DNA from: Dictyostelium discoideum
Taxonomy: Eukaryota
Direction: 5' to 3'
Assembly (NCBI GenBank): GCA_000004695.1
Contig: CM000152.2
Location: 384,001 to 448,000 of the forward strand
DNA length: 64,000 bases
Part shown: one piece after another, positions 1 to 64,000 of the stretch
Layout of the letters: the number at the start of each line of letters is the position of its first letter
How positions within the stretch are numbered: the stretch's first letter is position 1
The notes under the pieces: generated by a model
Seen by the model: the letters and a program-made list of their open reading frames with translations, nothing else
Told to the model about the DNA's origin: nothing
Database searches by the model: none
Translations under genes and position numbers: made by a program

Positions 1-406
1 GGAAAAAAAAAAAAAAAAGGAAAAAAATATTTTCTGTATTTTAAAATCAAATGTTATTATTATTTAAATATTTAATTTCCTAATACATTCCAATCATTCT
101 TTTTTTTCTTTTTTTTTTTATTAATTAAATTTAATTAATCCAAAAAAATAATAAAAGGAAATAAAAATAAAAACAAATAATCACAATAACCAGGTGCCTT
201 TTCTTTTTTTTTTTTTTTCACAATTTTTTTTTTTTTTTTTTTTTTTTGATCAAATCTGAAAAAACTTTTTATTTCCAAGATATTTAAAAATTAGCTGTTT
301 TCACTGAAATTAAAAAATACAATTTTATTATCATAAAAAAATCTAAAGCAAAAAGGAAAAAAATTAATTCCTATCTTTGAACAAAATTGTTAATCACATG
401 ATATTT

Positions 407-437
<31 letters not shown>

Positions 438-820
438 GTCATTATTTTCATTTACAACTTCAAAAAAAAAAATAAAAAATAAAAATAAAATTGAAAATAA
501 AAAAAAAAAAAAAAAAAAAAAAAAAAGTGAACAGAAAAAAATAAAAAAATTATGGTAAGGCGGAGGTTGTTAAAAACGTGGCTATTTGACTTTTTTTTTT
601 TTTTTTAAAACTAAACCTTTATGCTTGTTTTTTAACATTACATTTTTTTACAATTATGAAAAAAAAAATGATTTCCGAACCATTTTGATAAAGAATATTT
701 TGTTTTGACTTGATTTTATTTTTTCATTTTTTTTTCATTTTGTTTTTTTTTATTTTTTTTTTTATTTTTAAAAAAAAAAAAATCAAAATGTTTCGAGCTT
801 ATTTTATTTTTTTTTTTATT

Positions 821-857
<37 letters not shown>

Positions 858-1353
858 CCTAATCACTTACTTTTTTCTTTTTTTTTTTTATTCAACTCAA
901 CACAACAAAACATATGCATACATATATTGATACATATGGATTTTGGTTGATCTATTAAACAATAAATTTTAGGAATTTTTTTTTTTTTTTCAATTCATAT
1001 TTTTGTTTTCCATATTTGTAAATAATAAAAATAATTATTTTTAGATCACTCAAAATTTTAGCTCTAAAAAAAAAAAATAAATAAACTTTATAATTTTGTA
1101 GATATAAATATTTTTCTTTTTTTTTTTTGTATAAACCCATATTTATATATCCATACCAATCAACAATCAACAATCAACAATTAATTAATAATAATTTATA
1201 AATTATAATTTAAAATTTAAAATTAAATACTTAATAACTAATAATTAATAATTAATAATTAATAATAATAATAAAAATAATTAATTAATAAAAAAAATAA
1301 ATAAAAAAAAAATATAAAATTAAAGTTGTAAAATTAAAAAAATCAAATAAAGA

Positions 1354-3534
1354 ATGTTAAAGTTCGAAGAATTTAAAAGCTTCTCAAAGAAAAATTTCTC
1401 ATTTTTTCAAGAACAATATCAAATTAGTAAAAAAGAATTAATAATCCTTTTAAAATGGTCTATTCCATTAATTGTTTCAAATTTATTAAATAATGTTTCT
1501 TATTTATTCGTAAATTTAATTTTTGTGGTAAGTATTATTTTATTATTATTTTTTTTTTTTTTTTCAACCATCCAAACCACACCACTTTTTTTTCTTCGAT
1601 TCCAATGAAACCTCCTCAAATTTTTGCAGTTTTTTAAAAAAAAAAAAAAAAAAAACCAAGATATTTTGAAAAAAAAAATATCAACACCAAAAAAAAAAAA
1701 TATCTTGTTTTTTAACCACCCACACTCCCCCATTTTTTTTTTTTTTTTCACATTCAAAAAATTTTTCATTTTTTTTTTTATTTAATTATTAATTCTCGAT
1801 TTTTTTGATTTTTTTGATTTTTTTTTTTTCTAAAAATAGGGTAAACAAAGTGCTGATCAATTAGCAGGTGTTGCATTATCAAATACATGGACATATTGCA
1901 CAATGAGTTTAGCTACTGGTTTAGCAAATGCTATGGATACATTAGTATCACAATCATTTGGTGCAAATAATTTAACATTAGTTGGATTGACATTACAAAG
2001 AGCGTCACTTGTATCGAATGCATCATTTTTAATAGTTACAGCATTATGGTGTATAACTGAAAAATTCTTATTATTAGTTGGACAAGATAGTGAAGTATCT
2101 TATTACGCTCAACAATATTCATTATTTTTATTACCAGGACTTTGGTTTTACCTTCAAACAAATGTTTTACAAAAATATTTACAATGTCAAGGTGTAATGT
2201 GGCCATCGATTGTGGTTGGTTTCATTATGAATGCATTCAATGTATTATTTAACTTTTTATTTGTCGGTGAGAATTATGGAGATTTCTCATATAAAGGCGC
2301 GGCATTAGCCACATCAATCTCTAGAATATTGGCGTTTTTCTTAATGTTGGCAGTGATAAAAATTTGGAAACTTCATGAAGAGACTTGGTTTGGATGGAAA
2401 CGAGAATGTCTAAGTTTACAAGGATTTAAAGAGTATCTTAAATTGGGGGGACCAGCATCCATCCAGCATGCCTCGGAAGCCATTGGTTTTGAGGTTTTAA
2501 CGATTTTAGCAGGTTTATTGGGCCCGGGCAAAGTGCCATTGGATGCCCATTCAGTTACATATAATTTCACACAATTGACATACCAATTCCCAAGCGGCAT
2601 TTCCATAGCGACATCAGTGCGTGTCGGTCAATTATTAGGTAGTAAAAATGAGTCAATGGCCAAGAGAGTATCTTGGATGGCATTTGTCATATCATTGATT
2701 TTCATGGGTATAATAGCGATTATTCAATATACTTGCAGACATGTAATTGGCTACATTTACTCAGACTCTGAGGATGTAGTTCAAACAGTTGCTAAAATTT
2801 TACCAATAGCTGCACTCTTTCAAATTTTCGATGGAGGTCAAACCATTTTTCAAGGTGTTGTAAGAGGTATGGGTAGAGTTATCACTGGTGCACTTTGTAA
2901 TTTCATTGCGTTCTATGTGATCTCTATACCCTTATCAGCAGTATTTGCATTTCCTTTAGATAAAGGTGTCGAAGGTTTATGGTGGGGTTTATGTGTTGGT
3001 TTGGTCACAATTTGTGTAATTTTAATTATAATCATTTTCAGAGTCAATTGGACCACTGAAATGGATAGAGCATTTGAAAGAACTAAATCAATGAATATGT
3101 CTCAAGCTGATCTAGAGAATGGTTTAGAATTACAACAAAAACAAATGGCTCAACAAGAAAACAATTGTGGTTCTTCAACTGATGGTGTTAGTACAAGTGA
3201 AGGTTCACCAATAACAACTATTAAAGTTACCACTGAAGCTGTAGTTCAGGAATCATACGATGATGATATAAATGATAAAAATAGTGATAATAATAATAAA
3301 AATAATAAAAAAAATAATAATTCAGATGATGAGGACGACGACGATGAAGATGTTAAATCAAATAAAAAGAGAAGAGGTTATAATAATTATAGAACTTCAA
3401 GTCATCATCAAATGAGAACTAATAGTAATAATAATTTTAGAACAAATAGTCATAATAATTTTAGAACAAATAGTAGTCCTGATTTTAGAAATGAAGTACC
3501 TGATCAATCTGTAAATAGATGTCATCCACAATAA
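1354..3534 (+). CDS. MATE (multidrug and toxin extrusion) family transporter, 2 exons: 1354..1527 and 1840..3534
   Basis: Exon 1 (MLKFEEF...NLIFV) ends at a GTAAGT donor at 1528. A 312-nt AT-rich intron ends at the TAG acceptor at 1838-1839. Exon 2 reads GKQSADQLAGVALSNTWTYCTMSLATGLANAMDTLVSQSFGANN, which is a typical MATE N-terminal signature. Multiple hydrophobic TM segments follow, then a C-terminal N/S/D-rich low-complexity tail. The exon-1 frame (58 codons) joins in phase to the track ORF 1903..3534. Confidence 0.85.
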
Positions 3535-3739
3535 AAAAAAAAAAAAAAAAACTGGAAAAAAAAAAATCAGAAAAAAAAAAAAAAAAAAAAAAATATTGAT
3601 TTTAGATAATCTTTTTTAAAATAAAGTTTACAAAATAATATTTAAACTATTTATTAATTTTTATATATATGTACACTAGAATATTTTTTTATTTATTTTT
3701 ATTTAGATTTTTTTTTAGATTTTTTTTTTTTTATTTTAT

Positions 3740-4320
3740 TTATGGTTGATATTGTGGTTGTTGTTGTTGTGGTTGATAGAATTGTGGTGGTTGTTGTGGA
3801 ACTTGTTGATAAGTTGGATAAGCTCCTTCACTTTGATAAATTGGAATGGTGGCAGGTGGACTTTGTCCAACGCATGATTTTGTGAATTCACATTCATTAT
3901 AATGTTTAACCATCTTGTGAGTATAAAATGCATCAAATAGCCAACCTAAACCAAATACACCTGCTGTAAAGAAATATAAAAAGAATGTACCAACTCTTCC
4001 TAAATATAATCTTTAAATTTATTTTTTTTTAAAAAAAAAAAAAAAATTAATATTTTAAAAATATATTTTTGTGTGTGTGTTTTTATTAAATTAATTAATT
4101 TTTACCTGTGGAAACCTAAAATACCAAAAAAGAACCAAAGTACATAAGCAACGGTCATTGATTTTGGACAATATGATGATGATCTTGATCCATATACAAC
4201 TGGAACTGGTGTAACAATTGGTGTAACTAAAACTGCACCTCCACCATAGTGTCCACTACCATGATGGTGATGATGATGGTGATGACCGCTGCCTCCGTGA
4301 TGATGATGATGATGACCCAT
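3740..4320 (-). CDS. TM2 domain-containing membrane protein with N-terminal poly-His tracts, 2 exons: 4106..4320 and 3740..4010
   Basis: Minus-strand exon 1 reads MGHHHHHHGGSGHHHHHHHHGSGHYGGG...CPKSMTVAYVLWFFFGILGFH and ends at a GTAAAA donor at 4105-4104. The intron is 95 nt. The acceptor is the AG at 4012-4011. Exon 2 continues RLYLGRVGTFFLYFFTAGVFGLGWLFDAFYTHKMVKHYNECEF...QQQPQYQP* with the stop at 3742..3740. The GxHR(F/L)YLG...GxxGxxWxxD pattern matches the TM2 family. The track ORF 3736..3936 is a different, chance-open frame. Confidence 0.75.
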
Positions 4321-5079
4321 TTATATTATATTATATTTTTATTTTATTTTATTTTTATTTTATTTTTATTTTATTTTATTTTTTTATTTTACAATATACT
4401 TTTATTTATTTTATGTATATATATTTTTTTTCTTTGGAAATATAAGAAAAAGAAAAAAAAAAAAAAAAATTTTTAGTGCCTTTTGGTGTGAAAAAAAAAA
4501 AAATAAAAAAAATAAAAAAAATTTAATTCAAAAAAAAATAAAATAAATTTGCGTTATATTGATATCTCAAAAAATCAAAAAATCAAATAATTTATTTTTT
4601 ATTTTTTTTAATTTTTTTTTTTTTTTTGAAAATTTAAAAAAAGGGATCGCAGACTCACATTTTTATTTTTTTTTAATCATTAAGAAATCTGTCATTCTCT
4701 TCACCCAAAAAAACAAACTAAAAAAAAAAAAGAAAGAAATTTCTTTTTTAACCAAAGAATTATTAATAATACCAATAAAACTCGTTAATATTTTTTTTAA
4801 AATGACCAATCTTTAAGTAAAAAAAAAAAATTAAAATAAAATAATTATATAAATATATAATTTAAAACCAAATAATATTTTGTTTTCCTTAAAAAAAAAA
4901 AAAAAAAAAAAAATTAATCGTTGGAAAAAAAATCATTAACTTAAAAATATATCGAAAATCAAACAATAAAAAAAATGGAATTTTAAATGTTTAATTGATT
5001 GTGATATTAAATAAATATTATTTGTTAAAAAATGAAATTATTATTAACAATATTATCAAAATAATGTTATATTGTTTTT

Positions 5080-5403
5080 TTACTCCGTCATTTGGTATTT
5101 TTTCATTTTTTTGTTTGTTTAATTGGTAAATAAATTCATCAGTTGAGTTTGAAAATAAAATATCAATTTTACCATTTTCATAAAAATAAGTATAATTTGT
5201 AAAATTACCAAAACAACGAATAATTTGATCATTTTCAATTGAACAACTTGTAACAGTTGGTAATTCAAAATAAAATTCAGTACGTGTAGTTTGGTTACCA
5301 ATTGAAATTGAAATTTGATTCCTTCCACAACCTTTTGGAATTCGGAAGAGAATATATCATTGGAATTATCAATACCTTTAATAGTTGTATTATAATTATC
5401 CAT
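5080..5403 (-). pseudogene. Small ORF family member (copy A), frameshifted relative to paralog copy B at 7115..7267
   Basis: The N-terminus MDNYNTTIKGIDNSNDIFSSEF aligns at nucleotide level with copy B (MDNTIIKGTASSNQTYTFQIPKGCGKNEISISMGNQITRTE). Copy A is 1 nt short near 5340, so its conserved segment (IPKGCGRNQISISIGNQTTRTEFYFELPTVTSCSIENDQIIRCFGNFTNYTYFYENGKIDILFSNSTDEFIYQLNKQKNEKIPNDGVKKTI*) sits in a different frame from its ATG. Confidence 0.4.
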
Positions 5404-5622
5404 GAATGAAAGAGTTTGTAAACTATTATTATTTATTATTACATTTACATTATATAATGTATAGTTTACAAGTTGACCAAGTACTGATAGTGGTAGTGAT
5501 GGTTGTGATGATTTACAAAGAATGAAATCAATTTGGATAACATTTGATTTTTTACCATTTGCAATTAAATATAAATTTGAATTTTTAAAAGTTTGATTTG
5601 AAGGTGTAAATGATTAAGTTGT

Positions 5623-5922
5623 TTGTTTAATATGGATTCATTTTCATTTAAATTTAATAATAATTATAAAACAAATGAAGTTTATTTAAATGTTTGTATT
5701 GAACTATTACCAATTACTAATATTGTATTAAATTCAACAATTCAAACATTTCAACCAACAATAACAATAAATACATTACAACCTCAATTAAATAGTTCGG
5801 CAGAGCAAGAAAATAAAGAAAATAAAACCAACAGTGACAGTTTTAGTTCAAATGAAAACATATTAAATAAGAAACAAAAAAATGAAAAAATAACAAATGA
5901 CGGAGTAAAAAAAACAATATAA
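5623..5922 (+). CDS. Small hypothetical ORF (99 aa) sharing only its C-terminus/3' flank with copy A via the inverted repeat
   Basis: Track ORF MFNMDSFSFKFNNNYKTNEVYLNVCIELLPITNIVLNSTIQ...KKQKNEKITNDGVKKTI. The last ~14 codons and the downstream ~85 bp lie inside the right IR arm. No recognisable domain. Confidence 0.3.
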   Translation: MFNMDSFSFKFNNNYKTNEVYLNVCIELLPITNIVLNSTIQTFQPTITINTLQPQLNSSAEQENKENKTNSDSFSSNENILNKKQKNEKITNDGVKKTI

Positions 5923-6324
5923 CATTATTTTAATAATATTGTTAATAATAATTTCATTTTTTAACAAATAATATTTATTTAATATCACAATCAATTAAAC
6001 ATTTAAAATTTTATTAAAGTTTTATTTTTATTTTTATCTTTTTTTGATTTAATAAATGCTCATTTATCATTAGTTTTTTTTATTGTTTTTTTTAAAAATA
6101 GATTAGTTGGATGGGACAATGGAATGATTAAAATAAAAAGAAAATAAAAAAAAAAAAAAAAAAATAAAAAAACTTTGGAAAAAAAAAAAAAAAAAAAAAA
6201 AAAGCGAAAAAAAAGTGAAAAAAAAGCGAAAAAAATGTAAAATGAAAAATTTTTGTAAAACCCATAACATGTGCTCAAACAAAATAGCATTTTAGGGCAA
6301 GTTGAATTTATTTTTTAAAGTTAT

Positions 6325-6475
6325 GAAAAGATCTTGCACTCGGATTTCAATCCGATTCATTAGGGATTCCATCTCTAGTGAGTTTAGATTTCGTTTGCAG
6401 AGAAAAAACCTAGGCAGTTTCCACATCTGACTTTTCCTATATAAGAGCCTGATACTATTCACTCAAGCCTATATT
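6325..6475 (+). ncRNA. Candidate small non-coding RNA gene / Pol II-III small-RNA promoter unit (DUSE-like motif + GC-normal island)
   Basis: An ACCCATAA at ~6263-6270 matches the Dictyostelium upstream sequence element consensus CCCA(C/T)AA, which lies ~60 bp upstream of many ncRNA genes. About 60 bp downstream starts a ~150-nt GC-normal segment inside an AT desert (gatcttgcactcggatttcaatccgattcattagggattccatctctagtgagtttagatttcgtttgcagag...) with no ORF. It contains a hairpin-capable cggatttcaatccgattc and a TATATAAGAG box at ~6438, and it ends before a poly-A/T run. I could not match it to U1/U2/U4/U5/U6, 7SL, a tRNA or the Class I RNA motif by eye. Confidence 0.3.
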
Positions 6476-6477
6476 CC

Positions 6478-6513
<36 letters not shown>

Positions 6514-6860
6514 ACCAATTATAAAATAGATAGATTTATTAATTGATTCATTTATTAATTATTATTATTATTACTATTAAAATAATTTAAAACTCAATAA
6601 TATTTTTTTTTTCTAAAAAAAAAAAAAGATTAGTCACTAAAAAAAAAAAAAGTGTGGGTTTAATGATAATTATGAAAATCATATACAACTACTAGTAGAA
6701 ATTAATATTAGTAGTAAATACTATTAGTAAAAATTATAAATAAAATAATTAAATAATCAATTAATTAAAAAAAAAAAAAAAATTCTACAAATAACATATA
6801 TATTTATTTTTAAAAAATAGTTTATGTGATGCCAATTAAATTAAAAAACCCCAAAAAAAA

Positions 6861-7017
6861 AAAAAAATAATAATTACCTTTTGGTGTATAAGATCCATCA
6901 ATTTTGAAATTAAAAAAACAAATAAAAATAAAAATAAAAATATAATTTTCATATTGTAATTGCAATGTTTAGATCTTATACACCAAAAGGTAATTATTAT
7001 TTTTTTTTTTTTTTTTT
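6861..7017. repeat. Perfect palindrome / MITE-like hairpin element (≈45-bp arms, ~75-bp loop)
   Basis: aaaaaaaaaaaaaataataattaccttttggtgtataagatc at 6861..6898 has an exact inverted partner gatcttatacaccaaaaggtaattattatttttttttttt at 6974..7017. The arms end in A/T homopolymers. Confidence 0.8.
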
Positions 7018-7114
7018 TAAAAAAAATTAACTTAAATTTGACACTTTTTTAATTTTTATATTTAGTTATTAATGTAAATGTAATAGATAAAATAGTTTAC
7101 CAACTCTTAAATTG

Positions 7115-7267
7115 ATGGATAATACAATTATTAAAGGTACTGCCAGTTCAAATCAAACATACACTTTCCAAATTCCAAAAGGTTGTGGAAAGAATGAAAT
7201 TTCAATTTCAATGGGTAACCAAATTACACGTACTGAATTGAATTATGAATTACCATGTGAATTTTGA
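7115..7267 (+). CDS. Small ORF family member (copy B), 50 aa, hypothetical
   Basis: ATG at 7115, reads MDNTIIKGTASSNQTYTFQIPKGCGKNEISISMGNQITRTELNYELPCEF*. It is a nucleotide-level paralog of copy A at 5080..5403. It is below the track's ORF size cutoff and its function is unknown. Confidence 0.35.
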   Translation: MDNTIIKGTASSNQTYTFQIPKGCGKNEISISMGNQITRTELNYELPCEF

Positions 7268-7452
7268 AGAATTTAATTTAATTTCACCCACACCATGACC
7301 ACCACCACCACCACCACCGCCACCACCATTACCGAAACACTGTGTCAAAATTAAATAAAATAAAAAATGGATTTAATCATTTATTTTTATTATCTTTTTT
7401 TTTTATTTTTTTATTTTTTTTATTTTTTTTTTATTTTATTTTATTTATTTAT

Positions 7453-8277
7453 TTATTTCTTGGTGGGAAATTGAAAACTGAAAAAAATATTAAAATTAGC
7501 TAATAAACCTGGACAAGCTTGTTTAATTGAAGTTGTATCTAAAGTTTGATTAAAAATGGATTCTTTTTCTAAAAGATTATAAATTTCATAGGATGGTTCT
7601 TGATGTGATTTAATATTTAATTTCTCTAATAATTCAGTTTCGTTATCTTCATAGAAATGGTATCTTCCACCTAATCTTTGTTCAATTAATTCAACTGGTG
7701 TTTTACAATAAATATAAACACTATTATAATTTTCATTATTAATTTCAATAATTTTTTTGATTTCTTTAATTAATTTTTCATTATCATTATTATTATTAAT
7801 AATATTATTATATATAATTGAACTAATTGGAGATCTATGAATAAATATAATATTATTTTTAATTTCATCTTGATTATTATTATTATTATTATTTTTAATT
7901 AATTCAATTGATTGATTTAATGTATTATCAAATGATGATGTGGGTGGTGATGATAATGAATGTTTAAAAAATGAATTTTGAATAGTTTTATAACCAATAT
8001 TTGAAAATCTTTCTAAAAGTTGTTGTTTTCCACTACCACTTGGACCTTCTAAAAAAACAAATAATGGTTTCTTTTGTTCTTTAGATTTCTCTAATGCCTC
8101 TGATAGATTATCTGTTGGTTTCCACCATTCTCTTTCAACTGATCCTTCTTCTCTTATAGATTTTGAATAAAATTTTAATGATGATAAAGATGTTAAAGAT
8201 TCACCAAAAATTTTATTTTTTAAACAAATATTATTAATAGTTGATGATGTAAAATTATGATTTCTAACTAAAAACAT
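7453..8277 (-). CDS. P-loop NTPase, divergent nucleoside/nucleotide-kinase-like protein
   Basis: The ATG is at 8277; the track ORF starts at an upstream TTG. Walker A reads LFVFLEGPSGSGKQQLLERF. Later motifs (IIFIHRSPISSIIY, LIEQRLGGRYHFYEDNE) resemble the ERS and arginine-lid regions of dNK/dCK-type kinases, with a poly-N insert. The family assignment is tentative. Confidence 0.5.
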   Translation of the reverse strand: MFLVRNHNFTSSTINNICLKNKIFGESLTSLSSLKFYSKSIREEGSVEREWWKPTDNLSEALEKSKEQKKPLFVFLEGPSGSGKQQLLERFSNIGYKTIQNSFFKHSLSSPPTSSFDNTLNQSIELIKNNNNNNNQDEIKNNIIFIHRSPISSIIYNNIINNNNDNEKLIKEIKKIIEINNENYNSVYIYCKTPVELIEQRLGGRYHFYEDNETELLEKLNIKSHQEPSYEIYNLLEKESIFNQTLDTTSIKQACPGLLANFNIFFSFQFPTKK

Positions 8278-9078
8278 TTTTATTTTTAAACACAACCCCT
8301 CAACAAGATTACAAAAAAAAAAAAAAAAAAAAATTAAAAAAAAAATTAAAAAAATTTGATCAATTATTTCACTTTTTTTTTTTTTTATGTTTTATAATTT
8401 ATTTGTCCCACCATGTTTTTACAAAAAAAAAAAATAAAATAAAAAAAAAAAAAAATTAATAAAAAAAATTAAAATAATATAGGCTATTTTAGTTTGCAGA
8501 TAATAAAAAATGTGTTTTTTCTTTTATTTTGTATTTTAACTTTTGTAATAACCATTTAAAGTTTTTTTTTTTTTTTTTGGAAAGTGGAAAATGTGGGGTG
8601 AAAATATATACACATAAAAAATTATTGTGGGGGTAATTGTAGTAACTCTAACATTTTCTAAAAATAATTAAAATATTTTATAACTTAAATAATCATTAAA
8701 AAAAAAAAAAATTATCCACACACACTTATATAATAATAATAATATCATCAAAAACATTATCATTAAGAAAAAAAGTTTGAATCTATTGTCTTTTCAAAAA
8801 ATAATAATAATAAATAATAACATCAAAAAATAATATTATCATAAAAAAATAAAAAATTAAAAATTAAATGTTCGGTTTACTTTTAATTTCTTTTTTGTTT
8901 TATTATTATTATTTAATAAAATTAAAAAAAATAAAAAATAAAAAATTACCTAACTTTTTTTTAAAAAAAAAAAAAAATATTATTATTATCAAAAAAATTT
9001 TATTTTAAATATTTATTTATTAATTTATTATTTAATATAAATATTTCTAATATATATATTATATAATAAAACTATATA

Positions 9079-9110
<32 letters not shown>

Positions 9111-9143
9111 TTTTTAATTTTAAAAAAAAAAATAATAATAATT

Positions 9144-11891
9144 ATGAAATTTAAAATAATAATAGTTTTAATATTATTTATAATATTTAATTATTATATT
9201 ATAAATATAAATGGATCATTTGATTTTAAATCAAAAAAGAATGTTGTTGGATATTATTCAAATAATTTAAAGAATAAAACATTAAAATATCATACATTAG
9301 GAGAATTTTGTCAACAAGGTAGTTATGATACAATTGTAATTGGGTCACTCTATTGGAATCAAAATATGACACAATTTTATTTTGAATGTCAAGATTATTA
9401 TTCATTAACTCAAGATAAAGAAAAAGAATTGGGTGTCGCAACAACACCAGTCCAACATTTAAAAGCATTTGATTTCTCAAAAAGAGGTGTTCAAAATGCA
9501 ATGAAAGAACAAATTTCTGACGAAGAAGAAGAAGAAGAAGTTGATATTCCAACAACAAAAACAAAAACAACAGCAACAAAAGCAAAAACAACAACAACAA
9601 CAACAACAATTAAAAAAATTGGTATTGAAAAGAATACATATCTTTCAAATAAATGTATTGATTTAAGAAATGATATAATTAAATGTCAAAATATTGGTGT
9701 TAAAATTTTAATTCAAGTTGGTAGTAAAGGTGGTATTGGTGAATTTGGGAATACATCAATTGCTACCAAAGAAATGGCTCAAAAATTGGCAGTTAAAATT
9801 TGGGATATGTTTTTATTTGGTGATGGTGGTAGAAAAGAGTATCAAGATAAATTAAAAGGTATAGATACAAAACCAAAGAATGATGGATCGTCAAGTGAAG
9901 AAATTGCATCATTTGGTAGTATTGAATCAATGGATGATCAAAGTGGTGATATTGAAGATATCGATCGTTTCAGTAGTGAAGTTAAAAAAGATGATTCCTC
10001 CTCAAACTCAACTGCATCACTTGGTGAATTGGATGATTATCAAGATGAACAATCTTATCAAGAGGAATATTCAAATGATGAAGATACAGATCCACCAATA
10101 CCAGATGATGAAGATTCTGAATATGTTGATCAAGAACAATATGAAGATGAAGAGGAGGACGATGATGAAGATGCAGTTGATGAAGATGGTAATCCAATTG
10201 TAAAGAAAAAGAAACAACCATCAACTTCAAAAGCACCAGAAAGAAAGAAGAAATTATTGGTTTTCCCACCACGTCCATTTGGTTATGGTGTATTTTTAGA
10301 TGGTGTTGATTTCTCACCAATGATTGGTAAAAGTGATAACTACTATCATTTGGCAATGGGTTTAGATAGATATAGAGTACCAAAGAAGGATTTATTCACC
10401 ATTTCCTCAACTGTGGATTGTTCGCTACTTCATAGTAAAAAAGAAAGTATGACCTCTTCTCCAACTGCTTTATTACGATTTAATTTCGATATTCTCACTT
10501 TAGATTTCGTTCATAATAAACAATGTGATTATTGGTCAAAAGTTAGTGATCAATGGATTATCGATTGGGCAAACTATACAAAAGACTATAAATTCAATCA
10601 AACTAAACTACTCTTAATGGCATCTTCAAATCCAAAGGATTCTGCTTTCTTCTCTCCAAAATTCTTTTTAATGGAATATACAAAATATTGCATTGATTTA
10701 CCAAATATGGCAGGTGTTTTTATCTCTGATGTTTTATCAGCTTCAAAGATTTATAATTCAACCACTAGATTGGATTTCTCTCAAGAAATATCAAAAGATG
10801 TTAAATCATTTAATCCATTAATTTATCATCATCCAGAAGGTACTCGTCCAGCTTGGACCTATGGTGGTGGTTCTAAACCTCCAACTTCACCTGCAACTAA
10901 ACCAATTCAAACTAAACCGCCAATTACCAAAGGTCCAATTATAACAATGTCTCCTAACAAAACTAAAACTTCAACAACTACCAAACCAGTACCAACAAAA
11001 ATTCCAATTATTGATAATAGTAATTCAACTTCAACAACTGTTAAAAAAGCAAATTCTTCACATTCAACTCCAACACCCACTATTAAATTAAGACCAACTC
11101 ATGCACCATTAAAAACACAATCACCTGAACCAAAAACTGAATCACCAACTCCCACTAGTACTCCAACACCTTCCTCAACAGTTGCAAAAACTACTCATGC
11201 ACCATTAAAAACTCAATCCCCAACACCAAAATTAATACCTATTACTAAAAAACCAATAACACCAACCAAAGCTCCAATAACTAAAGCTCCAATCCCAGTA
11301 ACTGAATCACCAACACCAGAGACTGAATCACCAATTAAATTGAGACCAACTCATAGACCACTAAAAACACAATCTCCAGAGACCGAATCAACAAAACCAA
11401 CTAAACCACCAACAACAACAACACCAAAACCAACTAAACCACCAACATCACCATCACCATCACCAAAACCAACCAAACCACCAACAACATCAGCACCACC
11501 TAAAAAAGAAACAACATCACCAATAAACTTAAGACCAACTCATAAACCACTAACACAACCACCAGTTGATGAATCTAAGACTAAAGTTTTGGACATTTCT
11601 GATGAAACAGAAACTAGAGTAATAACCATTCCAGATGATTCTGAAACACCGGCTAAATTAGAAATTCCAGACAATACAAAACCAGAAACACCGATTGAAT
11701 CCTCTGTTCCAATCAAATCTGTTGCTGCAGTTGATAAAACACCTGTTAAATCCGCTGCTCCAATCGAATCAGCTTCTCCAGTTGATGAAATACCTGTTGA
11801 ATCCGCTGCTCCAGTTGAAGAAACTAGAAGTAGAAGACATAAACCAATAAGTGCAACCGAATTTGATAAAAATTTCATCACAAATCAATAA
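9144..11891 (+). CDS. Secreted GH18 (class III chitinase/hevamine-like) domain protein with degenerate catalytic motif, an acidic insert, and a C-terminal Pro/Thr/Ser-rich mucin-like repeat tail
   Basis: N-terminal signal peptide MKFKIIIVLILFIIFNYYIININGS. GH18 class III blocks: VVGYYSN...TLGEFCQQGSYDTIVIGSLYW, KCQNIGVKILIQVGSKGGIGEFG, RPFGYGVFLDGVDFSPMIG and DYWSKVSDQWIIDWANY...LLLMASSNP. The canonical DGxDxDxE is replaced by DGVDFSPM (the Asp and the Glu are lost), so the protein is probably inactive, like narbonin/concanavalin B. The tail carries ~21-aa repeats (IKLRPTHAPLKTQSPEPKTESPTP / LRPTHRPLKTQSPETEST / NLRPTHKPL). Confidence 0.8.
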   Translation: MKFKIIIVLILFIIFNYYIININGSFDFKSKKNVVGYYSNNLKNKTLKYHTLGEFCQQGSYDTIVIGSLYWNQNMTQFYFECQDYYSLTQDKEKELGVATTPVQHLKAFDFSKRGVQNAMKEQISDEEEEEEVDIPTTKTKTTATKAKTTTTTTTIKKIGIEKNTYLSNKCIDLRNDIIKCQNIGVKILIQVGSKGGIGEFGNTSIATKEMAQKLAVKIWDMFLFGDGGRKEYQDKLKGIDTKPKNDGSSSEEIASFGSIESMDDQSGDIEDIDRFSSEVKKDDSSSNSTASLGELDDYQDEQSYQEEYSNDEDTDPPIPDDEDSEYVDQEQYEDEEEDDDEDAVDEDGNPIVKKKKQPSTSKAPERKKKLLVFPPRPFGYGVFLDGVDFSPMIGKSDNYYHLAMGLDRYRVPKKDLFTISSTVDCSLLHSKKESMTSSPTALLRFNFDILTLDFVHNKQCDYWSKVSDQWIIDWANYTKDYKFNQTKLLLMASSNPKDSAFFSPKFFLMEYTKYCIDLPNMAGVFISDVLSASKIYNSTTRLDFSQEISKDVKSFNPLIYHHPEGTRPAWTYGGGSKPPTSPATKPIQTKPPITKGPIITMSPNKTKTSTTTKPVPTKIPIIDNSNSTSTTVKKANSSHSTPTPTIKLRPTHAPLKTQSPEPKTESPTPTSTPTPSSTVAKTTHAPLKTQSPTPKLIPITKKPITPTKAPITKAPIPVTESPTPETESPIKLRPTHRPLKTQSPETESTKPTKPPTTTTPKPTKPPTSPSPSPKPTKPPTTSAPPKKETTSPINLRPTHKPLTQPPVDESKTKVLDISDETETRVITIPDDSETPAKLEIPDNTKPETPIESSVPIKSVAAVDKTPVKSAAPIESASPVDEIPVESAAPVEETRSRRHKPISATEFDKNFITNQ

Positions 11892-11987
11892 TACTCAATT
11901 GAAAAAAAAAAAATACATTTAGAATAAAAAAAAAAATATAAAAAGTAACATTATATCATTATTTTATTATTTTATTGTTTAAATTAA

Positions 11988-13691
<1,704 letters not shown>

Positions 13692-14104
13692 AATATTTTT
13701 TATTTACATATTAAATAAAATAAAAAATATTAAAAAAAAAAAAAAATTAAAAAAAAAAAAAAATTTTTTAAAAAAAAAATTAAAAAAAAAAAAAATTACA
13801 ATCATCAAATTTAATAAAATAATTCTTATTTTTTTAGGTGAACTTAAAATTTTGAAAATCTAAAAATCTTAAAAAAAAAAATCATCACTTTCAAAAAAAA
13901 TCATTTTTTAAAAAAAAAAAAACAATTAATTGTGAAAATAAACCAGATTTAAAAATTTAGAATTTTAAAAATAAAAAAAAATAAAAGAATATAAAAAAAA
14001 AAAAAAATTTAAAATTTTTTTTGTAAAAATATTTAAAATTTCTTATATTAATTTTTTAAATTTAAAAACAATCATAAAAATTTTATATATATATTTAAAT
14101 AAGG

Positions 14105-16297
14105 ATGCATGACACATCATTTACTGTTCATATAAAAGATGAAATTCCAACTTACATCTTTTTTATTGATACTTCAGGGTCAGTTGGAAAAATTGATTTT
14201 GAAATAGTAGTATTATGTTTAAAAAAAATAATTACTGAATTACCAGATAAAGTTAAAATTGAAATTATTGCCTTATCTTCAGATGCTATAATCGTTTTTA
14301 AAAAGCGGCAAAAATAAAATATTTGAAGATATTGAAAACAGTAAGTTCAAAATATCTTGGAATTAATATAAACTATATCAATAAATTTAAAATTAATTTT
14401 TTAACCATTATTTTTTAGATTTACTTTTTGATAGTGGTGCTACTAATTTGGTTGAAGCTTTAAAACTTGGAGAGGTAACCATTACTAATTTTTGTATGAA
14501 TCAAAAAAATTATTTTGTTCTCTTGACTGATGGTGTACCAACTGATGATCCTGAACCAATTATTCAAAAATTAATTTTAAAGGTAATATCAATTATTTAT
14601 ATTAATAAAAAATAATTTTATATATCCAAATTTTTTTTTTTTTTTTTTTTTTTTTTATTTGGGAGTTGATTTTATTGTATTAGCAATTGGAATGGATTCA
14701 GATAAAAAAAAAATTCAAAAATTGTTCCCAGGCCAACATCTATTCATGTTTGATACATTTTCTGGTCTTAGTAAATGTGTGCACACTTTGATTCCATCTC
14801 ATATTTCTATACCATTGACTACCGAAATTTATCCAAAATTTGAAAAAATTCAAAAGTCAAATGAAGCTTTTTATATAATCATTAAATTATCGTCTATCTA
14901 TCCAAAAGATAAATTTCTTGAAAATGAAATAACTTTTATTATCAAGGATAATAAATACCATAGTGGCTATGAAATAAAAGTTGGTCAAGCCACAAGTGAA
15001 GATTGTCCAAGTGAAACAACTGCAAAACTAATTTTTAAATGTCCACAAGAAATGTTACCAACCCATATTGATTTTGAAATCAAAGTAAGGGGATCCACAT
15101 TCCATGGTTATTTCGATTTAAAATACTCTTGGTTCACTGGTGATTTTATTACTAGAAGTCCAATTAATATTTGGGTTGATGGTATGGTTGGTCATGGAAA
15201 ATCAATTTATTATTTAATATTTTTTCATTAAATATTGATTTTGAAGAATTTTTACTTGTAGGAAACAATGCTTTTCATGTCACCACGGAACTTAGATTCC
15301 AAAGTGTTGCTCATATTTTAGCAACCAAAATCGTTAACCAACATGGTCTCTCTCCAAGACTTGTTGACTTTTACAAGAATGTTATCAACTCATTAAAAAT
15401 TGTGTTTGTCGATAAGCCGGGTATGGCAAAGAACCAAGGTAACCTTAGCTATACTCATGCAACAAAGGGCCAATACTCTAACAAACAACACCTAAAAGAT
15501 CTTATCACTGTTGGCGAAGCAAAGTCTTCTCTAGAATGTCATGCTATTCTTTTCGTGATTTCAATTACATTGGTTGATGATGATGTAGATTTTGAATTCA
15601 TAAAAGGTAAAATTCGAGAATCACTTCAAGCAAAAATCAAACCAATTGTTGTGGTCACTCACTGCGACGACTATTCACCAGAAGAAGCTGAAGCAATGAA
15701 AAAGAAACTTGAAGAAGAACTAAAGGTTGATAAAAAGAATTTCTTTTATTTAACTCCATATATTCAAGGTGAGAAACAACGTGATCCAACAAAAGATAGA
15801 ATTGTTTTTCAAATACTCAAATCTATTGTTGAAATTGCCAATAACACTCAAAATCAAAAAATATTAGAATCTTTGGCCAACGATATTAATAACAATAATA
15901 TAGATGAAATTTGTAACTCCTTTGTAAATACTTCTATTAGTTCAACTACCACTACCACTACCACTACTACTAATTCAAATACCTCAAGTGCTAATTCGAC
16001 TCCAAATGGAAATTCCTCTTCACCTTTATTATCCCCAAATGTTGTTGGTTCAGAATCTACTCTTTGGACAATTTGTGTAAAGAATGATTTAACAGATGCA
16101 AAAGTAAATGAAGCCAGATTTAGAGTTTATCCATCAATGACCTTAAAGATTTTGTTTCAAGAGTGTCACAAAAGTTTAAACTTTCTGTTGGTCTTTTTAG
16201 TTTTACAGATGAAAATGGTTATGATCTTTTATTCCCAGATGAATCCATTTTACTCAATGTTTTATCTGATAATATTACCCTTTCAATCTCTGATTAA
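14105..16297 (+). CDS. Multi-exon gene: vWA domain + AIG1/GIMAP-like GTPase domain + C-terminal PB1/ubiquitin-like domain; the gene model is uncertain and carries apparent frameshifts
   Basis: vWA part: the exon starting at 14105 has FFIDTSGSVG (a MIDAS DxSxS motif). The exon 14419..14582 has LLFDSGATNLVEALK...VLLTDGVPTDD and ends at a GTAATA donor. The track ORF 14659..15231 reads GVDFIVLAIGMDSDKKK... and ends with a GTPase P-loop, VDGMVGHGKS. GTPase part: 15262 onward has VFVDKPGMA (G3 DxxG), HAILFVISI, and VVVTHCDDY (G4), as in AIG1/GIMAP. C-terminal part: the last exon (~16125..16297, frame-shifted relative to the upstream part, entered via the acceptor ATTTAG) encodes INDLKDFVSRVSQKFKLSVGLFSFTDENGYDLLFPDESILLNVLSDNITLSISD*, which is PB1-like. 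Problems: there is a T5-run frame change inside exon 1 (AIIVFKK / SGKNKIFEDIEN). There is a T6-run frame change between the P-loop and the rest of the GTPase domain. The acceptor of the third exon is non-canonical. Confidence 0.5.
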
Positions 16298-16483
16298 AAT
16301 AAATTATAAATATAATAAAATAATTTTTTATGTATATATAATAATAATAACAATAATAATAATAATAATAATAAAAATAATAAAAATAAAAGCAATTAAC
16401 ATTAATTGACGCAATAAAATTTTAACTAATATTTATTAATTAAATTGAAATGTTTTTTTTTTTTTTTTTTTTTAATATTTAAC

Positions 16484-18497
16484 TTATTTAGTTGGTTGGA
16501 TATTTTTAACCATAGTAGCTAAATATTTGAAACGAGCAACACAATCTTTTTTAGATTTAGTACCGAGACGAGCTGCGATTTGATCCCAACGATCTTCAGC
16601 ATTTTTATCGACTTTTTGTAAAGCTTCTTCCAAGAGTTTTTGTTCTTCTGGTGTCCATTCAACAGAGGCAGTGGTAGTGGTAGTTTCTTTTTTAGCGGCT
16701 GGTTTGGCGGTGTCGACAGTTGATGGAGCGGTGGCGGTAGTGGTTGATTCAGTGCCATTTGAAGTGGTACCTACTGGATATTGACCGAGGTCAACTTTTG
16801 AACTGAGTTCAGATTTAATTTCCATATGACCAACTTTGGCTTTTAATTTATCATAATCGGAACCTGATGGAGCAGCTTCTGGTTTTGAGAAAGATTGTTG
16901 TTGAGTTGGTTGTGAGGTTTTAGCTTTGGCGATAACGTCTTTCAAAGAACGAGTTGGAATACAAGATGCAACGGATTCCCAACGTTTGGTAACACCTGGT
17001 GGGAACTTTTGGATGGCTTTAGCCAAGAGATGGAGTTCATCTTCAGTCCATGGTCTCTCTGGTTTAGCTTCTTTCTTATTGTTGAGTAATGCTTTTCTTT
17101 GCTCTTGATAGAGTCTGTCGGCCTCTCTTTGTTTCTCTTGAATTTCGTTCAATTGGACGAGGAAAACTGCTTTCTTATCGGTGACATTATTTTTGGTTTC
17201 CATTTCTTTGGTGAGCTCGCCTAATTGGAGGTTGTCCAAGGTGGCGATGACCAATTCAACATCTTCAATCTTTTGTGGTGGTTGGAATGATTTACAAATG
17301 TCACGGAATTGGATCTTACCCTTCTTTAATAATGCGGTTTGTTCAGCTTTGACACGTTTCTTTTCTTCGGCTTCGTCTTTCTTTCTCTTTTCTTCGGCTT
17401 CGACTCTTTCTTTTTCAGCTTTTTCAGCGGCTTCTTTTTCTTCTTGTGCCTTTCTCTTGGCTTCGTTTTTGGCATTCTTGTGTGCATTCTTTTTGTCGTC
17501 TTCTTCTTTTAATTTCTTTTGAATACGTGGATCTTTTTTGTAGGCGAGATTGGCGAGATCTTGAATACGTGCAGCTTCGATCTTTCTTTGTTTGACACGT
17601 TTCTTTTCATTCTCTCTCTCCATCCAACGTTTCTCTTCACGAGAGTCTGCATTATCTAAATCATGATCATCTTCAAATGTGAAATCTCTCCATGACTTGA
17701 ATGACCACCAAAAGTTATAGAATTTAACAACCTTATCATATGGAGTATCCATATCACCAAGTTTTGGTACTGGTTGAACGTTTGACCAACGAGAGTTACT
17801 ATCAAATACTGGTTCATAGATTTCGAAAAAGTCACCTTCTTCATCGGCTGTTGGAATATCATCATCAAATGGATCGGTTGAATCGTATGCTCTTCTCTTT
17901 TTAATATCACTTAAAATATTATTTGATTTAACTAATGCTTTAAATGCTTCATCATTACCACCTAAATCTTGATTTTTATCTGGATGAACAACTAAAATCA
18001 TTTTTTTATCTATTATTTAATAAATATTAATAAAAAAAAAAAAAAAATAAAAAAAAAAATCATATATTAATAAATTATTTTATTTTTTATTTTTTTATTT
18101 TTATTTTTAAAAACTTACATGCTAATTTAATATCATTATCGGTAGCTCTCCAACGTAAATGATCTAAACCCATGATTTTGTAATGATTAACATCTTTACC
18201 AGTTTTAGTCCACTCTTTATGATTATTTTTATAGTTTTCTTTTAATTCGTCAATGTTGTCATCATCATTTGAATCTTGAGATTTCTTGTCATCTGAAGTG
18301 GCACTAACCAAGCCAATGATTTCGACATCACCCTTTTTGACTTTACTCCAAACTAATTCAAACTCTTCACCAATTGGTTCGACTGAACGATTACATTCAC
18401 TCCAACCTAAAGATCCGTTGGTGTAATGAATTTCTCTTGAATTTTCATTTGACCATTCTTCTGCTGTTGGTGATGATAAAGATACAACAAGTGACAT
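16484..18497 (-). CDS. dnajc2: DnaJ homolog subfamily C member 2 (zuotin/MPP11-like): J domain + zuotin homology domain + two SANT domains, 2 exons: 18119..18497 and 16484..18009
   Basis: Exon 1 ends NHYKIMGLDHLRWRATDNDIKLA followed by a GTAAGT donor at 18118-18113, in phase 1. A 109-nt AT-rich intron ends at the TAG acceptor at 18012-18010. Exon 2 continues Y-KKMILVVHPDKNQ, completing the J-domain HPD motif. The Lys/Glu-rich charged region (zuotin homology) follows, then two SANT/Myb repeats (WTEDELHLLAKAIQKFPPGVTKRWESVASCI and WTPEEQKLLEEALQKVDKNAEDRWDQIAARLGTKSKKDCVARFKYL). Confidence 0.9.
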
Positions 18498-18795
18498 TAT
18501 TAAATATTATTTGTTTGTTTTAATGTGTCTTTATGTTTTAGAGAAAAAAAAAAAAAAAGAATAAAAAAAAAAAATATTTAAATATTTTTTTTTTAAAATT
18601 TTTTTTTTTTTTTTTTTAACCCGCACGCTCGCTCAGTTTCGACTTTTTGGAAAATTATTTTTAAAAAAAATTAAATAAAACTACAAAAAACCGAAAAAAA
18701 CGTTTTTTTAATTTTAGTTTTTTTTTTTTTTTTTTTTAGTTTTTTTTTTCAAATCTTAATTTCGGCTGATTAACTAAACATGGTAAATTAGTTTG

Positions 18796-18846
<51 letters not shown>

Positions 18847-20063
18847 CTTTCCTTTTTCCAAAATTACTTAAAATTAAAAAAATAAAAATAAAAAAAAAAA
18901 ATATAAAATTGTTTAAAATTTAAGGAAATAAATTAAAAATAAAAAACAAATAAAAAAATAAAAATAAAAATAAAAAAATAAATGTTATATCTTAAAAAAA
19001 AGTTTATCATTTAATATTTCCTTTTCTTTTTTTTTTTATTTTATTTTTTATAAATAATATTAATTTAACTTTAATATCTCTAAAAACAAAAAAACCATTT
19101 TATATATTTATGATCATCACAACAATTATATTTATTAAATCAAGTTTAAATTAATATTAATAAAAAAAAAATTTATTAAAATTAAAATAAATTATTTAAT
19201 ATTTTTTTTTTACAATCAAAAATAAAAAAAATAAAATATTTTATTTATTTAATTTTGACTGGATTTAAATTTTTATTGTTTTTTAAATATCTTTTTTTTT
19301 TTATTTTATTTTTTATTTTATTTTTTTTTTTAATTTATTTTTTTTATTACTTTTTTTATTATATTTCTTTTTTTAATTTTGGAAATAATAAAATGGAGAC
19401 TTTATTTTAAATGCATTTGAATTTCAAATAACAATGATATCTTGATGATAGTTTATTAAATAGGAATCATTTTGCTAATTCGATAACAAAGAAAAAGGAA
19501 ATTTAGTGGTTGTGATTTTCCAAAAATAGAAAATCCAAATTTTTTTTTTTATTTATTAATTTTTTTTTATTTTTTTTATTTTTTTTTTTTCATTTATTAA
19601 TTTTTTTTTTTTTATTTTTTTTTATTTTTTTAATGTTTTCATTGAAAAAAAAGTGTAAACTCCACGGTGAAAATATCGAAAAATTAAAACCCAAATAAAA
19701 ATCCCCAACATAGTTTCAAAAATATCCAAATTCAAATAAAATGCAATGCAAAAAAAAAAAAAAAAAAAAAAAAAGAAAAGAAAAAAAAAAAAAAATTATA
19801 AAAATAAAAAAAAAAAATTAAAAAAAAAAAAATAAATCAAAAAAAAAAATTAAAAAAAAAAAAAAAAAAAAAAAATTTTCAAAAAAAAAATTTAAAAAAA
19901 AAAAAAAAAAAAAACTTTGTTTATCACCAGATAAAAATATATCACATTGGCGTAATTCGCATACCAAAAAAAGATTTTTTTTTTTTTTTTTTAAATTTTT
20001 TATTATTTATAATTTTTATAATATAGATATATTATATTTCACAATGTGGGTATTTTTTATTTT

Positions 20064-20097
<34 letters not shown>

Positions 20098-20330
20098 TAA
20101 ATAATAAAAATATTGTTATTATTATTATTATTTATTATTTTTATTTTTACCTTTTTTATTGTTTCTATTTTTATTTTTTTTTTTTATTTTTTATTTTTTT
20201 ATTTTTTAATTTTTTTGTTTTTTTTTATTTATTTGTTATGGATCCTCATTATACTCAGATATAATAATATAAAATACATAACTTTACCGTTTGACAATAA
20301 TCGCCATCGATTTCATATCTATTTTTAAAA

Positions 20331-20368
<38 letters not shown>

Positions 20369-20691
20369 TTAAGGAAAAAAAAAATAAAAAAAATAAAAAA
20401 AATAAAATAAAAAAAAAAAATAGAAAAAGGTATTAGGAGGTAATAATAATGATAATGATAATAATGATGATGATGATGATAATGATAATAACAATAACAA
20501 TAAAATAATATAAAAATGATAATATCACAACCCCATTCTATCATTATCTCACACAAAAATAATAAAATAAAAATATATATAAAAAAAAAAAAAAAAAAAA
20601 AAACCAAAATGTACGGACGCAATCAACATATTAATAAAAATAGAAAAAAAAAAAAAATGCCATATTAAAATTGTTATACATACAACAACCC

Positions 20692-20753
<62 letters not shown>

Positions 20754-20950
20754 CATTTTTTTTTTTTTTTTTTTTTTTTTTTTATCATTTTTTTTTTTTC
20801 TTTTTATAATTACATATTATAATATTTATTTTTATCAATATCATACTATTACAGACTATTTTTGTTTATATATATATTTTTATTTTAATTTTAATTTTAT
20901 ACAACCAAAAAGATCCATTCTCTATTAAATTAATTAAAAATAGTTAATTA

Positions 20951-20961
20951 ACACACACACA

Positions 20962-20998
<37 letters not shown>
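20951..20998. repeat. (CA)n dinucleotide microsatellite
   Basis: acacacacacacacatacacacacacacacacacacacacacatacac in the AT-rich intergenic region. Confidence 0.9.
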
Positions 20999-21000
<2 letters not shown>

Positions 21001-21755
21001 TCGCTCATTAACAAACCTACACACAAATATTTATTTTTTTTATTTTATTTTTTTTTAAAAATTTTATTTTTGTATAATAAATTTTTTTTAACAAGGGTAC
21101 ATATTATTATTATTATTTTTTTGGAATTATAATAATCAAATTCTTTCTCTCTTTTTTCACCAATCTAAACAATTTTCCATTAATAATTTATATTGTATAA
21201 ATTTTTTTTATTTTTTATTTTTTTATTTTTTATTTTTTTTTTTAAAAAAAAATTAATCATAAAAAAATTAAATTATATAATTAAATAACCACTAAAACAA
21301 ACACAAAATTTAATAAAATAAAAAAAAAAACCAATTGTATCAATAGTAATAAAAATAAAAAAAAGTAATAATTAAATAAATAATTAAAAAAAAAAAAAAA
21401 AAAAAAAAAATCAAAAAAAAAAATATAATAATAACAAAAAAACACTTTTCAATTTTATATATATATTCATTTATATAAAAATAATTTTTTTTTTTTATTT
21501 TTTTTATTTTTTTTTTTTAAAATTATTTATTTAATTATTTACCTTTTCACAATTTATTATTAAAAATAAAAAATATAAAAAACAATTAATTAATAATTAA
21601 AATTTAAAAATTTAAAAATTAAAAATAAAATATTAAAAATAGAACATTTCAAAAACACCAGAGAAATCTATATTATTTTTCTCATTGTAATTTCTAAAAG
21701 ATCAATCAAATTAAAAATAAAGTAAAGAAAAAGAATAAGAAAATCAAACTCAAAA

Positions 21756-24648
<2,893 letters not shown>

Positions 24649-24830
24649 ATTGGAAAAAAAAAAAAAAAAAAAGATATAATAATAAAAAAAAAAAAAAAAA
24701 AAAAGGTATAATAAACAAGTATTAAAAATTTAAAATTAAAATAATAATAATAAAAAATAAATTAAAATAAAATAAATAATATTTAATATTTAAATATATA
24801 CTTTTATTTTTAAAATTGTGTAAATATTTA

Positions 24831-24889
<59 letters not shown>

Positions 24890-26742
24890 TTGGATTTTGT
24901 TCATAAACCTTTACACCATTTGGAAAATTATTACGAGGAAAATTATAATTTTGAAGATAAATTTTTTTAATTGTTTTTGGTATATTAATTGGTCTTTGAG
25001 TATTAAATAAACAAAGCCATTTAACAGTTGGTGGAATATAAATATCTTGATTAAAACCATCACGTAAAAATAAATTTTTAACACTACTACCAATCATTGG
25101 TGGTGTTGATGATATATTTGATTTAATATTGAATAAATGAAGGTCTGTTATATTTTTTGACAATACATTTTCCAACGGTAAATTAAAACCATCATGAAGG
25201 AATAATTCTAATAAATTAATTGGTGTTTTTATTGATAGAACTTTAATATCGTAAAGATGTAATTCTCTTAATGAATTTGGAATTTGACAACCTTCAATTG
25301 AAAATCCATCATGTAAATGTAAAATTGAAATTTTACTTGATTGTTGTTGTAGTTTTTGATTCATTGGTTTAACAAATGATGATAATGATGATGATGGTGA
25401 TGAATATGGGTTATTAATATTATATATATGTAAAGTTGATACTGTTTTTGGTAATTGATTATAATCTAATTTAATTGAACAACCATCATGAAGATGTAAT
25501 TCAGTCAGAGAAGCACCATAGGTTGTAATTGGTCCAAAAACAACTATATTACCAATATGAAGAGTTTTAATTGATATTGGGACATGGATTTCATGTCTAA
25601 ATCCATCCAATAATATTATTGTATCAACTTCTGTATTTATTAACCATTCATTTAACTTTGGCCATTCACCATTAAAATCACTTCCTAATGAAATTGATTT
25701 GGTTTTATTTTTAATAATTTCAACTCCATTTACATATTTAAAACTATTTTCACTAAATTCAAATATTTTATTATTTTTATTATATGGTGTTAATACCTGT
25801 TGTTGTGGTGGATGTTGATATTGTTGTTGTTGTTGATATTGCTGTTGTTGATAATCTAATAGTTGTTGTTGATATTTAATAAAACGACCATATAAATATT
25901 TTGGAGGAGAAATTGGGAATGAGAGTTTTGATTCTAATTGATTAATTTGAGTCTCTAAGAAATTTTGATATTGTATACTATTTGTTTTTTCAGATTCTAA
26001 TTGGGATATTTTAGATTGAAGTGATAATAAATGTGGTTTTAATGATATGTAGCTACATGTTGATTCATGATTATCTTTATCTTTTAAATGACCATTCCAA
26101 GGACATGAAACATTATTGGCACTGCAATTAGAACTTGATAATATACATTCATTATCTTTATGATGTTTTAGTTCTATTTTAGTATATAATTTTAGATTTG
26201 TTGGTGATGTGATTAAATCATTATTTAATGTTAATTTAGAAGTTGTTGAAATTATTTGACATTCACATTCATTAGTTTTACATTCAAATTCGGAATGATT
26301 TTTAATAAAATATAAACGGGTCATATATTTAATTTCATTTTCTGGATAATTATCTTTACATTGAATACAATAAACCAATAATTCATCTAATTTGTTTGTA
26401 ATGATTTTGGGTGGATTTGATAATTTATTTTTGTTTATAATTTGTTTACAAGATGGACAATTATTTTTACCAATATTAAAATTATTAAGTAAACATTGAT
26501 TACAAAACTTTTATTTTTTTATTTTTATTTTTATTTTACCTTGTTAGAATATTTTATTTTTATTTTTATTTTTTTTTTTTTATTATGTGTATATATATTA
26601 TATAAAATTTTACCATTGACCCACAATTTTGTTCGACAACTGGTTCGAAGAGAGGTAAAAGACAAATTGAACATTCTAATTCCTTATCAATTTCAATTGG
26701 TTGATTATAAATAAATGGAAGAATATTATTTGATTCACCCAT
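24831..26742 (-). CDS. TRAF-type RING/zinc-finger + FNIP-repeat protein (Dictyostelium-specific FNIP repeat family), 2 exons: 26614..26742 and 24831..26507
   Basis: Exon 1 (ATG at 26742) reads MGESNNILPFIYNQPIEIDKELECSICLLPLFEPVVEQNCGSM and ends at a GTAAAA donor at 26613. A 106-nt AT-rich intron ends at the AAAAG acceptor at 26509-26508. Exon 2 continues FCNQCLLNNFNIGKNNCPSCKQII (a RING-like C-x2-C...C-x2-C pattern). Then come a TRAF-like Cys/His region, a coiled coil and a poly-Q tract. The end of the protein carries multiple FNIP repeats (LHLHDGFSIEGCQIPNSLRELHLYDIK..., LFLHDGFNLPLEN..., LFLRDGFNQDIYIPPTVKWL). Confidence 0.8.
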
Positions 26743-27963
26743 TAATATTATCTTTAAAGTTTTCAGAATCAGAAAATTTTTTTTTTTTTTTTTTTTTTGA
26801 ACGAAAGTATTGAATTTGAATAAAAATTAAAAAAAAAAACAAATTTAAAAAAAAAAAAGAAATTTTTAAAAAATTAGATATTTTTTTTATACACTCGGGC
26901 CATCAGGATAAACTCCAATTTACAGGATAAAGATAAGGTTAGCAGATATAAAGATTTCATTTTTTTTTTTATTTTCTATGAGGCAAAATATTCTATTTTT
27001 TTTTTTTTTTTTCTTTTTAATTTTTAAAAATCTATTTTTAGAATTAAAAAGGTATGAGATTTTAAAGGTTGCTTGGAATTAATTAATTTGGTCAAGGAAT
27101 TTAAAGACTTTTAATAAAGATTTTTTTTATTTATTTATTTACCAAACCACAGTGCTTAAATTCCTAGACATTTTTCCAAAAAAAAAAAAAAAACAAACTA
27201 AATCGAATTTTTTTTTTTTTTTAAATAAAATTAATCATAAAGCTTCAAATCGATTTTTTGGTATATTTTTTTTTTTGATTATTTTATAATTAAAATTAAT
27301 TTTTATTGTATCTTTTTGTTTTGTAATATTTCTAAAACAATTTTACACAAACCCGACAGAGTTTGCATCACCAATTGTAGTACCTGTTGTATTTGATTTT
27401 ATGAGATTATGGTTTGGTTCAAGAGCTTTTTAACAAAGAGAGTTTTATTATCATCTTGAGATCCTCCTTCTAAAGGCTATTGTTTAATCAATAATATGGA
27501 TATTTGTACTTAATTGACCAGCGCTGTTTTAGTGGAATTTAAAATTTGTTGTGTATTTTGATGTTTATAATTATGGTAATGGAACTCAAGAGATTCAAAG
27601 TGGTGATTGAAATGAAGAAGAGGAAGAAAAAAGTTAACCAATATTTTTTTTTTTTTTTTTAAAAAATAACTTTTCTTTTTATTTTTTTGCAAATAAAAAA
27701 AATAGTTAATAAAATTAATAATTATTAAACCAATTTTTTTTGCTTATTTATTGTTTGGGGCCAAATAAAAGATTTTTCAAATAAAAAGTGTGGAAAAAAA
27801 AACAATAATAATTTTTGTTGGCTCGATTTTATAAATATTAATTTTATTATTATTATTATTTTAATTTTTTTTATATATAAAATGATTTAAACCTTTCAAA
27901 AAAAATTATTAATTTTAACCTTGCATATGTTTTTTAATTTATTTTTGTAATTTTTCATTTAAT

Positions 27964-28014
<51 letters not shown>

Positions 28015-28649
28015 GTGTTTTTTAAAAGAAATCTATTAATAGTTTGATCGTTTTATTATTTAATTTTTTAAATTTAAATACCTAAGTTATAAACCATATT
28101 TTCCAAAGGATATTATTTTTAAAATTTATAATAATTTTATATAGTAAAAAAAGAATTTTATTATCAATATTTTTTTTTTTTTTTTTTTTTTTAAAATTTT
28201 TTTTTATGGGGTGTGAATGTGGTATGAAATGGCATAGTTAGTAATAAATGCAAAAAAATATACATATTAAAACTTGTTATTAATTTTGTTATATTAAAAT
28301 TTTAATTCTGAGCCAATGGGTGATAGTTTTTTTTATTAAAATTATTATTTATAATTTTATTGATTTATTATTCTTAAAAATCATACCAAAATTATTGTAT
28401 TACTATTTATTTTAGATAATTGGAAATGGGTGTTGGGATAGTAAGTAAATATAATTGTCTGAATTTATAATTGAAGCATTCTTTAAAAATAAAATAAAAT
28501 ACAATAAAATTTTAAACATTGGAAATGAGTGAGTATAAATAAAAGAAAAAAAAATTCATTTAGTATAAAATATTTTTTAAGTTTATAAAATAAAATAAAA
28601 TAAATAAATAAAATTATCTATTTTAAACATATAATAAATAAGAAAAAAA

Positions 28650-30044
28650 ATGAAAGTTTTATTATTATTGGTTTGTTTAGTTTTTGCTTATGTTAATGCA
28701 AGTTATGATGCATGTTACAATGTAGTTTGTCCAAGTAACTATCAATGTAGAGCTGAAGGTGATCAAGCTTATTGTGTACCAGAACATCATGAGTATGGTT
28801 GTGATAGACATTCATGTGGTCGTGGTTATGAATGTGTTGAGCGTTGGGATTCCTTTTGTTGTAAACCAATTCATCACCGTCCACACCCACACCCACGTCC
28901 ACCACATCCACACCCACGTCCAACCAATTGTGATTACACTTCTTGCCCAAGAGAATTTGATTGTCATGTAATCAATAGAAATGTCACTGCTTGTTTACCA
29001 GATAACCATGTTTGCAGAGATTTCCAATGTCCAGTAGGTACTCATTGTTTCAATGGTGAAAGAGGTCCACACTGTGTAAGTGATACTCATTATCCAAATT
29101 TATGTCGTGTAACCAAATGTTCATATGATTTCACTTGTAAAATGGTTAGAGGTAATCCAACTTGTTTAAGAAATCATGATGGTATTTCAACCCATTCTCC
29201 AACCCATACCCCAACCCATTCTCCAACCACCTCTCCAACTCATTGTCCATCTTGTACCGAATTAGCTCCATTTTGTCATTCTGCAGGTTTGGTTTGTAGA
29301 ACTATTCTTAATCCATCTTGTGTTTCTGCAGTAAGAGGTATCATCAATACTAGATCTTGTTGTACCTATATTGCAGTATGTGCTTCAAATTCAACTTCAA
29401 CAACTGGCGCTACTACTGGTGCTACTACACCCACAAGCACAACTGGTGCTGCAACTACCGCTGCTGCTACTACCACTACAGCCACAAGTACAACTGGTGC
29501 TGCAACCACTGCCCCAGCAACTACTACAACCACAAGTACAACTGGTGCTGCAACTACTGCCCCAGCAACTACAACCACAAGTACAACTGGTGCTGCAACC
29601 ACTGCCCCAGCAACTACTACAACCACAGCCACAACTATAGTAGGTGTTACCACTGCTAATTCAGTAGGTGGTTTAACTACTACTAGAGCAACAACAGTTG
29701 CTGGTGTCACTACTGCTAATTCAGTAGGTGGTTTAACTACTGCCGGCATTACAACAGTTGCTGGTGCCACTACTGGTAATTCAGTAGGTGGTTTAACTAC
29801 TGCTAGAGCAACAACAGTTGCTGATGTCACTACTGCTAATTCAGTAGGTGGTTTAACTACTGCCGGCGTTACAACAGTTGCTGGTGCCACTACTGGTAAT
29901 TCAGTAGGTGGTTTAACTACTGCTAGAGCAACAACAGTTGCTGATGTCACTACTGCTAATTCAGTAGGTGGTTTAACTACTTCTAGAGCAACAACAATTG
30001 CTGGTGCCACTACTGCCAATTCAATAGGTGGTTTGACAAATTAA
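28650..30044 (+). CDS. Secreted Cys-rich N-domain / Thr-Ala-Gly-rich tandem-repeat (mucin-like) protein, paralog A
   Basis: Signal peptide MKVLLLLVCLVFAYVNA. Two Cys-rich modules separated by a HHRPHPHPRPPHPHPRP linker. The second module (NCDYTSCPREFDCHVINRNVTACLPDN...FNGERGPHC...YPNLCRVTKC...MVRGNPTCL) is shared with the 32548 gene. Then tandem TTGAATTAPATTTT and ANSVGGLTTARATTVA(G/D)VTT repeats. Confidence 0.7.
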   Translation: MKVLLLLVCLVFAYVNASYDACYNVVCPSNYQCRAEGDQAYCVPEHHEYGCDRHSCGRGYECVERWDSFCCKPIHHRPHPHPRPPHPHPRPTNCDYTSCPREFDCHVINRNVTACLPDNHVCRDFQCPVGTHCFNGERGPHCVSDTHYPNLCRVTKCSYDFTCKMVRGNPTCLRNHDGISTHSPTHTPTHSPTTSPTHCPSCTELAPFCHSAGLVCRTILNPSCVSAVRGIINTRSCCTYIAVCASNSTSTTGATTGATTPTSTTGAATTAAATTTTATSTTGAATTAPATTTTTSTTGAATTAPATTTTSTTGAATTAPATTTTTATTIVGVTTANSVGGLTTTRATTVAGVTTANSVGGLTTAGITTVAGATTGNSVGGLTTARATTVADVTTANSVGGLTTAGVTTVAGATTGNSVGGLTTARATTVADVTTANSVGGLTTSRATTIAGATTANSIGGLTN

Positions 30045-30384
30045 AATTTTAATCAAAACAGAAACACCTAAAACAAGAAATGGAAAACGTAAATAAAATT
30101 TTAATTTATTTAAATTTTTTTATTTTAGATTTTATTTTTTATTTCTAAATTTTATTTTTTTATTTTTCTATTATATTTTTTATTTTTTTTTATTTATTTT
30201 ATTTTATTTTTACTTTTTTTATTTTATTTTTACTTTTTATTTATTTTATTTTTATTTTTAATTTTATTTTTAAATTTATTTATTTTGTTTTTATTTTTAA
30301 ATTTTATTTTTATTTTTATTTATTTTATTTTATTTTATTTTTACTTTTTTTTATTTTTATAAAGATTTAGAACAATTTGATGAT

Positions 30385-31288
30385 ATGACTGGGATCTCTA
30401 ATATTAATTTTTTTGATTTATTAAAAAAGGTTGAATTTTTAATAAAAAAAAAAAAAGATAATAGAGGTCGAAAACAAATTTATAAAACAAAAGAAAAATT
30501 ATTTGTCACCTTGTTTCACATGAGGCATTATACAAGATTAATTGTTTTAAATAAGTTGTTTGGTATTAGTGCATCTACATTCACTAGGATATATGATGAG
30601 ATATTGGATATACTTTTTCAATTATCATTAGGATAATTTTGAAGAGGTTTTTAAAAATAGATTTAATGAAGAAACAAGCTGTGTAGATTATGAATCTCCA
30701 GATGTTGGTCTGGCAACAATTACAATGGTAGTTGATGGATCAGAGCAGCAAATTACGATTCCATTAGATGAAGATGTCAAAAACATTTTATACAGTGGGA
30801 AAAAGGGTAAATCTACTCTAACCTTATTGGTTTATTGTTGTCCAAAATCTGGGAAAATATTACACGTAGGTTCAACATGTGGCGGAAGTAACAATGACAT
30901 CAATTTGTTTGAGAGAGATAAAGACTTTATATCAAAATAGGAAAAAGAAAAAGAATTTATATTAGGTGATAGAGGATTTGTTGGTGTTGGAAGGTTAGTA
31001 TTAACTATTCCAAAAGGTAAAAGAGATTATGAACAGAAACAAACAGATATAGATCAAAAATCAATAAGAATAATTATTGAAAATGTGTTTGCTAAAATAA
31101 AAAGATTCTTTATTACAAGTATGCCACTAAGATATAAATTTTCAGTAGGATCAATTGATATGGATAGTGTTCAAGAAAAACACCACAAAACATGGTGTGT
31201 TGTAGGCTATATTATAAATTTGTTTAAACCAATAAGAGATCTAAAAAAAAATCTTAAAAAAATGACAATAAATAATAAAATAATTTAA
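30385..31288 (+). pseudogene. Decayed Harbinger/PIF-type (DDE_Tnp_4) transposase gene remnant
   Basis: Three consecutive ORF pieces. The first, ...RGRKQIYKTKEKLFVTLFHMRHYTRLIVLNKLFGISASTFTRIYDEILDIL, is the HTH N-domain. The second, DNFEEVFKNRFNEETSCVDYESPDVGLATITMVVDGSEQQITIP...YSGKKGKSTLTLLVYCCPKSGKILHVGSTCGGSNNDINLF, holds the DDE core (DG[ST]...YSGKK...PGS.HD). The third, ILGDRGFVGVGRLVLTIPKGKRDYEQKQTDIDQKSIRIIIENVFAKIKRFFI, holds the LGDxGY...E motif. One +1 frame change near 30636 and one in-frame TAG at 30938-30940 interrupt it. No terminal inverted repeats were identified by eye. Confidence 0.6.
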
Positions 31289-31451
31289 TAATGAATTTAT
31301 TATAATCAATGATTTTTTAATTGTTCACTATTTTTTTTTTCCATATGAAATTAATATAAAAAAAAAAGAAAAAAAAACAAAAAAAAAAAATTTTTTTGAT
31401 TTTTTTTGATTTTTTTTTTTGGTGGGATCCATGATAAATTGTTTGGATAAA

Positions 31452-31486
<35 letters not shown>

Positions 31487-31730
31487 ATTTGTTTAAATTT
31501 CTATTTTATTCCTTTTGCTAATATCTATGGCCAAAAAGTTGGGAAATAATTTAATTTGATTTTAATTTTTTTTTTTTTTAAGATAAACTTGAAAATGTAT
31601 AAAGATTTTTGATCATTCACATAATTTGATATTAAAAAAAATAACCAATGTTTCTATTTACCATTTTAAAAGAATATAAAATCGAATTCTTTTTTTTTTT
31701 TTAAACAAAGTTTTTTTTTTATTTCTTTTA

Positions 31731-31787
<57 letters not shown>

Positions 31788-32547
31788 TTTAATAATAAAA
31801 TTATACATATACAAGGAACCAGATATTATTATATTTTTTTGTTTTTTTAATTATTTCACATAAAAAAGGGGTTAAAATAAAAATAAAGGGAGAGTTTTTT
31901 TTTTTTTTGTAAGAAATCTTGAGATATTATGATCATTTTATTTTAATTTTTCAATTAAATTTTATAAGAATGTTTGAGAGGATAAAAATTAAATTAATTT
32001 TATTAAAATAACCCACAATTTTATATTATAAAAAAAGACAATCTTTTATGGATATTATTTCATTTTTTATTTTTTTTTTGGATTGTGGTATGAAATTGTA
32101 AATTTAAAAAAAAAAAACTCAAAAACATAGTGTTATTAAACATTTATAATAAAAAGCTTATATTAAAGATGAGAATAATTAACCAATTAGTAATTGTTAT
32201 TGGTATGTTTTTATTTTTTTTGATTTCTTTTTTTAACAAATCATACGAAAACTTTGTAAAATAACTTATACTTTGTTGATTAAATATACAAATGGAAAGA
32301 AAGTAAATATAATTTTCTGAAAATAAATGAAGTATTTTTTACAAAAAATTAAATTAATTAAAAAAAAAAAAAATTAAATAAAAATTAAAAAATCGATATT
32401 GGTATAAATAAAAAAGAATTTAATTTGGTAAAACTATTTTAATGTTTATTATATAAAATTTATTTATTTTTTTATTTTATTTTATAGACATATAAATTGG
32501 ATTTTTCTTAAATAAAAAAAAAAAATAAAATAAACCATTAAAAAAAA

Positions 32548-35500
32548 ATGAAAGTTTTTTTATTAATATTATTGGTTTGTTTTATTTCTATTAATGTTGA
32601 TGCATTTCATAATTATAGAGCCAATTGTGATTACACCTCTTGTCCTAGAGAATTTAGTTGCCATGTAATCAATAGAAATATCACTGCTTGTTTACCAGAT
32701 AATGATATTTGTAGAAATTTTCCATGTCCACAGGGTAGTCATTGTTTCAATGGTGAAAGAGGTCCTGGTTGTTTTGATGATATCCATTATCCAAATTTAT
32801 GCTATGTAACCCATTGTTCATTGGATTATGATTGTAGAATGGTTAGAGGTGATCCAATATGTTTAAGATTTCAAAATGTTAATCCAACTAATACTCCAAC
32901 CCCCACCCCAGTTCATTGTACCACTTGTGCTGAACTAGCTTCTACTTGTCACTCTGATGGTTTAGTTTGTAGAACTATTGTTAATCCCAAGTGCCGTGGT
33001 AATTCAATAAAAGCTCTCGCCAAAACTAAAGCATGTTGTCCATATATTGCATTTTGTGATTCAAATTCAACCTCACACACAACTGGGGTACAAACAACAA
33101 CAGGAAGAAGTACGACTGGTGTACAATCAACAACTGGTAGGAGTACAACTGGTAGAAGTACAACTGGTAGAGGTACAACTGGTACAAGTACAACTGGTAC
33201 AAGTACAACTGGTACAAGCACAACTGGTAGAAGCACAACTGGTACAAGTACAACTGGTACAAGTACAACTGGTAGAAGTACAACTGGTACAAGTACAACT
33301 GGTACAAGTACAACTGGTACAAGTACAACTGGTACAAGCACAACTGGTACAAGTACAACTGGTACAAGCACAACTGGTACAAGTACAACTGGTACAAGTA
33401 CAACTGGTACAAGTACAACTGGTACAAGCACAACTGGTACAAGCACAACTGGTACAAGCACAACTGGTACAAGTACAACTGGTAGAAGCACAACTGGTAG
33501 AAGTACAACTGGTAGAAGTACAACTGGTAGAAGTACAACTGGTAGAAGTACAACTGGTAGAAGTACAACTGGTAGAAGTACAACTGGTAGAAGTACAACT
33601 GGTTCCGCTTCAACCACAGGAAGAGGTACAACTGGTTCTGCTTCAACCACAGGAAGAGGTACAACTGGTTCTGCTTCAACCACAGGAAGAGGTACAACTG
33701 GTGCTGCTTCAACCACAGGAAGAAGTACAACTGGTAGAGGTACAACTGGTAGAAGTACAACTGGTAGAAGTACAACTGGTTCCGCTTCAACCACAGGAAG
33801 AGGTACAACTGGTTCCGCTTCAACCACAGGAAGAAGTACAACTGGTTCCGCTTCAACCACTGGAAGAAGTACAACTGGTTCTGCTTCAACCACAGGAAGA
33901 GGTACAACTGGTTCTGCTTCAACTACAGGAAGAGGTACAACTGGTTCTGCTTCAACCACAGGAAGAGGTACAACTGGTTCTGCTTCAACCACAGGAAGAG
34001 GTACAACTGGTTCTGCTTCAACCACAGGAAGAAGTACAACTGGTGCTGCTTCAACCACAGGAAGAAGTACAACTGGTAGAGGCACAACTGGGGTACAATC
34101 AACAACTGGTGCTGCTTCAACCATAGGAAGAAGTACAACTGGTTCTGCTTCAACCACAGGAAGAGGTACAACTGGTGCTGCTTCAACCACAGGAAGAAGT
34201 ACAACTGGTGCTGCTTCAACCACAGGAAGAAGTACAACTGGTAGAGGTACAACTGGTGCTACTACTGCTAATTCAATAGGTGGTTTGACAACTGCTGGCG
34301 TCACAACAGTTGCTGGAGTAACTACTGCTACTGCCTCAACCGTTGCTGGAGTAACTACTGCCTCAACCGTTGCTGGTGTAACTACTAATTCAATAGGTGG
34401 TGTAACCACAGGAAGAGGTACAACTGGTGCTGCTTCAACTACAGGAAGAAGTACAACTGGTAGAGGTACAACTGGTGCTACTACTGCTAATTCAATAGGT
34501 GGTTTAACAACTGCTGGCGTCACAACAGTTGCTGGAGTAACTACTGCTACTGCCTCAACCGTTGCTGGAGTAACTACTGGTAGAGGTACAACTGGTTCTG
34601 CTTCAACCACAGGAAGAGGTACAACTGGTGCTGCCTCAACCGTTGCAGGAGTAACTACTGCTAATTCAATAGGTGGTATAACCACTGCTACTGCCTCAAC
34701 TGTTGCTGGAGTAACTACTGCTAATTCAATAGGTGGTTTGACTACTGCTGGCGTCACAACCGTTGCTGGAGTAACTACTGCCTCAACCGTTGCTGGAGTA
34801 ACTACTGCCTCAACCGTTGCTGGTGTAACTACTAATTCAATAGGTGGTGTAACCACAGGAAGAGGTACAACTGGTGCTACTACTGCTAATTCAATAGGTG
34901 GTGTAACCACAGGTAGAGGTACAACTGGTGCTACTACTGCTAATTCAATAGGTGGTTTAACAACTGCTGGCGTCACAACAGTTGCTGGAGTAACTACTGC
35001 TACTGCCTCAACCGTTGCTGGAGTAACTACTGCTACTGCCTCAACAGTTGCTGGAGTAACTACTGCTAATTCAATAGGTGGTTTGACAACTGCTGGCGTC
35101 ACAACAGTTGCTGGTGTCACTACTGTCAATTCAATAGGTGGTGCAACCACTGCCAATTCAATAGATGGTGCAACCACTGCCACTGCCTCAACCGTTGCAG
35201 GAGTAACTACTGCTAATTCAATAGGTGGTATAACCACTGCTACTGCCTCAACTGTTGCTGGAGTAACTACTGCTAATTCAATAGGTGGTGTAACCACAGG
35301 AAGAGGTACAACTGGTGCTGCTTCAACTACAGGAAGAAGTACAACTGGTAGAGGTACAACTGGTGCTACTACTGCTAATTCAATAGGTGGTTTAACAACT
35401 GCTGGCGTCACAACAGTTGCTGGAGTAACTACTGCTACTGCCTCAACCGTTGCTGGAGTAACTACTGCTAATTCAATAGGTGGTTTGACAACTGCTGGCG

Positions 35501-38500
35501 TCACAACAGTTGCTGGTGTCACTACTGTCAATTCAATAGGTGGTGCAACCACTGCCAATTCAATAGATGGTGCAACCACTGCCACTGCCTCAACCGTTGC
35601 AGGAGTAACTACTGCTAATTCAATAGGTGGTATAACCACTGCTACTGCCTCAACTGTTGCTGGAGTAACTACTGTCAATTCAATAGGTGTAACAACTGCT
35701 AGTTCAATAGGTGGTTTAACAACTGCTGGCGTCACAACCGTTGCTGGTGCCACTACTGCCAATTCAATAGGTGGTTTAACTACTGCTGGCATTACAACAG
35801 TTGCTGGTGCCACTACTGTCAATTCAATAGGTGGTTTGACAACTGCTGGCATCACAACAGTTGCTGGTGTCACTACTGCCAATTCAATAGATGGTGCAAC
35901 CACTGCCACTGCCTCTGCCTCAACCGTTGCAGGAGTAACTACTGCTAATTCAATAGGTGGTATAACCACTGCTACTGCCTCATCTGTTGCTGGAGTAACT
36001 ACTGCTTCAGTTGGAGGTTTGACAACTGCAGTTGCCTCTACAGTAGCTGGAGTAACTACTGCTGCTTCAATAGGTGGCGTAACCACTGCTACTGCCTCAA
36101 CCGTTGCTGGAGTAACTACTGCCTCAACCGTTGCTGGTGTAACTACTAATTCAATAGGTGGTGTAACCACTGCTACTGCCTCAACTGTTGCAGGTGTAAC
36201 TACTGCTGCTTCAATAGGTGGTTTAACTACTGCTGGTTTAACAACAGTTGCTGGATTTACCACTGCTGCCTCTGTTGGAGGTTTAACTACTGCTGGTGCT
36301 ACAACAGTTGCTGGTTCAACAACTTCCCCAGCATCAGTAGGTGACTTAACTACTGCTGGAGCAACAACAGTTGCTGGGGTTACCACTGCTGCTTCTGTTG
36401 GAGGTTTAACTACTGCTGGTGCTACAACAGTTGGAGGTTTAACTAATGCTAATTCAATAGGTGGTGTAACCACTGCTACTGCCTCAACGGTTGCTGGTGT
36501 AACTACTAATTCAATAGGTGGTGTAACCACTGCTACTGCCTCAACTGTTGCAGGTGTAACTACTGCTGCTTCAATAGGTGGTTTAACTACTGCTGGTTTA
36601 ACAACAGTTGCTGGAGTAACTACTGCTTCAGTTGGAGGTTTGACAACTGCAACTGCCTCTACAGTAGCTGGAGTAACTACTGCTGCTTCAATAGGAGGTT
36701 TAACTACTGCCGGCATTACAACAGTTGCTGGTTCAACAACAACAGTTGCTGGAGTCACCACTGCTGCTTCTGTTGGAGGTTTAACTACTGCTGGTGCTAC
36801 AACAGTTGCTGGAGTTACTACTGCTGCTTCTATTGGAGGTTTAACTACTGCTGGTGCTACAACAGTTGCCGGAGTTACTACTGCTGCTTCTATTGGAGGT
36901 TTAACTACTGCCAGTTTAACAACAGTTGCTGGTTCAACAACTTCCTCTTCATCAGTTGGTGGTTTAACTACTGCTGGAGCAACAACAGTTGCTGGAGTAA
37001 CTACTGCTGCTTCTGTTGGTGGTTTAACTACTGCTGGTATTACAACAGTTGCTGGAGTTACTACTGCTGCTTCTGTTGGAGGTTTAACTACTGCCGGTTT
37101 AACAACAGTTGCTGGTTCAACAACTTCCTCTTCATCAGTTGGTGGTTTAACTACTGCTGGAGCAACAACAGTTGCTGGAGTTACTACTGCTGGAGCAACA
37201 ACAGTTGCTGGAGTTACTACTGCTGCTTCTGTTGGAGGTTTAACTACTGCCGGTATTACAACAGTTTCTGGAGTAACTACTGCCAATTCAATAGGTGGCG
37301 CGAACACCGCTACCGCCGGTATAACTACTGCTGGAGCAACAACAGTTGCTGGAGTTACTACTGCTTCTGTTGGTGGTTTAACTACTGCCGGTATTACAAC
37401 AGTTGCTGGAGTAACTACTGCTGCTTCTGTTGGTGGTTTAACTACTGGTATTACAACAGTTGCTGGAGTTACTACTGCTGCTTCTGTTGGAGGTTTAACT
37501 ACTGCCGGTTTAACAACAGTTGCTGGTTCGACAACTTCATCTTCATCAATTGGAAGTTTGACTACGGCTGGTTTAACAACAGTTGCTGGAGTTACTACCG
37601 CTGCTTCTGTTGGAGGTTTGACAACTGCCGGTGTAACAACAGTTGCTGGCTCAACAACTTCCCCAGCATCAGTAGGTGGTTTAACTACTGCTACTGCCTC
37701 AACGGTCGCTGGAGTTACTACTGCCGCTTCAATAGGAGGTTTAACTACAGCTGGTATAACAACAATTGCTGGTTCAACAACTTCTGCTTCATCAGTGGGT
37801 GGTTTAACTACTGCTGGTTTAACAACAGTTGCTGGAGTTACTACTTCTGCTTCTGTTGGAGGTTTTACAACTGCCGGTATAACAACAGTTGCTGGTTCAA
37901 CAACTTCCCGAGCATCAGTAGGTGGTTTAACTACTGCTGGTGCTACAACAGTTGCTGGAGTTACTACTGCTGCTTCTGTAGGTGGTTTAACTACTTCTTC
38001 TTTGACAACAGTAGCTGGTGTCACTACTGGTACTGCTTCTGTTGGTGGTTTAACGACTGCTGGTGTAACTACCACCGCTGCTTCTGTTGGTGGTTTAACA
38101 ACTGCAGGTATTTCAACAATATCTGGTGTTACTACTGCCACAGCCTCAACGGTGGCAGGTATGACTACTGCCGCTGCTACATCAGGTGGTGTTTCAACTG
38201 CTACCGTATCATCAGGTGCCACAACTACTCAGGCATCAACACTATTTGGAATAACAACTGCTGCTTCTGTAGGCGCTTTAACAACAGCAGGTATGACAAC
38301 AGTCGCTGGTTTTACTACTGCTGCTTTTGTAGGTGGTTTAACAACTGCTGGTTTAACAACTGCTGGTGTAACTACTACCGCTGCTTCTGTTGGTGGTTTA
38401 ACAACTGCTGGTGTAACAACTACTGCTGCTTCTGTTGGTGGTTTAACAACTGCTGGTGTGACTACTACCGCTGCTTCTGTTGGTGGCTTAACAACTGCTG

Positions 38501-38805
38501 GTGTAACTACTACCGCTACTTCATCAGGTAGTGTTTCAACTGCTACCGTATCATCAGGTGCCACAACTACTCATGCTTCAACACTATTTGGAATAACAAC
38601 TGCTGCTTCAATAGGTGCTTTAACAACTGCAGGTATGACAACAGTAGCTGGTGTTACTACTGCTGCTTCTGTAGGTGGTTTAACAACTGCTGGTCTATCA
38701 ACAGTATCTGGTGTAACTACTTCTGCTTCTGTGGGTTCTTTAACAACTGCTGGTTCAACAACTCGTTCTGGTTCAACAACTCGTTCTGGTATAATAGGTG
38801 GTTAA
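32548..38805 (+). CDS. Giant secreted Cys-rich N-domain / Thr-Gly-rich tandem-repeat (mucin-like) protein, paralog B (2085 aa)
   Basis: Signal peptide MKVFLLILLVCFISINVDA. The N-domain NCDYTSCPREFSCHVINRNITACLPDNDICRNFPCPQGSHCFNGERGPGC...YPNLCYVTHC...MVRGDPICL...CTTCAELASTCHSDGLVCRTIVNPKC...ACCPYIAFCDSNSTS is ~60% identical to paralog A. About 1,900 aa of nested tandem repeats follow: TTG(T/R)S (15-nt units), GSASTTGRGTT (33-nt units) and ANSIGGLTTAGVTTVAGVTT (60-nt units). It is a single uninterrupted ORF. Confidence 0.75.
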   Translation: MKVFLLILLVCFISINVDAFHNYRANCDYTSCPREFSCHVINRNITACLPDNDICRNFPCPQGSHCFNGERGPGCFDDIHYPNLCYVTHCSLDYDCRMVRGDPICLRFQNVNPTNTPTPTPVHCTTCAELASTCHSDGLVCRTIVNPKCRGNSIKALAKTKACCPYIAFCDSNSTSHTTGVQTTTGRSTTGVQSTTGRSTTGRSTTGRGTTGTSTTGTSTTGTSTTGRSTTGTSTTGTSTTGRSTTGTSTTGTSTTGTSTTGTSTTGTSTTGTSTTGTSTTGTSTTGTSTTGTSTTGTSTTGTSTTGTSTTGRSTTGRSTTGRSTTGRSTTGRSTTGRSTTGRSTTGRSTTGSASTTGRGTTGSASTTGRGTTGSASTTGRGTTGAASTTGRSTTGRGTTGRSTTGRSTTGSASTTGRGTTGSASTTGRSTTGSASTTGRSTTGSASTTGRGTTGSASTTGRGTTGSASTTGRGTTGSASTTGRGTTGSASTTGRSTTGAASTTGRSTTGRGTTGVQSTTGAASTIGRSTTGSASTTGRGTTGAASTTGRSTTGAASTTGRSTTGRGTTGATTANSIGGLTTAGVTTVAGVTTATASTVAGVTTASTVAGVTTNSIGGVTTGRGTTGAASTTGRSTTGRGTTGATTANSIGGLTTAGVTTVAGVTTATASTVAGVTTGRGTTGSASTTGRGTTGAASTVAGVTTANSIGGITTATASTVAGVTTANSIGGLTTAGVTTVAGVTTASTVAGVTTASTVAGVTTNSIGGVTTGRGTTGATTANSIGGVTTGRGTTGATTANSIGGLTTAGVTTVAGVTTATASTVAGVTTATASTVAGVTTANSIGGLTTAGVTTVAGVTTVNSIGGATTANSIDGATTATASTVAGVTTANSIGGITTATASTVAGVTTANSIGGVTTGRGTTGAASTTGRSTTGRGTTGATTANSIGGLTTAGVTTVAGVTTATASTVAGVTTANSIGGLTTAGVTTVAGVTTVNSIGGATTANSIDGATTATASTVAGVTTANSIGGITTATASTVAGVTTVNSIGVTTASSIGGLTTAGVTTVAGATTANSIGGLTTAGITTVAGATTVNSIGGLTTAGITTVAGVTTANSIDGATTATASASTVAGVTTANSIGGITTATASSVAGVTTASVGGLTTAVASTVAGVTTAASIGGVTTATASTVAGVTTASTVAGVTTNSIGGVTTATASTVAGVTTAASIGGLTTAGLTTVAGFTTAASVGGLTTAGATTVAGSTTSPASVGDLTTAGATTVAGVTTAASVGGLTTAGATTVGGLTNANSIGGVTTATASTVAGVTTNSIGGVTTATASTVAGVTTAASIGGLTTAGLTTVAGVTTASVGGLTTATASTVAGVTTAASIGGLTTAGITTVAGSTTTVAGVTTAASVGGLTTAGATTVAGVTTAASIGGLTTAGATTVAGVTTAASIGGLTTASLTTVAGSTTSSSSVGGLTTAGATTVAGVTTAASVGGLTTAGITTVAGVTTAASVGGLTTAGLTTVAGSTTSSSSVGGLTTAGATTVAGVTTAGATTVAGVTTAASVGGLTTAGITTVSGVTTANSIGGANTATAGITTAGATTVAGVTTASVGGLTTAGITTVAGVTTAASVGGLTTGITTVAGVTTAASVGGLTTAGLTTVAGSTTSSSSIGSLTTAGLTTVAGVTTAASVGGLTTAGVTTVAGSTTSPASVGGLTTATASTVAGVTTAASIGGLTTAGITTIAGSTTSASSVGGLTTAGLTTVAGVTTSASVGGFTTAGITTVAGSTTSRASVGGLTTAGATTVAGVTTAASVGGLTTSSLTTVAGVTTGTASVGGLTTAGVTTTAASVGGLTTAGISTISGVTTATASTVAGMTTAAATSGGVSTATVSSGATTTQASTLFGITTAASVGALTTAGMTTVAGFTTAAFVGGLTTAGLTTAGVTTTAASVGGLTTAGVTTTAASVGGLTTAGVTTTAASVGGLTTAGVTTTATSSGSVSTATVSSGATTTHASTLFGITTAASIGALTTAGMTTVAGVTTAASVGGLTTAGLSTVSGVTTSASVGSLTTAGSTTRSGSTTRSGIIGG
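33090..38790. repeat. ~5.7 kb coding tandem-repeat array (15-, 33- and 60-nt unit families, near-identical copies) inside the 32548..38805 gene
   Basis: Dozens of consecutive copies of units such as actggtacaagtaca or ggtacaagtacaactggtagaagtacaact. The long antisense track ORFs over this region (32949..38222, 33026..33922, 33047..34126, 33923..34252, 38229..38564) are mirror artefacts of the repeat. Confidence 0.9.
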
Positions 38806-39106
38806 ACTTGCTATTAAATATATCTTTTAATTAATAAAAATCCTTTGATATTTACAACTATTTTAAATTTAAAACATCTTTGAATTAATATATATATATA
38901 TCTTAAATTAATAAAAATCCTTACTATTTGATATTTACCACTATTTTAAAGATGTTTTAATTTCTTTGGATTTCACATGTGGATCTGAAATTTTGTTAAC
39001 GAGATAACCAAATTAAACACACTGACCAAATATCTTCGATTTCATATTGATTTTTGGTGATATGGATTTTGAAGATTGAAGTGTTGATGTATATAATTTG
39101 GGTGAA

Positions 39107-39275
39107 GAATTTAATTTTGTTGGAGATTTATATAACAATAAACATTATAATTTTAGAATAATAATAATAAAAATATAATACAAGTGAAAATATACCAATT
39201 CAAGTCTTATTGGTTTTAATTATTTTAAAATTATAATAATTTATTGTTATATAAATCTCCGACAAAATTAAATTC
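39107..39275. repeat. Inverted repeat / MITE-like hairpin (36-bp arms, 1 mismatch, ~97-bp spacer)
   Basis: gaatttaattttgttggagatttatataacaataaa at 39107..39142 versus tttattgttatataaatctccgacaaaattaaattc at 39240..39275. Confidence 0.75.
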
Positions 39276-39625
39276 TGATTCATCACAAAAGAATAAACTT
39301 CTACCACGTGGTTATTGTTGATTTACTTGATGATTATTTCTTTGATTATCAAATACTAATTGACATTGTTATTTATATTGTAAATTATGATGATCTAAAC
39401 TATACCTTAGAGAAACGAATCGATTCGTAAATTAAATGTTTAATTTGGTAGAAAAAAAAAAAAAAAAAATGGAAATGGAAAATCAAAAAAAAATAAAAAT
39501 TGTGCAGATTGGAATGACCCAATTAAATAAAAAAAAGTAAAAAAAAATAAAAAAAATAAAAAAATTGAAACAGCACTTTTTTTTTAATTTCATTTATTTT
39601 ATTTTAAATTTTATTATTATTTAAT

Positions 39626-39635
39626 AAACAAATAA

Positions 39636-39733
<98 letters not shown>
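39626..39733. repeat. (AAAT)n tetranucleotide microsatellite (~27 units) ending 3 nt before the INTS11 start codon
   Basis: aaataaataaataaat... runs up to ...aaataaaaATG at 39737. Confidence 0.9.
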
Positions 39734-39734
<1 letters not shown>

Positions 39735-39736
39735 AA

Positions 39737-42046
<2,310 letters not shown>

Positions 42047-42270
42047 AATTGAAATTTATAATAAAAAACTTTTTTTTTTTTTTTTTGTTTTCTCAATTTA
42101 AATTAACCCATAACAAAATCACAATCGGTTTTTTCAATTTTTGCGCTTAAAATTCAAATATTGGTGCACTTTTTTTTTTTTTTTTTTTTTTTTTCATTTA
42201 CACTCGTTTTATTATATTACACACAAATTCATAAAATAATAAAAAAAAAAAAAAAATAAAAATAATAAAA

Positions 42271-43288
42271 ATGACAACCCCAATTTTAAATTCTTCAGTA
42301 CCTGGTAATATACAAAAAAAATCATTAGAAGGGACACATATTGCAATTAGTGGTTTAGTAAGTAATGTACAAAAAAAAATAAAAAATAAAAAATAAAAAA
42401 TTATTACTATTATTAACTTTTTTATTTTTAAAATTTAGATTGGTGCAGGTAAAACTACATTAGCTGTAGCATTGGGAAAAGTTTTAAATTTACCAACATA
42501 TGTATGTTAAAATAATAATAGAAAAAAAAAATAAATAAAAAAAAAAAAGTTGTAAATGTATATTAACTTTTTTTTTTTTTATTTTTTTTTTTAGTTTGAA
42601 GAAGTTATTGACAATTTATATTTACAAGATTTTTATAAAGATCCTAAAAAATATGGTTTTCAACTTCAAATATATTTATTAAATTCAAGATTTCAACAAG
42701 TAAGTAATAAAAAAAATAAAAAATAAAAAAAAACAAAATAAAAAAAAAACACACACTCATATTTATTTTTTTATTTTTTATTTTTTATTTTTTTTAAAAA
42801 AATAGCAACAACAAATTATTTGGCAAGCTAGAGGTGGTGTGCAAGATAGAACCATTTATGAGGATTCAGTGTTTGCAAAGATGTTAAATGAGAGTGGACT
42901 TTTGGATGACAGAGATTATAATACCTATTGTAAATTATTTCAAAATTTAAGTAACTTTATGAGAAGACCAGATTTAATTATACATTTAGATGTTTCACCT
43001 GAAAAAAGTTTAGAAAGAATTAAATTAAGAAATAGAGATTGTGAAAAGGATGTTTCACTAGAGTACCTTCAAAATTTATATAACGCATATCACGAGTTCT
43101 TGCAAGACATCTCTCGTTACATTCCAGTAATTCGTATCAATTGGAGTGAATTTGTTGACCCTGAACAATTGGCTCAAATGATTAAAGCTGAATATGAATC
43201 AATGAGATTTATGAATCAAATTAATCCTCCAACTTTTGGTAATGGTCCAACCACTAATAAAATTATATCAACTCCAAAAGATTTATAA
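42271..43288 (+). CDS. Deoxynucleoside kinase (dCK/dGK/dNK family; deoxyadenosine/deoxyguanosine kinase-like), 4 exons: 42271..42357, 42439..42501, 42595..42699, 42806..43288
   Basis: Exon 1 ends at a GTAAGT donor. Exon 2 (IGAGKTTLAVALGKVLNLPTY) ends at a GTATGT donor. Exon 3 ends at a GTAAGT donor. All three acceptors are AG. All junctions keep the frame, and the spliced protein reads ...ISGLIGAGKTTLAVALGKVLNLPTYFEEVIDNLYLQDFYKDPKKYGFQLQIYLLNSRFQQQQQIIWQARGGVQDRTIYEDSVFAKML...RPDLIIHLDVSPEKSLERIKLRNRDCEKDVSLEYLQNLYNAYHEF... It carries the P-loop, the DR(S/T)-xxxD-xxF motif and the arginine-rich lid of the dNK family. Confidence 0.85.
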
Positions 43289-43698
43289 AAAAAATAAAAA
43301 AAAAAAAAAAAAAAAAAAAAAATTATTATAATATTAAATAATATATATTAAATTAAATTTAATTATTTTAATTAATTAATTTATTTTTATAATAATAATG
43401 ATAATAATAATAGTAATAAAATAAAAATAAAAAAAATGAAATTTACTAAATTTTGTAGTTTTTGGATTTTATTATAACACACACACTAAATATTATTTTA
43501 TTTTTTATTTTTATTTATTTTTTTTATTTTTGTTTTATTTTTTTTTTATTTTTGTTTTATTTTTTTTTATTTTTGTGTTATTTTTTATTTTTTATTTTTT
43601 ATTTTTTTATTTTTTTTTACTTTTGTTTTTCAAAGTTATAACCAGTTTTTTTTTTTTTTTGTCGTTTCATTTAATTTATTTTTTCATTTAAAATTTAA

Positions 43699-43763
<65 letters not shown>

Positions 43764-43973
43764 TATAAATATAACCAACACCTCGCACATAAATAAAAAA
43801 ACTAAAAAAACTTAAAAACTAAAAAACTAAAAAACTAAAAAACTAAAAAAAAAAAAACTAAAAAAAAACTTAAAAAAATAAGACAAGGAAACATTAAACA
43901 TTAAACATTAAACATAAAGAAAAAGATATATATAGAGAGATAGATAATATTATAAATCAAATTATTGGTCTAA

Positions 43974-46638
<2,665 letters not shown>

Positions 46639-46728
46639 TAAATAATAAAAAAAAAAAAAAACTATATAATTTTTTTTTTTTTTTTTTTTTTCAATTTATA
46701 TGATTTTATTTGATTGTGTATAATTTTA

Positions 46729-47733
46729 TTAGTTAAATTTTATTTGGTTTTTATTTCCACCTAATAATCCACTTGGTAAACCAGTACCAAATGGAAAATT
46801 ACTACCGCCACTACCACTGGTAATACTTGATGGGAAACCAGTACTACTACTACTAGAGCTAGAGCTAGAGAATGAATTACCACTTGATGAGACAACAGTT
46901 GAGGATGGACCTGATGTTGTTATGGTTGTGGTTTGTTTTGATGTTGTAGTTGATGATGTGGTTGATGGAGTTGATGAGATTTGTAAATTCTTGTCACTAC
47001 CACTAGTGATACTAAATGGGAAACCAGTACTAATATCACTACTGCTACTACTAGAGCTAGAGCTAGAGAATGAATTACCACTTGATGAGACAACAGTTGA
47101 GGATGGACCTGATGTTGTTATGGTTGTTGTTTGTTTTGATGTTGTAGTTGATGATGATGATGATGTGGTTGATGGAGTTGATGAGATTTGTAAATTCTTA
47201 TCACTACCACTAGTGATACTAAATGGGAAACCAGTACTAATACCACCACTGCTACTACTACCAGAGGTAGAGAATGTATTACCACCTGATGAGACAACAG
47301 TTGAGGATGGACCTGATGTTGTTATGGTTGTTGTTTGTTTTGATGTTGTAGTTGATGATGATGAAAATTGTAAATTCATATCAATTCCATATTGACTACA
47401 ATAAACAACTGAACCTTCAGCATATTCACCACCTGGTACACATTCAAACCAAATGGTTTTCTTACTGAAAACCCCTTTACAATTATTATTGTTAAAAACT
47501 CTACTCTCATAATTGTTTGTAAACTTTTCAACTGTTTTAATTGATTTATAAGTTCCACAATTTTCAATCAATGTACATTCTCCAATTGTTGTTGTGATAT
47601 TGTTACTGCTACCAACTCCATTTGGACATTTTGTAAATGTAATATAAAATTCCAATTCATTTTGTTGTGAAAAAACAACAATAGTATAAATTAATACAAA
47701 AAGTGTAATTATTAATGATTTTAATGATGTCAT
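46729..47733 (-). CDS. Secreted Ser/Thr-rich protein with three ~46-aa tandem repeats
   Basis: Signal peptide MTSLKSLIITLFVLIYTIVVFS. The Cys-containing N-domain (CPNG...CTLIENCGTYKS...NNCKG...WFECVPG...VYCSQYG) is followed by repeats SSTTTSKQTTTITTSGPSSTVVSSSGNSFS...STGFPFSITSGSDKNLQISSTPSTT. The antisense track ORF 46922..47395 is a mirror artefact. Confidence 0.7.
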   Translation of the reverse strand: MTSLKSLIITLFVLIYTIVVFSQQNELEFYITFTKCPNGVGSSNNITTTIGECTLIENCGTYKSIKTVEKFTNNYESRVFNNNNCKGVFSKKTIWFECVPGGEYAEGSVVYCSQYGIDMNLQFSSSSTTTSKQTTTITTSGPSSTVVSSGGNTFSTSGSSSSGGISTGFPFSITSGSDKNLQISSTPSTTSSSSSTTTSKQTTTITTSGPSSTVVSSSGNSFSSSSSSSSSSDISTGFPFSITSGSDKNLQISSTPSTTSSTTTSKQTTTITTSGPSSTVVSSSGNSFSSSSSSSSSTGFPSSITSGSGGSNFPFGTGLPSGLLGGNKNQIKFN

Positions 47734-47913
47734 TTTAGTTTAGTTGTATTTAAAAATAAATAAAAATAAAAATAAATTATCAAAAAAAAAAAAAATGAAA
47801 ATTATAAAAAAAAAATATTAAACAGAAGCGGATTTTTTCGAAAACTGGTATCGAAAAAAAAAAAAAAAAACATTCTTTAGAAAAAAACCAAAACGTGAAA
47901 AAATGGGTTTGGG

Positions 47914-47952
<39 letters not shown>

Positions 47953-48236
47953 AAGAATTAAAAAAAAAATATTATCATTCTTTATTAATAATAAAAATAA
48001 AATAAAAAAACCCTAATTCTAATATTTATTGAAAAAAAAATAAAGTAAAAAATAAAAATAAATTATATTAAAAAAAATGTTTTTATTAATAGAAATAAAA
48101 TAAAAATAAAAATAAAAAAAAAAAATTTAAATCGGATGTGTTTTCATTTTTTTAATATTTTCGTTTTTACATTTTTTTTTAATTTTCATTTTCATTTTAT
48201 TTTTTAAAAAATAATTTTCATTGTGGTAAAAAGAAA

Positions 48237-49844
48237 ATGAAAAAAAGAACAAGAGATAATAATGATAATAATAATAATGAAGAAGTTGATATTAAAAAAT
48301 TGAAAGAAGATAATAACAATAATGAAAATAATAATAATAATAATATTAAAAGTTATGAAGAGGAACTTAAATCAATAAAATCAATTAAAAAATCTGAATT
48401 ATCAATTAAAAGATTACAAAGTATTTCAAAAGAAATTGGATTACCAATAAATGGTAAAAAAGATGAAATATATAATAGAATTGAACAATATTATAATATT
48501 AAAATTAAATTAGAAAAAGAAGCTAAAGAACATGAAGAGAAAAATCCATTTAATAAAACTAAACCAATATTATTAATTGAAAATGATGATGAAATACCAT
48601 TTTGGAAAGTTTTTAGAAATAAATCAATATTTAAAAAGATATTTTCAAATTTTAAATATTCAGAGACATTTAGTTATTCAAGAACATATTCAGTTTTTTT
48701 TATTTTTAAGGATTTTAAAAATGCTACTGAAATCATTAGAGACAAAGTAAAATCAAATAGTTATTTAAATTTTAGAAATTATAGTGATCTGATTGTCCAA
48801 AAAGAAGAAAAAGAAGAAGATGATGATGAAGATGAGTGTTTTATTGGTTTAGTAAAGATTTTAGAAAACATTAGAGATGAAACTGAAGAAAATAGATTGT
48901 TTTATGATAAACTTATAGATAACTATTGTAATAAGTCAATTCACAGTATGGCTTTATTGGCTAGAATGATTACCTGTTCAAATTTGGTGGCTTTGAAATC
49001 ATTTATTAATAAAAAAATTTACTTTCCAGGAGTCGGTTTTAGCCCAACAATTAAAAGATTTTCAGATATTAAAACTTTGGAATATTTAATTAATCTTGAA
49101 CATGATTCTATCAATTCTATTAGTGCATCTATCTATGATTTCAATTTATTTAAAGAACTTAAATTGGGTGAATTAATTCATATGATCAAAATATTATATC
49201 AAAAAGAAAAAATTTCCAAATTTTTAGATTTACCATATTATCATAATTTTATTATAAAATTACCTGAAGATACCCTTTCTTCTGATGATGAAGATAAATT
49301 TATTGATGAACAATTTAAACAACATAAAAAAGAATTTAGAGAAGGTGTTATAAAAAAAGAATCAATTATAAATGAAATTAAAGATATTCAATTTTCAAAT
49401 AAAGAATTAAATGAAAATTTATTTATGGTTTTAAAACCATTAACAAATTGGGATAATTATTTTTCAAAATTAAATGATAATTATAAAGATACTACTAGTA
49501 ATAATAATAACAATGATGATGAAAATGGTAGTGAATTATCTTTATTAAAATTTAATATTTTAGAATTATATAATAATAAATTAAAGAAAAATTTTGAAAA
49601 ATTACAAGTATTATTTAATGTTAAAAAATTTGAATTTCCAGAAAAAGATTTTCAAGACATTGAAAATATTCACAAGGAACAAATTGAAATTGAAAAAGAA
49701 ATGAAGATTCTATTTAAAAAACAAAATGAATTAATTGAAAAACAAAAACAAGAAAAAGAATCTCTTCAGTCAGAAGATATTGTTAAAAAAAGAGATGCAA
49801 TACATAAATATATAGAATTACTTTTTTTTTTTAACATCACCTAG
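48237..49844 (+). CDS. Hypothetical protein with N-terminal SAP-like motif; probably the 5' part of a single gene continuing into 49984..51322
   Basis: It begins with Asn/Glu low complexity, then LSIKRLQSISKEIGLPINGKKDEIYNRIEQYY (SAP-like), then a long alpha-helical charged region. It terminates inside a T12 run at ~49822..49833. Just downstream the +1 frame is open for 57 codons, straight into the next ORF. Confidence 0.55.
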   Translation: MKKRTRDNNDNNNNEEVDIKKLKEDNNNNENNNNNNIKSYEEELKSIKSIKKSELSIKRLQSISKEIGLPINGKKDEIYNRIEQYYNIKIKLEKEAKEHEEKNPFNKTKPILLIENDDEIPFWKVFRNKSIFKKIFSNFKYSETFSYSRTYSVFFIFKDFKNATEIIRDKVKSNSYLNFRNYSDLIVQKEEKEEDDDEDECFIGLVKILENIRDETEENRLFYDKLIDNYCNKSIHSMALLARMITCSNLVALKSFINKKIYFPGVGFSPTIKRFSDIKTLEYLINLEHDSINSISASIYDFNLFKELKLGELIHMIKILYQKEKISKFLDLPYYHNFIIKLPEDTLSSDDEDKFIDEQFKQHKKEFREGVIKKESIINEIKDIQFSNKELNENLFMVLKPLTNWDNYFSKLNDNYKDTTSNNNNNDDENGSELSLLKFNILELYNNKLKKNFEKLQVLFNVKKFEFPEKDFQDIENIHKEQIEIEKEMKILFKKQNELIEKQKQEKESLQSEDIVKKRDAIHKYIELLFFFNIT

Positions 49845-49983
49845 AAAAAAGCCAATTGAATATTATTTATGTTTTAAAGATGAAAAAGAAATTATATTAA
49901 ATGCAAAAAATTCAAGAAAGGAATTATTAAAAAATTTTAAGTGGAATTACAGATGTTTTCAGTTCACCAAAGACAAATTAGAG

Positions 49984-50725
49984 TTGATAATGCATTCAAA
50001 ATTTTTAATTGAAAAACCATATAAACATATGTTTGAAGATTATGTTGGGTCCTATGTAATTAGTAATGTTAAATCAATTGATATGTTGGATCTATTATTT
50101 AAAAATTTTTCAAACAAATTCTTTAAAGACAACAATCAAAATTGGCCATACTGCAATAGTATTGAAATTTTAAAACATTATGAAAAACTAATGGAATCAT
50201 TAGGTAGAAAATTCTCACTCAATTTTAATTATGGTAAACAAAATGAAATGTATCCAAAATTATTAAAAAGAGCTATTAGTAATCCGAAATTATATCAATG
50301 CCCAGGTTCCTCATCTTCCCCTTCAGCAACACCATCATCACCATCAAATGGAGAAAATCCATTAAAAGTTAATAATATTATTGTAAAGGAAAGAGCATTT
50401 TTATCATTATTAGAATTAAATTATTTTAAAACTATTAGATTTGGTAAAAAATTCCAATTTAACAAAAACTCTTTTAAAATTTCAAGATGGATCTCAGATA
50501 ATTGTATTTCAGATATATCAAAAATCACTTTTAATGAAGGTCATTTAACTAAAATTTATATTCAACTACCAAATATAAAATGCAATAAAAATGATCAAAA
50601 TGATGAAGGCTACTATGATTATGTTGAAGAATATATGGATTATGATAATGATTACGAAGAACAATTTTCTTATTTTTCCTCACATATTAATAATAATAAT
50701 GATAATAATAATGATAATAATAATG

Positions 50726-50797
<72 letters not shown>

Positions 50798-51322
50798 GTA
50801 ATAATAATAATAATAATGATAATATTGATAATATTGGTAAAAGATGATGGAAAGATTATAATTATCTTAAATGTTTATCAACTAATTGGAATATTAATTA
50901 ATTCCAACCGTTTAGATGATATATTTAAAATTCCTAAATTACATAAAATTAACGAGGTCCTTGATCATGCACATATATCATTACCATTAGTTGAAAGATT
51001 ATTACAAAATCCAATTAGTTCAGAAATTGGTTTCAGTGTTCAAACCTTTTTAAGGAATTTGGTCTCTTATGGTAATCTTCCAATTATTAAATTTTTAAAT
51101 TTAAATTATAGTCATATCTTCTTAAAAAAGGCAAGTAATGGACGTAATTTAGAAACAAAAGATTTAAAGAATTTACTTTTAATGGCAATTCGTTATGATT
51201 TTCCTCAAATCGCTGAAATTCTTTTTGTTTATGTAAAAGTAACTAGAGCTGAATTCAAAAAAGAAGTGCCACCCAAACAATTCTCGTTAGTAGCTGAACT
51301 CTTCTTTAGGGATTTAAATTAA
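49984..51322 (+). CDS. Hypothetical protein (probable 3' continuation of the 48237 gene), 2 exons: 49984..50836 and 50916..51322
   Basis: The track ORF is 49984..50847, with the first ATG at 49990. It ends ...NNDNIDNIG at a GTAAAA donor at 50837. A 79-nt AT-rich intron ends at the GTTTAG acceptor at 50913-50915. The frame then continues D-DIFKIPKLHKINEVLDHAHISLPLVERLLQNPISSEIGFSVQTFLRNLVSYGNLPIIKFLNLNYSHIFLKK...FRDLN* (the track ORF 50591..51322 frame). No recognisable domain. Confidence 0.5.
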
Positions 51323-51838
51323 AAAAACTAAAAATAAAAATAAAAATAAAAACAAAAATAAAACTAAAAATAAAAACAAAAATAAAAATAGTTCAGATCA
51401 CTCTTCTGTTATATATGATATCGACTTGGAATCATATAAAACATATTTTCTTTCCTTTTTTTTCCATGGAAAATTAATATTAAATATATATAAGTTTTTT
51501 GAAAAAAAAAAAAAAAAAAAAGAAATTATTTAATTCTGAATATATAAAAAAAAATCCAAGAACAAATGCCAAAATTAGTAAATATAATGGAGTTAGGCTA
51601 AGTTCCAGAAAAGAGATATCCCAAGTGAATGATCCTGAAAAAAATAGAAGGGCAAATCTTTACAATTCAAAGGATTGCAATTAATAATGGTGGATATTGA
51701 TTTTAAAATAATTTATTAAATAAATTATTTAATCTTTTTTTTTTTTATTTAAAATTTAATTTTATTATTAATTATTATTATTATTATTAATTATTATTTT
51801 TAAAATAAATCAAATTATTTTATTTTTTATATTTTTTT

Positions 51839-53333
51839 TTAATTAAATCTTTTAACTTGAGCATCATGTAATGAATGGTATAACATATGAACCTGATGTT
51901 CTAAACCTCTAACTCTTGCAACATCAACCATTCTTTCATCAGTAATTAAATCATGACCACATTCTAAAATTTGAACAATACCAGAGATATAAATTTCTGA
52001 AGCGATACGAGCAGCTTCACGACGGGCCAACTCTCTAATTAAATCTTGTTTTGTATGATAATGATCTTTAATTCTTTGAGAACATGATTGAAATAAAGGA
52101 TGAAGTTTAAAATAATCAGAATAGAAGCCTTCACGAGTTTGATGATAAATTCTTTCCAATTCTACATCCCATTTACTTAGATCCCTTTCGATTGTATTTG
52201 TAGATTCGTATAGCCTAGTTACTTCATTACAAACCGATACGAATCTATCTCTTAATTCTCTAACTGAACGTTTCTCTATATTTAAAAATGCAATTGCCGA
52301 TTCAACTTTTCTTTTTCTTTTTTCATATTCTTCCAATTGCTTGGTTTCTTTTGATTTAATTTTACGTTTTTTAACAATAACTTCAACTTGTTCATCGATT
52401 GCCAATTTTTGATTCATCAACTCTTGAAGGAAATTTATAATTGTACTACCAACTTGTTCACAATCTGCAACTATTTTTGCATTTTGTTTCAATTCTAAAT
52501 TCACTTGTTTCTTTGTTATTCGTTTTTCAATTAATTGATGAATTTCTGTACTTAAATTATGAAGATGTGATGTTAATAATACCCTATTTTTAAATTGAAT
52601 TCTTTCAATTCTATATTTTGCTGTTGCTAAAACTTCTGAAATCTTTTGATTTAAATCTTCTTCATTAATAAAATTACCAATATTTAAATTTAAATTTTGT
52701 GCTAAATTATTTAATTGTTCTTTTTTATTAAAATTTGGTGATTGTTGTTGTTGGGGTTGGGATTGGGGTTGGGGTTGTTGTTTATATGATCCACCACTTG
52801 AAGATAATTGAATTGGATTTTGAATTGGGTTTTGATTTGGTGATGATATTAAATTACCACAACTATTATATTTACCAATTGGAGGTTTATGATTTGTTGT
52901 TGATGGTGATGGTGGTAATTCATTATAACTATTATTAATACTATTATTATTATTATTACTACTGCTACTACTGCCATTTACTATTGGACTATTACTATTA
53001 TTATTTATATTAAATTTATTTTGAGGAATTGGTATTTGTGGAGAAGAAATTGAAGCAGAATATGGACTTTGATTACCTTTTTTAATGATATTATTATTTA
53101 TAGAAGAGCTATTATTAATTATTGGTGATGATGTCACAATATTGGAAGGATTTTTTAACATTGAAATCTTTTTTTTCTTTAATTCTAAATTTGCTTTCAT
53201 TTCATTTAATTGCTCATCAAGTGATTGAATTTGTTGTGTTTGATCCCTCATTTCTTGTTTAACTTTTTGATAATCTTGAATAATTGCAACTATTTTTTCT
53301 TTTTCAATTGAAATTTCATTATCATTATTATTT

Positions 53334-53412
<79 letters not shown>

Positions 53413-54592
53413 TAGTACTGTTATTGTTAACAGTATTATTATTATTATCATTATTAATTATATTGGTGTTATTATTGTTTTTATTATTATTAGTATTGTT
53501 AGTATTATTAGTATTATTATTAGTGTTATTAGTATTATTATTATTATTAGTGTTATTATTTTTAGTATTATTAATAATTGAAGATGATGAAAGTGTTCTT
53601 GAAATTTGTAATAATGGAGTTTGATGATTTGAAATTATTAATTGAGAAGGTGGTGATTTATAATCCAAAGTTGGATCAATATCAATATCATTACAATTTT
53701 CATAATCAATAGTATTATTAATAATATTATTTTCTTTATTTGTTTGAGTCAATTTTAATTTTTCTTCAATTTCTTGTAAGAATTGATCAGAAGATAAACC
53801 ACCATTTAAAGATGAAACACTAATTGTTCTGCCTAAAACGGCACGATTATCAAAACTATTATTTAATGAAGAACCCAAAAGTGATGGACTTTTTGAATTG
53901 TAATTATTTTTTTCCTGTTTTAATAAAAGATGTTGTTTAATCATCCAATTTTCTTCGTTTCCATTTTGTTGTGATTGTTGAAGATTATTATTATTATGAC
54001 TTTTATTTAATTCATAATCTTCTTCTTCATCACAATCATCATACTCATCATCGTATTCATCATTATTTAAATTATTATTAGAATCAATTAATGTTTTGTT
54101 ATTACTATCATGTATTTGATTTTGTTGTTGTTGTTGTTGTAATTGTTGTTGATAAATTCCAATAATTTCTCTACTTAATGGTCCAATTACAGATTTTCTT
54201 AAAACTTCACGAAGATCTGTTATTTCATCTATTAAATGATTACTTTTTATATCATTTTTGTGAAATGGGTTTGTAATACCAACATTGGCAAAAGAAGAAG
54301 CACTACTAACAGTAGAATAGGTAATAAAACTTGTTGCTTTGGTATTGTTAGATAAATCATTTGTGCTTTGTGTCGATTGTGTCGTTGGTTGAGATTGGGA
54401 CTTTTGTAATCCATTATTATTATTACTATTATTATTTTGATTCTCTTTTTTACTGTTTTCAATATTCTAAAATAAAAAAAAATAAATATTTTAGTTAGTT
54501 GGAATAATAGATTGATTGTATAAAAAATAAATTAAAAAAAAATTAATTGAATAAAAAATAAATAAATAGAAATGTACTTTTGAAGAAATCAT
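51839..54592 (-). CDS. Hypothetical coiled-coil protein with Asn/Gln-rich N-terminal half, 2 exons: 54578..54592 (5-codon exon MISSK) and 51839..54466
   Basis: I checked that the minus-strand frame is open from 54466 down to the track ORF start at 53944. An upstream in-frame TAG coincides with a TTTTATTTTAG acceptor at 54468-54467. A plausible exon 1, ATGATTTCTTCAAAA plus a GTACAT donor, lies at 54592..54578, giving a 111-nt intron. The C-terminal half is heptad-rich (...KKRKIKSKETKQLEEYEKRKRKVESAIAFLNIEKRSVRELRDRF...) and ends ...ILECGHDLITDERMVDVARVRGLEHQVHMLYHSLHDAQVKRFN. The exon-1 assignment is tentative. Confidence 0.55.
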
Positions 54593-55644
54593 TTGATGGA
54601 TTAAATTTAAATTATTTTTAAAGACTTTTTATTTATTATTATTATTTTTTTTTTTTTTTTTAAGATACTTTTACAGTAAAAAATAAATAAAATAATTGGA
54701 AATAATAAACCAAAAAACAAATAAATAAAAAATAATAATAATAAAATAAAAATAAAGTAATTTAAAAGGAATTTGATGTATTACAAAAAAAAATTATAAA
54801 AAAAAATTTAAAAAAAAAAATAATAATAATAAACAAATAGGAAAGGAAAATAGTGGGACAAAAAAAAAAAAAAAAAATGAATAAAAAAATAAATTAAAAA
54901 AGTAATAAAAGATAAAAATAAAAAAAATAAAAAAAATCATTTAAATCATTTTTAAATAATAATATAATAATTTTTTAAAAAAAAAAATATATATATATTA
55001 AAAAAATATTTAATCTACAAAAACACACACCTAACACACTTTAAAAAAAACAACCAAGACAAATACTAACTTTTTTCTGTCTCTTTGTGGGTTTATTTTT
55101 ATCTTTTTATTTTTTTTTTTTTTTTAATCTTAGAAAAAAATAACGAAATCAATCAAAAAAAAAAATTAAAAATTAAAAATAAAAAATAAAAATAAAAAAT
55201 AATATTTGTCAAACAATTGTATTCAATGTATGGTTTAAAAATAACTATAAAAAAAAAAATAAAAATAATAAAAAATCATTGAATAAAAAAAAAAAAAAAA
55301 TAATAAAAAATTTTTTCATAAAAGTTTTAAACGGTTAATATTTTTTTAAAAATTTTTAAGATATTTTTCGATTCATTTGAAAAAAAAAAAAAAAAATGGA
55401 AAATATCTTTGTGGGGGGTCATTCTGCTAATTTTCATTATTTTATTTTTTTTTTTTTTTATTTTCAATTTTTTTATCATAAGATTCCTAAAAAACACAAT
55501 TTTTTTTTGTTTGTTTTCTCACATACATTATTTTTTTTTTTTTTTTTTTTTTTTCTTTTCTTTTTTTCCAAATTATTATTAATTGATTCAACATCAATTT
55601 AGTATGTTTTTAATCAAATAATAATAATTATTATTTATTAATAT

Positions 55645-56608
55645 ATGAATTTAAAAGAAGCCATTTCAAATAATTTTATTTTAAATTCTCTTTTAAATCA
55701 ACAACCAACACACCAACTACAACAAAATGAATCGATAGAAATAATTGATAAAAACAAAGATAAAGAAAACGAACAATCATTGTCAGAATTACAATGTGAA
55801 TATTCAATATGTGCAATGTTTTCAATTTACTATCCAATTATTAAAAATTTTCAAAATTTTTCAATAAATAATGAAGAAAATAATAATAATAATAATAATA
55901 ATAATAGTCAATCATCAAAGAATGAAGATGAAACCTTTATACCAAAACTTGTAAATCCAATATCTTGGGGTGAACTAACAGATTCAGAATCAATTTATTC
56001 AACATCGCCTTCCTCCTCGATGTATTCATTTTCAGATATTGACGATACCAATAATAACAATAATAATAATAATAAAAATAATAATTCAAGCCAAGACAAT
56101 GATAAAAATAATAATAATAATAATAATAAAAGTAAAAAACAAAAAAATAAAGGAATTAAAAAACTTTTTATTGGTGGTATCAATTTTGATGATTTAAAAG
56201 GGAATGAACAATTAAAACAAATTAGAATACAAAAATTAATTCACTTATTTCAATCATTTGGTTCGGTCCTTAAAACTTCTTATCATTGGGATAAAGGGTA
56301 TGTAGTTTGATAAATAAATAAAATAAATGAAAAAAATAAATGAAAAAAAAAAATAAAAAAACTAAAATTTAATAAATATTTAAAAAATAAAATGCAGATA
56401 TTTTTTTATTAGTTATTCAAATAATAAAGTATCACAAACTGTAGTTGATTCATTTTCAACAACTAAAAAAAGACAAAAATATATTGATAAAATTAAAGAT
56501 TCTTTAAAAGATTCTGAAAAATGTGCAACCCCTCAATTAAACTTTTATGTTAGATTCCCAAATAACTATTCTTCTGTTAGTGCTAAAAACAGTGGTAATC
56601 AAAAATAA
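55645..56608 (+). CDS. Hypothetical Asn-rich protein with possible RRM-like segment, 2 exons: 55645..56297 and 56413..56608
   Basis: The track ORF ends ...KKLFIGGINFDDLKGNEQLKQIRIQKLIHLFQSFGSVLKTSYHWDKG, and a GTATGT donor follows at 56298. A 115-nt intron ends at the TTTATTAG acceptor at 56411-56412. Only with a phase-2 join is the downstream frame open, reading YSNNKVSQTVVDSFSTTKKRQKYIDKIKDSLKDSEKCATPQLNFYVRFPNNYSSVSAKNSGNQK*. The RNP2-like LFIGGI motif is only suggestive. Confidence 0.5.
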
Positions 56609-57219
56609 AAACAATGACAAATTAGTTAAAAAAAAAAAATGTATAAAAAAAATAAAACAAAAACCTTAAATATCTATTTCATAAATAGCACAATATTTGC
56701 ACTTCTTTTTTTATTTTTATTTTTTTTTTTTTTTTTTTTGAAATTAAAATTTCAAATAATTGTTTAAAAATAATTTCTAATAATAAAAATAAAATGGTTC
56801 GTATGTGAAAAGAAATTTGGGTGTTTGGTATAGAAATTTTTTTTTTTTTTTTTTGAAATAATATTATTCTTACAAACTTTTTTTCTTTGTTATGTTTGAA
56901 TGATGGATTTATAATAGTTTGAAAAAAAAAAAAAAAAAAAAAAAAGAAAATGAATTTATATATATATTTTTTTTTTTAAATATTTGCTTTATTTATTGTG
57001 ACATTCAATAATTCATGATTATTTTTTTTTTTATTTTTTTATTTTTTTTTTTAGAATTTTTTTTTTTTTTTATGATTTTATTATTTTAAAGTTTATTGAA
57101 AAACTAAAAAACTTTTTGGTGGTTGATATTGATACTATTATAAAAAAAAGGGGTGTGTGATTGATAAATTAAGAGTTTGGGTGGGAGGGAGGGATGAGTG
57201 TTGATGAAATACAATTTGT

Positions 57220-57976
57220 TTATAAAATGTTGCAACCACCTGAACTTTTCTTCTTTTTGCTGAGTGGTGGGTTGATAACGGCTCTAATGGCTTCATCAAA
57301 AACAGTCTTGAGACCTTTTTGGGTAAGAGCTGAACATTCAAGATATTTAACAGCGTTGATTTCTTTCATTTTAGCTAAACCTTGTTCGTATGAAATTGGG
57401 TAGAGTTTCTTTTCTTTTAATCTATCTTGAGTTTCCTTATCTTCACGCATATCCAACTATAATAATAATAATAATAAAAAGAGAGAGAGAGAGAGGAAAA
57501 AAAAAAAAGGAATTACGAAAAAGTTAGAAATTAATAAAAAAATTTAAAAAATAATAATAATTTTTTTTTACTTACTTTAGTACCAACTAAAATGATTGGA
57601 ACATTTGGTGCATGATGACAAATTTCTGGATGCCATTTACCATTAACATTTTCAAATGATGATGGTGAAATGATAGAGAAACAAATTAAGAAAACATCAG
57701 TTTGTGGATATGAGAGTGGACGTAAACGATCATAATCTTCTTGACCAGCAGTATCCCATAAGCCGAGATTGATTGGTTTACCATCAACCATTACATTAGC
57801 GCTGTAGTTATCGAAAACTGTTGGGATATATTCACCTGGGAATGCATTGGTGGTGTAAGAAATTAAAAGACAGGTTTTACCTACAGCACCATCACCGACA
57901 ACGACACATTTAATTGCTATATTTTAATTAAATAAAAATTAAAAAAAAATAAAAATTATTAGTATATCAATAAAAC

Positions 57977-58007
<31 letters not shown>

Positions 58008-58067
58008 CCCTCTTCACTTTTTTTTTTTTTTTTTTCTAAATATACAAAACTAAAATTTACCTTGCAT
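57220..58067 (-). CDS. Rac-family small GTPase (Rac1-like), 3 exons: 58061..58067 (7-nt microexon ATGCAAG), 57576..57916, 57220..57456
   Basis: The spliced product reads [116 protein letters not shown] | [78 protein letters not shown]. It is ~85% identical to human Rac1. It has a polybasic tract followed by a CAAX box (CNIL). The donors are GTAAAT and GTAAGT; the acceptors are ATATAG and TTATAG. Confidence 0.9.
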
Positions 58068-59105
58068 TTTATTATTGTTTTATGTTATTAAAAAATTTAT
58101 TTATATGAAAAAAATCTACTACTCAGTGATAAAATAATAATAAAAAAAATTAGTATTTATTATTATTTAAATTTTAATTTTTTTTTTTTTTTTTTTAATA
58201 AAAAAAAATATATATATATATTTATAATATTATTTAATAAAAAAATACTTACTACTACAGGTTGATTACTACTAATTCCACAATTTGATATATAACAATA
58301 AATTTTTTTTTTATTTTTATATATAAATATTTTTATATGGGGGTTGAGAGAGAAAGAATTGAAAAATAATAATAAAAAAAAAAATAAAAAAAAAAAAAAA
58401 ATTTAAAAAAAAAAAAAAATTTGAAAAAAAAAAAAAATAAAAAAAAAAAAAAAATAAAAAAAAATAAAAAAAAATAAAAAAAAAAAAAAGTTAGTAGATT
58501 TTTTTTGGTGGTTTTAATGTGAAAATAGAGATTAATCCAAAAAAAAAAAAATAATAAATGAAATAAAATAAAAAAAATATGGATTACAATATTATATTAT
58601 TATTTTAATTGTTGAAGAAAATAAAATAAAAATTATTTATTATTTTATTTTGCTATATTTTATTTTAAAATAGAGTGTGGGAAGAGAAAAAAAAAAAATA
58701 AAAAAAAAAAATAAAAAAAAATTTAAAATTGAAGTTTGAGTTTCAAATAAAATGGTTTTGGGTGCGGATGATAATAAAAAAAAAAAAAAAGAGAAAAAAA
58801 TAATAAAGATAAAAATGGAAAATAGAAAAATATCAACATTTTATTTTATCCTATAATTGTTATTCTTTTTATTATTGTTATTATTATTATTATTTTTTTT
58901 TTTTTTTATTCTTTTATAATTATTTATTTATTTTTAATTTATAGTTATCATTATTACTATTTTTATTTTTATTAAAAAAAACAAATATTCAAAAGAAAAA
59001 AAATAAAATAAAATAAAAAAAGACAATATAAATATAAATAAAAAAATATAAACTTACATACAAAGGGTTTATTGGTTAATTATATATATTTTTAAAAAAA
59101 TTCAC

Positions 59106-59140
<35 letters not shown>

Positions 59141-60472
59141 TCACGATTTCAAAAATTTTTAAAAAAAAAAAATAAAAAAAAAAAAAATAAAAAAAAAATT
59201 AAATTTTTTTTTAAAAAAAATAAAAAAAAAAAAAAAAGAAAAAAAGGTGGCCATCAATTATAATAATCAAAGTTGAAAAAAAAAAAAAAAAAAAAAAAAA
59301 TAATAAAAAATAATAAACAAAATAAAAAACAAAATTAATAAAACTTTAATTCCTTTTAAAATTATTTACCTTTTTTTTTTTATTTATTAATTTATTAATA
59401 TTAATTTATTTATTTATTAATTTTTTTTTATTTTTTTTTATTATTATTTGTTTAATAAATTATTTGTTTTTTGAAATGAGAATAAAAATTTTTTTTTTAT
59501 TTTCAATTTATAAAAAATTTTATTATTGAACTTTTATTCTATTTATAGATGACTGAAAAAAATTTGTTCTTTGAAATTTTTAACACAATATTTTTTCGTT
59601 TAAAAAAAACTCCCAAAAAAAAAAATCAAAAAAAATTATAAAAATAAAAAAAATCAAAATCTTTGATTCTTTGATTGTGGTATTAAGATAGAGATGAAAT
59701 GAAAATATTAATTTTTTTTTTTTTTTTTTTAATATTATTAAATTATTTTTTTTTTTGATTAAAAATTTTTTTTTTTTTTATTTTATTTTTTTAATTTTAT
59801 TTTTTAATTATTTTTTAATTATTTTTTTAATTATTTTTTAATTATTTTTTAATTATTTTTTAATTATTTTTTTACCAGATCTTTGCCATAAAGTAAAAAA
59901 AAAATATAAATAATTTTTAATAAAAATAAAAATTGAAATCCACTGTCATGTCATGTCATTAAATATCAACTAACAATTTATTATTATTTAGTTTTTTTTT
60001 TTTTTTAAATGAAATAAAATAAAAGGGATATTATTTTCACTTATCCTTTTATATTTATTTTTTTTTTCAACTTTTTTTTTATAAAAATAAAAAAAAAAAA
60101 TAAAATAAAATCATAATATCTATTATTTGAACATCAAAAAAAAGTATCAAAAAAAAAAAAAAAAAAAAAAAATGTGAAATAATATAAAAGATAGAATTAT
60201 TTTATAATTAATGTGAATAAACAAATAAAATTAAAATCAATTTTATTTTTTTTTTATTTTTTATTGTTTTGCTTAATTTGGGTAAAAATAATTAAAATGC
60301 AAATCAAATAGATAATATTTAAAAATCAGAATAAAAATTAACCACCAAAATAAGAATAGATTTTTTTTTTTTTTTTTTTATTTCATTGAAAACTTTTACT
60401 TTTTTTTTTTTTAAATTTTTTTTTGTATTAGGACTTTAAAATTAGTTTTATTTTTTTTTTTTTTCTGATGTC

Positions 60473-60511
<39 letters not shown>

Positions 60512-60625
60512 TAAAAAATTTAAAGAAAATTAAAATAAAAAAAAAAATCAAAGAATAAAAGATTTACCAAAAATAACAACCACAACAACAGAAACAACAA
60601 CGACAACAACCAACAGGAGTGCATC

Positions 60626-61492
60626 ATGTGTGGAATATCGGTAATCATAAATGGAATTAAAATTTTAGAACCAATAAATAAAAATGGTCAAAATAAGGAT
60701 TTAAAAGAAACTATAACAACATCAACATCAACACCAACACCAATTGCAATTGGTGATTATTATACAATTAAAAATGATATTGAATCAAGATTAATCAATA
60801 GAGGACCAGATTCAATAAAAAGTAAATTGATTGAAATTAAATGTTTTCAAAAAGATATTGATAAAGAGATTAGCATAAGTATGGAATTAATATCATCAGT
60901 TCTCGGACTTAGAGGACCATTAACAATTCAACCATTAACTGATGAAAATAATGGTAATACATTATTATGGAATGGTGAATTATTTGGTGGTTATGAAATT
61001 GGTATTCATGATAATGATACTTGTTTATTATTACATTTATTATCAAAAATTAATGAAAATGAAAGTGAAAATCAAGAAATCAATGAAAATGAAATTGAGA
61101 GAGAATTAATTGAAATTATGTTGAAAATAAAAGGGCCATTCGCATTTTTATATTGGCAAGAGAAAAAAAGAAAACTTTGGTTTGGTAGAGATGTATTAGG
61201 TAGAAGAAGTTTATTAGTAAATAATGAAACCATTATCAATGATAAACCATCACTAATCATATCGTCAATGGGTTCATTTCCAAATGGTATCGATGATTCA
61301 ATAAGGTTACCAAAATGGGATGAAATTAACACATTTGGTTTATTTTCAATCCATTTTCCAAAAATTATTGAAACTAATATAATTCATTTTAAAATCCATC
61401 CATGGGATATTTCAAATATTAATTTAAATATTGGTATGATTTCATTAGATTATGATAATGATAATGATAATGAAGAAGAATCAAATACAAAT

Positions 61493-61523
<31 letters not shown>

Positions 61524-62299
61524 AAGAAATTGAAGAAATTGAAGGAAATAATATTGACCAATTACATTTTTATCCATTTGGTAGAAGAGAGAAATTAGAT
61601 ATAGAAAAAGGTGAATGGAGTGAAAAGGTTTTTAATGACTATGTAAATGGATTTTATGAGGCAATTAGTGATTCAATTAATGTTAGATTAAATAATTTAC
61701 CAATTGCTTCATTGGAAATACCAGATTTAATTAGAGCACCGTTTTTACAAGAGAAACCATTACCTTTGGTTTCTAGATTAGGTATTTTGTTTAGTGGTGG
61801 TTTGGATTCAATGGTTTTAGCCGCAATGTCAAATAAACATATGGAAACACCTGATGAACCAATTCATTTGATTAATGTTGCTTTTGGTGATGATGATTCA
61901 CCATTTGAAGAATATGATAAGGTACCAGATAGAAAAGCAGCAATCTCTGGTTTAAAGGAATTACAAACTATTGCACCAAATAGACAATGGAAATTAATTA
62001 AAGTAAATGTTGGTACAAAAGAAATGGAATGGGCTAAAAAAATAGTTTATCAATTATCTTATCCTGCTATTACAATTATGGATATGACAATTTGTTTAGC
62101 ACTTTGGTTCGCTGGTAGAGGTGAAGGTATATTACATGGTGAGGAGTTAAAAGGTCAAGGTCAACAACAACAGCAACGTTATATGACAACTTGTAAAGTT
62201 TTATTAATGGGTAGTGGTGCAGATGAACAGTTAGCAGGTTATTTAGACATAAATCAGCATTTCAACGTGGTTCTTGGCCAATACTTCGAGCAGAGTTGA
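60626..62299 (+). CDS. asnsd1: Asparagine synthetase domain-containing protein 1 (ASNSD1) homolog — N-terminal Ntn glutamine-amidotransferase domain + PP-loop ATP pyrophosphatase domain. The reading frame breaks at 62299 although the homology continues
   Basis: The N-terminus is MCGISVII, with the catalytic Cys2 of class II amidotransferases, followed by RGPDS. The Asn-synthetase PP-loop is LGILFSGGLDSMVLAAM. Further on come ...VLLMGSGADEQLAGY. After AGY the ORF runs on as LDINQHFNVVLGQYFEQS*, which is not conserved, while the conserved continuation lies in other frames (see 62242..62858). Confidence 0.85.
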
Positions 62300-62858
62300 A
62301 TAAAGATTTTAATAGGATTTGGAAAAGAAATTTAGGTAGAGATGACCGTGTTTTAAGTAGTAATAGTCGTGTATCCAAGATTTCCATATTTGGATGAATC
62401 ATTGATTTCCTATTTAAATGGTATTGAGTTACCTTATATTTGTGATTTATCTTTACCACAAGGTACAGGTGATAAAAGGATTTTACGTGAAGTTGGTCGT
62501 AAATTAGGTTTAACCGAATCAACTAAACTTAATTAAAAAAGCAATTCAATTCGGCTCAAGATCTTCAAAACAATTGAATAAAAATGTTCCAGCAAGAATC
62601 ACTCAAAAATGTGGTAAAGATGTTTTTTCATTTACAACTCCAATTTATGATCCACTTCAAGATCCTGGTTATGAAGCTCTTCAAAAACAAAAATTAAAAC
62701 AAAAAATGAGTTTGGAAAGAAAGGAAAAAAAAAATAAAGAAAAATCTGAAAAAATTGAAAAGAAAATTAATTTTAAAAACCAACAAGAAAAACAAAAACA
62801 ACAACCAAATGATGATGAAAATATATTAAGGAAAAAAGAAGTAAAAAATTGTAATTAA
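62242..62858 (+). pseudogene. asnsd1: 3'-terminal ~200 codons of the ASNSD1 homolog, encoded in three different frames (at least 3 single-nt frame changes)
   Basis: Segment 1 (frame +2 relative to the main ORF): (F/S)RHKSAFQRGSWPILRAELNKDFNRIWKRNLGRDDRVLSSNSRV matches human AGYSRHRVRFQ...SRNLGRDDRVI. Segment 2 (back in the main frame): PRFPYLDESLISYLNGIELPYICDLSLPQGTGDKRILREVGRKLGLTESTKLN matches human RFPFLDENVVSFLNSLP...GIGEKLLLRLAAVELGL. Segment 3 (frame +1; track ORF 62574..62858): KKAIQFGSRSSKQLNKNVPARITQKCGKDVF... matches human KRAMQFGSRIAKME. The frame switches fall near 62246 (a T3 run), ~62375 (within gtatccaagattt) and ~62530 (aattaaaaaag). Confidence 0.6.
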
Positions 62859-63654
62859 AATTTATGGAATAAAATATTAATTTTTTTTATTTAAATTGAT
62901 ATTGTAATAAAATTGAAACCACAAAAAATAGTTTCTTTGTCCAAAAACACTATTTTATTAATTGAAAGACCTTTCTTCCCTTTTTTTCTATTTTACCATT
63001 TTTTGTAATTATTTTTTATTTTGAAGAACAACAATAGGGAATATATTTTATATTAAAAATAGATTTTAATAAAAAAAAAAAAATTTATTGGATTTGTTTA
63101 TTTTTTTTTTTTATATTTATATAATATAAATTTTTATTTTCAATTATTTATTTTTAAATGAGTGTGCAGAATGAAAAAATAAAAATTAAAAGTTTTTACC
63201 CTTTTTTTTTTTATTTTTTATTTTTTTATTTTTTTTTTAATTTATAAATCAAAAAAATAAATGAATTAAATCTGGATTATTTAAATTCTAAAAATAAAAT
63301 TTTGTTTAAAAAAATAAAAAAAATATTTTTCCAATAAGTTTGCTAATCAAAAAAAAAAAAAAAAAAATTTTTTTTATATTTTGGCCAACTTTTTAATCAA
63401 AAAACGAAAAAAAAGTTTTCTCTTTTTTTTTTTTTTTCATTTTTTCACTTTTTTATTTTTTCACTTTTTTATTTTTCATAATATCTTGAAATAATATTAT
63501 TCATATTCACTCGTAATAATACATATAAATTGATATCAATCAGAAAAACAAACAAACAAACAAACAAGCAAATAAACAAACAAAAAAAACGAACAAACAA
63601 AAAACGAACAACAATAAAATAAATAATAAATAAATAAATATATATAAATAAAAA

Positions 63655-63804
63655 ATGAATAATTTAATTCGTAGATCATTATTAAATCAAATAAATTTAA
63701 ATAGAGCAGGTCAAAAATTTAGACAATCAATAGGACTTGCCAGAAGTGGTAATGAAGATGGTCCACTTCATGATTTACCAGATTTTCATTTTGCTAGTAT
63801 GAAT
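63655..63804 (+). CDS. Small ORF (49 aa) or first exon of a gene running off the window end, hypothetical
   Basis: The ATG at 63655 reads MNNLIRRSLLNQINLNRAGQKFRQSIGLARSGNEDGPLHDLPDFHFASMN*. The N-terminus is basic and hydroxylated, like a mitochondrial presequence. A possible GTATGA donor at ...TTTGCTA|GTATGAATT could instead make this exon 1. It is below the track's size cutoff. Confidence 0.25.
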
Positions 63805-63819
63805 TAAATCACACACATA

Positions 63820-63981
<162 letters not shown>

Positions 63982-64000
63982 TTTGTATATTTTTTTTTTT

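Follow-up and report, generated by a model that had tools for sequence, protein, structure and literature searches.

The window analysed here is a 64-kb stretch of Dictyostelium discoideum chromosome 3 (AX4/AX2-type), and the interval of interest within it is flanked by DDB_G0278163 (TM2) and DDB_G0278169. The interval contains an inverted repeat with a core at 4979–5108 (− strand) and 6010–5880, a 130/131-nt match with two substitutions and one single-base indel; the inner ends of the core are separated by 771 nt. The initial annotation had described this repeat as 129 bp long with copies ca. 770 bp apart, and it is real. Weaker homology flanks the core (4894–5119 versus 6093–5869, 86%). In the left arm, the degraded outer stretch (4894–4978) corresponds to the 3' flank of a tgr copy on the − strand and has no sharp edge; the right arm (5880–6093, + strand) is made up of the core at 5880–6010 and an outer degraded part at 6011–6093. 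With pure AT and trinucleotide microsatellites left out of the tally, the only other inverted repeat in the 64-kb window is the pair formed by the fragments called copy A and copy B below (5258–5457 versus 7255–7066, 82% over 201 nt, with a core of 90 nt at 91%). No further copies of the repeat core were found in the 64-kb window, and in ten related loci (ca. 200 kb) it occurs elsewhere solely at the 3' ends of tgr genes. The region 3657–6483 is base-for-base the same in an independent long-read assembly (GCA_054883475.1), which rules out an assembly artefact.

Small ORFs on opposite strands run into the two arms, and a common C-terminus had been claimed for them. This holds for KNEKI[P/T]NDGVKK and not for the final KKTI and stop, which copy A does not have – there a run of 7 A follows and the frame reads on as QYNIILIILLIIISFFNK to a stop, while in the + strand ORF the run is of 8 A and the stop comes directly after TI. 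Homology at the protein level continues upstream of the ATGs of both ORFs, so the ORFs are not bounded by their own start codons. On the − strand, 5108→5018 codes for the ancestral last 30 codons and stop of a tgr gene (KNEKIPNDGVKKQYNIILIILLIIISFFNK), and 5017–4979 is the 3' flank of that copy. The repeat core is the end of a tgr gene that codes for a hydrophobic tail (predicted, YNIILIILLIIISFF) plus ca. 40 nt of 3' flank, and the C-terminus that it encodes is also present in the intact Tgr proteins P0006, P0008 and P0035.

Fragments of a short-form tgr gene

All three small ORFs in the interval are pieces of the last ca. 270 codons of one short-form gene from the Tgr ('tiger') family, which encodes cell-surface proteins with TIG/Ig repeats (Ig_TgrO1 and TIG domains). 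By tblastn, the 702-aa Tgr protein P0008 is collinear with them: residues 410–596 match 5625→5111 on the − strand (E 1e-44), residues 584–676 match 5626→5910 on the + strand (copy C, E 1e-30), and residues 473–533 match 7091→7255 on the + strand (copy B, E 1e-15). Contrary to an earlier statement that no known domain was evident, copy B matches the Pfam family PF24612 (Ig_TgrO1) with 32.5 bits, where the cut-off is 27.9; copy A, as reconstructed, stays under that cut-off with 20.3 bits. The full-length relatives of the fragments score 82 bits for Ig_TgrO1 and 32 bits for TIG (PF01833), and they end in NKQKNEKIPSEGVKKQYNIILIIVSIIISF, which is the repeat sequence in the 7-A frame. Segments A, B and C are also found inside the 618–1626-aa Tgr genes of L002 and L004. 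A search of 5.8 billion proteins with the ORF returned tgr-derived relatives and no others.

Copy A (5018–5629, − strand; P0008 residues ca. 410–596) is a tgr pseudogene fragment in which the Ig-like part is fused directly to the tail. Its nucleotide sequence is 95.5% identical to the intact ORF of P0035, and its lesions include a TAA stop at 5616–5614, −1 frameshifts within 5337–5355 and 5125–5143, and other small indels. The first of these frameshifts, a 1-nt deletion, accounts for the earlier observation, borne out here, that copy A is 1 nt out of frame relative to copy B. Copy A also has a 254-nt internal deletion. Alignment to both arms of other strains places its junction inside a TTTAAT/ATTAAA-type microhomology on the − strand, to 5104–5126 and not to the base. 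The segment lost from copy A (S2) is the segment retained in the + strand ORF.

That segment and the tail make up copy C (5626–5971, + strand; P0008 residues ca. 584–676), which lacks the first ca. 580 codons of the gene and matches the coding sequence of P0035 at 95.7% identity. Its A-run, which lies inside 5902–5923, contains one A too many, and this truncates the hydrophobic tail: the open ORF is 5632–5922, and the ancestral stop at 5969–5971 is now out of frame.

Copy B (7066–7255, + strand) is an older and more diverged fragment of the Ig_TgrO1 region, 63 codons long (P0008 residues 473–533), with 82% identity to copy A and 85–87% to the copies in other strains. Close to it lies the relic of a tgr exon 1 (6878–6952, − strand), with 5' UTR, a signal peptide (MKIIFLFLFLFVFLIS), the splice donor AAAAG/GTAATT and a 1-nt deletion; it matches the first exon of the tgr gene at the syntenic position in the strain assembly ACTFIW (87%) and that of three tgr genes in L004. 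This signal-peptide exon (6952→6878) is no longer joined to the other pieces. Immediately upstream of the relic, the last part of exon 1 and the first part of the intron are present again in reverse orientation, as a perfect 29-nt inverted repeat (6867–6895 and 6972–7000, together spanning 6867–7000). The whole region 6695–7348, which holds copy B and the exon-1 relic, is missing from two other D. discoideum assemblies, and this may mean either that it was inserted in the AX lineage or that it was lost elsewhere.

None of the three copies is a full-length intact ORF, as copy A has a stop, frameshifts and a deletion, copy B is a fragment and copy C has the extra A. Likewise, none of the ORFs is self-contained with its own start and signal peptide, and their paralogues are all internal parts of large Tgr ORFs. 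The dN/dS values of the fragments relative to the intact ORF were 0.66, 1.13 and 2.8 (ca. 1.1 for the ORF of copy C), based on 12–22 substitutions each; these values appear compatible with an absence of constraint, on too few sites for a decisive call.

The same locus in other strains and species

In D. discoideum GCA_054859355.1 (ACTFIW), the same locus holds a near-full gene (residues 30–680) facing an inverted copy (residues 280–680), the latter being the intact ORF P0035. The arms are ca. 1.24 kb long and 96.9% identical with a 2.3-kb spacer, and the left arm is an intact 340-codon ORF. The same head-to-head duplication is present at this locus in D. discoideum GCA_054859385.1 (ACTFIR), with arms of 577–611 nt that both encode an identical 112-aa ORF. 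Given the identical ORFs of ACTFIR and the intact 340-codon ORF of ACTFIW, some tgr copies in other strains may still be functional. No recognisable tgr coding sequence was found at the locus in D. citrinum, D. dimigraforme or one cryptic-species genome; a second cryptic-species genome has just a degraded trace of a tgr 3' end with 71% similarity.

The arms are more alike within a strain (differing at 2 of 138 sites in the window and 3 of 387 in ACTFIR) than between strains (8–13 of 139 sites, copy A tail versus the arms of other strains), and this was counted in favour of gene conversion. In one other D. discoideum strain, the contig with this locus also carries intact short-form relatives at a distance of ca. 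100 kb, and a weaker possibility is that the relic arms, homogenised by gene conversion, could act as donor cassettes for such genes.

Junctions and a proposed deletion history

The − strand and + strand copies meet at a central head-to-head junction with TTTA microhomology (5626–5629). The window follows the left arm of ACTFIW up to GTTTGTTTA and then the right arm of ACTFIW from (TTTA)ATATGG, so that its centre is, relative to ACTFIW, a deletion of ca. 3.5 kb. In ACTFIR, the left arm is joined to the right arm at AACAACTT. Read as deletions, these junctions show what appear to be independent microhomology-mediated losses across the centre in different strains. What the sequences show directly is the homology and collinearity, how the locus is built in other strains, the sequence at each junction, and the lesions.

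The interval is very probably pseudogene debris left by the partial head-to-head duplication of one short-form tgr gene and its subsequent erosion through deletions. We infer the order and direction of events, the gene conversion and the loss of function as follows. In the D. discoideum lineage, a copy of a ca. 690-aa Tgr gene would have arrived in the interval flanked by DDB_G0278163 (the TM2 gene) and DDB_G0278169, and its 3' ca. 1.2 kb would then have been duplicated in reverse, giving a palindrome-like structure with 5' ends facing. Gene conversion from arm to arm may have kept the two arms alike, and deletions of the palindrome centre, with short microhomologies at their ends, would have removed different parts in different strains. 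In the AX4/AX2 lineage, one deletion of ca. 3.5 kb (at TTTA, 5626–5629) would have taken out the centre and left the Ig-like segment on the − arm only, and a second deletion, of 254 nt, would have taken the next segment from the same − strand arm. Because of these two deletions, the arms would hold complementary pieces of the gene and have in common only the last 30 codons and ca. 40 nt of flank. Point lesions – the stop and −1 frameshifts in copy A and the additional A in the + strand ORF – would have completed the decay. Copy B and the inverted exon-1 relic are presumably older debris of the same kind of gene. The structure in ACTFIW, the longest, is taken as ancestral, a parsimonious choice and not a proven one. 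It took the place of a model that puts the Ig segment in the middle of a perfect palindrome; this was considered and dropped in favour of an ACTFIW-type structure with its 2.3-kb spacer. One observation counts against this history: the two centre deletions end no more than ca. 10 nt apart in gene coordinates, on opposite arms, and such proximity of independent deletion ends is a coincidence of ca. 2%.

Gene models and alternative explanations

The AX4 annotation has a gene model here, DDB_G0278165, for a 100-aa protein (5632–6131, + strand; exons 5632–5904 and 6102–6131, predicted intron 5905–6101). P0056 has the sequence of the copy C ORF up to NDG and then ISWMGQWND and a stop. What is predicted as an intron is the repeat arm with the tail codons, shifted out of frame, and the model is on that account probably an annotation artefact; two AX2-214 gene models on the tgr relic probably are artefacts as well. 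AX2-214 is the probable strain of the assembly ACTFIT, whose proteins are nearly identical to those of AX4. A literature search found no mention of DDB_G0278165 or DDB_G0278167. That the ORFs are nevertheless a functional, lineage-specific family of small proteins, with DDB_G0278165 as a real protein, is distinctly improbable. The copy C ORF is open for 96 codons from its ATG and is annotated as protein-coding in AX4, and the two identical 112-aa ORFs of ACTFIR are in keeping with such a family. What this ORF encodes, however, is a C-terminal stalk of a Tgr protein and part of its tail, started at an internal Met and lacking a signal peptide; in the AX type, the additional A deprives it of the hydrophobic tail, and the same tail, out of frame, makes up the annotated intron. 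Its dN/dS near 1.1, the disruption of copies A and B, and relatives that are exclusively tgr-derived also speak against a small-protein family. The proposal of a gene for a small secreted or cysteine-containing peptide fails because the duplicated unit is the 3' part of a large (ca. 690 aa) Tgr cell-surface gene. The accompanying suggestion of an inverted segmental duplication survives as to the duplication and not as to its unit, which is this 3' Tgr part, broken by a stop, frameshifts and deletions. It is hardly conceivable that the interval is a non-autonomous DNA element with terminal inverted repeats of ca. 130 bp whose ends overlap the 3' ends of ORFs. Two near-identical inverted arms of ca. 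130 nt, ca. 0.8 kb apart, do resemble one, but both arms consist of coding DNA from a gene family of the host, homology fades gradually outward to 4894 and 6093 with no sharp ends, and two other strains have at this site arms of 0.6 and 1.24 kb that are collinear with the gene. Target-site duplications, suggested earlier as a check at 4980 and 6010, were not seen: no direct repeat flanks 4979/6010 or 4894/6093, where the sequences are GGAATTTT on the left and AAAATTTTATT on the right. No tRNA genes that could mark targets of TRE-type retroelements were found.

Recombination between the arms could also have flipped the intervening segment, in which case the AX type would have come from an ACTFIR-like form by inversion of the Ig segment and two deletions. 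This flip-flop was attractive from the segment orientations, as the Ig-like segment is on the − strand in the window (5250–5623) and on the + strand in ACTFIR, and its 5' truncation points in the two lie within ca. 10 nt of each other. It was rejected on the junction sequences and is improbable: the central junction of the window retains 6 nt of upstream gene sequence (TGTTTA) that ACTFIR has lost, so the window cannot derive from the ACTFIR junction. Starting from an ACTFIW-like palindrome, one microhomology deletion is enough to explain each strain with every base accounted for, whereas the inversion requires more events and leaves 2 nt over. Under the preferred reading of eroded tgr debris, a functional protein from this interval is not likely, and the small ORFs are likely to be frames open by chance in decaying coding sequence.

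A conserved block beside the relic

Wherever a genome has the tgr relic, a block (6303–6482, ca. 180 nt) that does not belong to the relic follows directly on its 3' side. The block has ca. 40% G+C and 3 variable columns in ca. 178 across four genomes, and its flanks differ by 10–15%. It would be the only sequence in the interval under evident constraint, as judged from these alignments. A DUSE-like motif, ACCCATAA (6260–6267, + strand), is conserved in the four genomes ca. 36 nt ahead of the block and ca. 60 nt ahead of 6325–6330, the spacing being relative to a putative start; the DUSE, [AT]CCCA[CT]AA, sits ca. 60 nt upstream of the transcript start (PMC7919456). In the window the motif is not enriched, with 7 found versus 10.5 expected. 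Rfam gave no match at the gathering threshold on the whole window, nor at E≤10 on 6000–7100. The block folds no better than shuffled sequence (z-scores −0.8 on the + strand and +0.4 on the − strand), and a search of 1.84 billion representative proteins found no homologue of its 56-aa − strand ORF. The interval is maybe not all debris; tentatively, 6260–6482 is a candidate for a small ncRNA gene of a family absent from Rfam, which is possible and rather doubtful.

Significance and comparison with known systems

The analysis removes a false lead, since what looked like a small-protein family or a TIR element is decaying tgr sequence. It also provides a small natural series, with base-resolved microhomology junctions at the centre, in which one inverted duplication is eroding in three strains (arms of 1.24 kb, 0.6 kb and 0.13 kb). 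The series is an example of how tgr genes, a family with fast turnover, shed fragments at a site other than the main tgrB/C hotspot. As rapid duplication, dispersal and fragment formation of tgr genes are already published, a specialist would not be surprised; the conserved block beside the relic is the one item possibly worth further attention.

The closest known system is the tgr family itself. There are many genes of the tgrA/H/I/O type, which insert at new genomic positions and leave behind numerous incomplete pieces, and 26 AX4 pseudogenes have been listed (Holland et al., PNAS 2025, PMC12745789). The sequences here share with those members and fragments the Ig_TgrO1 and TIG domains, the signal-peptide exon 1 and the hydrophobic C-terminal tail, are collinear with full-length Tgr proteins at 60–75% protein identity, and match the published behaviour in their copies at new sites, partial fragments and presence or absence between strains (PMC12745789). 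Unlike the named tgr genes, they are unrecognised in the annotation, in which DDB_G0278165 is a 'hypothetical protein'. Their nearest intact relatives are the ca. 690-aa short-form genes of other strains and species; the best full-length matches in AX4, the chromosome 6 proteins Q54EL4, Q54EH0 and Q54EL9, are just ca. 55% identical. Divergent pairs of the tgrB1/tgrC1 type likewise have two tgr-type sequences head-to-head with 5' ends facing, but the arms here copy one gene (97–99% identical within a strain) and are not partners sharing a promoter, and both tgr sequences in the window are truncated.

MITE-like and foldback elements also have inverted, near-identical arms around a short internal segment. 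Unlike them, the structure here has no defined termini and no target-site duplication, its arms are host coding sequence, and a dispersed family was not seen in the 64-kb window and ca. 200 kb of related loci. Long palindromes are unstable in yeast, mouse transgenes and the human Y chromosome, where deletions across the centre shorten them and gene conversion from arm to arm keeps the arms alike. The structure here differs in being small, in a very AT-rich genome and made of a decaying gene, and the same mechanism is proposed for it from sequence comparison only. The likeness lies in the series of one palindrome in three strains (1.24-kb, 0.6-kb and 0.13-kb arms), in microhomology junctions of 4–8 bp that join arm to arm, and in arms that are more alike within a genome.

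Inverted repeat and its surroundings

The feature lies on AX4/AX2-type chromosome 3, in the 3.1-kb gap between DDB_G0278163 (TM2 domain, 3740–4320, - strand) and DDB_G0278169 (274 aa, 7453–8277, - strand), as both flanking proteins match AX4 proteins exactly. The inverted repeat reported in the initial annotation is real. Its core, 4979–5108 (left arm) against 6010–5880 (right arm), is 130/131 nt long, and its arms differ by two substitutions and a 1-nt indel; weaker homology reaches 4894–5119 and 6093–5869. The region 3657–6483 is identical in an independent long-read assembly, GCA_054883475.1, so neither the repeat nor the frameshifts described below are sequencing artefacts. Over its first 22 kb, the window is 99.64% identical to CM142509.1 (6.43 Mb) of that assembly, differing in homopolymer lengths and a few substitutions.

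Pure AT and trinucleotide microsatellites aside, the 64 kb contain no inverted repeats other than these arms and a pair at 5258–5457 and 7255–7066 (82%), which belong to the fragments called copy A and copy B below. The window is 24.4% G+C. Long microsatellites of pure A/T (0% G+C) are found at 12920–13130, 21960–22190, 46200–46415 and 63820–64000; the A/T tracts match one another on both strands at 88–97% and swamp any naive repeat search. Highly self-similar tandem repeats occupy ca. 4.8 kb at 34000–38800, where shifted copies are 72–78% identical; two shorter tandem duplications (93% identity, 38–53% G+C) are found at 29400–30050 and 46800–47400. All three are presumably repeat-rich coding regions.

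The small ORFs are fragments of a tgr gene

Three fragments are present: copy A (5018–5629, - strand), copy C (5626–5971, + strand, DDB_G0278165) and copy B (7066–7255, + strand). In three-frame translation, the homology of copies A and B continues 5' of their ATGs. Reconstructed copy A matched five Dictyostelium proteins. In two of these, P0001 and P0002, copy A sequence is followed collinearly by that of the + strand ORF (...STDEIYLP..DFK.DSFSFQLNK.YKTNQVYLNVC...), which shows that copies A and C are adjoining stretches of a single gene that now occupy different strands. In the tgr clusters of other strains, large Tgr genes (618–1626 aa, with Ig_TgrO1 and TIG domains) have this module of ca. 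1 kb as their 3' end. A full-length example is P0006, from the tgr cluster of strain ACTFIW, with a 671-codon exon, 686 aa and a C-terminal end of ...NKQKNEKIPSEGVKKQYNIILIIVSIIISFLTNNILKSQLF (Ig_TgrO1, 82 bits; TIG, 32 bits). On P0008, a 702-aa Tgr protein, copy A covers residues 410–596, copy C 584–676 and copy B 473–533. The closest full-length AX4 proteins are Tgr proteins of chromosome 6, at ca. 55% identity. No known domain had been seen in these ORFs, but copy B is an Ig_TgrO1 domain (PF24612; 32.5 bits, Pfam cut-off 27.9); frameshift-corrected copy A scores 20 bits against the same model and cut-off.

The gene model P0002 (ACTFIW_003143, 334 aa; 10001–12585 of the ACTFIW cluster locus) joins an EF-hand protein to the C-terminal 180 residues of a tgr fragment. 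It sits on the margin of a cluster containing three Tgr genes, and is a chimera or else a wrongly joined model.

The 129-bp repeat of the initial annotation corresponds to the final 30 codons of the gene, which in the seven-A frame specify a hydrophobic tail, together with ca. 40 nt of 3' flank. The two ORFs do share KNEKI[P/T]NDGVKK, but not the common KKTI ending that had been proposed: copy A has seven A's and continues as QYNIILIILLIIISFFNK to its stop, while the + strand ORF has eight and stops after TI.

The reading of the feature as an inverted segmental duplication was borne out; the arms are inverted copies of the 3' part of tgr, and longer collinear arms are found in strains ACTFIW and ACTFIR. 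What was duplicated had been taken for a possible family of small secreted or cysteine-containing peptides, but the ORFs are pieces of a large Tgr gene. In the other reading offered, the arms would be the terminal inverted repeats of a non-autonomous element. A transposon was rejected on these grounds: the arms are host coding sequence with fading ends, no direct repeat flanks them as a target-site duplication, their length varies between strains at one fixed site, and across the window plus ten related loci the repeat core turned up solely at this locus and where tgr genes end at their 3' side. The feature is an inverted duplication rather than a small-protein family or a mobile element, and consists of pseudogene debris of the known, fast-evolving tgr family.

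The same locus in other genomes

Using orthologs of the 274-aa and TM2 proteins, the syntenic region was found in six more genomes. In GCA_054859355.1 (ACTFIW, probably OT3A), the locus has an almost complete Tgr gene (P0008 residues 30–680, exon 1 included) facing an inverted partial copy (residues 280–680) that is an intact ORF, P0035; the arms are ca. 1.24 kb, 96.9% identical, with a 2.3-kb spacer. In GCA_054859385.1 (ACTFIR, probably CR116C), the arms are 577–611 nt with 8 mismatches, and the Ig-like segment, in + orientation, makes up the 365-nt spacer. No tgr sequence was found in the 1.1–1.3 kb of syntenic intergenic DNA of D. citrinum, D. dimigraforme and one 'cf. discoideum' genome. 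In ACTFIY, also 'cf. discoideum', no tgr coding sequence was detectable at the locus; what is left is a 71%-similar remnant of the tgr 3' end (7979–8185 of the ACTFIY locus), adjoining the conserved block described below. This remnant suggests that the tgr insertion predates the split of the ACTFIY lineage from D. discoideum. In ACTFIW, the contig with this locus also carries intact short-form tgr genes at a distance of ca. 100 kb; in other genomes such genes would be nearby too, judging from locus-tag numbering only.

Origin of the present structure

The junction sequences discriminate between models of this origin. At 5626–5629, the window matches the left arm of ACTFIW as far as GTTTGTTTA and then its right arm from (TTTA)ATATGG. 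A single deletion of ca. 3.5 kb across the palindrome centre, with 4 bp of microhomology, would account for the AX form. At the ACTFIR centre, the left arm is joined to the right at an 8-bp microhomology (AACAACTT). The AX lineage would have kept the Ig-like segment of the - strand arm and ACTFIR that of the + strand arm, which would explain why its orientation differs between the window and ACTFIR. A later deletion (254 nt, junction within 5104–5126) would then have excised the adjacent segment of the left arm in the AX lineage, leaving arms with complementary halves of the module that overlap only in the tail. Derivation of the AX form by a spacer flip of the ACTFIR form was rejected, since the window retains six bases missing from ACTFIR. 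The arms differ at 2 of 138 sites in the window and 3 of 387 in ACTFIR, while differences between strains number 8–25; this greater likeness within genomes points to homogenisation by arm-to-arm gene conversion.

Decay of the copies and gene models

Lesions were scored against P0035, the intact ortholog from ACTFIW (340 C-terminal codons). Copy A (95.5% identity) has a TAA at 5616–5614, single-base deletions within 5337–5355 and 5125–5143, further small indels, and the 254-nt deletion, which removes exactly the segment that copy C retains. The deletion within 5337–5355 explains the 1-nt frameshift noted earlier and lies in sequence identical in the long-read assembly. Copy C (95.7%) loses its tail to one extra A, and copy B is a 63-codon fragment (86.6%). 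Relative to the intact ORF, dN/dS is 0.66, 1.13 and 2.8 for copies A, C and B; these values, from small counts, are compatible with an absence of constraint.

The AX4 model DDB_G0278165 (100 aa) is built on copy C, with 5904 spliced to 6102, which turns the frameshifted tail into an 'intron'. In the AX2-214 annotation (GCA_054883475.1), one model links copies C and B across an intron of ca. 1.2 kb (150 aa; 6492–8124 of that locus, window 5632–7267), and another translates copy A out of its proper frame (106 aa; 5533–6263, window 4673–5403). All three models are probably artefacts of gene calling on pseudogene DNA.

Older debris and a conserved block

The region 6695–7348 is missing from both other D. 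discoideum assemblies (ACTFIW and ACTFIR). It contains a relic of tgr exon 1, the signal-peptide exon (6952 to 6878, - strand), with 5' UTR, MKIIFLFLFLFVFLIS, the donor AAAAG|GTAATT and a 1-nt deletion; four tgr genes have a first exon to which the relic aligns. The end of the exon and the start of the intron are present as a perfect 29-nt inverted pair (6867–6895 and 6972–7000, 76-nt spacer), a second, small fold-back rearrangement at this locus. Copy B, also in this region, is 11–15% diverged from every other copy. Directly after it is a short ORF, MTQCFGNGGGGGGGGGGHGVGEIKLNSSKFTW (7250–7348, - strand), in a segment found, among the loci compared, only in AX-type sequence (the window and GCA_054883475.1).

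A block of ca. 180 nt (6303–6482, + strand, ca. 40% G+C), located after the right arm and before the exon-1 relic, has only three variable columns among ca. 178 in four genomes, including the cryptic species, in which the adjacent flank is only ca. 85% identical. A conserved DUSE-type motif, ACCCATAA (6260–6267), lies ca. 60 nt 5' of position ca. 6325, matching the spacing of ca. 60 nt upstream in Dictyostelium ncRNA genes (PMC7919456). The region 6260–6482 may be an undescribed small ncRNA gene. However, the block has no Rfam match, significant fold or protein homolog, and the motif alone is not enriched in the window. The block is missing from the syntenic gap of D. citrinum, D. dimigraforme and one cryptic-species genome.

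Comparison with known systems

The value of this locus is mainly in the erosion series seen across three strains and in the correction of the annotation. In other organisms, palindromes are known to be eroded by deletions that span the centre and to have their arms homogenised, as proposed for this tgr locus. According to Holland et al. (PMC12745789), genes of the tgrA/H/I/O type are numerous, insert at new genomic sites and leave many partial fragments; duplications and inversions around tgrB/C are reported as well. The present locus is another instance of this dispersal and fragmentation, at a site not annotated as tgr.

Follow-up and report, generated by a model that had tools for sequence, protein, structure and literature searches.

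In Dictyostelium, the genes for Class I RNAs, spliceosomal RNAs and further ncRNAs are preceded, at approximately 60-63 nt, by the upstream element DUSE, [AT]CCCA[CT]AA (PMC3188802, PMC7919456), two papers with which the premise of a preliminary description of the present DNA, a DUSE about 60 bp before ncRNA genes, agrees. The question raised by the locus reported here is whether one exact copy of this element, followed at such a distance by a segment with a GC content far above that of its surroundings, marks a small ncRNA gene.

The locus lies within a stretch of 64,000 nt of Dictyostelium discoideum DNA, hereafter referred to as the window. Positions 1-18277 are 99.9% identical to locus L001 of assembly GCA_054883475.1, which identifies the source as D. 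discoideum. The genes at 7453-8277 (minus strand) and 9144-11891 correspond to DDB_G0278169 and DDB_G0278171, respectively, both on AX4 chromosome 3, and the coordinates of neighbouring genes in the supplement of Rosengarten et al. place the locus at approximately 380-398 kb of that chromosome. The candidate is intergenic and situated just outside a rearranged cluster of tgr-like pseudogenes. The element is also carried by two further D. discoideum assemblies (L005 and L006), which are identical to each other across it, and haplotypes were therefore compared as window/L001 versus L005/L006. The search space for further copies was 255 kb of dictyostelid sequence, i.e. the window together with nine related loci (L002-L010).

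The DUSE-type motif and the GC-normal segment

The motif, ACCCATAA, is present at 6260-6267 on the + strand, three nucleotides to the left of the position first given for it (6263-6270), and is an exact match to the consensus and hence a putative upstream promoter element. It is identical in the three D. discoideum assemblies compared, and the 52 nt that follow carry five substitutions and one indel. A spacer of 64 nt (6268-6331), including the AT-only stretch TTTATTTTTTAAA at 6307-6319, separates the motif from the predicted hairpin described below. Counted from the end of the motif, the GC-normal segment begins at +52 nt and the hairpin at +64 nt, distances that are compatible with the published spacing, from which transcription would be expected to start at approximately 6323-6331.

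The GC content is 37% over 6320-6483 (39% over 6326-6425) compared to 8-18% in the flanks, which bears out the earlier claim of a composition far above background. As had also been noted, the segment ends at an A/T run, here A28 at 6484-6511 (on the minus strand T28, the type of run that precedes Dictyostelium Pol II starts), and TATATAAGAG is found at 6438-6447, the place reported for it. The A28 run is shorter and interrupted in L005 and L006, and runs of this kind are very common across the window. On the other side, a long A-rich tract (6130-6250) precedes both motif and segment. Part of this tract, 6181-6250, is of low complexity and consists of A-tracts with GCG or GTG every 11 nt (A8-GTG-A8-GCG...); a similar periodic A8-GTG array in the opposite orientation is present in an intergenic region of D. 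dimigraforme (L003, 11160-11290).

The sequence WCCCAYAA occurs seven times in the window versus 10.5 +/- 3.6 expected from dinucleotide shuffles; the motif alone is thus present at chance frequency and carries no weight. The number of known DUSE-dependent genes is below about one hundred. For the masked genome, a total of 7,409 matches to a relaxed DUSE has been reported (Sucgang et al.). Among the 26 strict matches in the 255 kb, 6260-6267 is the only one with a segment of at least 33% GC at +60 to +160 outside a long open frame, and it is likewise the only one of the seven in the window that has a downstream GC-normal segment outside apparent coding sequence. The combination of motif and GC-normal non-coding segment is rarer than the motif alone. 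In total, eight GC-normal islands lie outside long open frames in the 64-kb window; at least two of the others (4101-4353 and 7131-7398) are on coding or tgr-like sequence.

Predicted structure and coding potential

The best local fold of the segment is a predicted imperfect RNA hairpin of 72 nt at 6332-6403 on the + strand, with 28 pairs (five of them G-U), a UCC triloop and a folding energy of -23.7 kcal/mol. A small local hairpin had been proposed before, and its sequence, CGGATTTCAATCCG, is present at 6341-6354, but the energetically preferred structure is the larger one, which uses the same bases. When the best local fold of at most 75 nt was taken from each of 1000 dinucleotide shuffles of 6320-6483, a procedure that allows for the picking of a sub-window, the observed stability was reached by 5 of the 1000 shuffles for the + strand and by 731 for the minus strand. 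Part of this strand specificity is due to the five G-U pairs, which help the signal on the + strand. The z-score is -4.1 for 6331-6400 and +0.59 for the poorly folding 6400-6483, and the segment as a whole folds no better than its shuffles on either strand (z = -0.76 for the + strand, +0.37 for the minus strand).

Within the window the hairpin ranks approximately 32nd among local folds, and most of the better ones come from a repeat-coding region of 45-54% GC. Folds as stable at a GC content of at most 0.40 number about seven in the 128 kb of strand in the window, i.e. about one per 18 kb, corresponding to a chance of roughly 1% per 165-nt stretch. The hairpin is therefore good but not exceptional among natural sequences. 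The 45-54% GC region, at approximately 29400-38200, is repetitive (as read at 29429) and accounts for the majority of the window's strongest local RNA folds, which needs to be allowed for when the window is screened by structure.

Downstream of the hairpin, the unstructured stretch AAAAACCUAGGCAGUUUCCACAUCUGAC (6404-6435, + strand) leads into TTTT at 6432-6435, a possible RNA polymerase III stop, and this putative tail is invariant between the haplotypes. The remaining 3' part of the GC-normal segment (6436-6483), which includes TATATAAGAG, folds poorly. The putative RNA would have a length of approximately 105-113 nt with a stop at TTTT, or of approximately 155-160 nt with an end near 6483.

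The segment had been described as encoding no ORF. In a literal sense this does not hold, since a frame of 56 codons on the minus strand (6292-6462, GTG start) and one of 35 codons on the + strand (6323-6430) are open, but neither looks coding. The minus-strand frame is the only one open across the segment; its log-likelihood per codon is -0.47, compared to a mean of -0.51 for off-frame sequence and +0.22 for real frames, and rare codons make up 12% of it, above the 95th percentile of real chunks. No protein homologues were found with phmmer among 1.84 billion proteins, the two small ORFs of the segment gave no record among public contigs, and in L005 and L006 the minus-strand frame has lost its stop codon. 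Given the off-frame-like codon usage, the absence of phmmer hits and the non-conserved stop, the segment is unlikely to be a coding exon, whether functional or recently decayed.

Known RNA classes, haplotypes and relatives

Two checks proposed at the outset, a covariance-model scan and a search for the segment elsewhere and in related species (here within the 255 kb), both came out negative. Using Rfam at the gathering score, no hit was obtained in the window or on seven related loci, and a permissive scan of 6150-6600 (E <= 10) returned nothing beyond two hits at chance level (snR41 with 16 bits and an IRES with 11 bits); specifically, no covariance model for spliceosomal snRNA, SRP RNA, RNase P/MRP RNA or snoRNA matched. 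For the Class I RNAs, which carry the conserved 11-nt motif CCUUACAGCAA beside the 5' stem, neither CCTTACAG nor CTTACAGC occurs anywhere in the window. Class I RNAs are 42-65 nt long, with the 5' and 3' ends in a short stem and, in D. discoideum, a GUUGA start; the present segment is approximately 110-160 nt and has no such stem, and a GTTGA at 6301-6305 follows the motif by only 34 nt, with no partner and no adjacent 11-nt motif. Reading of 6320-6483 revealed no Sm site (A U4-6 G, expected in the single-stranded 3' part of an Sm-class snRNA); AAUUUUUG occurs only at 6249-6256, upstream of the DUSE, and inspection by eye gave no convincing matches to box C/D, a U5-like loop or the Pol III A and B boxes. 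An H/ACA snoRNA was considered, as AGAAAA after the hairpin resembles an H box, and rejected: there is no pseudouridylation pocket, the 3' half has a z-score of +0.59 and no ACA is in place. With respect to miRNAs, a text search, as distinct from read mapping, gave no match to 12-mers of the hairpin arms in the supplementary text of PMC6161686 and PMC11014262.

Searches for second copies in the 255 kb (BLASTN, TBLASTX and a covariance model of 6323-6440) recovered only the orthologous sites in L001, L005 and L006. A TRE5/TRE3 tail or a SINE found no support either, with no tRNA gene predicted in the 64-kb window (ARAGORN) and no second copy in the 255 kb. Exact scans of bacterial and archaeal genomes and, using two patterns, of the JGI metagenomes yielded nothing, and the same holds for BLAST searches of plasmids and phages and for a full-text search of papers for the candidate sequence; a scan for bacterial-type promoters and terminators was uninformative. 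The published lncRNA catalogue (approximately 200 nt and longer) has no entry at 238-455 kb of chromosome 3 and none next to DDB_G0278163-169, which speaks against long transcripts that start at the TATA-like box or lie on the minus strand and is silent on an RNA of 100-160 nt.

Comparison of the two haplotypes shows no difference over 6303-6438, and over 6303-6483 there are only two substitutions, A6439T and G6481A, which both lie downstream of TTTT. When the alignment is divided into 100-nt bins, 6326-6425 is free of substitutions and indels, like the best-conserved exon bins of neighbouring genes; nearby constrained exons have 0-3 substitutions per 100 nt, nearby pseudogene sequence 2-8 (eight at 5726-5825), and non-coding flanks 5-25 plus indels. 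The most variable part near the candidate is 6268-6302, between motif and segment. For the two haplotypes available, this pattern would fit constraint on the putative promoter motif and transcribed body; a lower rate of mutation in complex sequence than in A/T runs may be enough to account for part of the conservation. Since the hairpin is without haplotype differences, it offers no covariation. Moreover, the two genes on either side of the site in L005 are convergent and face it with their 3' ends, a position at which no mRNA promoter is expected.

The region of DDB_G0278169 (7453-8277) differs from L005/L006 by approximately 4-5% when indel columns are included and by approximately 1.5% in substitutions in the coding part. 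A divergence of 4-5% is high for D. discoideum, and it may reflect old haplotypes kept near the tgr-like cluster.

The interval from the TM2 gene (DDB_G0278163) to DDB_G0278169 measures 3.1 kb in the window, 6.3 kb in L005 and 2.9 kb in L006, compared to 1.27 kb in D. cf. discoideum, approximately 1.1 kb in D. citrinum and D. dimigraforme, and 0.49 kb in D. firmibasis; in D. purpureum synteny is broken here. The element is absent from the syntenic interval in all five of these relatives. The extra DNA in D. discoideum is a structurally polymorphic pair of tgr-like (Ig_TgrO1/TIG) genes (window 4740-7400; L005 11881-16290; L006 11641-13016), which is intact and head-to-head in L005 (GCA_054859355.1) and reduced to fragments in the window, where the last tgr-like exon has been split by an inversion between repeat arms at 4955-5119 and 5869-6034. 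The small ORFs at 5119-5403 (minus strand) and 5623-5922 (+ strand) are the two halves of this exon. D. cf. discoideum has a 35-nt stretch 86% identical to part of the same exon, which may be read as its trace; if so, the cluster predates the split from D. cf. discoideum. That the candidate is itself part of the tgr-like unit or of its 3' UTR was considered and rejected, as paralogue homology ends at 6048-6143 of the window, a limit seen with the second L005 copy and with two paralogous D. cf. discoideum loci.

The same interval holds a perfect 43-nt inverted repeat (6853-6895 and 6972-7014, with a 76-nt spacer), which could form a long hairpin or cruciform and is homologous to L005 13580-13761 between the tgr-like genes. 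There is also a 46-nt direct repeat (4857-4902 and 6582-6627, 89% identical) that brackets approximately 1.7 kb with the tgr-like fragments and the candidate and may be a footprint of the insertion or duplication of this block. Finally, a 150-aa gene model in GCA_054883475.1 (window approximately 5632-7267; L001 11011-12643) spans the candidate as an "intron" and joins two pseudogene fragments. No two-exon splice fits its 453-nt CDS, three-exon solutions are obtained only via a poly-lysine exon from the A-tract at 6141-6271, and the model looks like an annotation artefact.

Explanations and likeness to known systems

We tentatively favour, with a probability that we would put a little short of even, an orphan, D. 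discoideum-specific and independent small ncRNA gene driven by a DUSE on the + strand. In such a gene, ACCCATAA at 6260-6267 would recruit snRNA-type transcription machinery and transcription would begin at approximately 6323-6331. The RNA would open with the 72-nt imperfect hairpin (6332-6403), continue with a single-stranded tail of approximately 30 nt and end either at the T4 of 6432-6435, a Pol III-type stop, or before the A-run near 6483. It would fall outside all described Dictyostelium classes, with the tail or the hairpin as the probable working part, acting through base-pairing or protein binding. The prior probability that any one DUSE match is the promoter of an RNA from a class not yet described is very low (well under 1%). 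It is raised by the GC-normal non-coding segment, by a hairpin that is strand-specific and in register, and by the pattern of conservation, and lowered by the lack of class features, of a second copy and of a syntenic orthologue, the last of which weighs less because Class I genes also show little synteny. The original proposal of a small ncRNA gene is strengthened by the hairpin, by conservation between haplotypes and by the convergent-gene setting, and weakened by the absence of an Rfam family, by the absence from five relatives and by a motif at chance frequency. A more specific version, to which we give a distinctly lower probability and which we consider unlikely as it stands, is a recently born D. 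discoideum-specific member of an undescribed DUSE-driven class, i.e. an RNA of approximately 110 nt, probably made by Pol III, in which a long imperfect hairpin is followed by a single-stranded tail; its gene would have originated next to a fast-evolving tgr-like cluster of the allorecognition type, or been moved there.

As the main rival, we consider DNA without function, i.e. the remnant of a repeat, LTR or exon that was brought in by the duplications and inversions from which the tgr-like cluster was built, and in which DUSE and hairpin would coincide by accident; we regard it as rather unlikely, if clearly to be reckoned with. The interval 4740-7400 is lineage-specific and unstable, contains inverted and direct repeats and differs in size in every strain and species examined, and the candidate lacks class features, a match in Rfam and, in the five relatives, an orthologue at the syntenic site. 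DUSE matches are abundant in the genome, and comparably stable hairpins occur about once per 18 kb in this window. However, three independent low-probability features would then have come together by accident on one strand and at the expected register, and the segment is conserved like neighbouring exons while adjacent pseudogene sequence (5726-5825) has eight substitutions per 100 nt. In addition, the candidate lies outside the duplicated tgr-like unit, the homology of which ends at approximately 6048-6143, and no similar sequence is found in the 255 kb, plasmids, phages, bacterial genomes or JGI metagenomes.

The remaining alternatives place a transcript differently or have it processed. On the minus strand, T28 (6511-6484) and the TATA-like TTTTATAA just upstream of this run could be a typical Dictyostelium core promoter, with the segment as the 5' end of an mRNA, lncRNA or micro-ORF transcript, since poly-T directly upstream of starts is typical of D. 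discoideum protein-coding and miRNA genes (PMC6161686) and the only frame open across the segment, of 56 codons, is on this strand. We consider this improbable: the frame has off-frame-like codon usage, no protein homologues and a stop that has disappeared from L005 and L006, the other haplotype carries a shorter and interrupted T-run, the minus strand gives no structure signal, no lncRNA is catalogued at 238-455 kb of chromosome 3, and A/T runs flank almost everything in this genome. It had also been suggested that TATATAAGAG at 6438 is the TATA box of a downstream transcript on the + strand, i.e. that the segment is a promoter or regulatory module. The sequence does resemble a TATA box, and a TATA-like form, TTTATAAGAG, is retained in the other haplotype; this suggestion nevertheless finds no support and appears highly improbable, as the box is followed by A28 and not by the T-run typical of Dictyostelium starts, no gene start is close by downstream (more than 600 nt separate the box from the first + strand ORF after it, at 7112, which is a fragment of a tgr-like pseudogene), the lncRNA catalogue has no entry here, and the invariance of 6303-6438, upstream of the TATA-like box, would be left unexplained. 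Hardly more credible is a miRNA-type or other Dicer-substrate precursor, DUSE-driven or independent, whose 72-nt hairpin would be cut into RNAs of approximately 21 nt. The size of the imperfect hairpin and its 28 pairs suit Dicer-like processing, but the 12-mers of its arms are absent from the searched supplementary text of the two D. discoideum/Amoebozoa miRNA papers, and the known ddi pri-miRNAs are Pol II transcripts after T-runs, with the DUSE unmentioned in PMC6161686.

If the favoured small ncRNA gene is transcribed, an orphan would be added to the small DUSE-dependent set, now essentially the snRNAs and the Class I family, and it would be at most a new orphan member of the known DUSE-type ncRNA genes. 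It would also be a datable small-RNA gene in D. discoideum, missing from the same site in the closest relatives, and as such useful for understanding how new ncRNA genes arise and how little a DUSE needs to create one; were the undescribed-class version true, the DUSE promoter would, in one species, have been recruited to make new small RNA genes. Should the candidate prove not to be transcribed, a perfect DUSE, the right spacing, a GC-normal island and a significant hairpin would coincide by chance, which would set a false-positive rate for screens that combine motif and composition.

Among known systems, D. discoideum miRNA precursors of the mir-1176/mir-1177 type resemble the candidate in being intergenic, imperfect hairpins of approximately 70 nt. 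They are, however, capped Pol II transcripts after T-runs, and small RNAs from the candidate's arms do not appear in the published lists searched. The logic applied here, a GC-rich island in an AT-rich genome with an upstream DUSE, is that of the GC-composition and DUSE screen for ncRNA genes attributed to Larsson et al. 2008 (Genome Res 18:888), in which six of ten tested predictions were reportedly verified; the candidate locus may already be among those predictions, in which case the finding is already known.

Compared to the DUSE-dependent families, the candidate is apparently single-copy (in 255 kb) and seen only in D. discoideum. It differs from Class I RNAs in having no 11-nt CCUUACAGCAA, no terminal stem and no GUUGA start in register and in being two to three times longer, and from snRNAs in that no Sm site was seen and no Rfam snRNA model matched. 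What it shares with DUSE-dependent ncRNA genes (Class I RNAs and U1/U2/U4/U5/U6; PMC7919456, PMC3188802) is the exact consensus ACCCATAA and a distance of approximately 60-65 nt from the motif to the GC-normal segment with its predicted structure; in common are also the intergenic site, a GC content far above background, a short T-run that could stop Pol III and, as reported for Class I genes, low synteny between species. The DUSE is unrelated in sequence to the PSE/USE of animal and plant snRNA-type promoters (at approximately -55, used by Pol II and Pol III). Nevertheless, the DUSE is reported to serve both polymerases, and the proposed arrangement is alike: a short upstream element at a fixed distance from a small structured RNA.

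Follow-up and report, generated by a model that had tools for sequence, protein, structure and literature searches.

The locus at positions 14105-16297 of the window (the whole stretch of 64,000 nucleotides that we analysed) is very probably a unitary pseudogene, recently inactivated in the AX4/NC4-type lineage of Dictyostelium discoideum, of a three-exon gene that encodes a cytosolic protein of about 680 amino acids in close relatives. In AX4, four independent mutations (5-bp, 10-bp, and 1-bp deletions and the loss of a 3' splice acceptor) would each be fatal to the reading frame or to a splice site. The ancestral protein has five parts: a vWA domain with a complete MIDAS, an Ig-like beta-sandwich, a TRAFAC GTPase, a disordered Thr/Ser/Asn linker, and a ubiquitin-like domain (UBL). 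The ATG at 14105 and the TAA at 16295-16297 are both present in the AX4 sequence, and the AX4 annotation of this region consists of two hypothetical genes, DDB_G0278175 and DDB_G0278177.

The exon structure comes from a transcript of an intact allele (L005, an intronless Logan contig that encodes 681 amino acids). Its exons are 100% identical to the genomic sequence L001, and there are exactly two introns. Intact orthologues in relatives have 680-704 amino acids. Together with this spliced transcript, they bear out the proposal of an earlier note on this DNA that the vWA domain, the GTPase, and the tail form a single continuous protein. The motifs DTSGS, LTDG, GMVGHGKS, VDKPG, and THCDD, which that note named, are all present. 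(The neighbours of the locus include a spliced zuotin-like protein and single-exon proteins of 552 and 915 amino acids.) In the following layout, the limits of the domains in exon 3 are carried over from an AF2 model of the intact orthologue P0001.

14105..16297, + strand: whole ancestral coding region of the disrupted vWA / septin-like GTPase / UBL gene, from start codon to stop
14105..14340, + strand: exon 1, N-terminal half of the vWA domain, with the MIDAS motif DTSGS at 14168-14182 (exon 1 of transcript L005 maps to 14060-14340)
14341..14418, + strand: intron 1, 78 nt, GT..AG, genuine and intact (spliced L005 versus genomic L001 and the window)
14419..14582, + strand: exon 2, part of the vWA domain including LTDG at 14523-14534, with a phase 0 end at 14582 (transcript and motif coordinates)
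14583..14661, + strand: ancestral intron 2, donor intact, acceptor lost by lesion 2 (transcript and three-way DNA alignment)
14662..16297, + strand: exon 3, from the end of the vWA domain through beta-sandwich, GTPase, and linker to the ubiquitin-like domain (transcript mapping)
about 14809-15124, + strand: beta-sandwich of exon 3
about 15154-15894, + strand: GTPase of exon 3
15181..15204, + strand: G1/P-loop codons, GMVGHGKS, with lesion 3 directly behind
15276..15287, + strand: G2/switch I, H-V-T-T; throughout the family, the H and T vary little or not at all
15408..15422, + strand: G3, V-D-K-P-G (DxxG), from the family alignment and motif coordinates
15657..15671, + strand: G4-like motif, T-H-C-D-D ([TN]xxD); the D is nearly invariant across the family
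about 15927-16050, + strand: Thr/Ser/Asn-rich linker of exon 3
about 16062-16294, + strand: ubiquitin-like domain of exon 3

The four lesions were defined by a three-way DNA alignment of the AX4 copy in the window with two intact relatives.

14293..14299, + strand: lesion 1, loss of 5 bp after 14295, where both intact relatives have TTCAA
14660-14661, + strand: lesion 2, intron-2 acceptor AG>TG (relatives: TAG followed by GGAGTT, and AAG followed by AGAGTT)
after 15203, + strand: lesion 3, a 10-bp deletion directly behind GHGKS (relatives: AACTATTTTA / AAGTATTTTA)
16140..16145, + strand: lesion 4, a 1-bp deletion after 16142 (ACC-TTAAAG versus ACCTTTAAAG)

Lesion 1 shifts the frame and leads to a premature stop at 14315-14317, which is the first in the gene. 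Near lesion 2, two other acceptors are left (at 14665 and 14683), both out of frame. Lesion 3 takes T-I-L out of the ancestral reading GHGKS-TIL-NLLFNIFSLN and shifts the frame, with a stop at 15229-15231, and thereby severs G1 from the remaining GTPase motifs. Lesion 4 puts the ubiquitin-like domain out of frame; the C-terminal peptide FKLSVGLFSFTDENGYDLLFPDESILLNVLSDN sits in the frame-2 segment 16124-16294. The earlier note had proposed two frame corrections, where we find four frame or splice defects. Its break near 14290 is real, but the defect is a 5-bp deletion instead of a one-base correction in a T5 run (lesion 1 abuts the T-run, yet it is not a 1-base homopolymer error). Similarly, its break near 15205-15230 is real, but it is due to the 10-bp deletion, about 15 nt upstream of the T6 run that was held responsible. 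A second D. discoideum assembly, GCA_054883475.1, agrees with the window at each of the four lesion sites, and over 6.6 kb the two differ only by one T at 18617, which is not in the gene; this sole difference is one of homopolymer length, and the assembly may not be independent of the AX4 reference or represent a different isolate.

Two ORFs survive, of 179 amino acids (from Met at 14692) and of 335 amino acids (15402-16409, with a GTG start), and a residual product may be made from them. Exact look-ups of lesion-dependent ORFs (14692-15231 with an ATG or TTG start, 14105-14317, and the 328-aa ATG-start version of the frame-0 ORF ending at 16409) returned no record, which the choice of start codon and contig ends may account for.

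We also compared substitution rates. Among the intact alleles, omega is 0.27, which indicates purifying selection; for AX4 versus its nearest intact allele, it is 0.64. The AX4 branch has 12 nonsynonymous and 2 synonymous substitutions, as compared to 94 and 86 on the long branch (Fisher p = 0.023; these are small counts). These differences may reflect a relaxed constraint on the AX4 copy. The short AX4 branch, with just 2 synonymous changes, shows that the loss is recent. One intact allele (L001-L003 and L005) is very near AX4, with dS = 0.017 and with 78 of 78 positions identical in intron 1.

The nearness of this allele and the short AX4 branch would also fit a segregating null allele, with the lesions confined to the NC4/AX laboratory lineage and an intact gene kept in wild D. 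discoideum, from which the Logan contigs would then derive. This is a real possibility, and we put it at somewhat worse than even chances. A dS of 0.017 may exceed the divergence within the species, and no NCBI-annotated intact protein from D. discoideum clusters with the intact allele. Also, look-ups via the 552-aa and 915-aa neighbours gave only GCA_054883475.1, which bears the lesions. If wild strains do keep the gene, this would refine the scope of the pseudogene reading and would not contradict it.

How, then, did AX4 come to have coding models at this locus? The annotators split one damaged gene into two and invented introns, which hid the damage. DDB_G0278175 and DDB_G0278177 (UniProt entries Q54YM1 and Q54YM0) are annotated with 84 and 501 amino acids, and the latter (P0004) lacks both the vWA domain and the P-loop. 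Two of the annotated features are not introns:

15182..15261, + strand: a fortuitous GT..AG pair, by which the AX4 model skips lesion 3 and loses the P-loop (P0004 reads WVDG joined to NNAFHV; the intact-allele transcript is colinear)
16104..16123, + strand: a 20-nt "intron" with which the AX4 and ACTFIT models get back into frame before lesion 4 (P0004 and P0168 read TDAK joined to SLSINDL; the transcript is colinear)

Because the transcript of the intact allele has only two introns, neither the "P-loop intron" nor the "last exon" points to isoforms; both are workarounds of the annotation. As the earlier note had correctly foreseen, the P-loop would be lost with GT-AG splicing at 15182..15261. 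The AX4 annotation relies on this very pair, but it is not an intron. Its suggestion of isoforms with and without the P-loop does not survive the two-intron transcript and the two further lesions elsewhere. And since lesion 4 is a 1-bp deletion, what was taken for a PB1-like last exon is no exon, but exon 3 in a shifted frame.

If the annotated models were right, then AX4 would make short functional products (of 84 and 501 amino acids) or splice isoforms with and without the P-loop. The GT..AG pair at 15182..15261 is canonical, two annotation pipelines produced coding models, and a long ORF persists downstream of Met 14692. Nevertheless, we consider this improbable. The intact-allele transcript has no intron at 15182..15261 or at 16104..16123; the second "intron" is merely 20 nt long, while the real ones are 78-79 nt; and the two pipelines differ on the splice (WVDG joined to NNAFHV versus WVD joined to EFLLVG). 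Skipping the P-loop removes strand 1, the P-loop itself, and helix 1, and with them the invariant G1 residues of the family, so that nucleotide binding would be lost. An isoform with the P-loop is out of the question, since the 10-bp deletion shifts its frame. The nonsynonymous excess on the AX4 branch argues against functional products as well.

That the AX4 gene is truly intact and the reference contains sequencing or assembly errors, such as the homopolymer miscalls that the earlier note considered, is hardly credible: the genome is extremely AT-rich and rich in homopolymers and lesions 1 and 4 touch T-runs, but the 5-bp and 10-bp deletions are mixed sequence, a splice site carries a base substitution, the genes adjoining the locus are intact (with long ORFs), the same copy has the nonsynonymous excess, and GCA_054883475.1 matches at the four sites yet differs at a true homopolymer elsewhere, so the lesions are not homopolymer miscalls. 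Programmed frameshifting or editing was also considered; it does not fit four unrelated lesions, one of them a splice-site substitution, and in the intact relatives no recoding is needed.

With the pseudogene reading, DDB_G0278175 and DDB_G0278177 should become a single entry marked as a pseudogene. Studies of orthology, domains, or knockouts that rely on the Q54YM1 and Q54YM0 entries are misled, and one of the invented introns deletes the P-loop. AX4 is a natural null for this vWA/septin-like GTPase/UBL gene, so work on the function of the family needs a relative with an intact allele or the AX4 paralogue DDB_G0269482.

We then turn to the domains of the intact protein. The N-terminal vWA domain, which had been recognized from its MIDAS, is confirmed: Pfam's VWA model (PF00092; cut-off 23.8 bits) gives 49.2 bits for the AX4 translation after repair and 70.8 bits for P0001, the intact orthologue. 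The MIDAS (DxSxS...T...D) is complete: DTSGS lies at 14168-14182, exon 2 supplies the Thr (in G-A-T-N), and LTDG follows at 14523-14534. Its columns are kept in most family members. In the AF2 model, residues 1-178 form the Rossmann-like alpha/beta fold of vWA domains (pLDDT of about 90). Foldseek aligns this model to VWF A1/A2/A3, integrin I-domains, and TRAP with TM of 0.7-0.77 (normalised to the target).

In the GTPase domain, the G1 (GxxxxGK[ST]), switch-I Thr, G3 (DxxG), and G4-like ([NT]KxD-like) motifs occur in the right order, at 15181, 15276, 15408, and 15657. Across 24 family members, G1, the Thr of G2, the Gly of G3, and the Asp of G4 are either invariant or conserved to at least 90%. 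The domain also has the fold of a GTPase. Judged from its sequence (GxxGxGK[ST], an H-x-T switch I, DxxG, and [TN]xxD), the domain is a TRAFAC GTPase of the septin-like ("paraseptin") group. The best match for the family profile is to septin G-domains (E = 9e-10 over about 200 positions), which supports homology with them. Pfam's septin model (PF00735) gives 15.9-20.3 bits for P0001 and P0008, which is below the gathering threshold of 26.2, and sub-threshold septin matches occur in 10 of the 24 members. The earlier assignment to AIG1/GIMAP was not upheld: neither the AX4 translation nor P0001 matches the AIG1 HMM (PF04548) at E <= 0.1-1, weak matches occur in 5 of 24 members, all distant (best 3.9e-5), and GIMAP4 matches the family profile at the P-loop only (E = 0.005). 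Between G3 and G4, where AIG1 proteins have a "conserved box", there is ECHAILFVISI (His-Ala and a hydrophobic strand), but this element also aligns with septin RVHCCLYFI and does not tell the two classes apart. As septins and AIG1 both belong to the wider septin-like/"paraseptin" group, the AIG1 class was close, but not exact.

We did not find the septin unique element C-terminal to the G-domain: the matches end at about position 217 of 280 in the Pfam model and at about residue 199 of 287 in SEPT3. After G4/alpha-4, the AF2 model has a single long helix in place of the septin beta-meander. (A fold search with the full-length model was swamped by vWA matches, so the G-domain was modelled separately.) A polybasic stretch N-terminal of G1 is a criterion for septins (PMC11238149). 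It is absent here, as the sequence before G1 (...WFTGDFITRSPINIWVDG) is non-basic and directly follows the beta-sandwich. Septins have been reported to be absent from Amoebozoa and Heterolobosea (PMC11238149).

The C-terminal domain has the predicted order beta-beta-alpha-beta-beta (AF2 elements E605-611, E620-625, H631-642, E649-651, and E675-679, with pLDDT of 82-91). Against the PDB, its profile finds ISG15 (5e-6), ubiquilin (1e-5), and ubiquitin (about 1e-3), and hhalign versus ubiquitin gives 75% probability (E = 2.4e-5); Pfam matches to ubiquitin and TUG-UBL1 are sub-threshold. Of the PB1/ubiquitin-like fold that the earlier note described, the beta-grasp and the likeness to ubiquitin stand and PB1 does not. 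PB1 (PF00564) scores 14.3 bits (E = 0.039; the cut-off is 23.6), with faint matches in 4 of 13 members, and hhalign versus the PB1 domain of p62 gives E = 0.49. By eye, FSFTDENGYDLLFPDESIL looks OPCA-like, but we rejected the PB1 reading because the hhalign probability is 0.1% for p62 PB1 versus 75% for ubiquitin. The domain ends in ...LSISD, without Gly-Gly, and hence is not conjugatable.

This architecture defines an unnamed family in Amoebozoa (dictyostelids, Nematostelium, and Pelomyxa) and in at least one heterolobosean. The family was revealed by an exhaustive representative search; a word-indexed profile search returned only close orthologues and unrelated bacterial vWA proteins. We found neither a description of the vWA-GTPase-UBL architecture nor the gene identifiers DDB_G0278175 and DDB_G0278177 in the literature that we searched, which agrees with the earlier note's impression that known domains are combined here in an undescribed arrangement. 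A G-domain nearest to septins, in lineages said to be septin-free, is a modest but concrete lead on the evolution of septin-like/paraseptin GTPases.

From its domain content, the intact protein would work as an adaptor gated by GTP. It would use the MIDAS face to bind, through a metal ion, an acidic residue on a protein ligand; its septin-like G-domain would form dimers or oligomers and hydrolyse GTP; and its integral UBL would dock the complex on machinery that binds ubiquitin or UBLs. In AX4, this mechanism cannot operate. More speculatively, the intact orthologues, as an undescribed family, could be a surviving "paraseptin" lineage with GTP-dependent assembly on a MIDAS-bound ligand, whose lineage-specific turnover (including the recent loss in AX4) resembles that of immunity-type GIMAP/IRG GTPases; we think this rather unlikely to be correct in full.

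Several known systems are close to parts of this protein. Integral UBLs (ubiquilin, ISG15, and TUG-UBL1) resemble the profile of the C-terminal domain. As compared to septins (such as human SEPT3/SEPT9 and yeast Cdc10/Cdc12), the G-domain is set between the vWA/beta-sandwich module and a UBL. Among the "paraseptin" GTPases AIG1/GIMAP and Toc34/159, the GIMAPs lack a vWA domain or UBL. The best structural match to the N-terminal vWA and beta-sandwich module is the ectodomain of anthrax toxin receptor 2/CMG2 (ANTXR2; Foldseek E = 1e-12 over 307 columns, with TM of 0.57 normalised to the target). Both have a MIDAS-type vWA domain followed by a beta-sandwich (Ig-like in ANTXR2), but the ANTXR2 receptor is extracellular and has both a signal peptide and a transmembrane helix, while the Dictyostelium protein has neither and runs into a GTPase. 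Finally, cpRAS-VWA proteins are cytosolic, combine a GTPase with a vWA domain, and have a patchy distribution in protists and metazoa; they are also found in Dictyostelium (Elias & Novotny 2008, PMC2430557). The family described here likewise has a GTPase and a vWA domain together in a single cytosolic protein and is patchily distributed. But in cpRAS-VWA, a circularly permuted Ras-like domain (G3-G4-G5-G1-G2) is N-terminal, followed by a zinc finger and a C-terminal vWA domain of the Sec23/24-trunk type, whereas in this family the vWA domain is N-terminal, the septin-like GTPase is not permuted, and a UBL is at the end.

In D. discoideum AX4, the copy of the vWA-GTPase gene (14105-16297, + strand) cannot encode the ancestral protein. 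By homology search, the conceptual translation of this gene retrieved the AX4 protein DDB_G0278177 (P0004), which is identical to the window across all overlapping exons, so the window comes from the AX4 reference. Homology searches also found full-length intact orthologues in two D. cf. discoideum assemblies (680 and 691 amino acids) and in D. dimigraforme (704 amino acids), and Logan contigs of a very close relative with a 536-amino-acid ORF. One Logan contig, L005 (2161 nt; run SRR24091728), has a reading frame for an unbroken protein of 681 amino acids (P0169). Three blocks of the genomic contig L001 match L005 with 100% identity, which makes L005 a spliced transcript of the intact allele. 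We aligned the window with the DNA of two intact relatives (L001 and L004) and found that it differs from both by four lesions.

Features of the AX4 locus (window positions; exons and introns are those of L005 projected on the window)
14105, +, start codon ATG
up to 14340, +, exon 1
14168-14182, +, DTSGS motif
after 14295, +, lesion 1: TTCAA (5 bp) deleted relative to both relatives
14341-14418, +, intron 1
14419-14582, +, exon 2
14523-14534, +, LTDG motif
14583-14661, +, intron 2
14660-61, +, lesion 2: TG replaces the intron-2 acceptor AG (TAG/GGAGTT and AAG/AGAGTT in the relatives)
14662-16297 and beyond, +, exon 3
15181-15204, +, GMVGHGKS motif
after 15203, +, lesion 3: 10 bp deleted (AACTATTTTA / AAGTATTTTA in the relatives), directly behind the GHGKS codons; ancestral peptide GHGK[ST]-[ST]-I-L-NLLFNIFSLN
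15408-15422, +, VDKPG motif
15657-15671, +, THCDD motif
within 16124-16294, +, C-terminal peptide, frame 2
after 16142, +, lesion 4: 1 bp deleted (ACC-TTAAAG vs ACCTTTAAAG)
16295-16297, +, stop codon TAA

The motifs, start and stop codons and C-terminal peptide all lie where the earlier note placed them. Both of its frame breaks exist, but frame bookkeeping reveals more defects than it listed. The frame-2 ORF that begins at the ATG runs into a stop at 14315. Exon 2, read in frame 0, finishes in phase 0 at 14582, yet the two acceptors available (14665 and 14683) each require one carried-over base. The frame-1 ORF with the P-loop is terminated at 15229. Frame 0 holds the GTPase body and frame 2 the C-terminal peptide, with only GT..AG intervals of 19-20 nt between them. 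The protein is impossible in AX4 because of the first stop, at 14315, because no in-frame junction can be made to the vWA core strand with which exon 3 begins, because G1 is severed from G2-G4, and because the ubiquitin-like domain is out of frame. The two proposed +1 corrections do restore the frame numerically, but the second was placed about 15 nt off, and the nature of both lesions was misjudged. Lesion 2 was overlooked, although that junction had been marked for checking, and the proposed "last exon" was lesion 4 absorbed into an exon model. (At about 15944-15965, the Thr-run of the disordered linker in AX4 is also longer than in both intact relatives, by an in-frame expansion of 6 bp, ACTACC. 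Such repeat-length variation is ordinary and does not count as a lesion.)

The locus is best read as a recent pseudogene that was mis-annotated as two genes. These are DDB_G0278175 (84 amino acids) and DDB_G0278177 (501 amino acids) in AX4. The annotation of a second chromosome-scale D. discoideum assembly, GCA_054883475.1, likewise splits the locus, into ACTFIT_009921 (127 amino acids) and ACTFIT_009922 (506 amino acids). At lesion 3 the two pipelines chose different splices (WVDG/NNAFHV vs WVD/EFLLVG), so the annotated splices reflect model-fitting and not biology.

The earlier note had offered homopolymer miscalls or isoforms as two possible explanations of the frame breaks, and both are wrong. 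In GCA_054883475.1, the locus matches window positions 12192-18798 with zero mismatches and one 1-base gap, and all four lesions are present. Over 6.6 kb the two assemblies differ only by this gap, in a poly-T tract near 18617, outside the gene, where the window is one T longer. Miscalls would produce the reverse of this pattern, in which four lesions are shared and a true homopolymer differs. (A caveat is that this assembly is possibly not independent of the AX4 reference and may come from the same isolate.) Isoforms with and without the P-loop are refuted by the junctions of L005, the transcript of the intact allele, which has no intron at the P-loop or ahead of the C-terminal domain: the P-loop segment is exonic in the intact gene, and AX4 has no full-length frame. 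This outcome fits one of the refuting conditions that the note had itself set.

The substitution pattern appears to agree with a recent loss of constraint in AX4, but the counts are small. By the Nei-Gojobori method, dN/dS is 0.27 between the intact alleles L005 and L004 (dS 0.25) and 0.64 between L005 and AX4, whose sequence was repaired first (dS 0.017). With L004 as the outgroup, we assigned 12 nonsynonymous and 2 synonymous changes to the AX4 branch, 5:2 to the L005 branch, and 94:86 to the long branch (AX4 vs long branch, Fisher p = 0.023, with small counts). AX4-specific replacements at otherwise conserved positions include F57L, R62I, K100V (two changes in one codon), and G520V.

The adjoining genes have long, intact ORFs. 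Directly downstream (16484-18497, - strand) is a DnaJ / zuotin-like gene (ZUO1 ZHD + Myb; 634 amino acids) with one 109-nt intron at about 18010-18118. This gene is undamaged and shows synteny to the D. cf. discoideum locus, so the lesions are particular to the vWA-GTPase gene. Upstream, two intact single-exon genes (9144-11891, + strand, 915 amino acids; 11988-13646, - strand, 552 amino acids) have no Pfam hits on record and are conserved in position in related assemblies. The window's GC content is 16-33% except for one block; intergenic DNA is poly-A/T, and introns are short, AT-rich and GT..AG, features that indicate a dictyostelid. That block (GC 0.46) holds a 2085-amino-acid ORF (32548-38805, + strand) with a signal-peptide-like start, a Cys-rich head and about 1900 amino acids of Thr/Gly/Ala/Ser repeats (TTGRS/TTGTS, then VAGVTTA-SIGGLTTAG). 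Its product has the appearance of a mucin-like protein, either secreted or at the surface. Because of the repeat, an antisense ORF is open as well (1757 amino acids, 32949-38222). No tRNAs or Rfam families were detected within the 64 kb.

For the intact protein, we searched exhaustively by HMMER with the orthologue P0001. This gave about 200 hits, among them about 30 representatives that align jointly over the vWA, middle and NTPase regions. A confident AlphaFold2 model from a 24-sequence family alignment (mean pLDDT 84.4) has these parts.

Domains of the intact protein (AlphaFold2)
residues 1-178, vWA
residues 185-290, all-beta sandwich
residues 300-550, P-loop alpha/beta domain
residues 561-601, disordered stretch
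residues 605-680, beta-beta-alpha-beta-beta domain

Only the vWA is above the Pfam threshold. The best Foldseek match is ANTXR2, whose vWA and Ig-like module resembles the N-terminal vWA and sandwich. Because no signal peptide or transmembrane helix is visible in the sequence or model, the protein is presumably cytosolic.

The best matches of the family profile are septin G-domains: SEPT3 (E = 8.8e-10 over profile positions 4-204), then SEPT9, SEPT12 and Cdc10/12. GIMAP4 matches at the P-loop only (E = 0.005). Pfam Septin matches 10 of 24 family members (best 2.3e-6) and AIG1 matches 5 (best 3.9e-5). For this protein itself, Septin scores 16-20 bits, under the 26.2 cut-off, and AIG1 has no match. 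The proposed AIG1/GIMAP/Toc-like class was thus close, though another label fits better. Two features set the domain apart from septins proper: the similarity stops short of the septin unique element, and G1 is not preceded by a polybasic region. It is best called septin-like ("paraseptin"-type).

For the C-terminal domain, the profile scores 5e-6 against ISG15, 1e-5 against ubiquilin UBLs and about 1e-3 against ubiquitin, and hhalign gives 75% probability against ubiquitin (E = 2.4e-5). A PB1 tail had been suggested, but Pfam PB1 is far below threshold and hhalign gives 0.1% against p62 PB1 (E = 0.49; query checked against PDB entries); PB1 has the fold class in common with the tail. We therefore call the tail an integral ubiquitin-like domain with a beta-grasp fold, which lacks a terminal Gly-Gly.

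vWA and integrin I-domains bind acidic residues through a metal ion, and septins, GIMAPs and Toc proteins hydrolyse GTP and dimerise or oligomerise at the G-interface depending on nucleotide. By analogy, the MIDAS-bearing vWA face of the intact protein would bind a protein ligand at an acidic side chain via a metal ion, the G-domain would hydrolyse GTP and assemble at its G-interface depending on nucleotide, and the UBL would dock onto ubiquitin-binding partners. Tentatively, the protein might be a GTP-gated adaptor that combines these three activities, but we consider this rather doubtful.

The family includes the D. discoideum paralogue DDB_G0269482 and members in D. purpureum, Heterostelium album, Acytostelium subglobosum, Tieghemostelium lacteum, Synstelium polycarpum, Nematostelium gracile, Pelomyxa schiedti and the heterolobosean Pharyngomonas kirbyi, all annotated as "hypothetical" or "VWFA domain-containing". 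A distant member from P. schiedti (P0018, 1698 amino acids) aligns over about 490 residues that cover the vWA, middle and NTPase regions; in addition it has another vWA as well as a protein-kinase domain, so the vWA-GTPase module is reused in larger signalling proteins.

We found no mention of DDB_G0278175 or DDB_G0278177 in the searched literature. The parent family is uncharacterised: its domains are known, but their arrangement is undescribed in that literature. The idea of a single vWA-GTPase-beta-grasp protein is borne out by the intact orthologues and L005, and the earlier note was also right that the combination is unfamiliar. What the locus offers is a corrected annotation and a starting point for study of a septin-like GTPase family from septin-less lineages, and no new mechanism. 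The sole published GTPase-vWA combination that we found, cpRAS-VWA, is a separate family, with an N-terminal circularly permuted Ras-like domain and a C-terminal Sec23/24-type vWA (PMC2430557). Because septins are reported to be absent from Amoebozoa and Excavata (PMC11238149), the family's septin-like G-domain has some evolutionary interest.

Follow-up and report, generated by a model that had tools for sequence, protein, structure and literature searches.

C-X4-C-X5-C-X6-10-C (C4C) modules, basic Pro repeats and Ser/Thr mucin-like domains are building blocks of Dictyostelium spore-coat proteins (PMC3068167). CREMP, the avian cysteine-rich eggshell membrane protein, was defined by its similarity to one of these proteins, SP75, and its module adopts 1–3, 2–4 disulfide connectivity in a β-hairpin (PMC12723725). 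O-glycans in Dictyostelium start with GlcNAc, not GalNAc (PMC8724618). The Dictyostelium sheath protein CyrA contains EGF-like repeats that show signalling activity (PMC3899956).

The window analysed here, a stretch of 64,000 nucleotides of D. discoideum DNA, contains two genes, A and B, that can be compared with these systems. We estimate a probability of roughly 70% that A and B are tandem duplicates coding for secreted, unanchored modular matrix glycoproteins of the spore-coat building-block class, a reading that includes the mechanistic steps proposed below.

Organisation of the gene pair and its Cys-rich heads

Both ORFs lie where the earlier note had placed them, and the features of their N-terminal parts are as follows.

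28650..30044, plus strand: gene A, single ORF of 464 aa; the exact protein is a single-exon gene in D. discoideum GCA_054883475.1
28650..28700, plus strand: signal peptide of A, MKVLLLLVCLVFAYVNA, aa 1–17, read from sequence
28713..28862, plus strand: C4C modules 1–2 of A, aa 22–71, Cys spacings 4-5-8 and 4-5-7; unaligned to B and not in B
28869..28925, plus strand: basic His/Pro linker of A, IHHRPHPHPRPPHPHPRPT, aa 74–92, from translation; not in B
28929..29165, plus strand: C4C modules 3–5 of A, aa 94–172, spacings 4-5-9, 4-5-8 and 4-5-8; common to B
29244..29381, plus strand: 8-Cys domain of A, aa 199–244, C-X2-C-X6-C-X6-C-X7-C-X12-CC-X5-C
32548..38805, plus strand: gene B, single ORF of 2085 aa; in D. 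cf. discoideum, a single exon codes for its ortholog of 1628 aa
32626..32862, plus strand: C4C modules of B, aa 27–105, spacings 4-5-9, 4-5-8 and 4-5-8
32917..33057, plus strand: 8-Cys domain of B, aa 124–170

The product of A comprises a signal peptide, two C4C modules, the His/Pro linker, three further C4C modules, a Thr/Pro/His linker, the 8-Cys domain and a Thr-rich array, and that of B a signal peptide, three C4C modules, a Pro/Thr linker, the 8-Cys domain and a 1909-aa Thr-rich array. The N-terminal parts are 60% identical over 183 residues (BLASTP, E=6e-66), in keeping with the earlier proposal that the two are paralogs sharing a signal peptide and a Cys-rich head, and the homology reaches into the 5′ flank (28436–28509 versus 32294–32363, 80%). 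Residue 21 of B aligns with residue 88 of A, and B therefore lacks the His/Pro linker, as had been noted, together with two Cys modules rather than the single one claimed. The linker is conserved in two aligned proteins, P0001 and P0002. It appears to resemble the basic proline repeats that PMC3068167 names among spore-coat elements: a basic Pro/His stretch, HHRPHPHPRPPHPHPRP, occupies aa 75–91 of A and has no counterpart in B. With the His/Pro linker standing for basic Pro repeats, A would resemble coat proteins in having all three element types.

The shared head is made up of successive C-X4-C-X5-C-X7-9-C modules, of which A has five and B three, and its Cys spacing (4-5-7 to 4-5-9) fits the C4C module exactly. 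The only PDB sequence match is the 4-module CREMP chain 9pgb_A (phmmer, E=1e-7), in two stretches at A residues ~117–175. An AF2 model of the head, of low confidence (pLDDT 53), predicts one β-hairpin per module, as in CREMP. The repeated unit of the head is the '4-Cys' module known from avian CREMP and from the spore-coat proteins of Dictyostelium. The earlier note had found no family that it could name for the N-domain and had itself held that placement in a well-known family would make the pair ordinary; since the domain falls into a described class, A and B are fairly ordinary members of it.

The Pfam searches suggested for the N-domain (Dicty_CTDC, follistatin, EGF) returned nothing for either head at E≤1, a negative result that also covers FOLN (PF09289), Kazal and Dicty_spore_N (PF04562). 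The candidates rejected at this threshold are Dicty_CTDC, a true follistatin domain (neither FOLN nor a Kazal-like subdomain after it was matched) and membership of the CotA/B/C subfamily (Dicty_spore_N is missing from both heads). FOLN does match P0006, a CREMP-like animal protein, at 1.9e-6.

Whole-head Foldseek matches to the low-confidence model are mostly EGF and follistatin proteins and are not significant (best E=0.02). Their dominance of this weak list, the 'follistatin-like' annotation of the modules in the paralog DDB_G0279541 and the precedent of CyrA are what would speak for heads that bind a secreted signal in the manner of follistatin or EGF domains, or that give rise to signalling peptides, an idea put forward for the EGF-like repeats of CyrA, with the mucin tail just a carrier. 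We regard such a role as improbable, however, as a Kazal part and any Pfam FOLN or EGF match are missing, the closest real relatives (CREMP and a Dicty_spore_N coat protein) are structural, and a 1909-residue mucin tail is hard to square with a signalling ligand.

All eight Cys of the 8-Cys domain are invariant across the alignments, and its AF2 model (pLDDT 78) has no structural relative in the PDB. The same domain, again followed by a Thr-rich tail, occurs in P0007, a 903-aa dictyostelid protein with Pfam Dicty_spore_N (E=9e-32) and C4C modules. Moreover, the O-fucosylated SP70 peptide TDEECCPIIPICINPSTIAASTIATTTASTR leads into a mucin-like domain through the CC-X5-C-x-N-P-S-T junction also seen in A and B (PMC11507795). 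The locus draws attention to this small domain, common to coat proteins, which is not in Pfam and is without a solved relative.

Predicted secretion and the Thr-rich arrays

The N-termini are signal-peptide-like, with MKVLLLLVCLVFAYVNA preceding S in A (mean KD 2.66), MKVFLLILLVCFISINVDA preceding F in B (mean KD 3.0) and small residues at −3/−1. Hydropathy gives no transmembrane segment outside the signal peptide (maximum 19-aa KD 1.25–1.30) and no GPI-type hydrophobic C-terminus, the last 15 residues averaging 0.47 in A (...SIGGLTN) and −0.45 in B (...TTRSGIIGG). The cell-surface placement suggested for the pair is therefore unlikely.

These data bear directly on the idea that A and B act at the cell surface in adhesion or self-recognition, with a polymorphic, fast-evolving stalk that presents the Cys-rich head at the plasma membrane. 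Rapid head evolution (dN/dS up to 0.61), array lengths that are unlike between sibling species and the lineage restriction of the family, with only 6 matches when 1.84e9 representative proteins were searched exhaustively by HMM, would suit it. DDB_G0279541 and P0007 are two of these 6. But the head lies at the N-terminus and the stalk at the C-terminus, and without an anchor the stalk is tied to the cell by nothing; Pfam also finds no IPT/TIG or other adhesion domain, and we consider this role quite improbable. The general picture of secreted glycoproteins with O-glycosylated spacers does fit. Ser and Thr together make up 45% of both arrays (97 out of 215 residues for A and 853 out of 1910 for B). 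We favour a reading of A and B as matrix glycoproteins that are secreted and O-glycosylated, the Ser/Thr array probably being sugar-coated.

The arrays, measured from the conserved SNSTS junction, divide as follows.

29400..30041, plus strand: Thr-rich array of A, ~4 units of the STTGAATTAPATTTT type followed by 6.5 copies of a 60-nt GVTTANSVGGLTTARATTVA repeat
33076..34266, plus strand: zone 1 of the B array, 15-nt TTG[RT]S and 33-nt TTGSASTTGRG units; no other zone is as homogeneous or has expanded as much in this lineage
34267..36147, plus strand: zone 2, mixed TTANSIGGLTTAGVTTVAGV 20-mers, TTATASTVAGV 9–11-mers and interspersed TTGRG blocks
36148..38802, plus strand: zone 3, TTAASVGGLTTAG-TTVAGV 20-mers; 60-nt units 67–75% alike

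The array of A spans 214 aa (642 nt) and that of B 1909 aa (5727 nt; 33076–38802), so that the ~8-fold difference reported earlier holds at 8.9-fold. TRF resolves the array of A (composition T39 A20 G14) into periods of 48/93 and of 60 (88% matches). The units of B had been called near-identical, which is true of the first ~1.2 kb (TTG[RT]S units 95% matches, TTGSASTTGRG units 89–96%; TRF) and of a few ~176-nt segmental repeats in zone 2 (98% identity) but not of the remaining ~4.5 kb; zone 3 ends in a duplicated ~342-nt terminal block followed by the C-terminal tail. The proposed recent expansion likewise stands for part of B, where the window has 18 TTGTS and 13 TTGSAS units and D. cf. discoideum B has 1 and 0, respectively. 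Array length varies between sibling species and is the same in two D. discoideum assemblies.

Could the B array be an assembly artefact, or B a decaying pseudogene whose frame is open merely through repeat composition? Repeats in multiples of 3 nt keep the frame even if mis-assembled, and an antisense 'ORF' of 1757 aa (32949..38222) means that composition alone is able to keep frames open. Even so, we find this highly improbable. The second D. discoideum assembly, GCA_054883475.1, which may not be independent, matches window positions 18573–40060 with 0 substitutions and 14 indels, all in homopolymer length and none inside A or B, and both arrays are identical base for base. D. cf. discoideum retains the 1628-aa ORF, in which zone order and C-terminal end match those of B here, and the head has a dN/dS of 0.47 with every Cys conserved. 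The 5.7-kb coding repeat is flagged as one mishandled by annotation pipelines.

Origin of gene B and the intervening transposase

In D. cf. discoideum both A (352 aa) and B (1628 aa) are present, side by side, while D. dimigraforme has A only (324 aa), and no remnant of B was found there. The dS between A and B is 0.41, near the values of 0.36–0.38 between A of the discoideum group (window, D. cf. discoideum) and A of D. dimigraforme, and by these measures B is a young tandem duplicate. The N-domain evolves at dN/dS 0.19–0.61 with all Cys conserved, against 0.01–0.03 for the neighbouring Ints11. The pair is real, and as a case of a fast-evolving matrix-protein family it is fairly ordinary; its high dN/dS and fast array turnover would also fit a weakly constrained protein of little function.

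Two further features separate the genes.

30098..30360, no strand: low-complexity tract of (TTTTA)n-like sequence that immediately precedes the transposase ORF, within the lineage-specific segment (TRF, alignment)
30361..31288, plus strand: Harbinger/PIF-type transposase pseudogene, HTH_Tnp_4 E=1.6e-10 and DDE_Tnp_4 E=9.7e-19, both above Pfam cut-offs

The decayed Harbinger-like transposase recognised earlier is thus borne out by both Pfam domains. As in PIF/Harbinger elements (DDE_Tnp_4), HTH_Tnp_4 and DDE_Tnp_4 are kept, and the translation retains candidate catalytic residues D (VVDGSE), D (GDRGF) and E (ENVF), but the ORF is interrupted twice, by a frameshift near 30636 and by an in-frame stop near 30938. 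We saw no Myb-like second ORF beside it, and neither terminal inverted repeats nor a 3-bp target-site duplication was recognised in the A/T-rich flanks, where the only 'inverted repeats' are low-complexity A/T. It is single-copy in the window and absent from L001 and L002. Its relevance to the paralogs, implied by the title of the earlier note, is not borne out: the relic sits in a ~1.3-kb segment that D. cf. discoideum lacks, although A and B are already adjacent there, and it is therefore most simply a later, unrelated insertion. One NCBI gene model joins the relic to B.

For A and B as matrix glycoproteins, the following sequence of events may be proposed. B would have arisen from an A-like gene by a tandem duplication that included ~215 bp of promoter, followed by an in-frame deletion that removed the first two modules and the His/Pro linker. 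Slippage or unequal exchange would then have driven growth and turnover of its array, with the 5′ zone expanding most recently. The Harbinger-type transposase is a dead copy with no evident role. In the protein, a string of two-disulfide β-hairpin modules and then a compact 8-Cys domain would form the head. This head may dock the protein into the extracellular matrix, candidate partners being cellulose and other Cys-rich matrix proteins, possibly by disulfide exchange. Cellulose or matrix binding is a property of SP85 and related proteins, on which this proposal is modelled. The array would be densely glycosylated by Golgi mucin-type machinery (O-α-GlcNAc, O-fucose; candidate sites 97 in A and 853 in B), giving a stiff, hydrated, protease-resistant rod whose length may set the reach of the molecule or the amount of water held. 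Gene structure, domain content, homologies, the missing anchor, lineage distribution and array turnover come from the sequences themselves; what we infer for A and B is that they are glycosylated and sit in the matrix, what they bind and what array length does.

A bolder version, which we think unlikely, is that B is a lineage-specific giant mucin, born after the D. dimigraforme split, whose rapidly changing length tunes a species-level trait of the multicellular stage, and that the 8-Cys 'CPTC...CC...C' domain is an undescribed dictyostelid fold coupling Cys-rich coat modules to mucin domains. The trait may be how viscous the sheath or sorus matrix is, how spores disperse or how bacteria are dealt with, and the domain may serve as a matrix-docking or glycosylation-priming site. 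As duplicated matrix glycoproteins, A and B leave current understanding in place, and their value is descriptive and comparative. The locus would offer a clean, datable case of a social amoeba making a new extracellular-matrix gene: within the D. discoideum species complex, a gene was duplicated in tandem, the copy lost two head modules and its mucin array grew ~nine-fold.

Comparison with described systems

Animal secreted mucins (PTS-domain) have, like A and B, long and length-variable Thr/Ser tandem arrays beside Cys-rich domains, with gain and loss of units, whereas A and B have no VWD, C8 or CK domains and have arrays with little Pro and much Gly, Ala and Val. CREMP (PDB 9pgb) shares the identical 4-5-8 Cys spacing; it is an extended string of two-disulfide β-hairpin modules in an extracellular structural material, and the heads of A and B, whose modules AF2 predicts as β-hairpins, would be built and placed likewise. 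CREMP differs in having ~80 near-identical modules with VWD and C8 domains and no mucin array, against 3–5 divergent modules in A and B; the likeness is one of sequence and spacing, with common descent not established.

Closer to hand is DDB_G0279541 (D. discoideum AX4, 219 aa), a third paralog 29% identical to A (E=3e-28) and named 'Follistatin-like domain-containing protein' in UniRef. It has the signal peptide, five C4C modules, Pro/Thr linker, 8-Cys domain and Thr-rich tail in common with A but lies at a different locus, lacks the His/Pro linker and has a tail of only 7–30 residues, in which the number of STTTA units differs between strains. With A, B and DDB_G0279541, the spore-coat-like toolbox gains three uncharacterised members.

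The spore-coat proteins themselves (SP96/SP70/SP60, that is CotA/B/C, SP75/DP87 and SP85/PsB; West et al.) combine a signal peptide, C4C modules and a mucin-like domain, as do A and B. Judged by these modules, A and B are of the same building-block class. Unlike CotA/B/C, they lack Dicty_spore_N; their modules are few (five and three), and the 1909-residue Thr/Gly/Ala array of B far exceeds the Thr-rich tail of the 903-aa Dicty_spore_N coat protein. In that protein and in the SP70 peptide, the 8-Cys domain or its CC-X5-C end runs straight into the mucin-like tail, just as it does in A and B.

Genes A and B and their repeat arrays

Genes A and B add two uncharacterised proteins to the spore-coat-like family of Cys-rich, modular mucin glycoproteins of Dictyostelium. 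The window has a G+C content of ~20% and is populated by poly-Asn-rich ORFs, and both genes occupy exactly the coordinates in the earlier note, whose outline of the pair as paralogs is confirmed.

28650..30044, forward strand: gene A, ORF of 464 aa
32548..38805, forward strand: gene B, ORF of 2085 aa

A is 60% identical to the N-terminal part of B (BLASTP, E=6e-66). The alignment pairs A residue 88 with B residue 21, so that B is without the first two Cys modules of A and without the HHRPHPHPRPPHPHPRP linker. The DNA homology comprises the signal peptide and ~75 bp of 5′ flank (80%) lying ~215 bp ahead of the ATG, and picks up again past a 222-nt gap in B, which is an in-frame deletion. No tRNA and no Rfam family was detected in the A/B region. 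A neighbouring gene encodes a deoxynucleoside-kinase protein, and there is no single-exon neighbour within 10 kb. GT/CA-rich G-box-like elements occur upstream of A (four) and B (one), and this promoter hint was dropped because such elements average 3.2 in other AT-rich 1-kb windows and are thus not enriched.

Measured from the conserved SNSTS junction, the B array, at 5727 nt, is 8.9 times as long as the 642-nt array of A, which bears out the previously noted difference of about eightfold. The near-identity claimed for the units of B holds for the 5′ part of the array (zone 1, 33076-34266), with 95% matches among 15-nt TTG[RT]S units and 89-96% among 33-nt TTGSASTTGRG units, and for blocks of ~176 nt at 98% identity; it fails for the 60-nt units across the other ~4.5 kb, which are only 67-75% alike.

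An array of this length could in principle be an assembly artefact. The stretch from 18573 to 40060 aligns with CM142509.1 482455-503849, on a 6.43-Mb contig of D. discoideum GCA_054883475.1, with 0 substitutions and 14 indels, none of them in gene A or B, and the two are therefore different assemblies of one strain, or of two nearly identical strains. All 14 indels leave GCA_054883475.1 shorter; 13 are homopolymer-length differences and one is a 28-nt stretch in a T-rich tract, and they look like an effect of sequencing technology rather than biology. Both arrays are base-for-base equal in the two assemblies, and a sibling species, D. cf. discoideum, retains an ORF laid out like B, with 1628 aa. 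This concordance argues against an artefact, to the extent that the two D. discoideum assemblies are independent. Only one assembly (GCA_054883475.1) contains a protein identical to A, which fits variation elsewhere and is no proof of it.

Two long Val/Pro/Ala-rich ORFs read antisense through the arrays:

32949..38222, reverse strand: antisense ORF in the B array, 1757 aa
29366..30019, reverse strand: antisense ORF in the A array, 217 aa

The longer one has no signal of its own, and both are best explained as a mirror effect of the ACN/GGN/GCN codons of the sense repeats, not as genes. Elsewhere in the window, 46729..47733 on the reverse strand is a further Ser/Thr-rich repeat ORF of 334 aa, whose units include TTSKQTTTITTSGPSSTVVSS...STGFPFSITSGSDKNLQI. 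Its counterpart position in D. dimigraforme (19469-20095 of the retrieved locus) holds a gene called at 208 aa, and the ORF may be a second repeat gene of variable length.

History of the locus

The DNA identity of the flanking genes is 88-92% to D. cf. discoideum and 81-93% to D. dimigraforme. These neighbours include the following gene:

39737..42046, forward strand: Integrator complex subunit 11 (ints11), two exons

D. cf. discoideum carries A (352 aa) followed by B, with 1.2 kb between them. D. dimigraforme carries A only (324 aa) with ints11 directly after it, and no remnant of B was found at that locus. The dS between the A and B heads, 0.41, is close to the 0.36-0.38 separating the A genes of the discoideum group (window and D. 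cf. discoideum) from that of D. dimigraforme, which places the duplication near the split of these lineages. Head dN/dS ranges from 0.19 to 0.61 with every Cys conserved, compared with 0.01-0.03 in Ints11, a value that refers to its catalytic part; the heads evolve fast, yet under constraint. The poly-Asn tracts of Ints11 vary in length across the three species, with second-exon ORFs of 663, 674 and 630 aa.

The arrays turn over much faster than the heads: only 29-35% of 8-mers are common to the two B orthologs. D. cf. discoideum and the window nevertheless agree in the overall order of the zones of B and in its C-terminal end. The window contains 18 TTGTS units versus 1 in D. cf. discoideum, and 13 TTGSAS units versus 0, and the NSVGG 20-mer of A is present 6, 1 and 0 times in the three species. 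These lineage-specific counts support recent expansion, which the earlier note had proposed for B, and place it chiefly in zone 1 of B and toward the 3′ end of A. Gene conversion between the arrays was also considered; 60-nt units of A are up to 93% identical to units of B, as against 76-81% for the heads, and since 93% is a best-of-many figure we make no such claim. B is a duplicate of young age, and its array is both unusually long and quick to evolve.

Between the paralogs lies the element that the earlier note had read as a decayed Harbinger-like transposase:

30361-31288, forward strand: transposase relic with HTH_Tnp_4 (E=1.6e-10) and DDE_Tnp_4 (E=9.7e-19)

Both domains become readable when the translation is carried across a frameshift near 30636 and a stop near 30938, and the element is a dead Harbinger/PIF-type transposase. 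It is single-copy in the window, and a search of its A/T-rich flanks gave no credible terminal inverted repeats. A (TTTTA)n-like tract of ~260 bp (30098-30360) immediately precedes the transposase ORF. The element is absent from the D. cf. discoideum and D. dimigraforme loci, and a segment of ~1.3 kb, at about 30045-31350 and containing both element and tract, has no counterpart in D. cf. discoideum. A transposon-mediated duplication of A and B is rejected because D. cf. discoideum has the two genes adjacent without the element; the duplication was independent of it, and the transposase is an incidental, probably later, insertion. In the NCBI annotation of GCA_054883475.1, one gene model of 2244 aa (11431..20140 of the retrieved locus, window about 30080..38805) fuses exons of the relic to B, a probable mis-annotation due to the pseudogene.

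Predicted location and close relatives

Outside the signal peptides of A and B, no 19-residue window exceeds a KD value of 1.3, and neither C-terminus (...SIGGLTN, ...TTRSGIIGG) is hydrophobic, which makes a GPI signal or a TM helix unlikely. Cell-surface localisation was therefore the weaker half of the earlier reading, and A and B probably belong to the matrix, not to the cell surface. Ser/Thr makes up 45% of the array residues, and the candidate sites number 97 for A and 853 for B. Mucin-type domains of Dictyostelium are reported to carry extensive O-alpha-GlcNAc, some of it fucose-capped (PMC8724618), and composition and context suggest mucin-type O-glycosylation of both arrays.

A search of 1.84 billion representative proteins with a profile of the head common to A and B returned only six at E<=1e-3:

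D. dimigraforme ortholog of A
DDB_G0279541 cluster
Heterostelium multi-module C4C protein PPL_11762
dictyostelid Dicty_spore_N multi-module C4C protein
multi-module C4C protein P0004
animal CREMP-like fragment (CREMP, avian cysteine-rich eggshell membrane protein)

DDB_G0279541 (219 aa in AX4; 29% identity, E=3e-28) is a third, distant paralog, located elsewhere in the genome, with the full architecture of A and a very short tail. UniRef names it 'Follistatin-like domain-containing protein'; the searchable literature does not mention it, and neither DDB_G0279541 nor 'Follistatin' occurs in the supplementary data of the life-cycle proteome study. Among D. discoideum isolates its cluster (P0003, P0008-P0013; 3001-3752 of the retrieved locus) varies in the tail by whole STTTA units, from 218 to 228 aa. 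Copy number in the family thus changes at strain level, as seen in DDB_G0279541 only.

The Cys-rich head and its 8-Cys domain

Neither head has a Pfam match at E<=1, so that Dicty_CTDC, FOLN, EGF and Dicty_spore_N are not recognisable in them; the earlier note had suggested an HMM search for Dicty_CTDC and follistatin/EGF-like domains. The Cys pattern is nonetheless unambiguous, with five C-X4-C-X5-C-X7-9-C modules in A and three in B, and the sole PDB sequence match of the head is a four-module CREMP fragment (9pgb_A, E=1e-7). Hence the head, earlier thought to match no nameable family, belongs to a described class, the C4C modules. An AlphaFold2 model of the whole head (11-sequence alignment) has low confidence (pLDDT 53) and predicts one beta-hairpin per module. 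Foldseek matches to this model were all of EGF or follistatin type and none was significant, the model being too poor for a meaningful fold search. The modules of the CREMP structure are reported to be beta-hairpins with disulfides 1-3 and 2-4 (PMC12723725), and CREMP was recognised through its likeness to the Dictyostelium spore-coat protein SP75.

After the Pro/Thr(/His) linker follows an 8-Cys domain, C-X2-C-X6-C-X6-C-X7-C-X12-13-CC-X5-C, which is without a solved relative and is the most novel element of A and B. Modelled alone it reaches pLDDT 78, as helix, hairpin strand, helix and strand. Two other proteins have the domain as well, DDB_G0279541 and a dictyostelid protein of 903 aa with Pfam Dicty_spore_N (E=9e-32). 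A similar arrangement occurs in the spore-coat protein SP70, whose published O-fucosylated peptide TDEECCPIIPICINPSTIAASTIATTTASTR shows an 8-Cys-type CC-X5-C-x-N-[PS]-S-T end running straight into a Thr-rich tract (PMC11507795).

Follow-up and report, generated by a model that had tools for sequence, protein, structure and literature searches.

Between two paralogous genes of Dictyostelium discoideum lies a stretch of about 900 nt (30385-31288, + strand) that reads like a transposase broken in several places, and the question it raises is what kind of element left it there and whether the host ever made use of it. Positions are those of the window, by which we mean the whole 64-kb stretch of DNA that was analysed. 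A first, sequence-only reading had taken the locus for the relic of a Harbinger/PIF-type element. From the comparisons made here, window 30362-31434 is very probably what remains of a cut-and-paste DNA transposon: a dead copy, truncated at its 5' end, that belongs to a dictyostelid-specific lineage with a DDE_Tnp_4 catalytic domain (PIF/Harbinger-ISL2EU-Spy, or 'PHIS').

The decayed copy in the window

The coding remains comprise three ORF pieces on the + strand, one in frame 0 (30385-30636) and two in frame 1 (30725-30940 and 31085-31288), at the places that the sequence-only reading had given them. Frame 1 is open from 30632 to 31288 apart from a single TAG, and when the pieces are joined across one frame change they rebuild a protein of 308 aa. 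The rebuilt protein matches PF13359 (DDE_Tnp_4) at E=9.5e-19 (68 bits, cut-off 24.8), so that the domain named in that reading is recovered by the profile search, and it matches PF13613 (HTH_Tnp_4) at E=1.5e-10 (40.9 bits, cut-off 27). Given that each fragment, taken singly, also gives a Pfam match (Table 1), the domain assignment is not a matter of chance.

The relic carries only two lesions in its roughly 900 nt, a 1-nt insertion that changes the frame by +1 and a premature in-frame TAG. Both had been read from the letters alone, and both were verified against intact relatives, which include the elements L001 and L007 of the D. discoideum isolate ACTFIW. An intron in place of the frameshift was considered and ruled out, as the switch would be confined to an interval of about 2 nt, across which the frame of intact relatives continues unbroken. 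The codons of the catalytic triad are intact. In the family alignments the columns of both aspartates are invariant and that of the glutamate is conserved (IIIEN motif), and the DGSEQ motif is invariant across two alignments.

Nucleotide similarity between the relic and L001 is found only over window 30292-31423 (77.6% identity), and the flanks are unrelated. Convincing homology to L001 and L007 starts at about 30362, which is the start of exon 2, just after the family's intron, and the first ATG of the relic (30385) corresponds to an internal methionine of full-length relatives. There is no trace of exon 1 in the window (a tblastn search with the family protein P0003 begins at its residue 391), a TIR pattern search of the window found no 5' TIR, and tblastn and TIR pattern searches found neither a second copy nor MITEs within the 64 kb. 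The relic (about 30362-31431) is thus the 3' portion, approximately 45%, of an element of 2.3-2.4 kb, without exon 1 and the 5' TIR. The description of the relic as a near-full-length transposase holds for the HTH and DDE module and fails for the whole protein, which in this family is about 390 aa longer at the N-terminus. Lacking exon 1, an intact ORF and a second TIR, the relic neither encodes a transposase nor can be mobilised; it is inert spacer DNA, with no demonstrable functional consequence.

At its 3' side the copy is better preserved, and the TIR ends in ...TTTTGGTGGGATCCA. This repeat has CACCAAAA in common with the TIR of D. discoideum relatives and ATCCC in common with that of Cavenderia fasciculata relatives. 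On the other side, an AT-rich minisatellite had been placed just upstream (30060..30380), and TRF confirms a T-rich repeat there. The minisatellite lies outside the element proper, and it may have expanded from the T-rich intron of the family; alignment with the introns of L001 and L007 gave weak T-rich similarity only.

Table 1. Features of the truncated copy and its immediate surroundings (window coordinates)
Feature	Position	Strand	Evidence
T-rich degenerate minisatellite	30098..30360	.	TRF periods 5/6/40/131, 69-83% matches; adjoins the 5' breakpoint of the relic
Start of second exon, frame 0, including HTH_Tnp_4 (~30496-30606)	30362..30630	+	PF13613 E=1.4e-11 on the fragment
1-nt insertion (extra G), +1 frame change	30631	+	L001 ...TCATTA GAA AAT TTT; window ...TCATTA G GAT AAT TTT
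First half of DDE_Tnp_4, frame 1; first Asp (VVDGSEQ) 30734-30736	30632..30937	+	PF13359 E=5.4e-08
Premature in-frame TAG	30938..30940	+	TTA (Leu) at this codon in L001 and L007
Second half of DDE and C-terminus; Asp (LGDRGF) 30968-30970, Glu (IIIENVF) 31079-31081	30941..31288	+	PF13359 E=1.1e-06
Native stop TAA	31286-31288	+	End of the relic reading frame
3' non-coding subterminal region; conserved block TTTTTTTTTTCCATATGAAATTAATAT at 31331-31357	31289..31412	+	Alignment with the 3' ends of L001 and L007
3' TIR TTTTTTTTGGTGGGATCCA (reverse complement TGGATCCCACCAAAAAAAA)	31413..31431	+	Aligns to the 3' TIR of L001/L007, ...TTTTGGTGAAAGTTA
TGA right after the 3' TIR, presumed 3' copy of the 3-bp target-site duplication	31432..31434	+	TGA flanks L001 and L007 at both ends

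Complete relatives and their probable mobility

An exhaustive profile search returned 652 matches. A word-indexed protein search with the relic is insensitive here: it found 2 relatives only, and it also missed the Dictyostelium orthologues of a neighbouring TBC gene. The best profile matches are proteins of 580-690 aa in which the HTH and DDE module lies C-terminal to a region of about 390 aa. Full-length members of the family have 650-690 aa and consist of a Cys-rich N-terminal region, HTH_Tnp_4 and then the DDE domain.

Cluster look-ups place the family in D. discoideum, D. cf. discoideum, C. fasciculata and Heterostelium album, and partial proteins occur in Polysphondylium violaceum and Synstelium. 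Wild D. discoideum isolates carry it at ACTFIW_005204, _007631, _008267/8 and _010501, at ACTFIR_002183 and _011029, and at ACTFIT_012387, and D. cf. discoideum carries it at ACTFIY_000809, _003881, _008396 and _008491. Further members are DFA_00656 (identical to DFA_10682), DFA_06849 and DFA_00807/8 in C. fasciculata, PPL_01171 in H. album and CYY_010409 in P. violaceum. The laboratory strain AX4 has DDB_G0267216, a fragment of 165 aa that bears the UniRef name 'DDE Tnp4 domain-containing'.

Two cysteine clusters are conserved in the N-terminal region of the family alignment. The first, at the very N-terminus, follows the pattern C-x2-C...H...C, and the second is an invariant KC-x2-C-x3-C...(Y/F)C(S/T)-x2-C. 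An assignment to FCS/MYM/TRASH or THAP zinc fingers was tried and rejected, there being no Pfam match even at E<=5. In the AlphaFold model the N-terminal region is weak and of low confidence and the DDE half is confident; a Foldseek search against the PDB returned generic RNase-H-like transposases and integrases only, none of them informative about the N-terminal region.

Complete elements could be delimited in two species. An intact element measures 2.37-2.40 kb, has TIRs of 15-34 bp and holds one two-exon gene, both in D. discoideum and in C. fasciculata; the TIRs read TAAYTTTCACCAAAA in the former and (TGA)TAAYCATCCCGAAAAAAAATGTTAAAAATGT in the latter. The two C. fasciculata copies, L004 and L005, share 99.9% identity along a stretch of exactly 2300 bp, beyond which they are unrelated. 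The whole element at L005 (5846-8213) has 2368 bp and TIRs of 34 bp, TGATAAYCATCCCGAAAAAAAATGTTAAAAATGT, and the element at L004 contains another, nested sequence, so that its matching 3' TIR is found 4.5 kb further along. The D. discoideum pair, L001 and L007, shares 98.4% identity over about 2.3 kb; its termini read TGATAATTTTCACCAAAA... and ...TTTTGGTGAAAGTTATGA, and the element at L001 (8480-10883, including the flanking TGAs) measures 2.40 kb. All four of these copies have TIRs at both ends, whereas the window copy keeps the 3' TIR only. Generic inverted-repeat scans of the AT-rich D. cf. discoideum loci L006 and L002 returned noise and no termini.

The best view of how the element inserts comes from L007, which sits between two tandem FNIP-repeat genes. 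The site is empty in another isolate, ACTFIR (L009, FNIP genes 193 bp apart), and also in the window's own genome (L008, FNIP genes 167 bp apart). The empty allele at L009 reads ...TTTTTT TGA TCACTTTTTTATTTT..., with a single TGA, and the occupied allele at L007 reads ...TTTTTT TGA, then the element (TAATTTTCACC...GGTGAAAGTTA), then TGA TCACTTTTTTATTTT..., with two. From this pair it follows that the insertion is polymorphic within D. discoideum, that the duplication is 3 bp of TGA, and that the TIRs proper are TAATTTTCACCAAAA and TAACTTTCACCAAAA. The sequence-only reading had looked to TIRs and a 3-bp target-site duplication for the ends of the element; TIRs and a duplication of that length were found, and the sequence of the duplication, TGA, comes from this single empty-site comparison (L009 with L007). 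L001 is likewise flanked by TGA...TGA, and the 5' junction of L011 also has TGA. In C. fasciculata the two copies have TGA...TCA, not TGA...TGA, and there the three nucleotides could possibly be either a target-site duplication or part of the TIR, behaving differently from those in D. discoideum. Taken together, the presence/absence polymorphism and the near-identical copies suggest that the family has recently been mobile in wild D. discoideum.

In the mechanism that we envisage, the transposase would bind the TIRs via its HTH, and probably also via the N-terminal zinc-binding modules, and the DDE site would cut the element out. The element would then reinsert at TGA, where a cut staggered by 3 nt would duplicate the target. 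The window copy retains only exon 2 and the 3' subterminal region, followed by the 3' TIR and a single TGA, and its ORF is broken by the 1-nt insertion and the TAG.

Age of the copy and its place among the PHIS groups

In a neighbour-joining tree the relic branches alone as sister of the young D. discoideum clade, and the two fall within a clade made up of dictyostelids only. The window copy belongs to a separate, old sublineage. Relative to L001 it has pS = 0.58, pN = 0.078 and dN/dS = 0.073, and nearly all of the divergence therefore accrued under purifying selection. When neutral substitutions were simulated on the repaired frame, the probability of at most one stop was 0.84 at 1% and 0.58 at 2%, falling to 0.15 at 5% and 0.03 at 8%. 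Neutral drift is thus bounded to roughly <5-8%, and the phase of neutral decay was brief. In a relative-rate test the window branch had only slightly more changes (11 vs 4), an excess short of significance (chi-square 3.3). Given the low dN/dS of 0.07 and the presence of only two lesions, the window copy died recently. On the simplest view, the copy inserted fairly recently, from a sublineage that is no longer seen, and was then truncated.

The same figures could be read as the mark of host function. HARBI1 derives from a member of the PIF/Harbinger group, and it is conceivable, if more speculative, that the window copy was a host-retained gene until recently: after the loss of exon 1 and the 5' TIR, an HTH and DDE frame of about 300 aa, starting at the ATG at 30385, would have been kept in the manner of HARBI1 and recently pseudogenised by the frameshift and the stop. 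The low dN/dS relative to the nearest lineage at such a high pS would fit, as would the two lesions in 900 nt, which imply little neutral time, the three intact catalytic residues and the ATG that opens the frame. The size is also in keeping, a 300-aa HTH and DDE protein being standard among the short transposases of the superfamily (e.g., P0009, 296 aa). We nonetheless consider domestication, although the chief rival reading, unlikely. A low dN/dS is equally expected if both copies descend from active transposon lineages and the insertion was recent, and the copy retains the 3' subterminal region, the 3' TIR and the flanking TGA of a transposon. The word-indexed search, insensitive as it is, found no annotated protein closer to the relic than 84% identity in the AX4 and several D. 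discoideum and D. cf. discoideum protein sets, and no intact orthologue among them. Other old copies, L002 and the AX4 fragment DDB_G0267216, are likewise fragments.

If the window copy is a transposon remnant, as we prefer to read it, the next question is to which group it belongs. Membership of the superfamily has been judged by a catalytic region alignable to the family profile with E below 1e-4 (PMC4482050), and here the PF13359 match lies far below that value; the D-D-E triad is present, an HTH precedes the DDE domain, and the relatives are bounded by TIRs. Within the superfamily, the groups are defined by their target-site duplications (Han et al. 2015, PMC4482050). PIF/Harbinger elements duplicate TWA and encode a transposase and a Myb/SANT ORF; ISL2EU elements duplicate AT and encode a THAP-bearing transposase and a YqaJ ORF; Spy elements have one ORF and no duplication; Pangu elements duplicate ANT and have two ORFs, the second without a known motif; NuwaI and NuwaII elements duplicate CWG and C|TNA|G, respectively, and both encode a transposase and a Myb/SANT ORF (all PMC4482050).

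Of these, PIF/Harbinger is the group to which the locus had been assigned, and the label stands at the level of the superfamily and not at that of the group. The window copy could in principle descend from a canonical two-ORF Harbinger whose Myb/SANT ORF and TWA duplication were merely lost here. The catalytic domain (DDE_Tnp_4 with its D-D-E triad), the HTH upstream of it, the short TIRs, the 3-bp duplication and the cut-and-paste logic are indeed shared, and the 3' flank of the window copy reads TAA beyond the TGA. However, complete, near-identical elements in two species hold one gene only, with no room for a second ORF in either the 2368-bp L005 or the 2.40-kb L001 element. The companion Myb/SANT ORF that the sequence-only reading had looked for is thus missing from the complete relatives, and window 31435-32547 contains no ORF of at least 45 aa. 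The duplicated trinucleotide at the empty and occupied alleles is TGA, as it is at the flanks of L001 and the 3' flank of the window copy, rather than TWA (TTA/TAA). The dictyostelid TIRs start with T and those of Harbinger elements with A or G, and the dictyostelid element is smaller, at about 2.4 kb against an average of about 4.1 kb (PMC4482050). The dictyostelid proteins also add the Cys-rich N-terminal extension of about 390 aa, and we suspect that this fused region takes the DNA-binding role of the missing partner. A canonical Harbinger origin is therefore very improbable.

Other groups share single features with the dictyostelid family. The TGA fits the TNA of NuwaII, and the flanks of L005 in C. 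fasciculata are C...G; those in D. discoideum are T...A and T...T, the dictyostelid family is without the Myb/SANT second ORF, and NuwaII has been reported only from plants, fungi and animals (PMC4482050). Spy elements resemble the family in having a single transposase ORF without a partner, but they enter AAATTT without duplication, whereas at L007 one TGA becomes two and the flanks are not AAA|TTT. In ISL2EU transposases, too, the HTH and DDE domains are preceded by a fused module of zinc-finger type; there it is a THAP domain, in elements with an AT duplication and a YqaJ second ORF that are confined to animals (PMC4482050), whereas no Pfam match to THAP or YqaJ was found in the dictyostelid family proteins and the duplication is not AT.

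Within the same host, the elements Tdd-4/5, DDT-A/B/S and Thug are comparable as TIR elements of low copy number. Their transposases are described as resembling no known transposase (PMC5633606), which would set them apart from a family with a clear DDE_Tnp_4 domain. The transposon catalogue of D. discoideum dates from 2001, and the DNA transposons listed in a 2017 review are Tdd, DDT and Thug only (PMC5633606). Eight dictyostelid genomes were among the 836 covered by a survey of PHIS elements, which names no PHIS family for these eight (PMC4482050). As far as such published accounts could be searched, the family is apparently absent from the Dictyostelium catalogue. It is apparently an undescribed variant of the PHIS superfamily, with the relic as one dead copy.

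A more far-reaching reading, which we offer tentatively and hold to be somewhat more doubtful than probable, is that the relic is the remnant, in the laboratory strain, of a still-mobile, uncatalogued PHIS group specific to social amoebae. In such a group, one protein would fuse a novel zinc-binding, DNA-binding N-terminal region to the HTH and DDE domains, replacing the Myb partner; TGA would be the target; and live copies would still be found in C. fasciculata and among the wild isolates of D. discoideum, AX4 having none. With a recognisable DDE_Tnp_4 family present in several dictyostelid genera, the mobilome of a model organism would gain a class-II family, and the range of PHIS elements would extend to a single-protein architecture and a TGA target. 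Should the elements of C. fasciculata or of the wild isolates be active, their small size (2.4 kb) would recommend them as candidate endogenous tools for insertional mutagenesis. Ordinary in itself, the window copy has relatives that appear to have moved recently in wild D. discoideum strains.

Flanking genes and the idea of a bacterial origin

The sequence-only reading had placed the relic in an intergenic gap between two paralogous genes, and this is the case: the genes at 28650-30044 and 32548-38805 share 60% aa identity over a Cys-rich N-domain and have Thr-rich repeats in common. Its suggestion that the element had a role in duplicating them found no support. That these Cys/Thr-rich repeat genes owe their tandem duplication to the element, as cause or as mediator, might be argued from its position exactly between the two, and from the relatives at L001, L007 and L005, which also lie between tandem FNIP-repeat paralogues. 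We consider it highly improbable, given that one copy only is found in the 64 kb, that the outer edges of the gene pair have none, and that the paralogues, 60% identical in their N-domains, appear to have been duplicated before the short neutral phase of the copy. At L007, moreover, the FNIP genes are already adjacent in strains without the element, and the insertion there therefore came after the duplication. Conserved synteny of the FNIP-gene arrangement between D. discoideum and C. fasciculata was examined separately and ruled out, the similarity being generic, at about 25%.

That the locus is a bacterial IS5-family insertion sequence, brought in by contamination or recent horizontal transfer, could be proposed from a weak NCBIfam match to NF033581 and from one close non-dictyostelid relative, a protein encoded on a 3-kb contig and labelled as coming from a Fervidobacterium MAG, but the chance of this is negligible: the match scores 28.6 bits, far under the 140-bit cut-off of that model, the full-length relatives are dictyostelid in composition and contain a spliceosomal intron, the sequences from the several dictyostelid genera group together in a clade of their own, and a second assembly at chromosome scale (GCA_054883475.1, chromosome CM142509.1) has the identical locus, with 0 mismatches to the window, indels only, and an identical relic.

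The second assembly also encodes a protein identical to AX4 DDB_G0274631. As a separate observation, automated annotation has apparently been confused by the relic, in that a gene model of 2244 aa spans it.

FNIP-repeat genes around the insertions

FNIP-repeat genes lie on both sides of three independent insertions of the transposon family in two species, namely the L001 and L007 copies of the D. discoideum isolate ACTFIW and the C. fasciculata copy L005 (Table). The D. discoideum and C. fasciculata settings are not considered syntenic, given that the similarity between species is only generic (~25%). They may reflect tolerance of, or preference for, insertion within fast-evolving tandem arrays.

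In the L007 copy, a nested 571-bp AT-rich insert (5429-5999) with long inverted ends (GATCTATCAGTGAATAATTGA... / ...TCAATTATTCACTGATAGGTCC) separates the 5' TIR from the gene. The L001 copy does not have this insert; sequences related to it are located at L007 12822-13156 and at 13975-14116 of L009, the ACTFIR allele of the L007 site without the element. The insert looks like a separate MITE-like element. The FNIP intergenic spacer at this site spans 8082-8248 in the AX4-like allele of the window's own genome (L008) and 8117-8309 in the ACTFIR allele. The ACTFIR and ACTFIW alleles both carry a ~23-nt segment (GATCACTTTTTTATTTTTTTTTT) that includes the TGA target and is missing from the AX4-like allele; the difference reflects an indel polymorphism or, alternatively, an old footprint.

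Genes flanking family copies and genes near the relic
Feature	Sequence	Coordinates	Strand	Details
FNIP-repeat genes around L001 copy	L001	7267-8354 and 11343-13634		
FNIP-repeat genes around L007 copy	L007	3031-5145 and 8308-10426		tandem same-strand pair
FNIP-repeat genes around L005 copy	L005	3381-5664 and 8292-10325		tandem same-strand pair
Ankyrin + TBC/Rab-GAP protein gene	window	21756-24648		933 aa, one 91-nt intron
RING/TRAF+FNIP gene	window	24831-26742	minus	4 kb upstream
Integrator-11/CPSF73-like metallo-beta-lactamase protein gene	window	39737-42046		744 aa, one 75-nt intron

Flanking trinucleotides and terminal sequences

Both C. fasciculata copies (L005 5846-8213 and L004 5846-12705) have TGA as left flank and TCA as right flank, which creates a perfect inverted repeat, TGATAA...TTATCA, whereas the D. 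discoideum copies have TGA at either side. In L005 the inverted symmetry reaches 6 nt further into the flanks (AATTTC...GAAATT). The relic's 3' TIR (window 31413-31431) contains GGATCC. The motif ATCCC is common to this TIR and that of C. fasciculata but missing from the young D. discoideum TIR, a pattern suggesting that the window sublineage retained an older terminal sequence.

Nested, paired and truncated copies

The C. fasciculata copy L004 has ~4.5 kb nested near its 3' end (8146-~12640), including a 935-aa minus-strand gene without a Pfam match; 5 kb upstream, at 524-1300, is a fragment of a DDE_Tnp_1_7 (piggyBac-type) gene. At the D. cf. discoideum locus L006, a second family copy (1585-4121, minus strand) is located 2 kb from ACTFIY_000809 in opposite orientation. 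This copy is represented by two separate gene models, between which there is a 208-nt inverted duplication (arms 2374-2581 and 2707-2914, 99% complementary). Two more young D. discoideum copies (L010 and L011) lie inside retrotransposon clusters that truncate them, with RVT_1/rve genes on either side, so TE-rich regions of wild isolates are another place where the family accumulates.

Annotation and neighbours of the relic

In the annotation of GCA_054883475.1, a single 2244-aa gene model covers the relic region (window ~30080-38789; 11431-20140 of L003, the same locus in that assembly). The model starts 36 nt past the upstream gene, crosses the minisatellite and the relic, and then enters the 2085-aa downstream ORF (32548-38805). 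It is probably an over-extended automatic model. Long poly-Asn tracts occur in both the ankyrin + TBC/Rab-GAP and the Integrator-11/CPSF73-like neighbour proteins.

Follow-up and report, generated by a model that had tools for sequence, protein, structure and literature searches.

The three-frame split of the Dictyostelium discoideum ASNSD1-like gene DDB_G0278193 very probably stems from base-calling errors in the AX4 reference sequence

The stretch of Dictyostelium discoideum DNA analysed here (64,000 nucleotides of CM000152.2, positions 384,001 to 448,000; hereafter the window) carries at its 3' end, in AT-rich dictyostelid DNA, the ASNSD1 ortholog DDB_G0278193 (Table 1). Its main ORF of 557 aa begins with MCGIS and includes the motif LFSGGLDS. 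The original prediction held that this ORF stops 18 codons after the conserved LAGY and that the remaining conserved sequence is distributed over the +2, the main and the +1 frame, and both features were recovered by three-frame translation of 62100-62900 and mapping of the junctions. The exact bases were then taken from DNA comparison with relatives, which also bore out the expectation of at least three single-nucleotide frame changes within ~300 bp; the three that were located span 289 bp from first to last. Only the first coincides with a short T run (TTT for TTTT), as had been noticed, and the intact reading at this site is LAGY-F-RHK, while the other two are lone extra Ts. Four substitutions in the same 289-base patch had escaped the original prediction and were found by the DNA comparison.

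The ASNSD1 ortholog is followed at 63655-64000 by a gene for an MRPL52-family mitochondrial ribosomal protein, assigned by Pfam at the corresponding locus of an AX2-like assembly. Intron 1 of this gene, which begins at ~63795, harbours a (TTA)n microsatellite that exceeds 150 bases and extends to the window end. Farther upstream, a 2085-aa ORF on the plus strand (32548-38805) lies opposite a 1757-aa ORF on the minus strand (32949-38222), an arrangement common in Dictyostelium genes that carry long low-complexity codon repeats. A small upstream ORF like that of the mammalian gene was looked for in the ORF list: between 59000 and the ATG at 60626, the plus-strand ORFs of at least 30 aa were only two, of 30 and 32 aa, and neither lies in the immediate leader.

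Table 1. The ASNSD1 ortholog in the window: reading frames, deviations from the AX2-like assembly and the wild-strain contigs, and introns of the public AX4 gene model
Feature	Position	Strand	Remarks
ASNSD1 ortholog DDB_G0278193, full span	60626..62858	+	2233 nt in the window
Main ORF as found in the window, 557 aa	60626..62299	+	coordinate mod 3 = 2; correct up to LAGY, then 18 out-of-frame codons and TGA
LAGY	62231-62242	+	last correct residues of the main ORF
Conserved block RHKSAFQRGSWPIL..NLGRDDRVLSSNSRV (also NLGRDDRVLSSN)	62245..62373	+	mod 1, i.e. +2/-1 frame
Conserved block PRFPYLDE..LPQGTGDKRILREVGRKLGLTESTKL	62375..62530	+	mod 2, main frame again
C-terminal block IKKAIQFGSRSSK / IKKAIQFGSRSSKQLNKNVPARITQKCG to stop	62532..62858	+	mod 0, +1 frame; DNA identical to the AX2-like assembly
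Frame change 1, one T missing	62241/62242	+	window TTT, AX2-like assembly and wild-strain contigs TTTT
Substitution G for A	62288	+	R for Q
Substitution G for A	62298	+	synonymous
Substitution T for A	62367	+	S for R
Frame change 2, extra T	62372	+	window CGTGTATCC, relatives CGTG-AACC (RRE-PRF)
Substitution T for A	62374	+	V for E
Frame change 3, extra T	62529	+	window AAACTTAATT, relatives AAAC-TAATT (K L I K)
Artificial intron 1 of the AX4 model	62193..62366	+	174 nt, GT..AG, GC 34%; deletes 58 conserved codons including MGSGADEQLAGY
Artificial intron 2 of the AX4 model	62499..62541	+	43 nt, GT..AG; deletes RKLGLTESTKLIKKA

Joining of the three blocks yields a conceptual protein of 743 aa with two recognizable domains. 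Pfam Asn_synthase matches residues 385-427 (E=3e-13, 50.6 bits, cut-off 21), a segment that includes LFSGGLDS; this motif is invariant in an alignment of eight dictyostelid sequences, and the joined protein thus has the SGGxDS PP-loop of ATP pyrophosphatase domains. GATase_7 is matched closely above its threshold (E=1.6e-5, 25.4 bits, cut-off 25), and M1-C2-G3, with the cysteine that characterizes class-II (Ntn) amidotransferases, is invariant in the same alignment. In a search of a protein collection, the named animal and plant matches were ASNSD1 or CG17486 (E 1e-60 to 1e-82), orthology being judged here by one-way similarity. DDB_G0278193 has been described as the ASNSD1 orthologue before, and AX2 knockouts of the gene are viable and dedifferentiate like the wild type (PMC7190356). 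Since the joined protein shares 97-99% identity along its whole length with intact D. discoideum proteins of 737-743 aa and matches ASNSD1 of many eukaryotes, the blocks downstream of LAGY do not represent chance similarity. The intact allele comprises 2232 nt, i.e. 743 codons plus stop, and has no intron. We conclude that the gene is most likely an ordinary, intact and intronless ASNSD1 ortholog. Its sequence predicts a class-II glutamine amidotransferase domain at the N-terminus, with Cys2 as putative nucleophile, and an ATP-pyrophosphatase domain of the asparagine-synthase type that contains the SGGLDS loop.

The joined protein was also used to collect relatives. The search returned the public AX4 protein (P0003, 671 aa), three intact proteins of other D. 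discoideum assemblies (P0002, P0122 and P0121; 737-746 aa), one from the Logan contigs (P0001, 742 aa), the proteins of D. citrinum (780 aa) and D. firmibasis (750 aa), and those of more distant dictyostelids. In the alignment the relatives read through ...MGSGADEQLAGYFRHKSAFQRGSWPILQAEL...SSNRREPRFPYLDE...TESTKLIKKAIQFGSR, with the exception of the public AX4 and D. purpureum models, from which the same two segments are missing. A comparison with the orthologous locus of other strains and species had been suggested as a check of the split, and it gave one clean frame in the AX2-like assembly, the wild strain, D. citrinum, D. firmibasis, D. purpureum and Heterostelium. The wild D. discoideum haplotype is represented by five ~2.5-kb Logan contigs from as many independent sequencing runs (L001-L005), and these show the AX2-like state at seven of seven sites, in a haplotype that is clearly distinct by several SNPs and by in-frame repeat-length differences elsewhere in the gene. 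The proteins of two additional D. discoideum assemblies and those of D. citrinum, D. firmibasis and Heterostelium likewise have the AX2-like state, and D. purpureum has it at the DNA level: in its genome (GL871104.1, L008 1501-3579) the gene is one uninterrupted ORF of 692 codons that includes both segments missing from the model. The window is hence the only deviant sequence, and it deviates at all seven sites. The affected residues 523-645 are the best-conserved part of the protein, with 87% amino acid identity to D. purpureum vs 64% elsewhere and a dN/dS of ~0.1 in this comparison.

Two of the length differences in the wild haplotype (L001) deserve mention in their own right. A 12-nt in-frame insertion at 62829-62832 produces ILKEEVEEKEVK in place of ILRKKEVK, and the ACA/threonine repeat at 61487-61501 is shorter by 15 nt; both are ordinary repeat-length polymorphisms. 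The products of the frameshifted ORFs (557, 94 and 55 aa) and the AX4 model retrieved no independent contig from the Logan set, a result that is uninformative, the set holding no contigs of the AX4/AX2 haplotype for this gene or for a control gene.

The closest comparison is provided by GCA_054883475.1, an independent chromosome-scale D. discoideum assembly (chromosome CM142509.1, 6.43 Mb). Its locus tags and those of its sibling assemblies belong to a project in which nine wild isolates and one laboratory strain, AX2-214, were sequenced by Nanopore and Illumina (Holland et al., PMC12745789). From this description and from the near-identity to the window, the assembly is most likely AX2-214 itself. 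The comparison covers window positions 1-21949 and 50604-64000. In this assembly the gene is a single-exon, uninterrupted ORF encoding a protein of 743 aa (P0121, KAM9948755.1), which carries the markers of the AX4 haplotype (Y50, the T10 repeat, S in DDDSPFEE and the ILRKKEVKNCN end) and differs solely inside the patch.

Along 50604-64000 (13.4 kb, L006) the two records differ by 18 events. Eleven of them lie outside the gene: AT-rich spacers account for five substitutions, long homopolymers for five differences in length, and an A-rich run for one indel of 2 bases (AT). The remaining seven fall within 62241-62529, as one missing T, two extra Ts and four substitutions. Elsewhere in the gene, over 1,944 bases, there is no difference. 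Against a background of 35 events in 35 kb, the Poisson probability of at least seven events in 289 bp is 2.6e-8. The interval 1-21949 (L007) contributes 24 events, most of them lengths of homopolymers or microsatellites, and here the window is always the longer sequence, save for two offsetting 6-base events in one TTA repeat. A second cluster occupies 75 bp at 620-694, where in the window T replaces C at 620 and A at 630, 632 and 674, and one A is added at 694. This segment is non-coding, with a tyrosine-phosphatase gene on one side and a MatE transporter gene on the other, and probably represents a further low-quality stretch of the reference. Patches of this kind, with clustered and mostly T-biased discrepancies, thus belong to the record and are not peculiar to the ASNSD1 gene.

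The long A/T homopolymers form a class of their own. Where they differ in length, the window is longer by 1 to 28 bases, e.g. at 409, 499, 6484, 18801, 20332, 20581, 20728, 55531, 59106, 60451 and 60475. Homopolymer length is a known weak point of Nanopore assemblies, and the shortfall looks like systematic compression in the newer assembly, not like biology.

AX2 and AX4 are both derived from NC4. By our own estimate, which assumes ~1e5 generations, the real divergence of two laboratory lineages of this origin should amount to about a hundred substitutions genome-wide. The observed density is ~15 substitutions in 35 kb between the AX4 reference and the AX2-like assembly, and because this is far above the real divergence, most of the differences must have arisen as errors in either of the two records. 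For the patch in the gene, the polarity given by the other strains and species points to errors in the AX4 reference. Resequencing of three AX4 mutation-accumulation lines yielded 1,917 candidate differences from the reference, 1,916 of them shared and attributed to reference errors or to differences of the founder clone, and a nuclear mutation rate of 2.9e-11 per site per generation (Saxer et al., PMC3466296). Departures from the reference are thus frequent, and genuine new mutations very rare events.

Three causes of the split had been offered originally, namely recent pseudogenisation, local sequence error and, as the least likely, recoding, with no preference between the first two. We favour the local sequence error, since the discrepancies are clustered in 289 bp of an otherwise identical gene, since the window is the odd sequence at seven of seven sites, and since a similar patch exists in non-coding DNA. 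Pseudogenisation is less likely, and recoding is unsupported, none of the relatives being shifted. The frame changes would, with high probability, be base-calling errors in a 289-base low-quality patch of the Sanger AX4 chromosome 3 reference of 2005, and we infer from the compared sequences that real AX4 DNA does not contain the lesions. Seven errors in 289 bases, namely a dropped T, two inserted Ts and four miscalls, would break the reading frame three times, on paper only, and the annotators' gene predictor would have bridged the breaks with two artificial GT..AG introns, so that a database protein of 671 aa resulted. Our literature search for a published account of frameshifts in DDB_G0278193, or for lists of AX4 reference errors, retrieved only the table entry on the knockout, and the gene is not mentioned in the supplements of PMC5282741.

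The main competitor, which we consider unlikely, is that the lesions are real in AX4 or in its parent AX3. A single complex and clustered mutational event, for instance by error-prone repair or mutagen-induced co-mutation, would then have inactivated a dispensable gene after the separation of AX2 from AX3/AX4 and created a very young, strain-specific pseudogene. The changes are, after all, present in the deposited sequence, and the comparison strain AX2 is a sister lineage and not AX4. AX3 was obtained by chemical mutagenesis, and such treatment can cluster mutations, but the spectrum found here (relative to the ancestral state, two A to G changes, two A to T changes and three indels of a single T) does not resemble that of nitrosoguanidine, whose signature is G:C to A:T. 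Nor are the lesions spread over the gene as in a decaying pseudogene: all seven differences lie within 289 bp (P=2.6e-8), vs none in the other 1,944 bp, and a similar patch is found in unrelated non-coding DNA at 620-694. While loss of the gene in AX4 would be tolerable, as it is non-essential in AX2 (PMC7190356), independent hits are implausible at a rate of 2.9e-11, and ~1,900 differences from the reference are common to the resequenced AX4 lines (PMC3466296). If the lesions were nevertheless true in AX4, the reference strain would be a natural ASNSD1 null, and AX2 and AX4 would differ in ASNSD1 function, which would matter to laboratories comparing both strains.

The original prediction had allowed that an annotated intron structure with canonical splice sites could explain the frame switches. 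An annotation of this kind does exist: the AX4 model (P0003, DDB_G0278193, 671 aa) corresponds exactly to the window minus the two GT..AG segments listed in Table 1, and their removal bridges the shifts and gives one frame together with the exact database protein. This match identifies the window as the AX4 reference. However, these introns are artificial, since they delete conserved codons that are read straight through in relatives. Together they would remove 72 residues, the most conserved ones of the family, which are colinear in the single exon of the relatives. Real introns would be expected to be AT-rich and to contain nothing colinear with the orthologs, but the GC content of the first one exceeds the gene average (27.7%) and is far higher than that of the upstream spacer (10.6%). 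Typical Dictyostelium introns are longer than the 43 nt of the second one. For these reasons, i.e. the loss of conserved codons, the continuous reading in relatives and the exon-like GC content, we dropped splicing as an explanation and regard it as very improbable. The D. purpureum model DICPUDRAFT_55929 (P0011, 619 aa) lacks the same two segments, and its bogus introns were apparently copied by homology-guided annotation.

The least credible explanation, to which we give almost no weight, is ribosomal frameshifting at three sites (-1, +1 and +1): the three blocks do join into a full-length conserved protein, and the third site, CTT AAT TAA, would formally permit a +1 slip from CUU to UUA before the stop, but none of the sites occurs in the near-identical sister strain, in the wild strain or in seven further proteins or loci of dictyostelids, the sequence at the first site, T TAT TTA (G GTT ATT TAG), does not form an X XXY YYZ heptamer, a serial triple shift would give a negligible yield, and four substitutions in the same patch would be left unexplained. 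Recoding was discarded on the ground that no relative has the shift sites. That the lesions are real in AX4 and the gene is rescued by serial frameshifting is less probable again by a wide margin.

With the sequence error as the preferred reading, there is nothing unusual in the biology: all independent sequences available show a conserved, intact gene. The three-frame split is then most likely not a real biological feature but a curation issue for DDB_G0278193/Q54YK5 and for DICPUDRAFT_55929. In the public AX4 protein (DDB_G0278193, XP_642197.1, UniProt Q54YK5; 671 aa), 72 residues are missing from the best-conserved part of the synthetase domain, a loss that results from the two artificial introns bridging the probable sequence errors, and the correct product is most probably the 743-aa protein KAM9948755.1 of the AX2-like assembly. 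The D. purpureum model of 619 aa omits the same segments, although the genome contains the clean ORF of 692 codons. Both models are misleading for alignments, for structure prediction and for the design of knock-ins.

Compared with the ASNSD1 family, the protein shows the usual two-domain layout, a class-II glutamine amidotransferase with Cys2 and an Asn_synthase domain with SGGLDS, and the C-terminal motifs LAGY, NLGRDDR, RFP(Y/F)LDE and (I/M)QFGSR are all found. It departs from the family by low-complexity inserts specific to dictyostelids (poly-T and N/D/E-rich), by a lysine-rich tail and, in this record only, by a 3' third that lies in three frames. The need of a frame change for a full-length conserved protein is shared with the programmed ribosomal frameshifting of antizyme (+1), of Ty1 (CUU-AGG-C, +1) and of viruses (X XXY YYZ, -1). 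In contrast to those systems, neither the sites nor the two-frame arrangement are conserved in relatives, no canonical slippery heptamer is present at the -1 site, and three serial shifts would be combined with unrelated substitutions. The closest parallel is offered by reference indel errors bridged by artificial introns: single-base indels and miscalls are clustered in a short patch, and the short GT..AG 'introns' have an exon-like composition and cost the protein conserved residues. The D. purpureum model P0011 shows the same omission, and, confirmation on AX4 DNA aside, we see no difference of substance between the split ASNSD1 ortholog and such cases.
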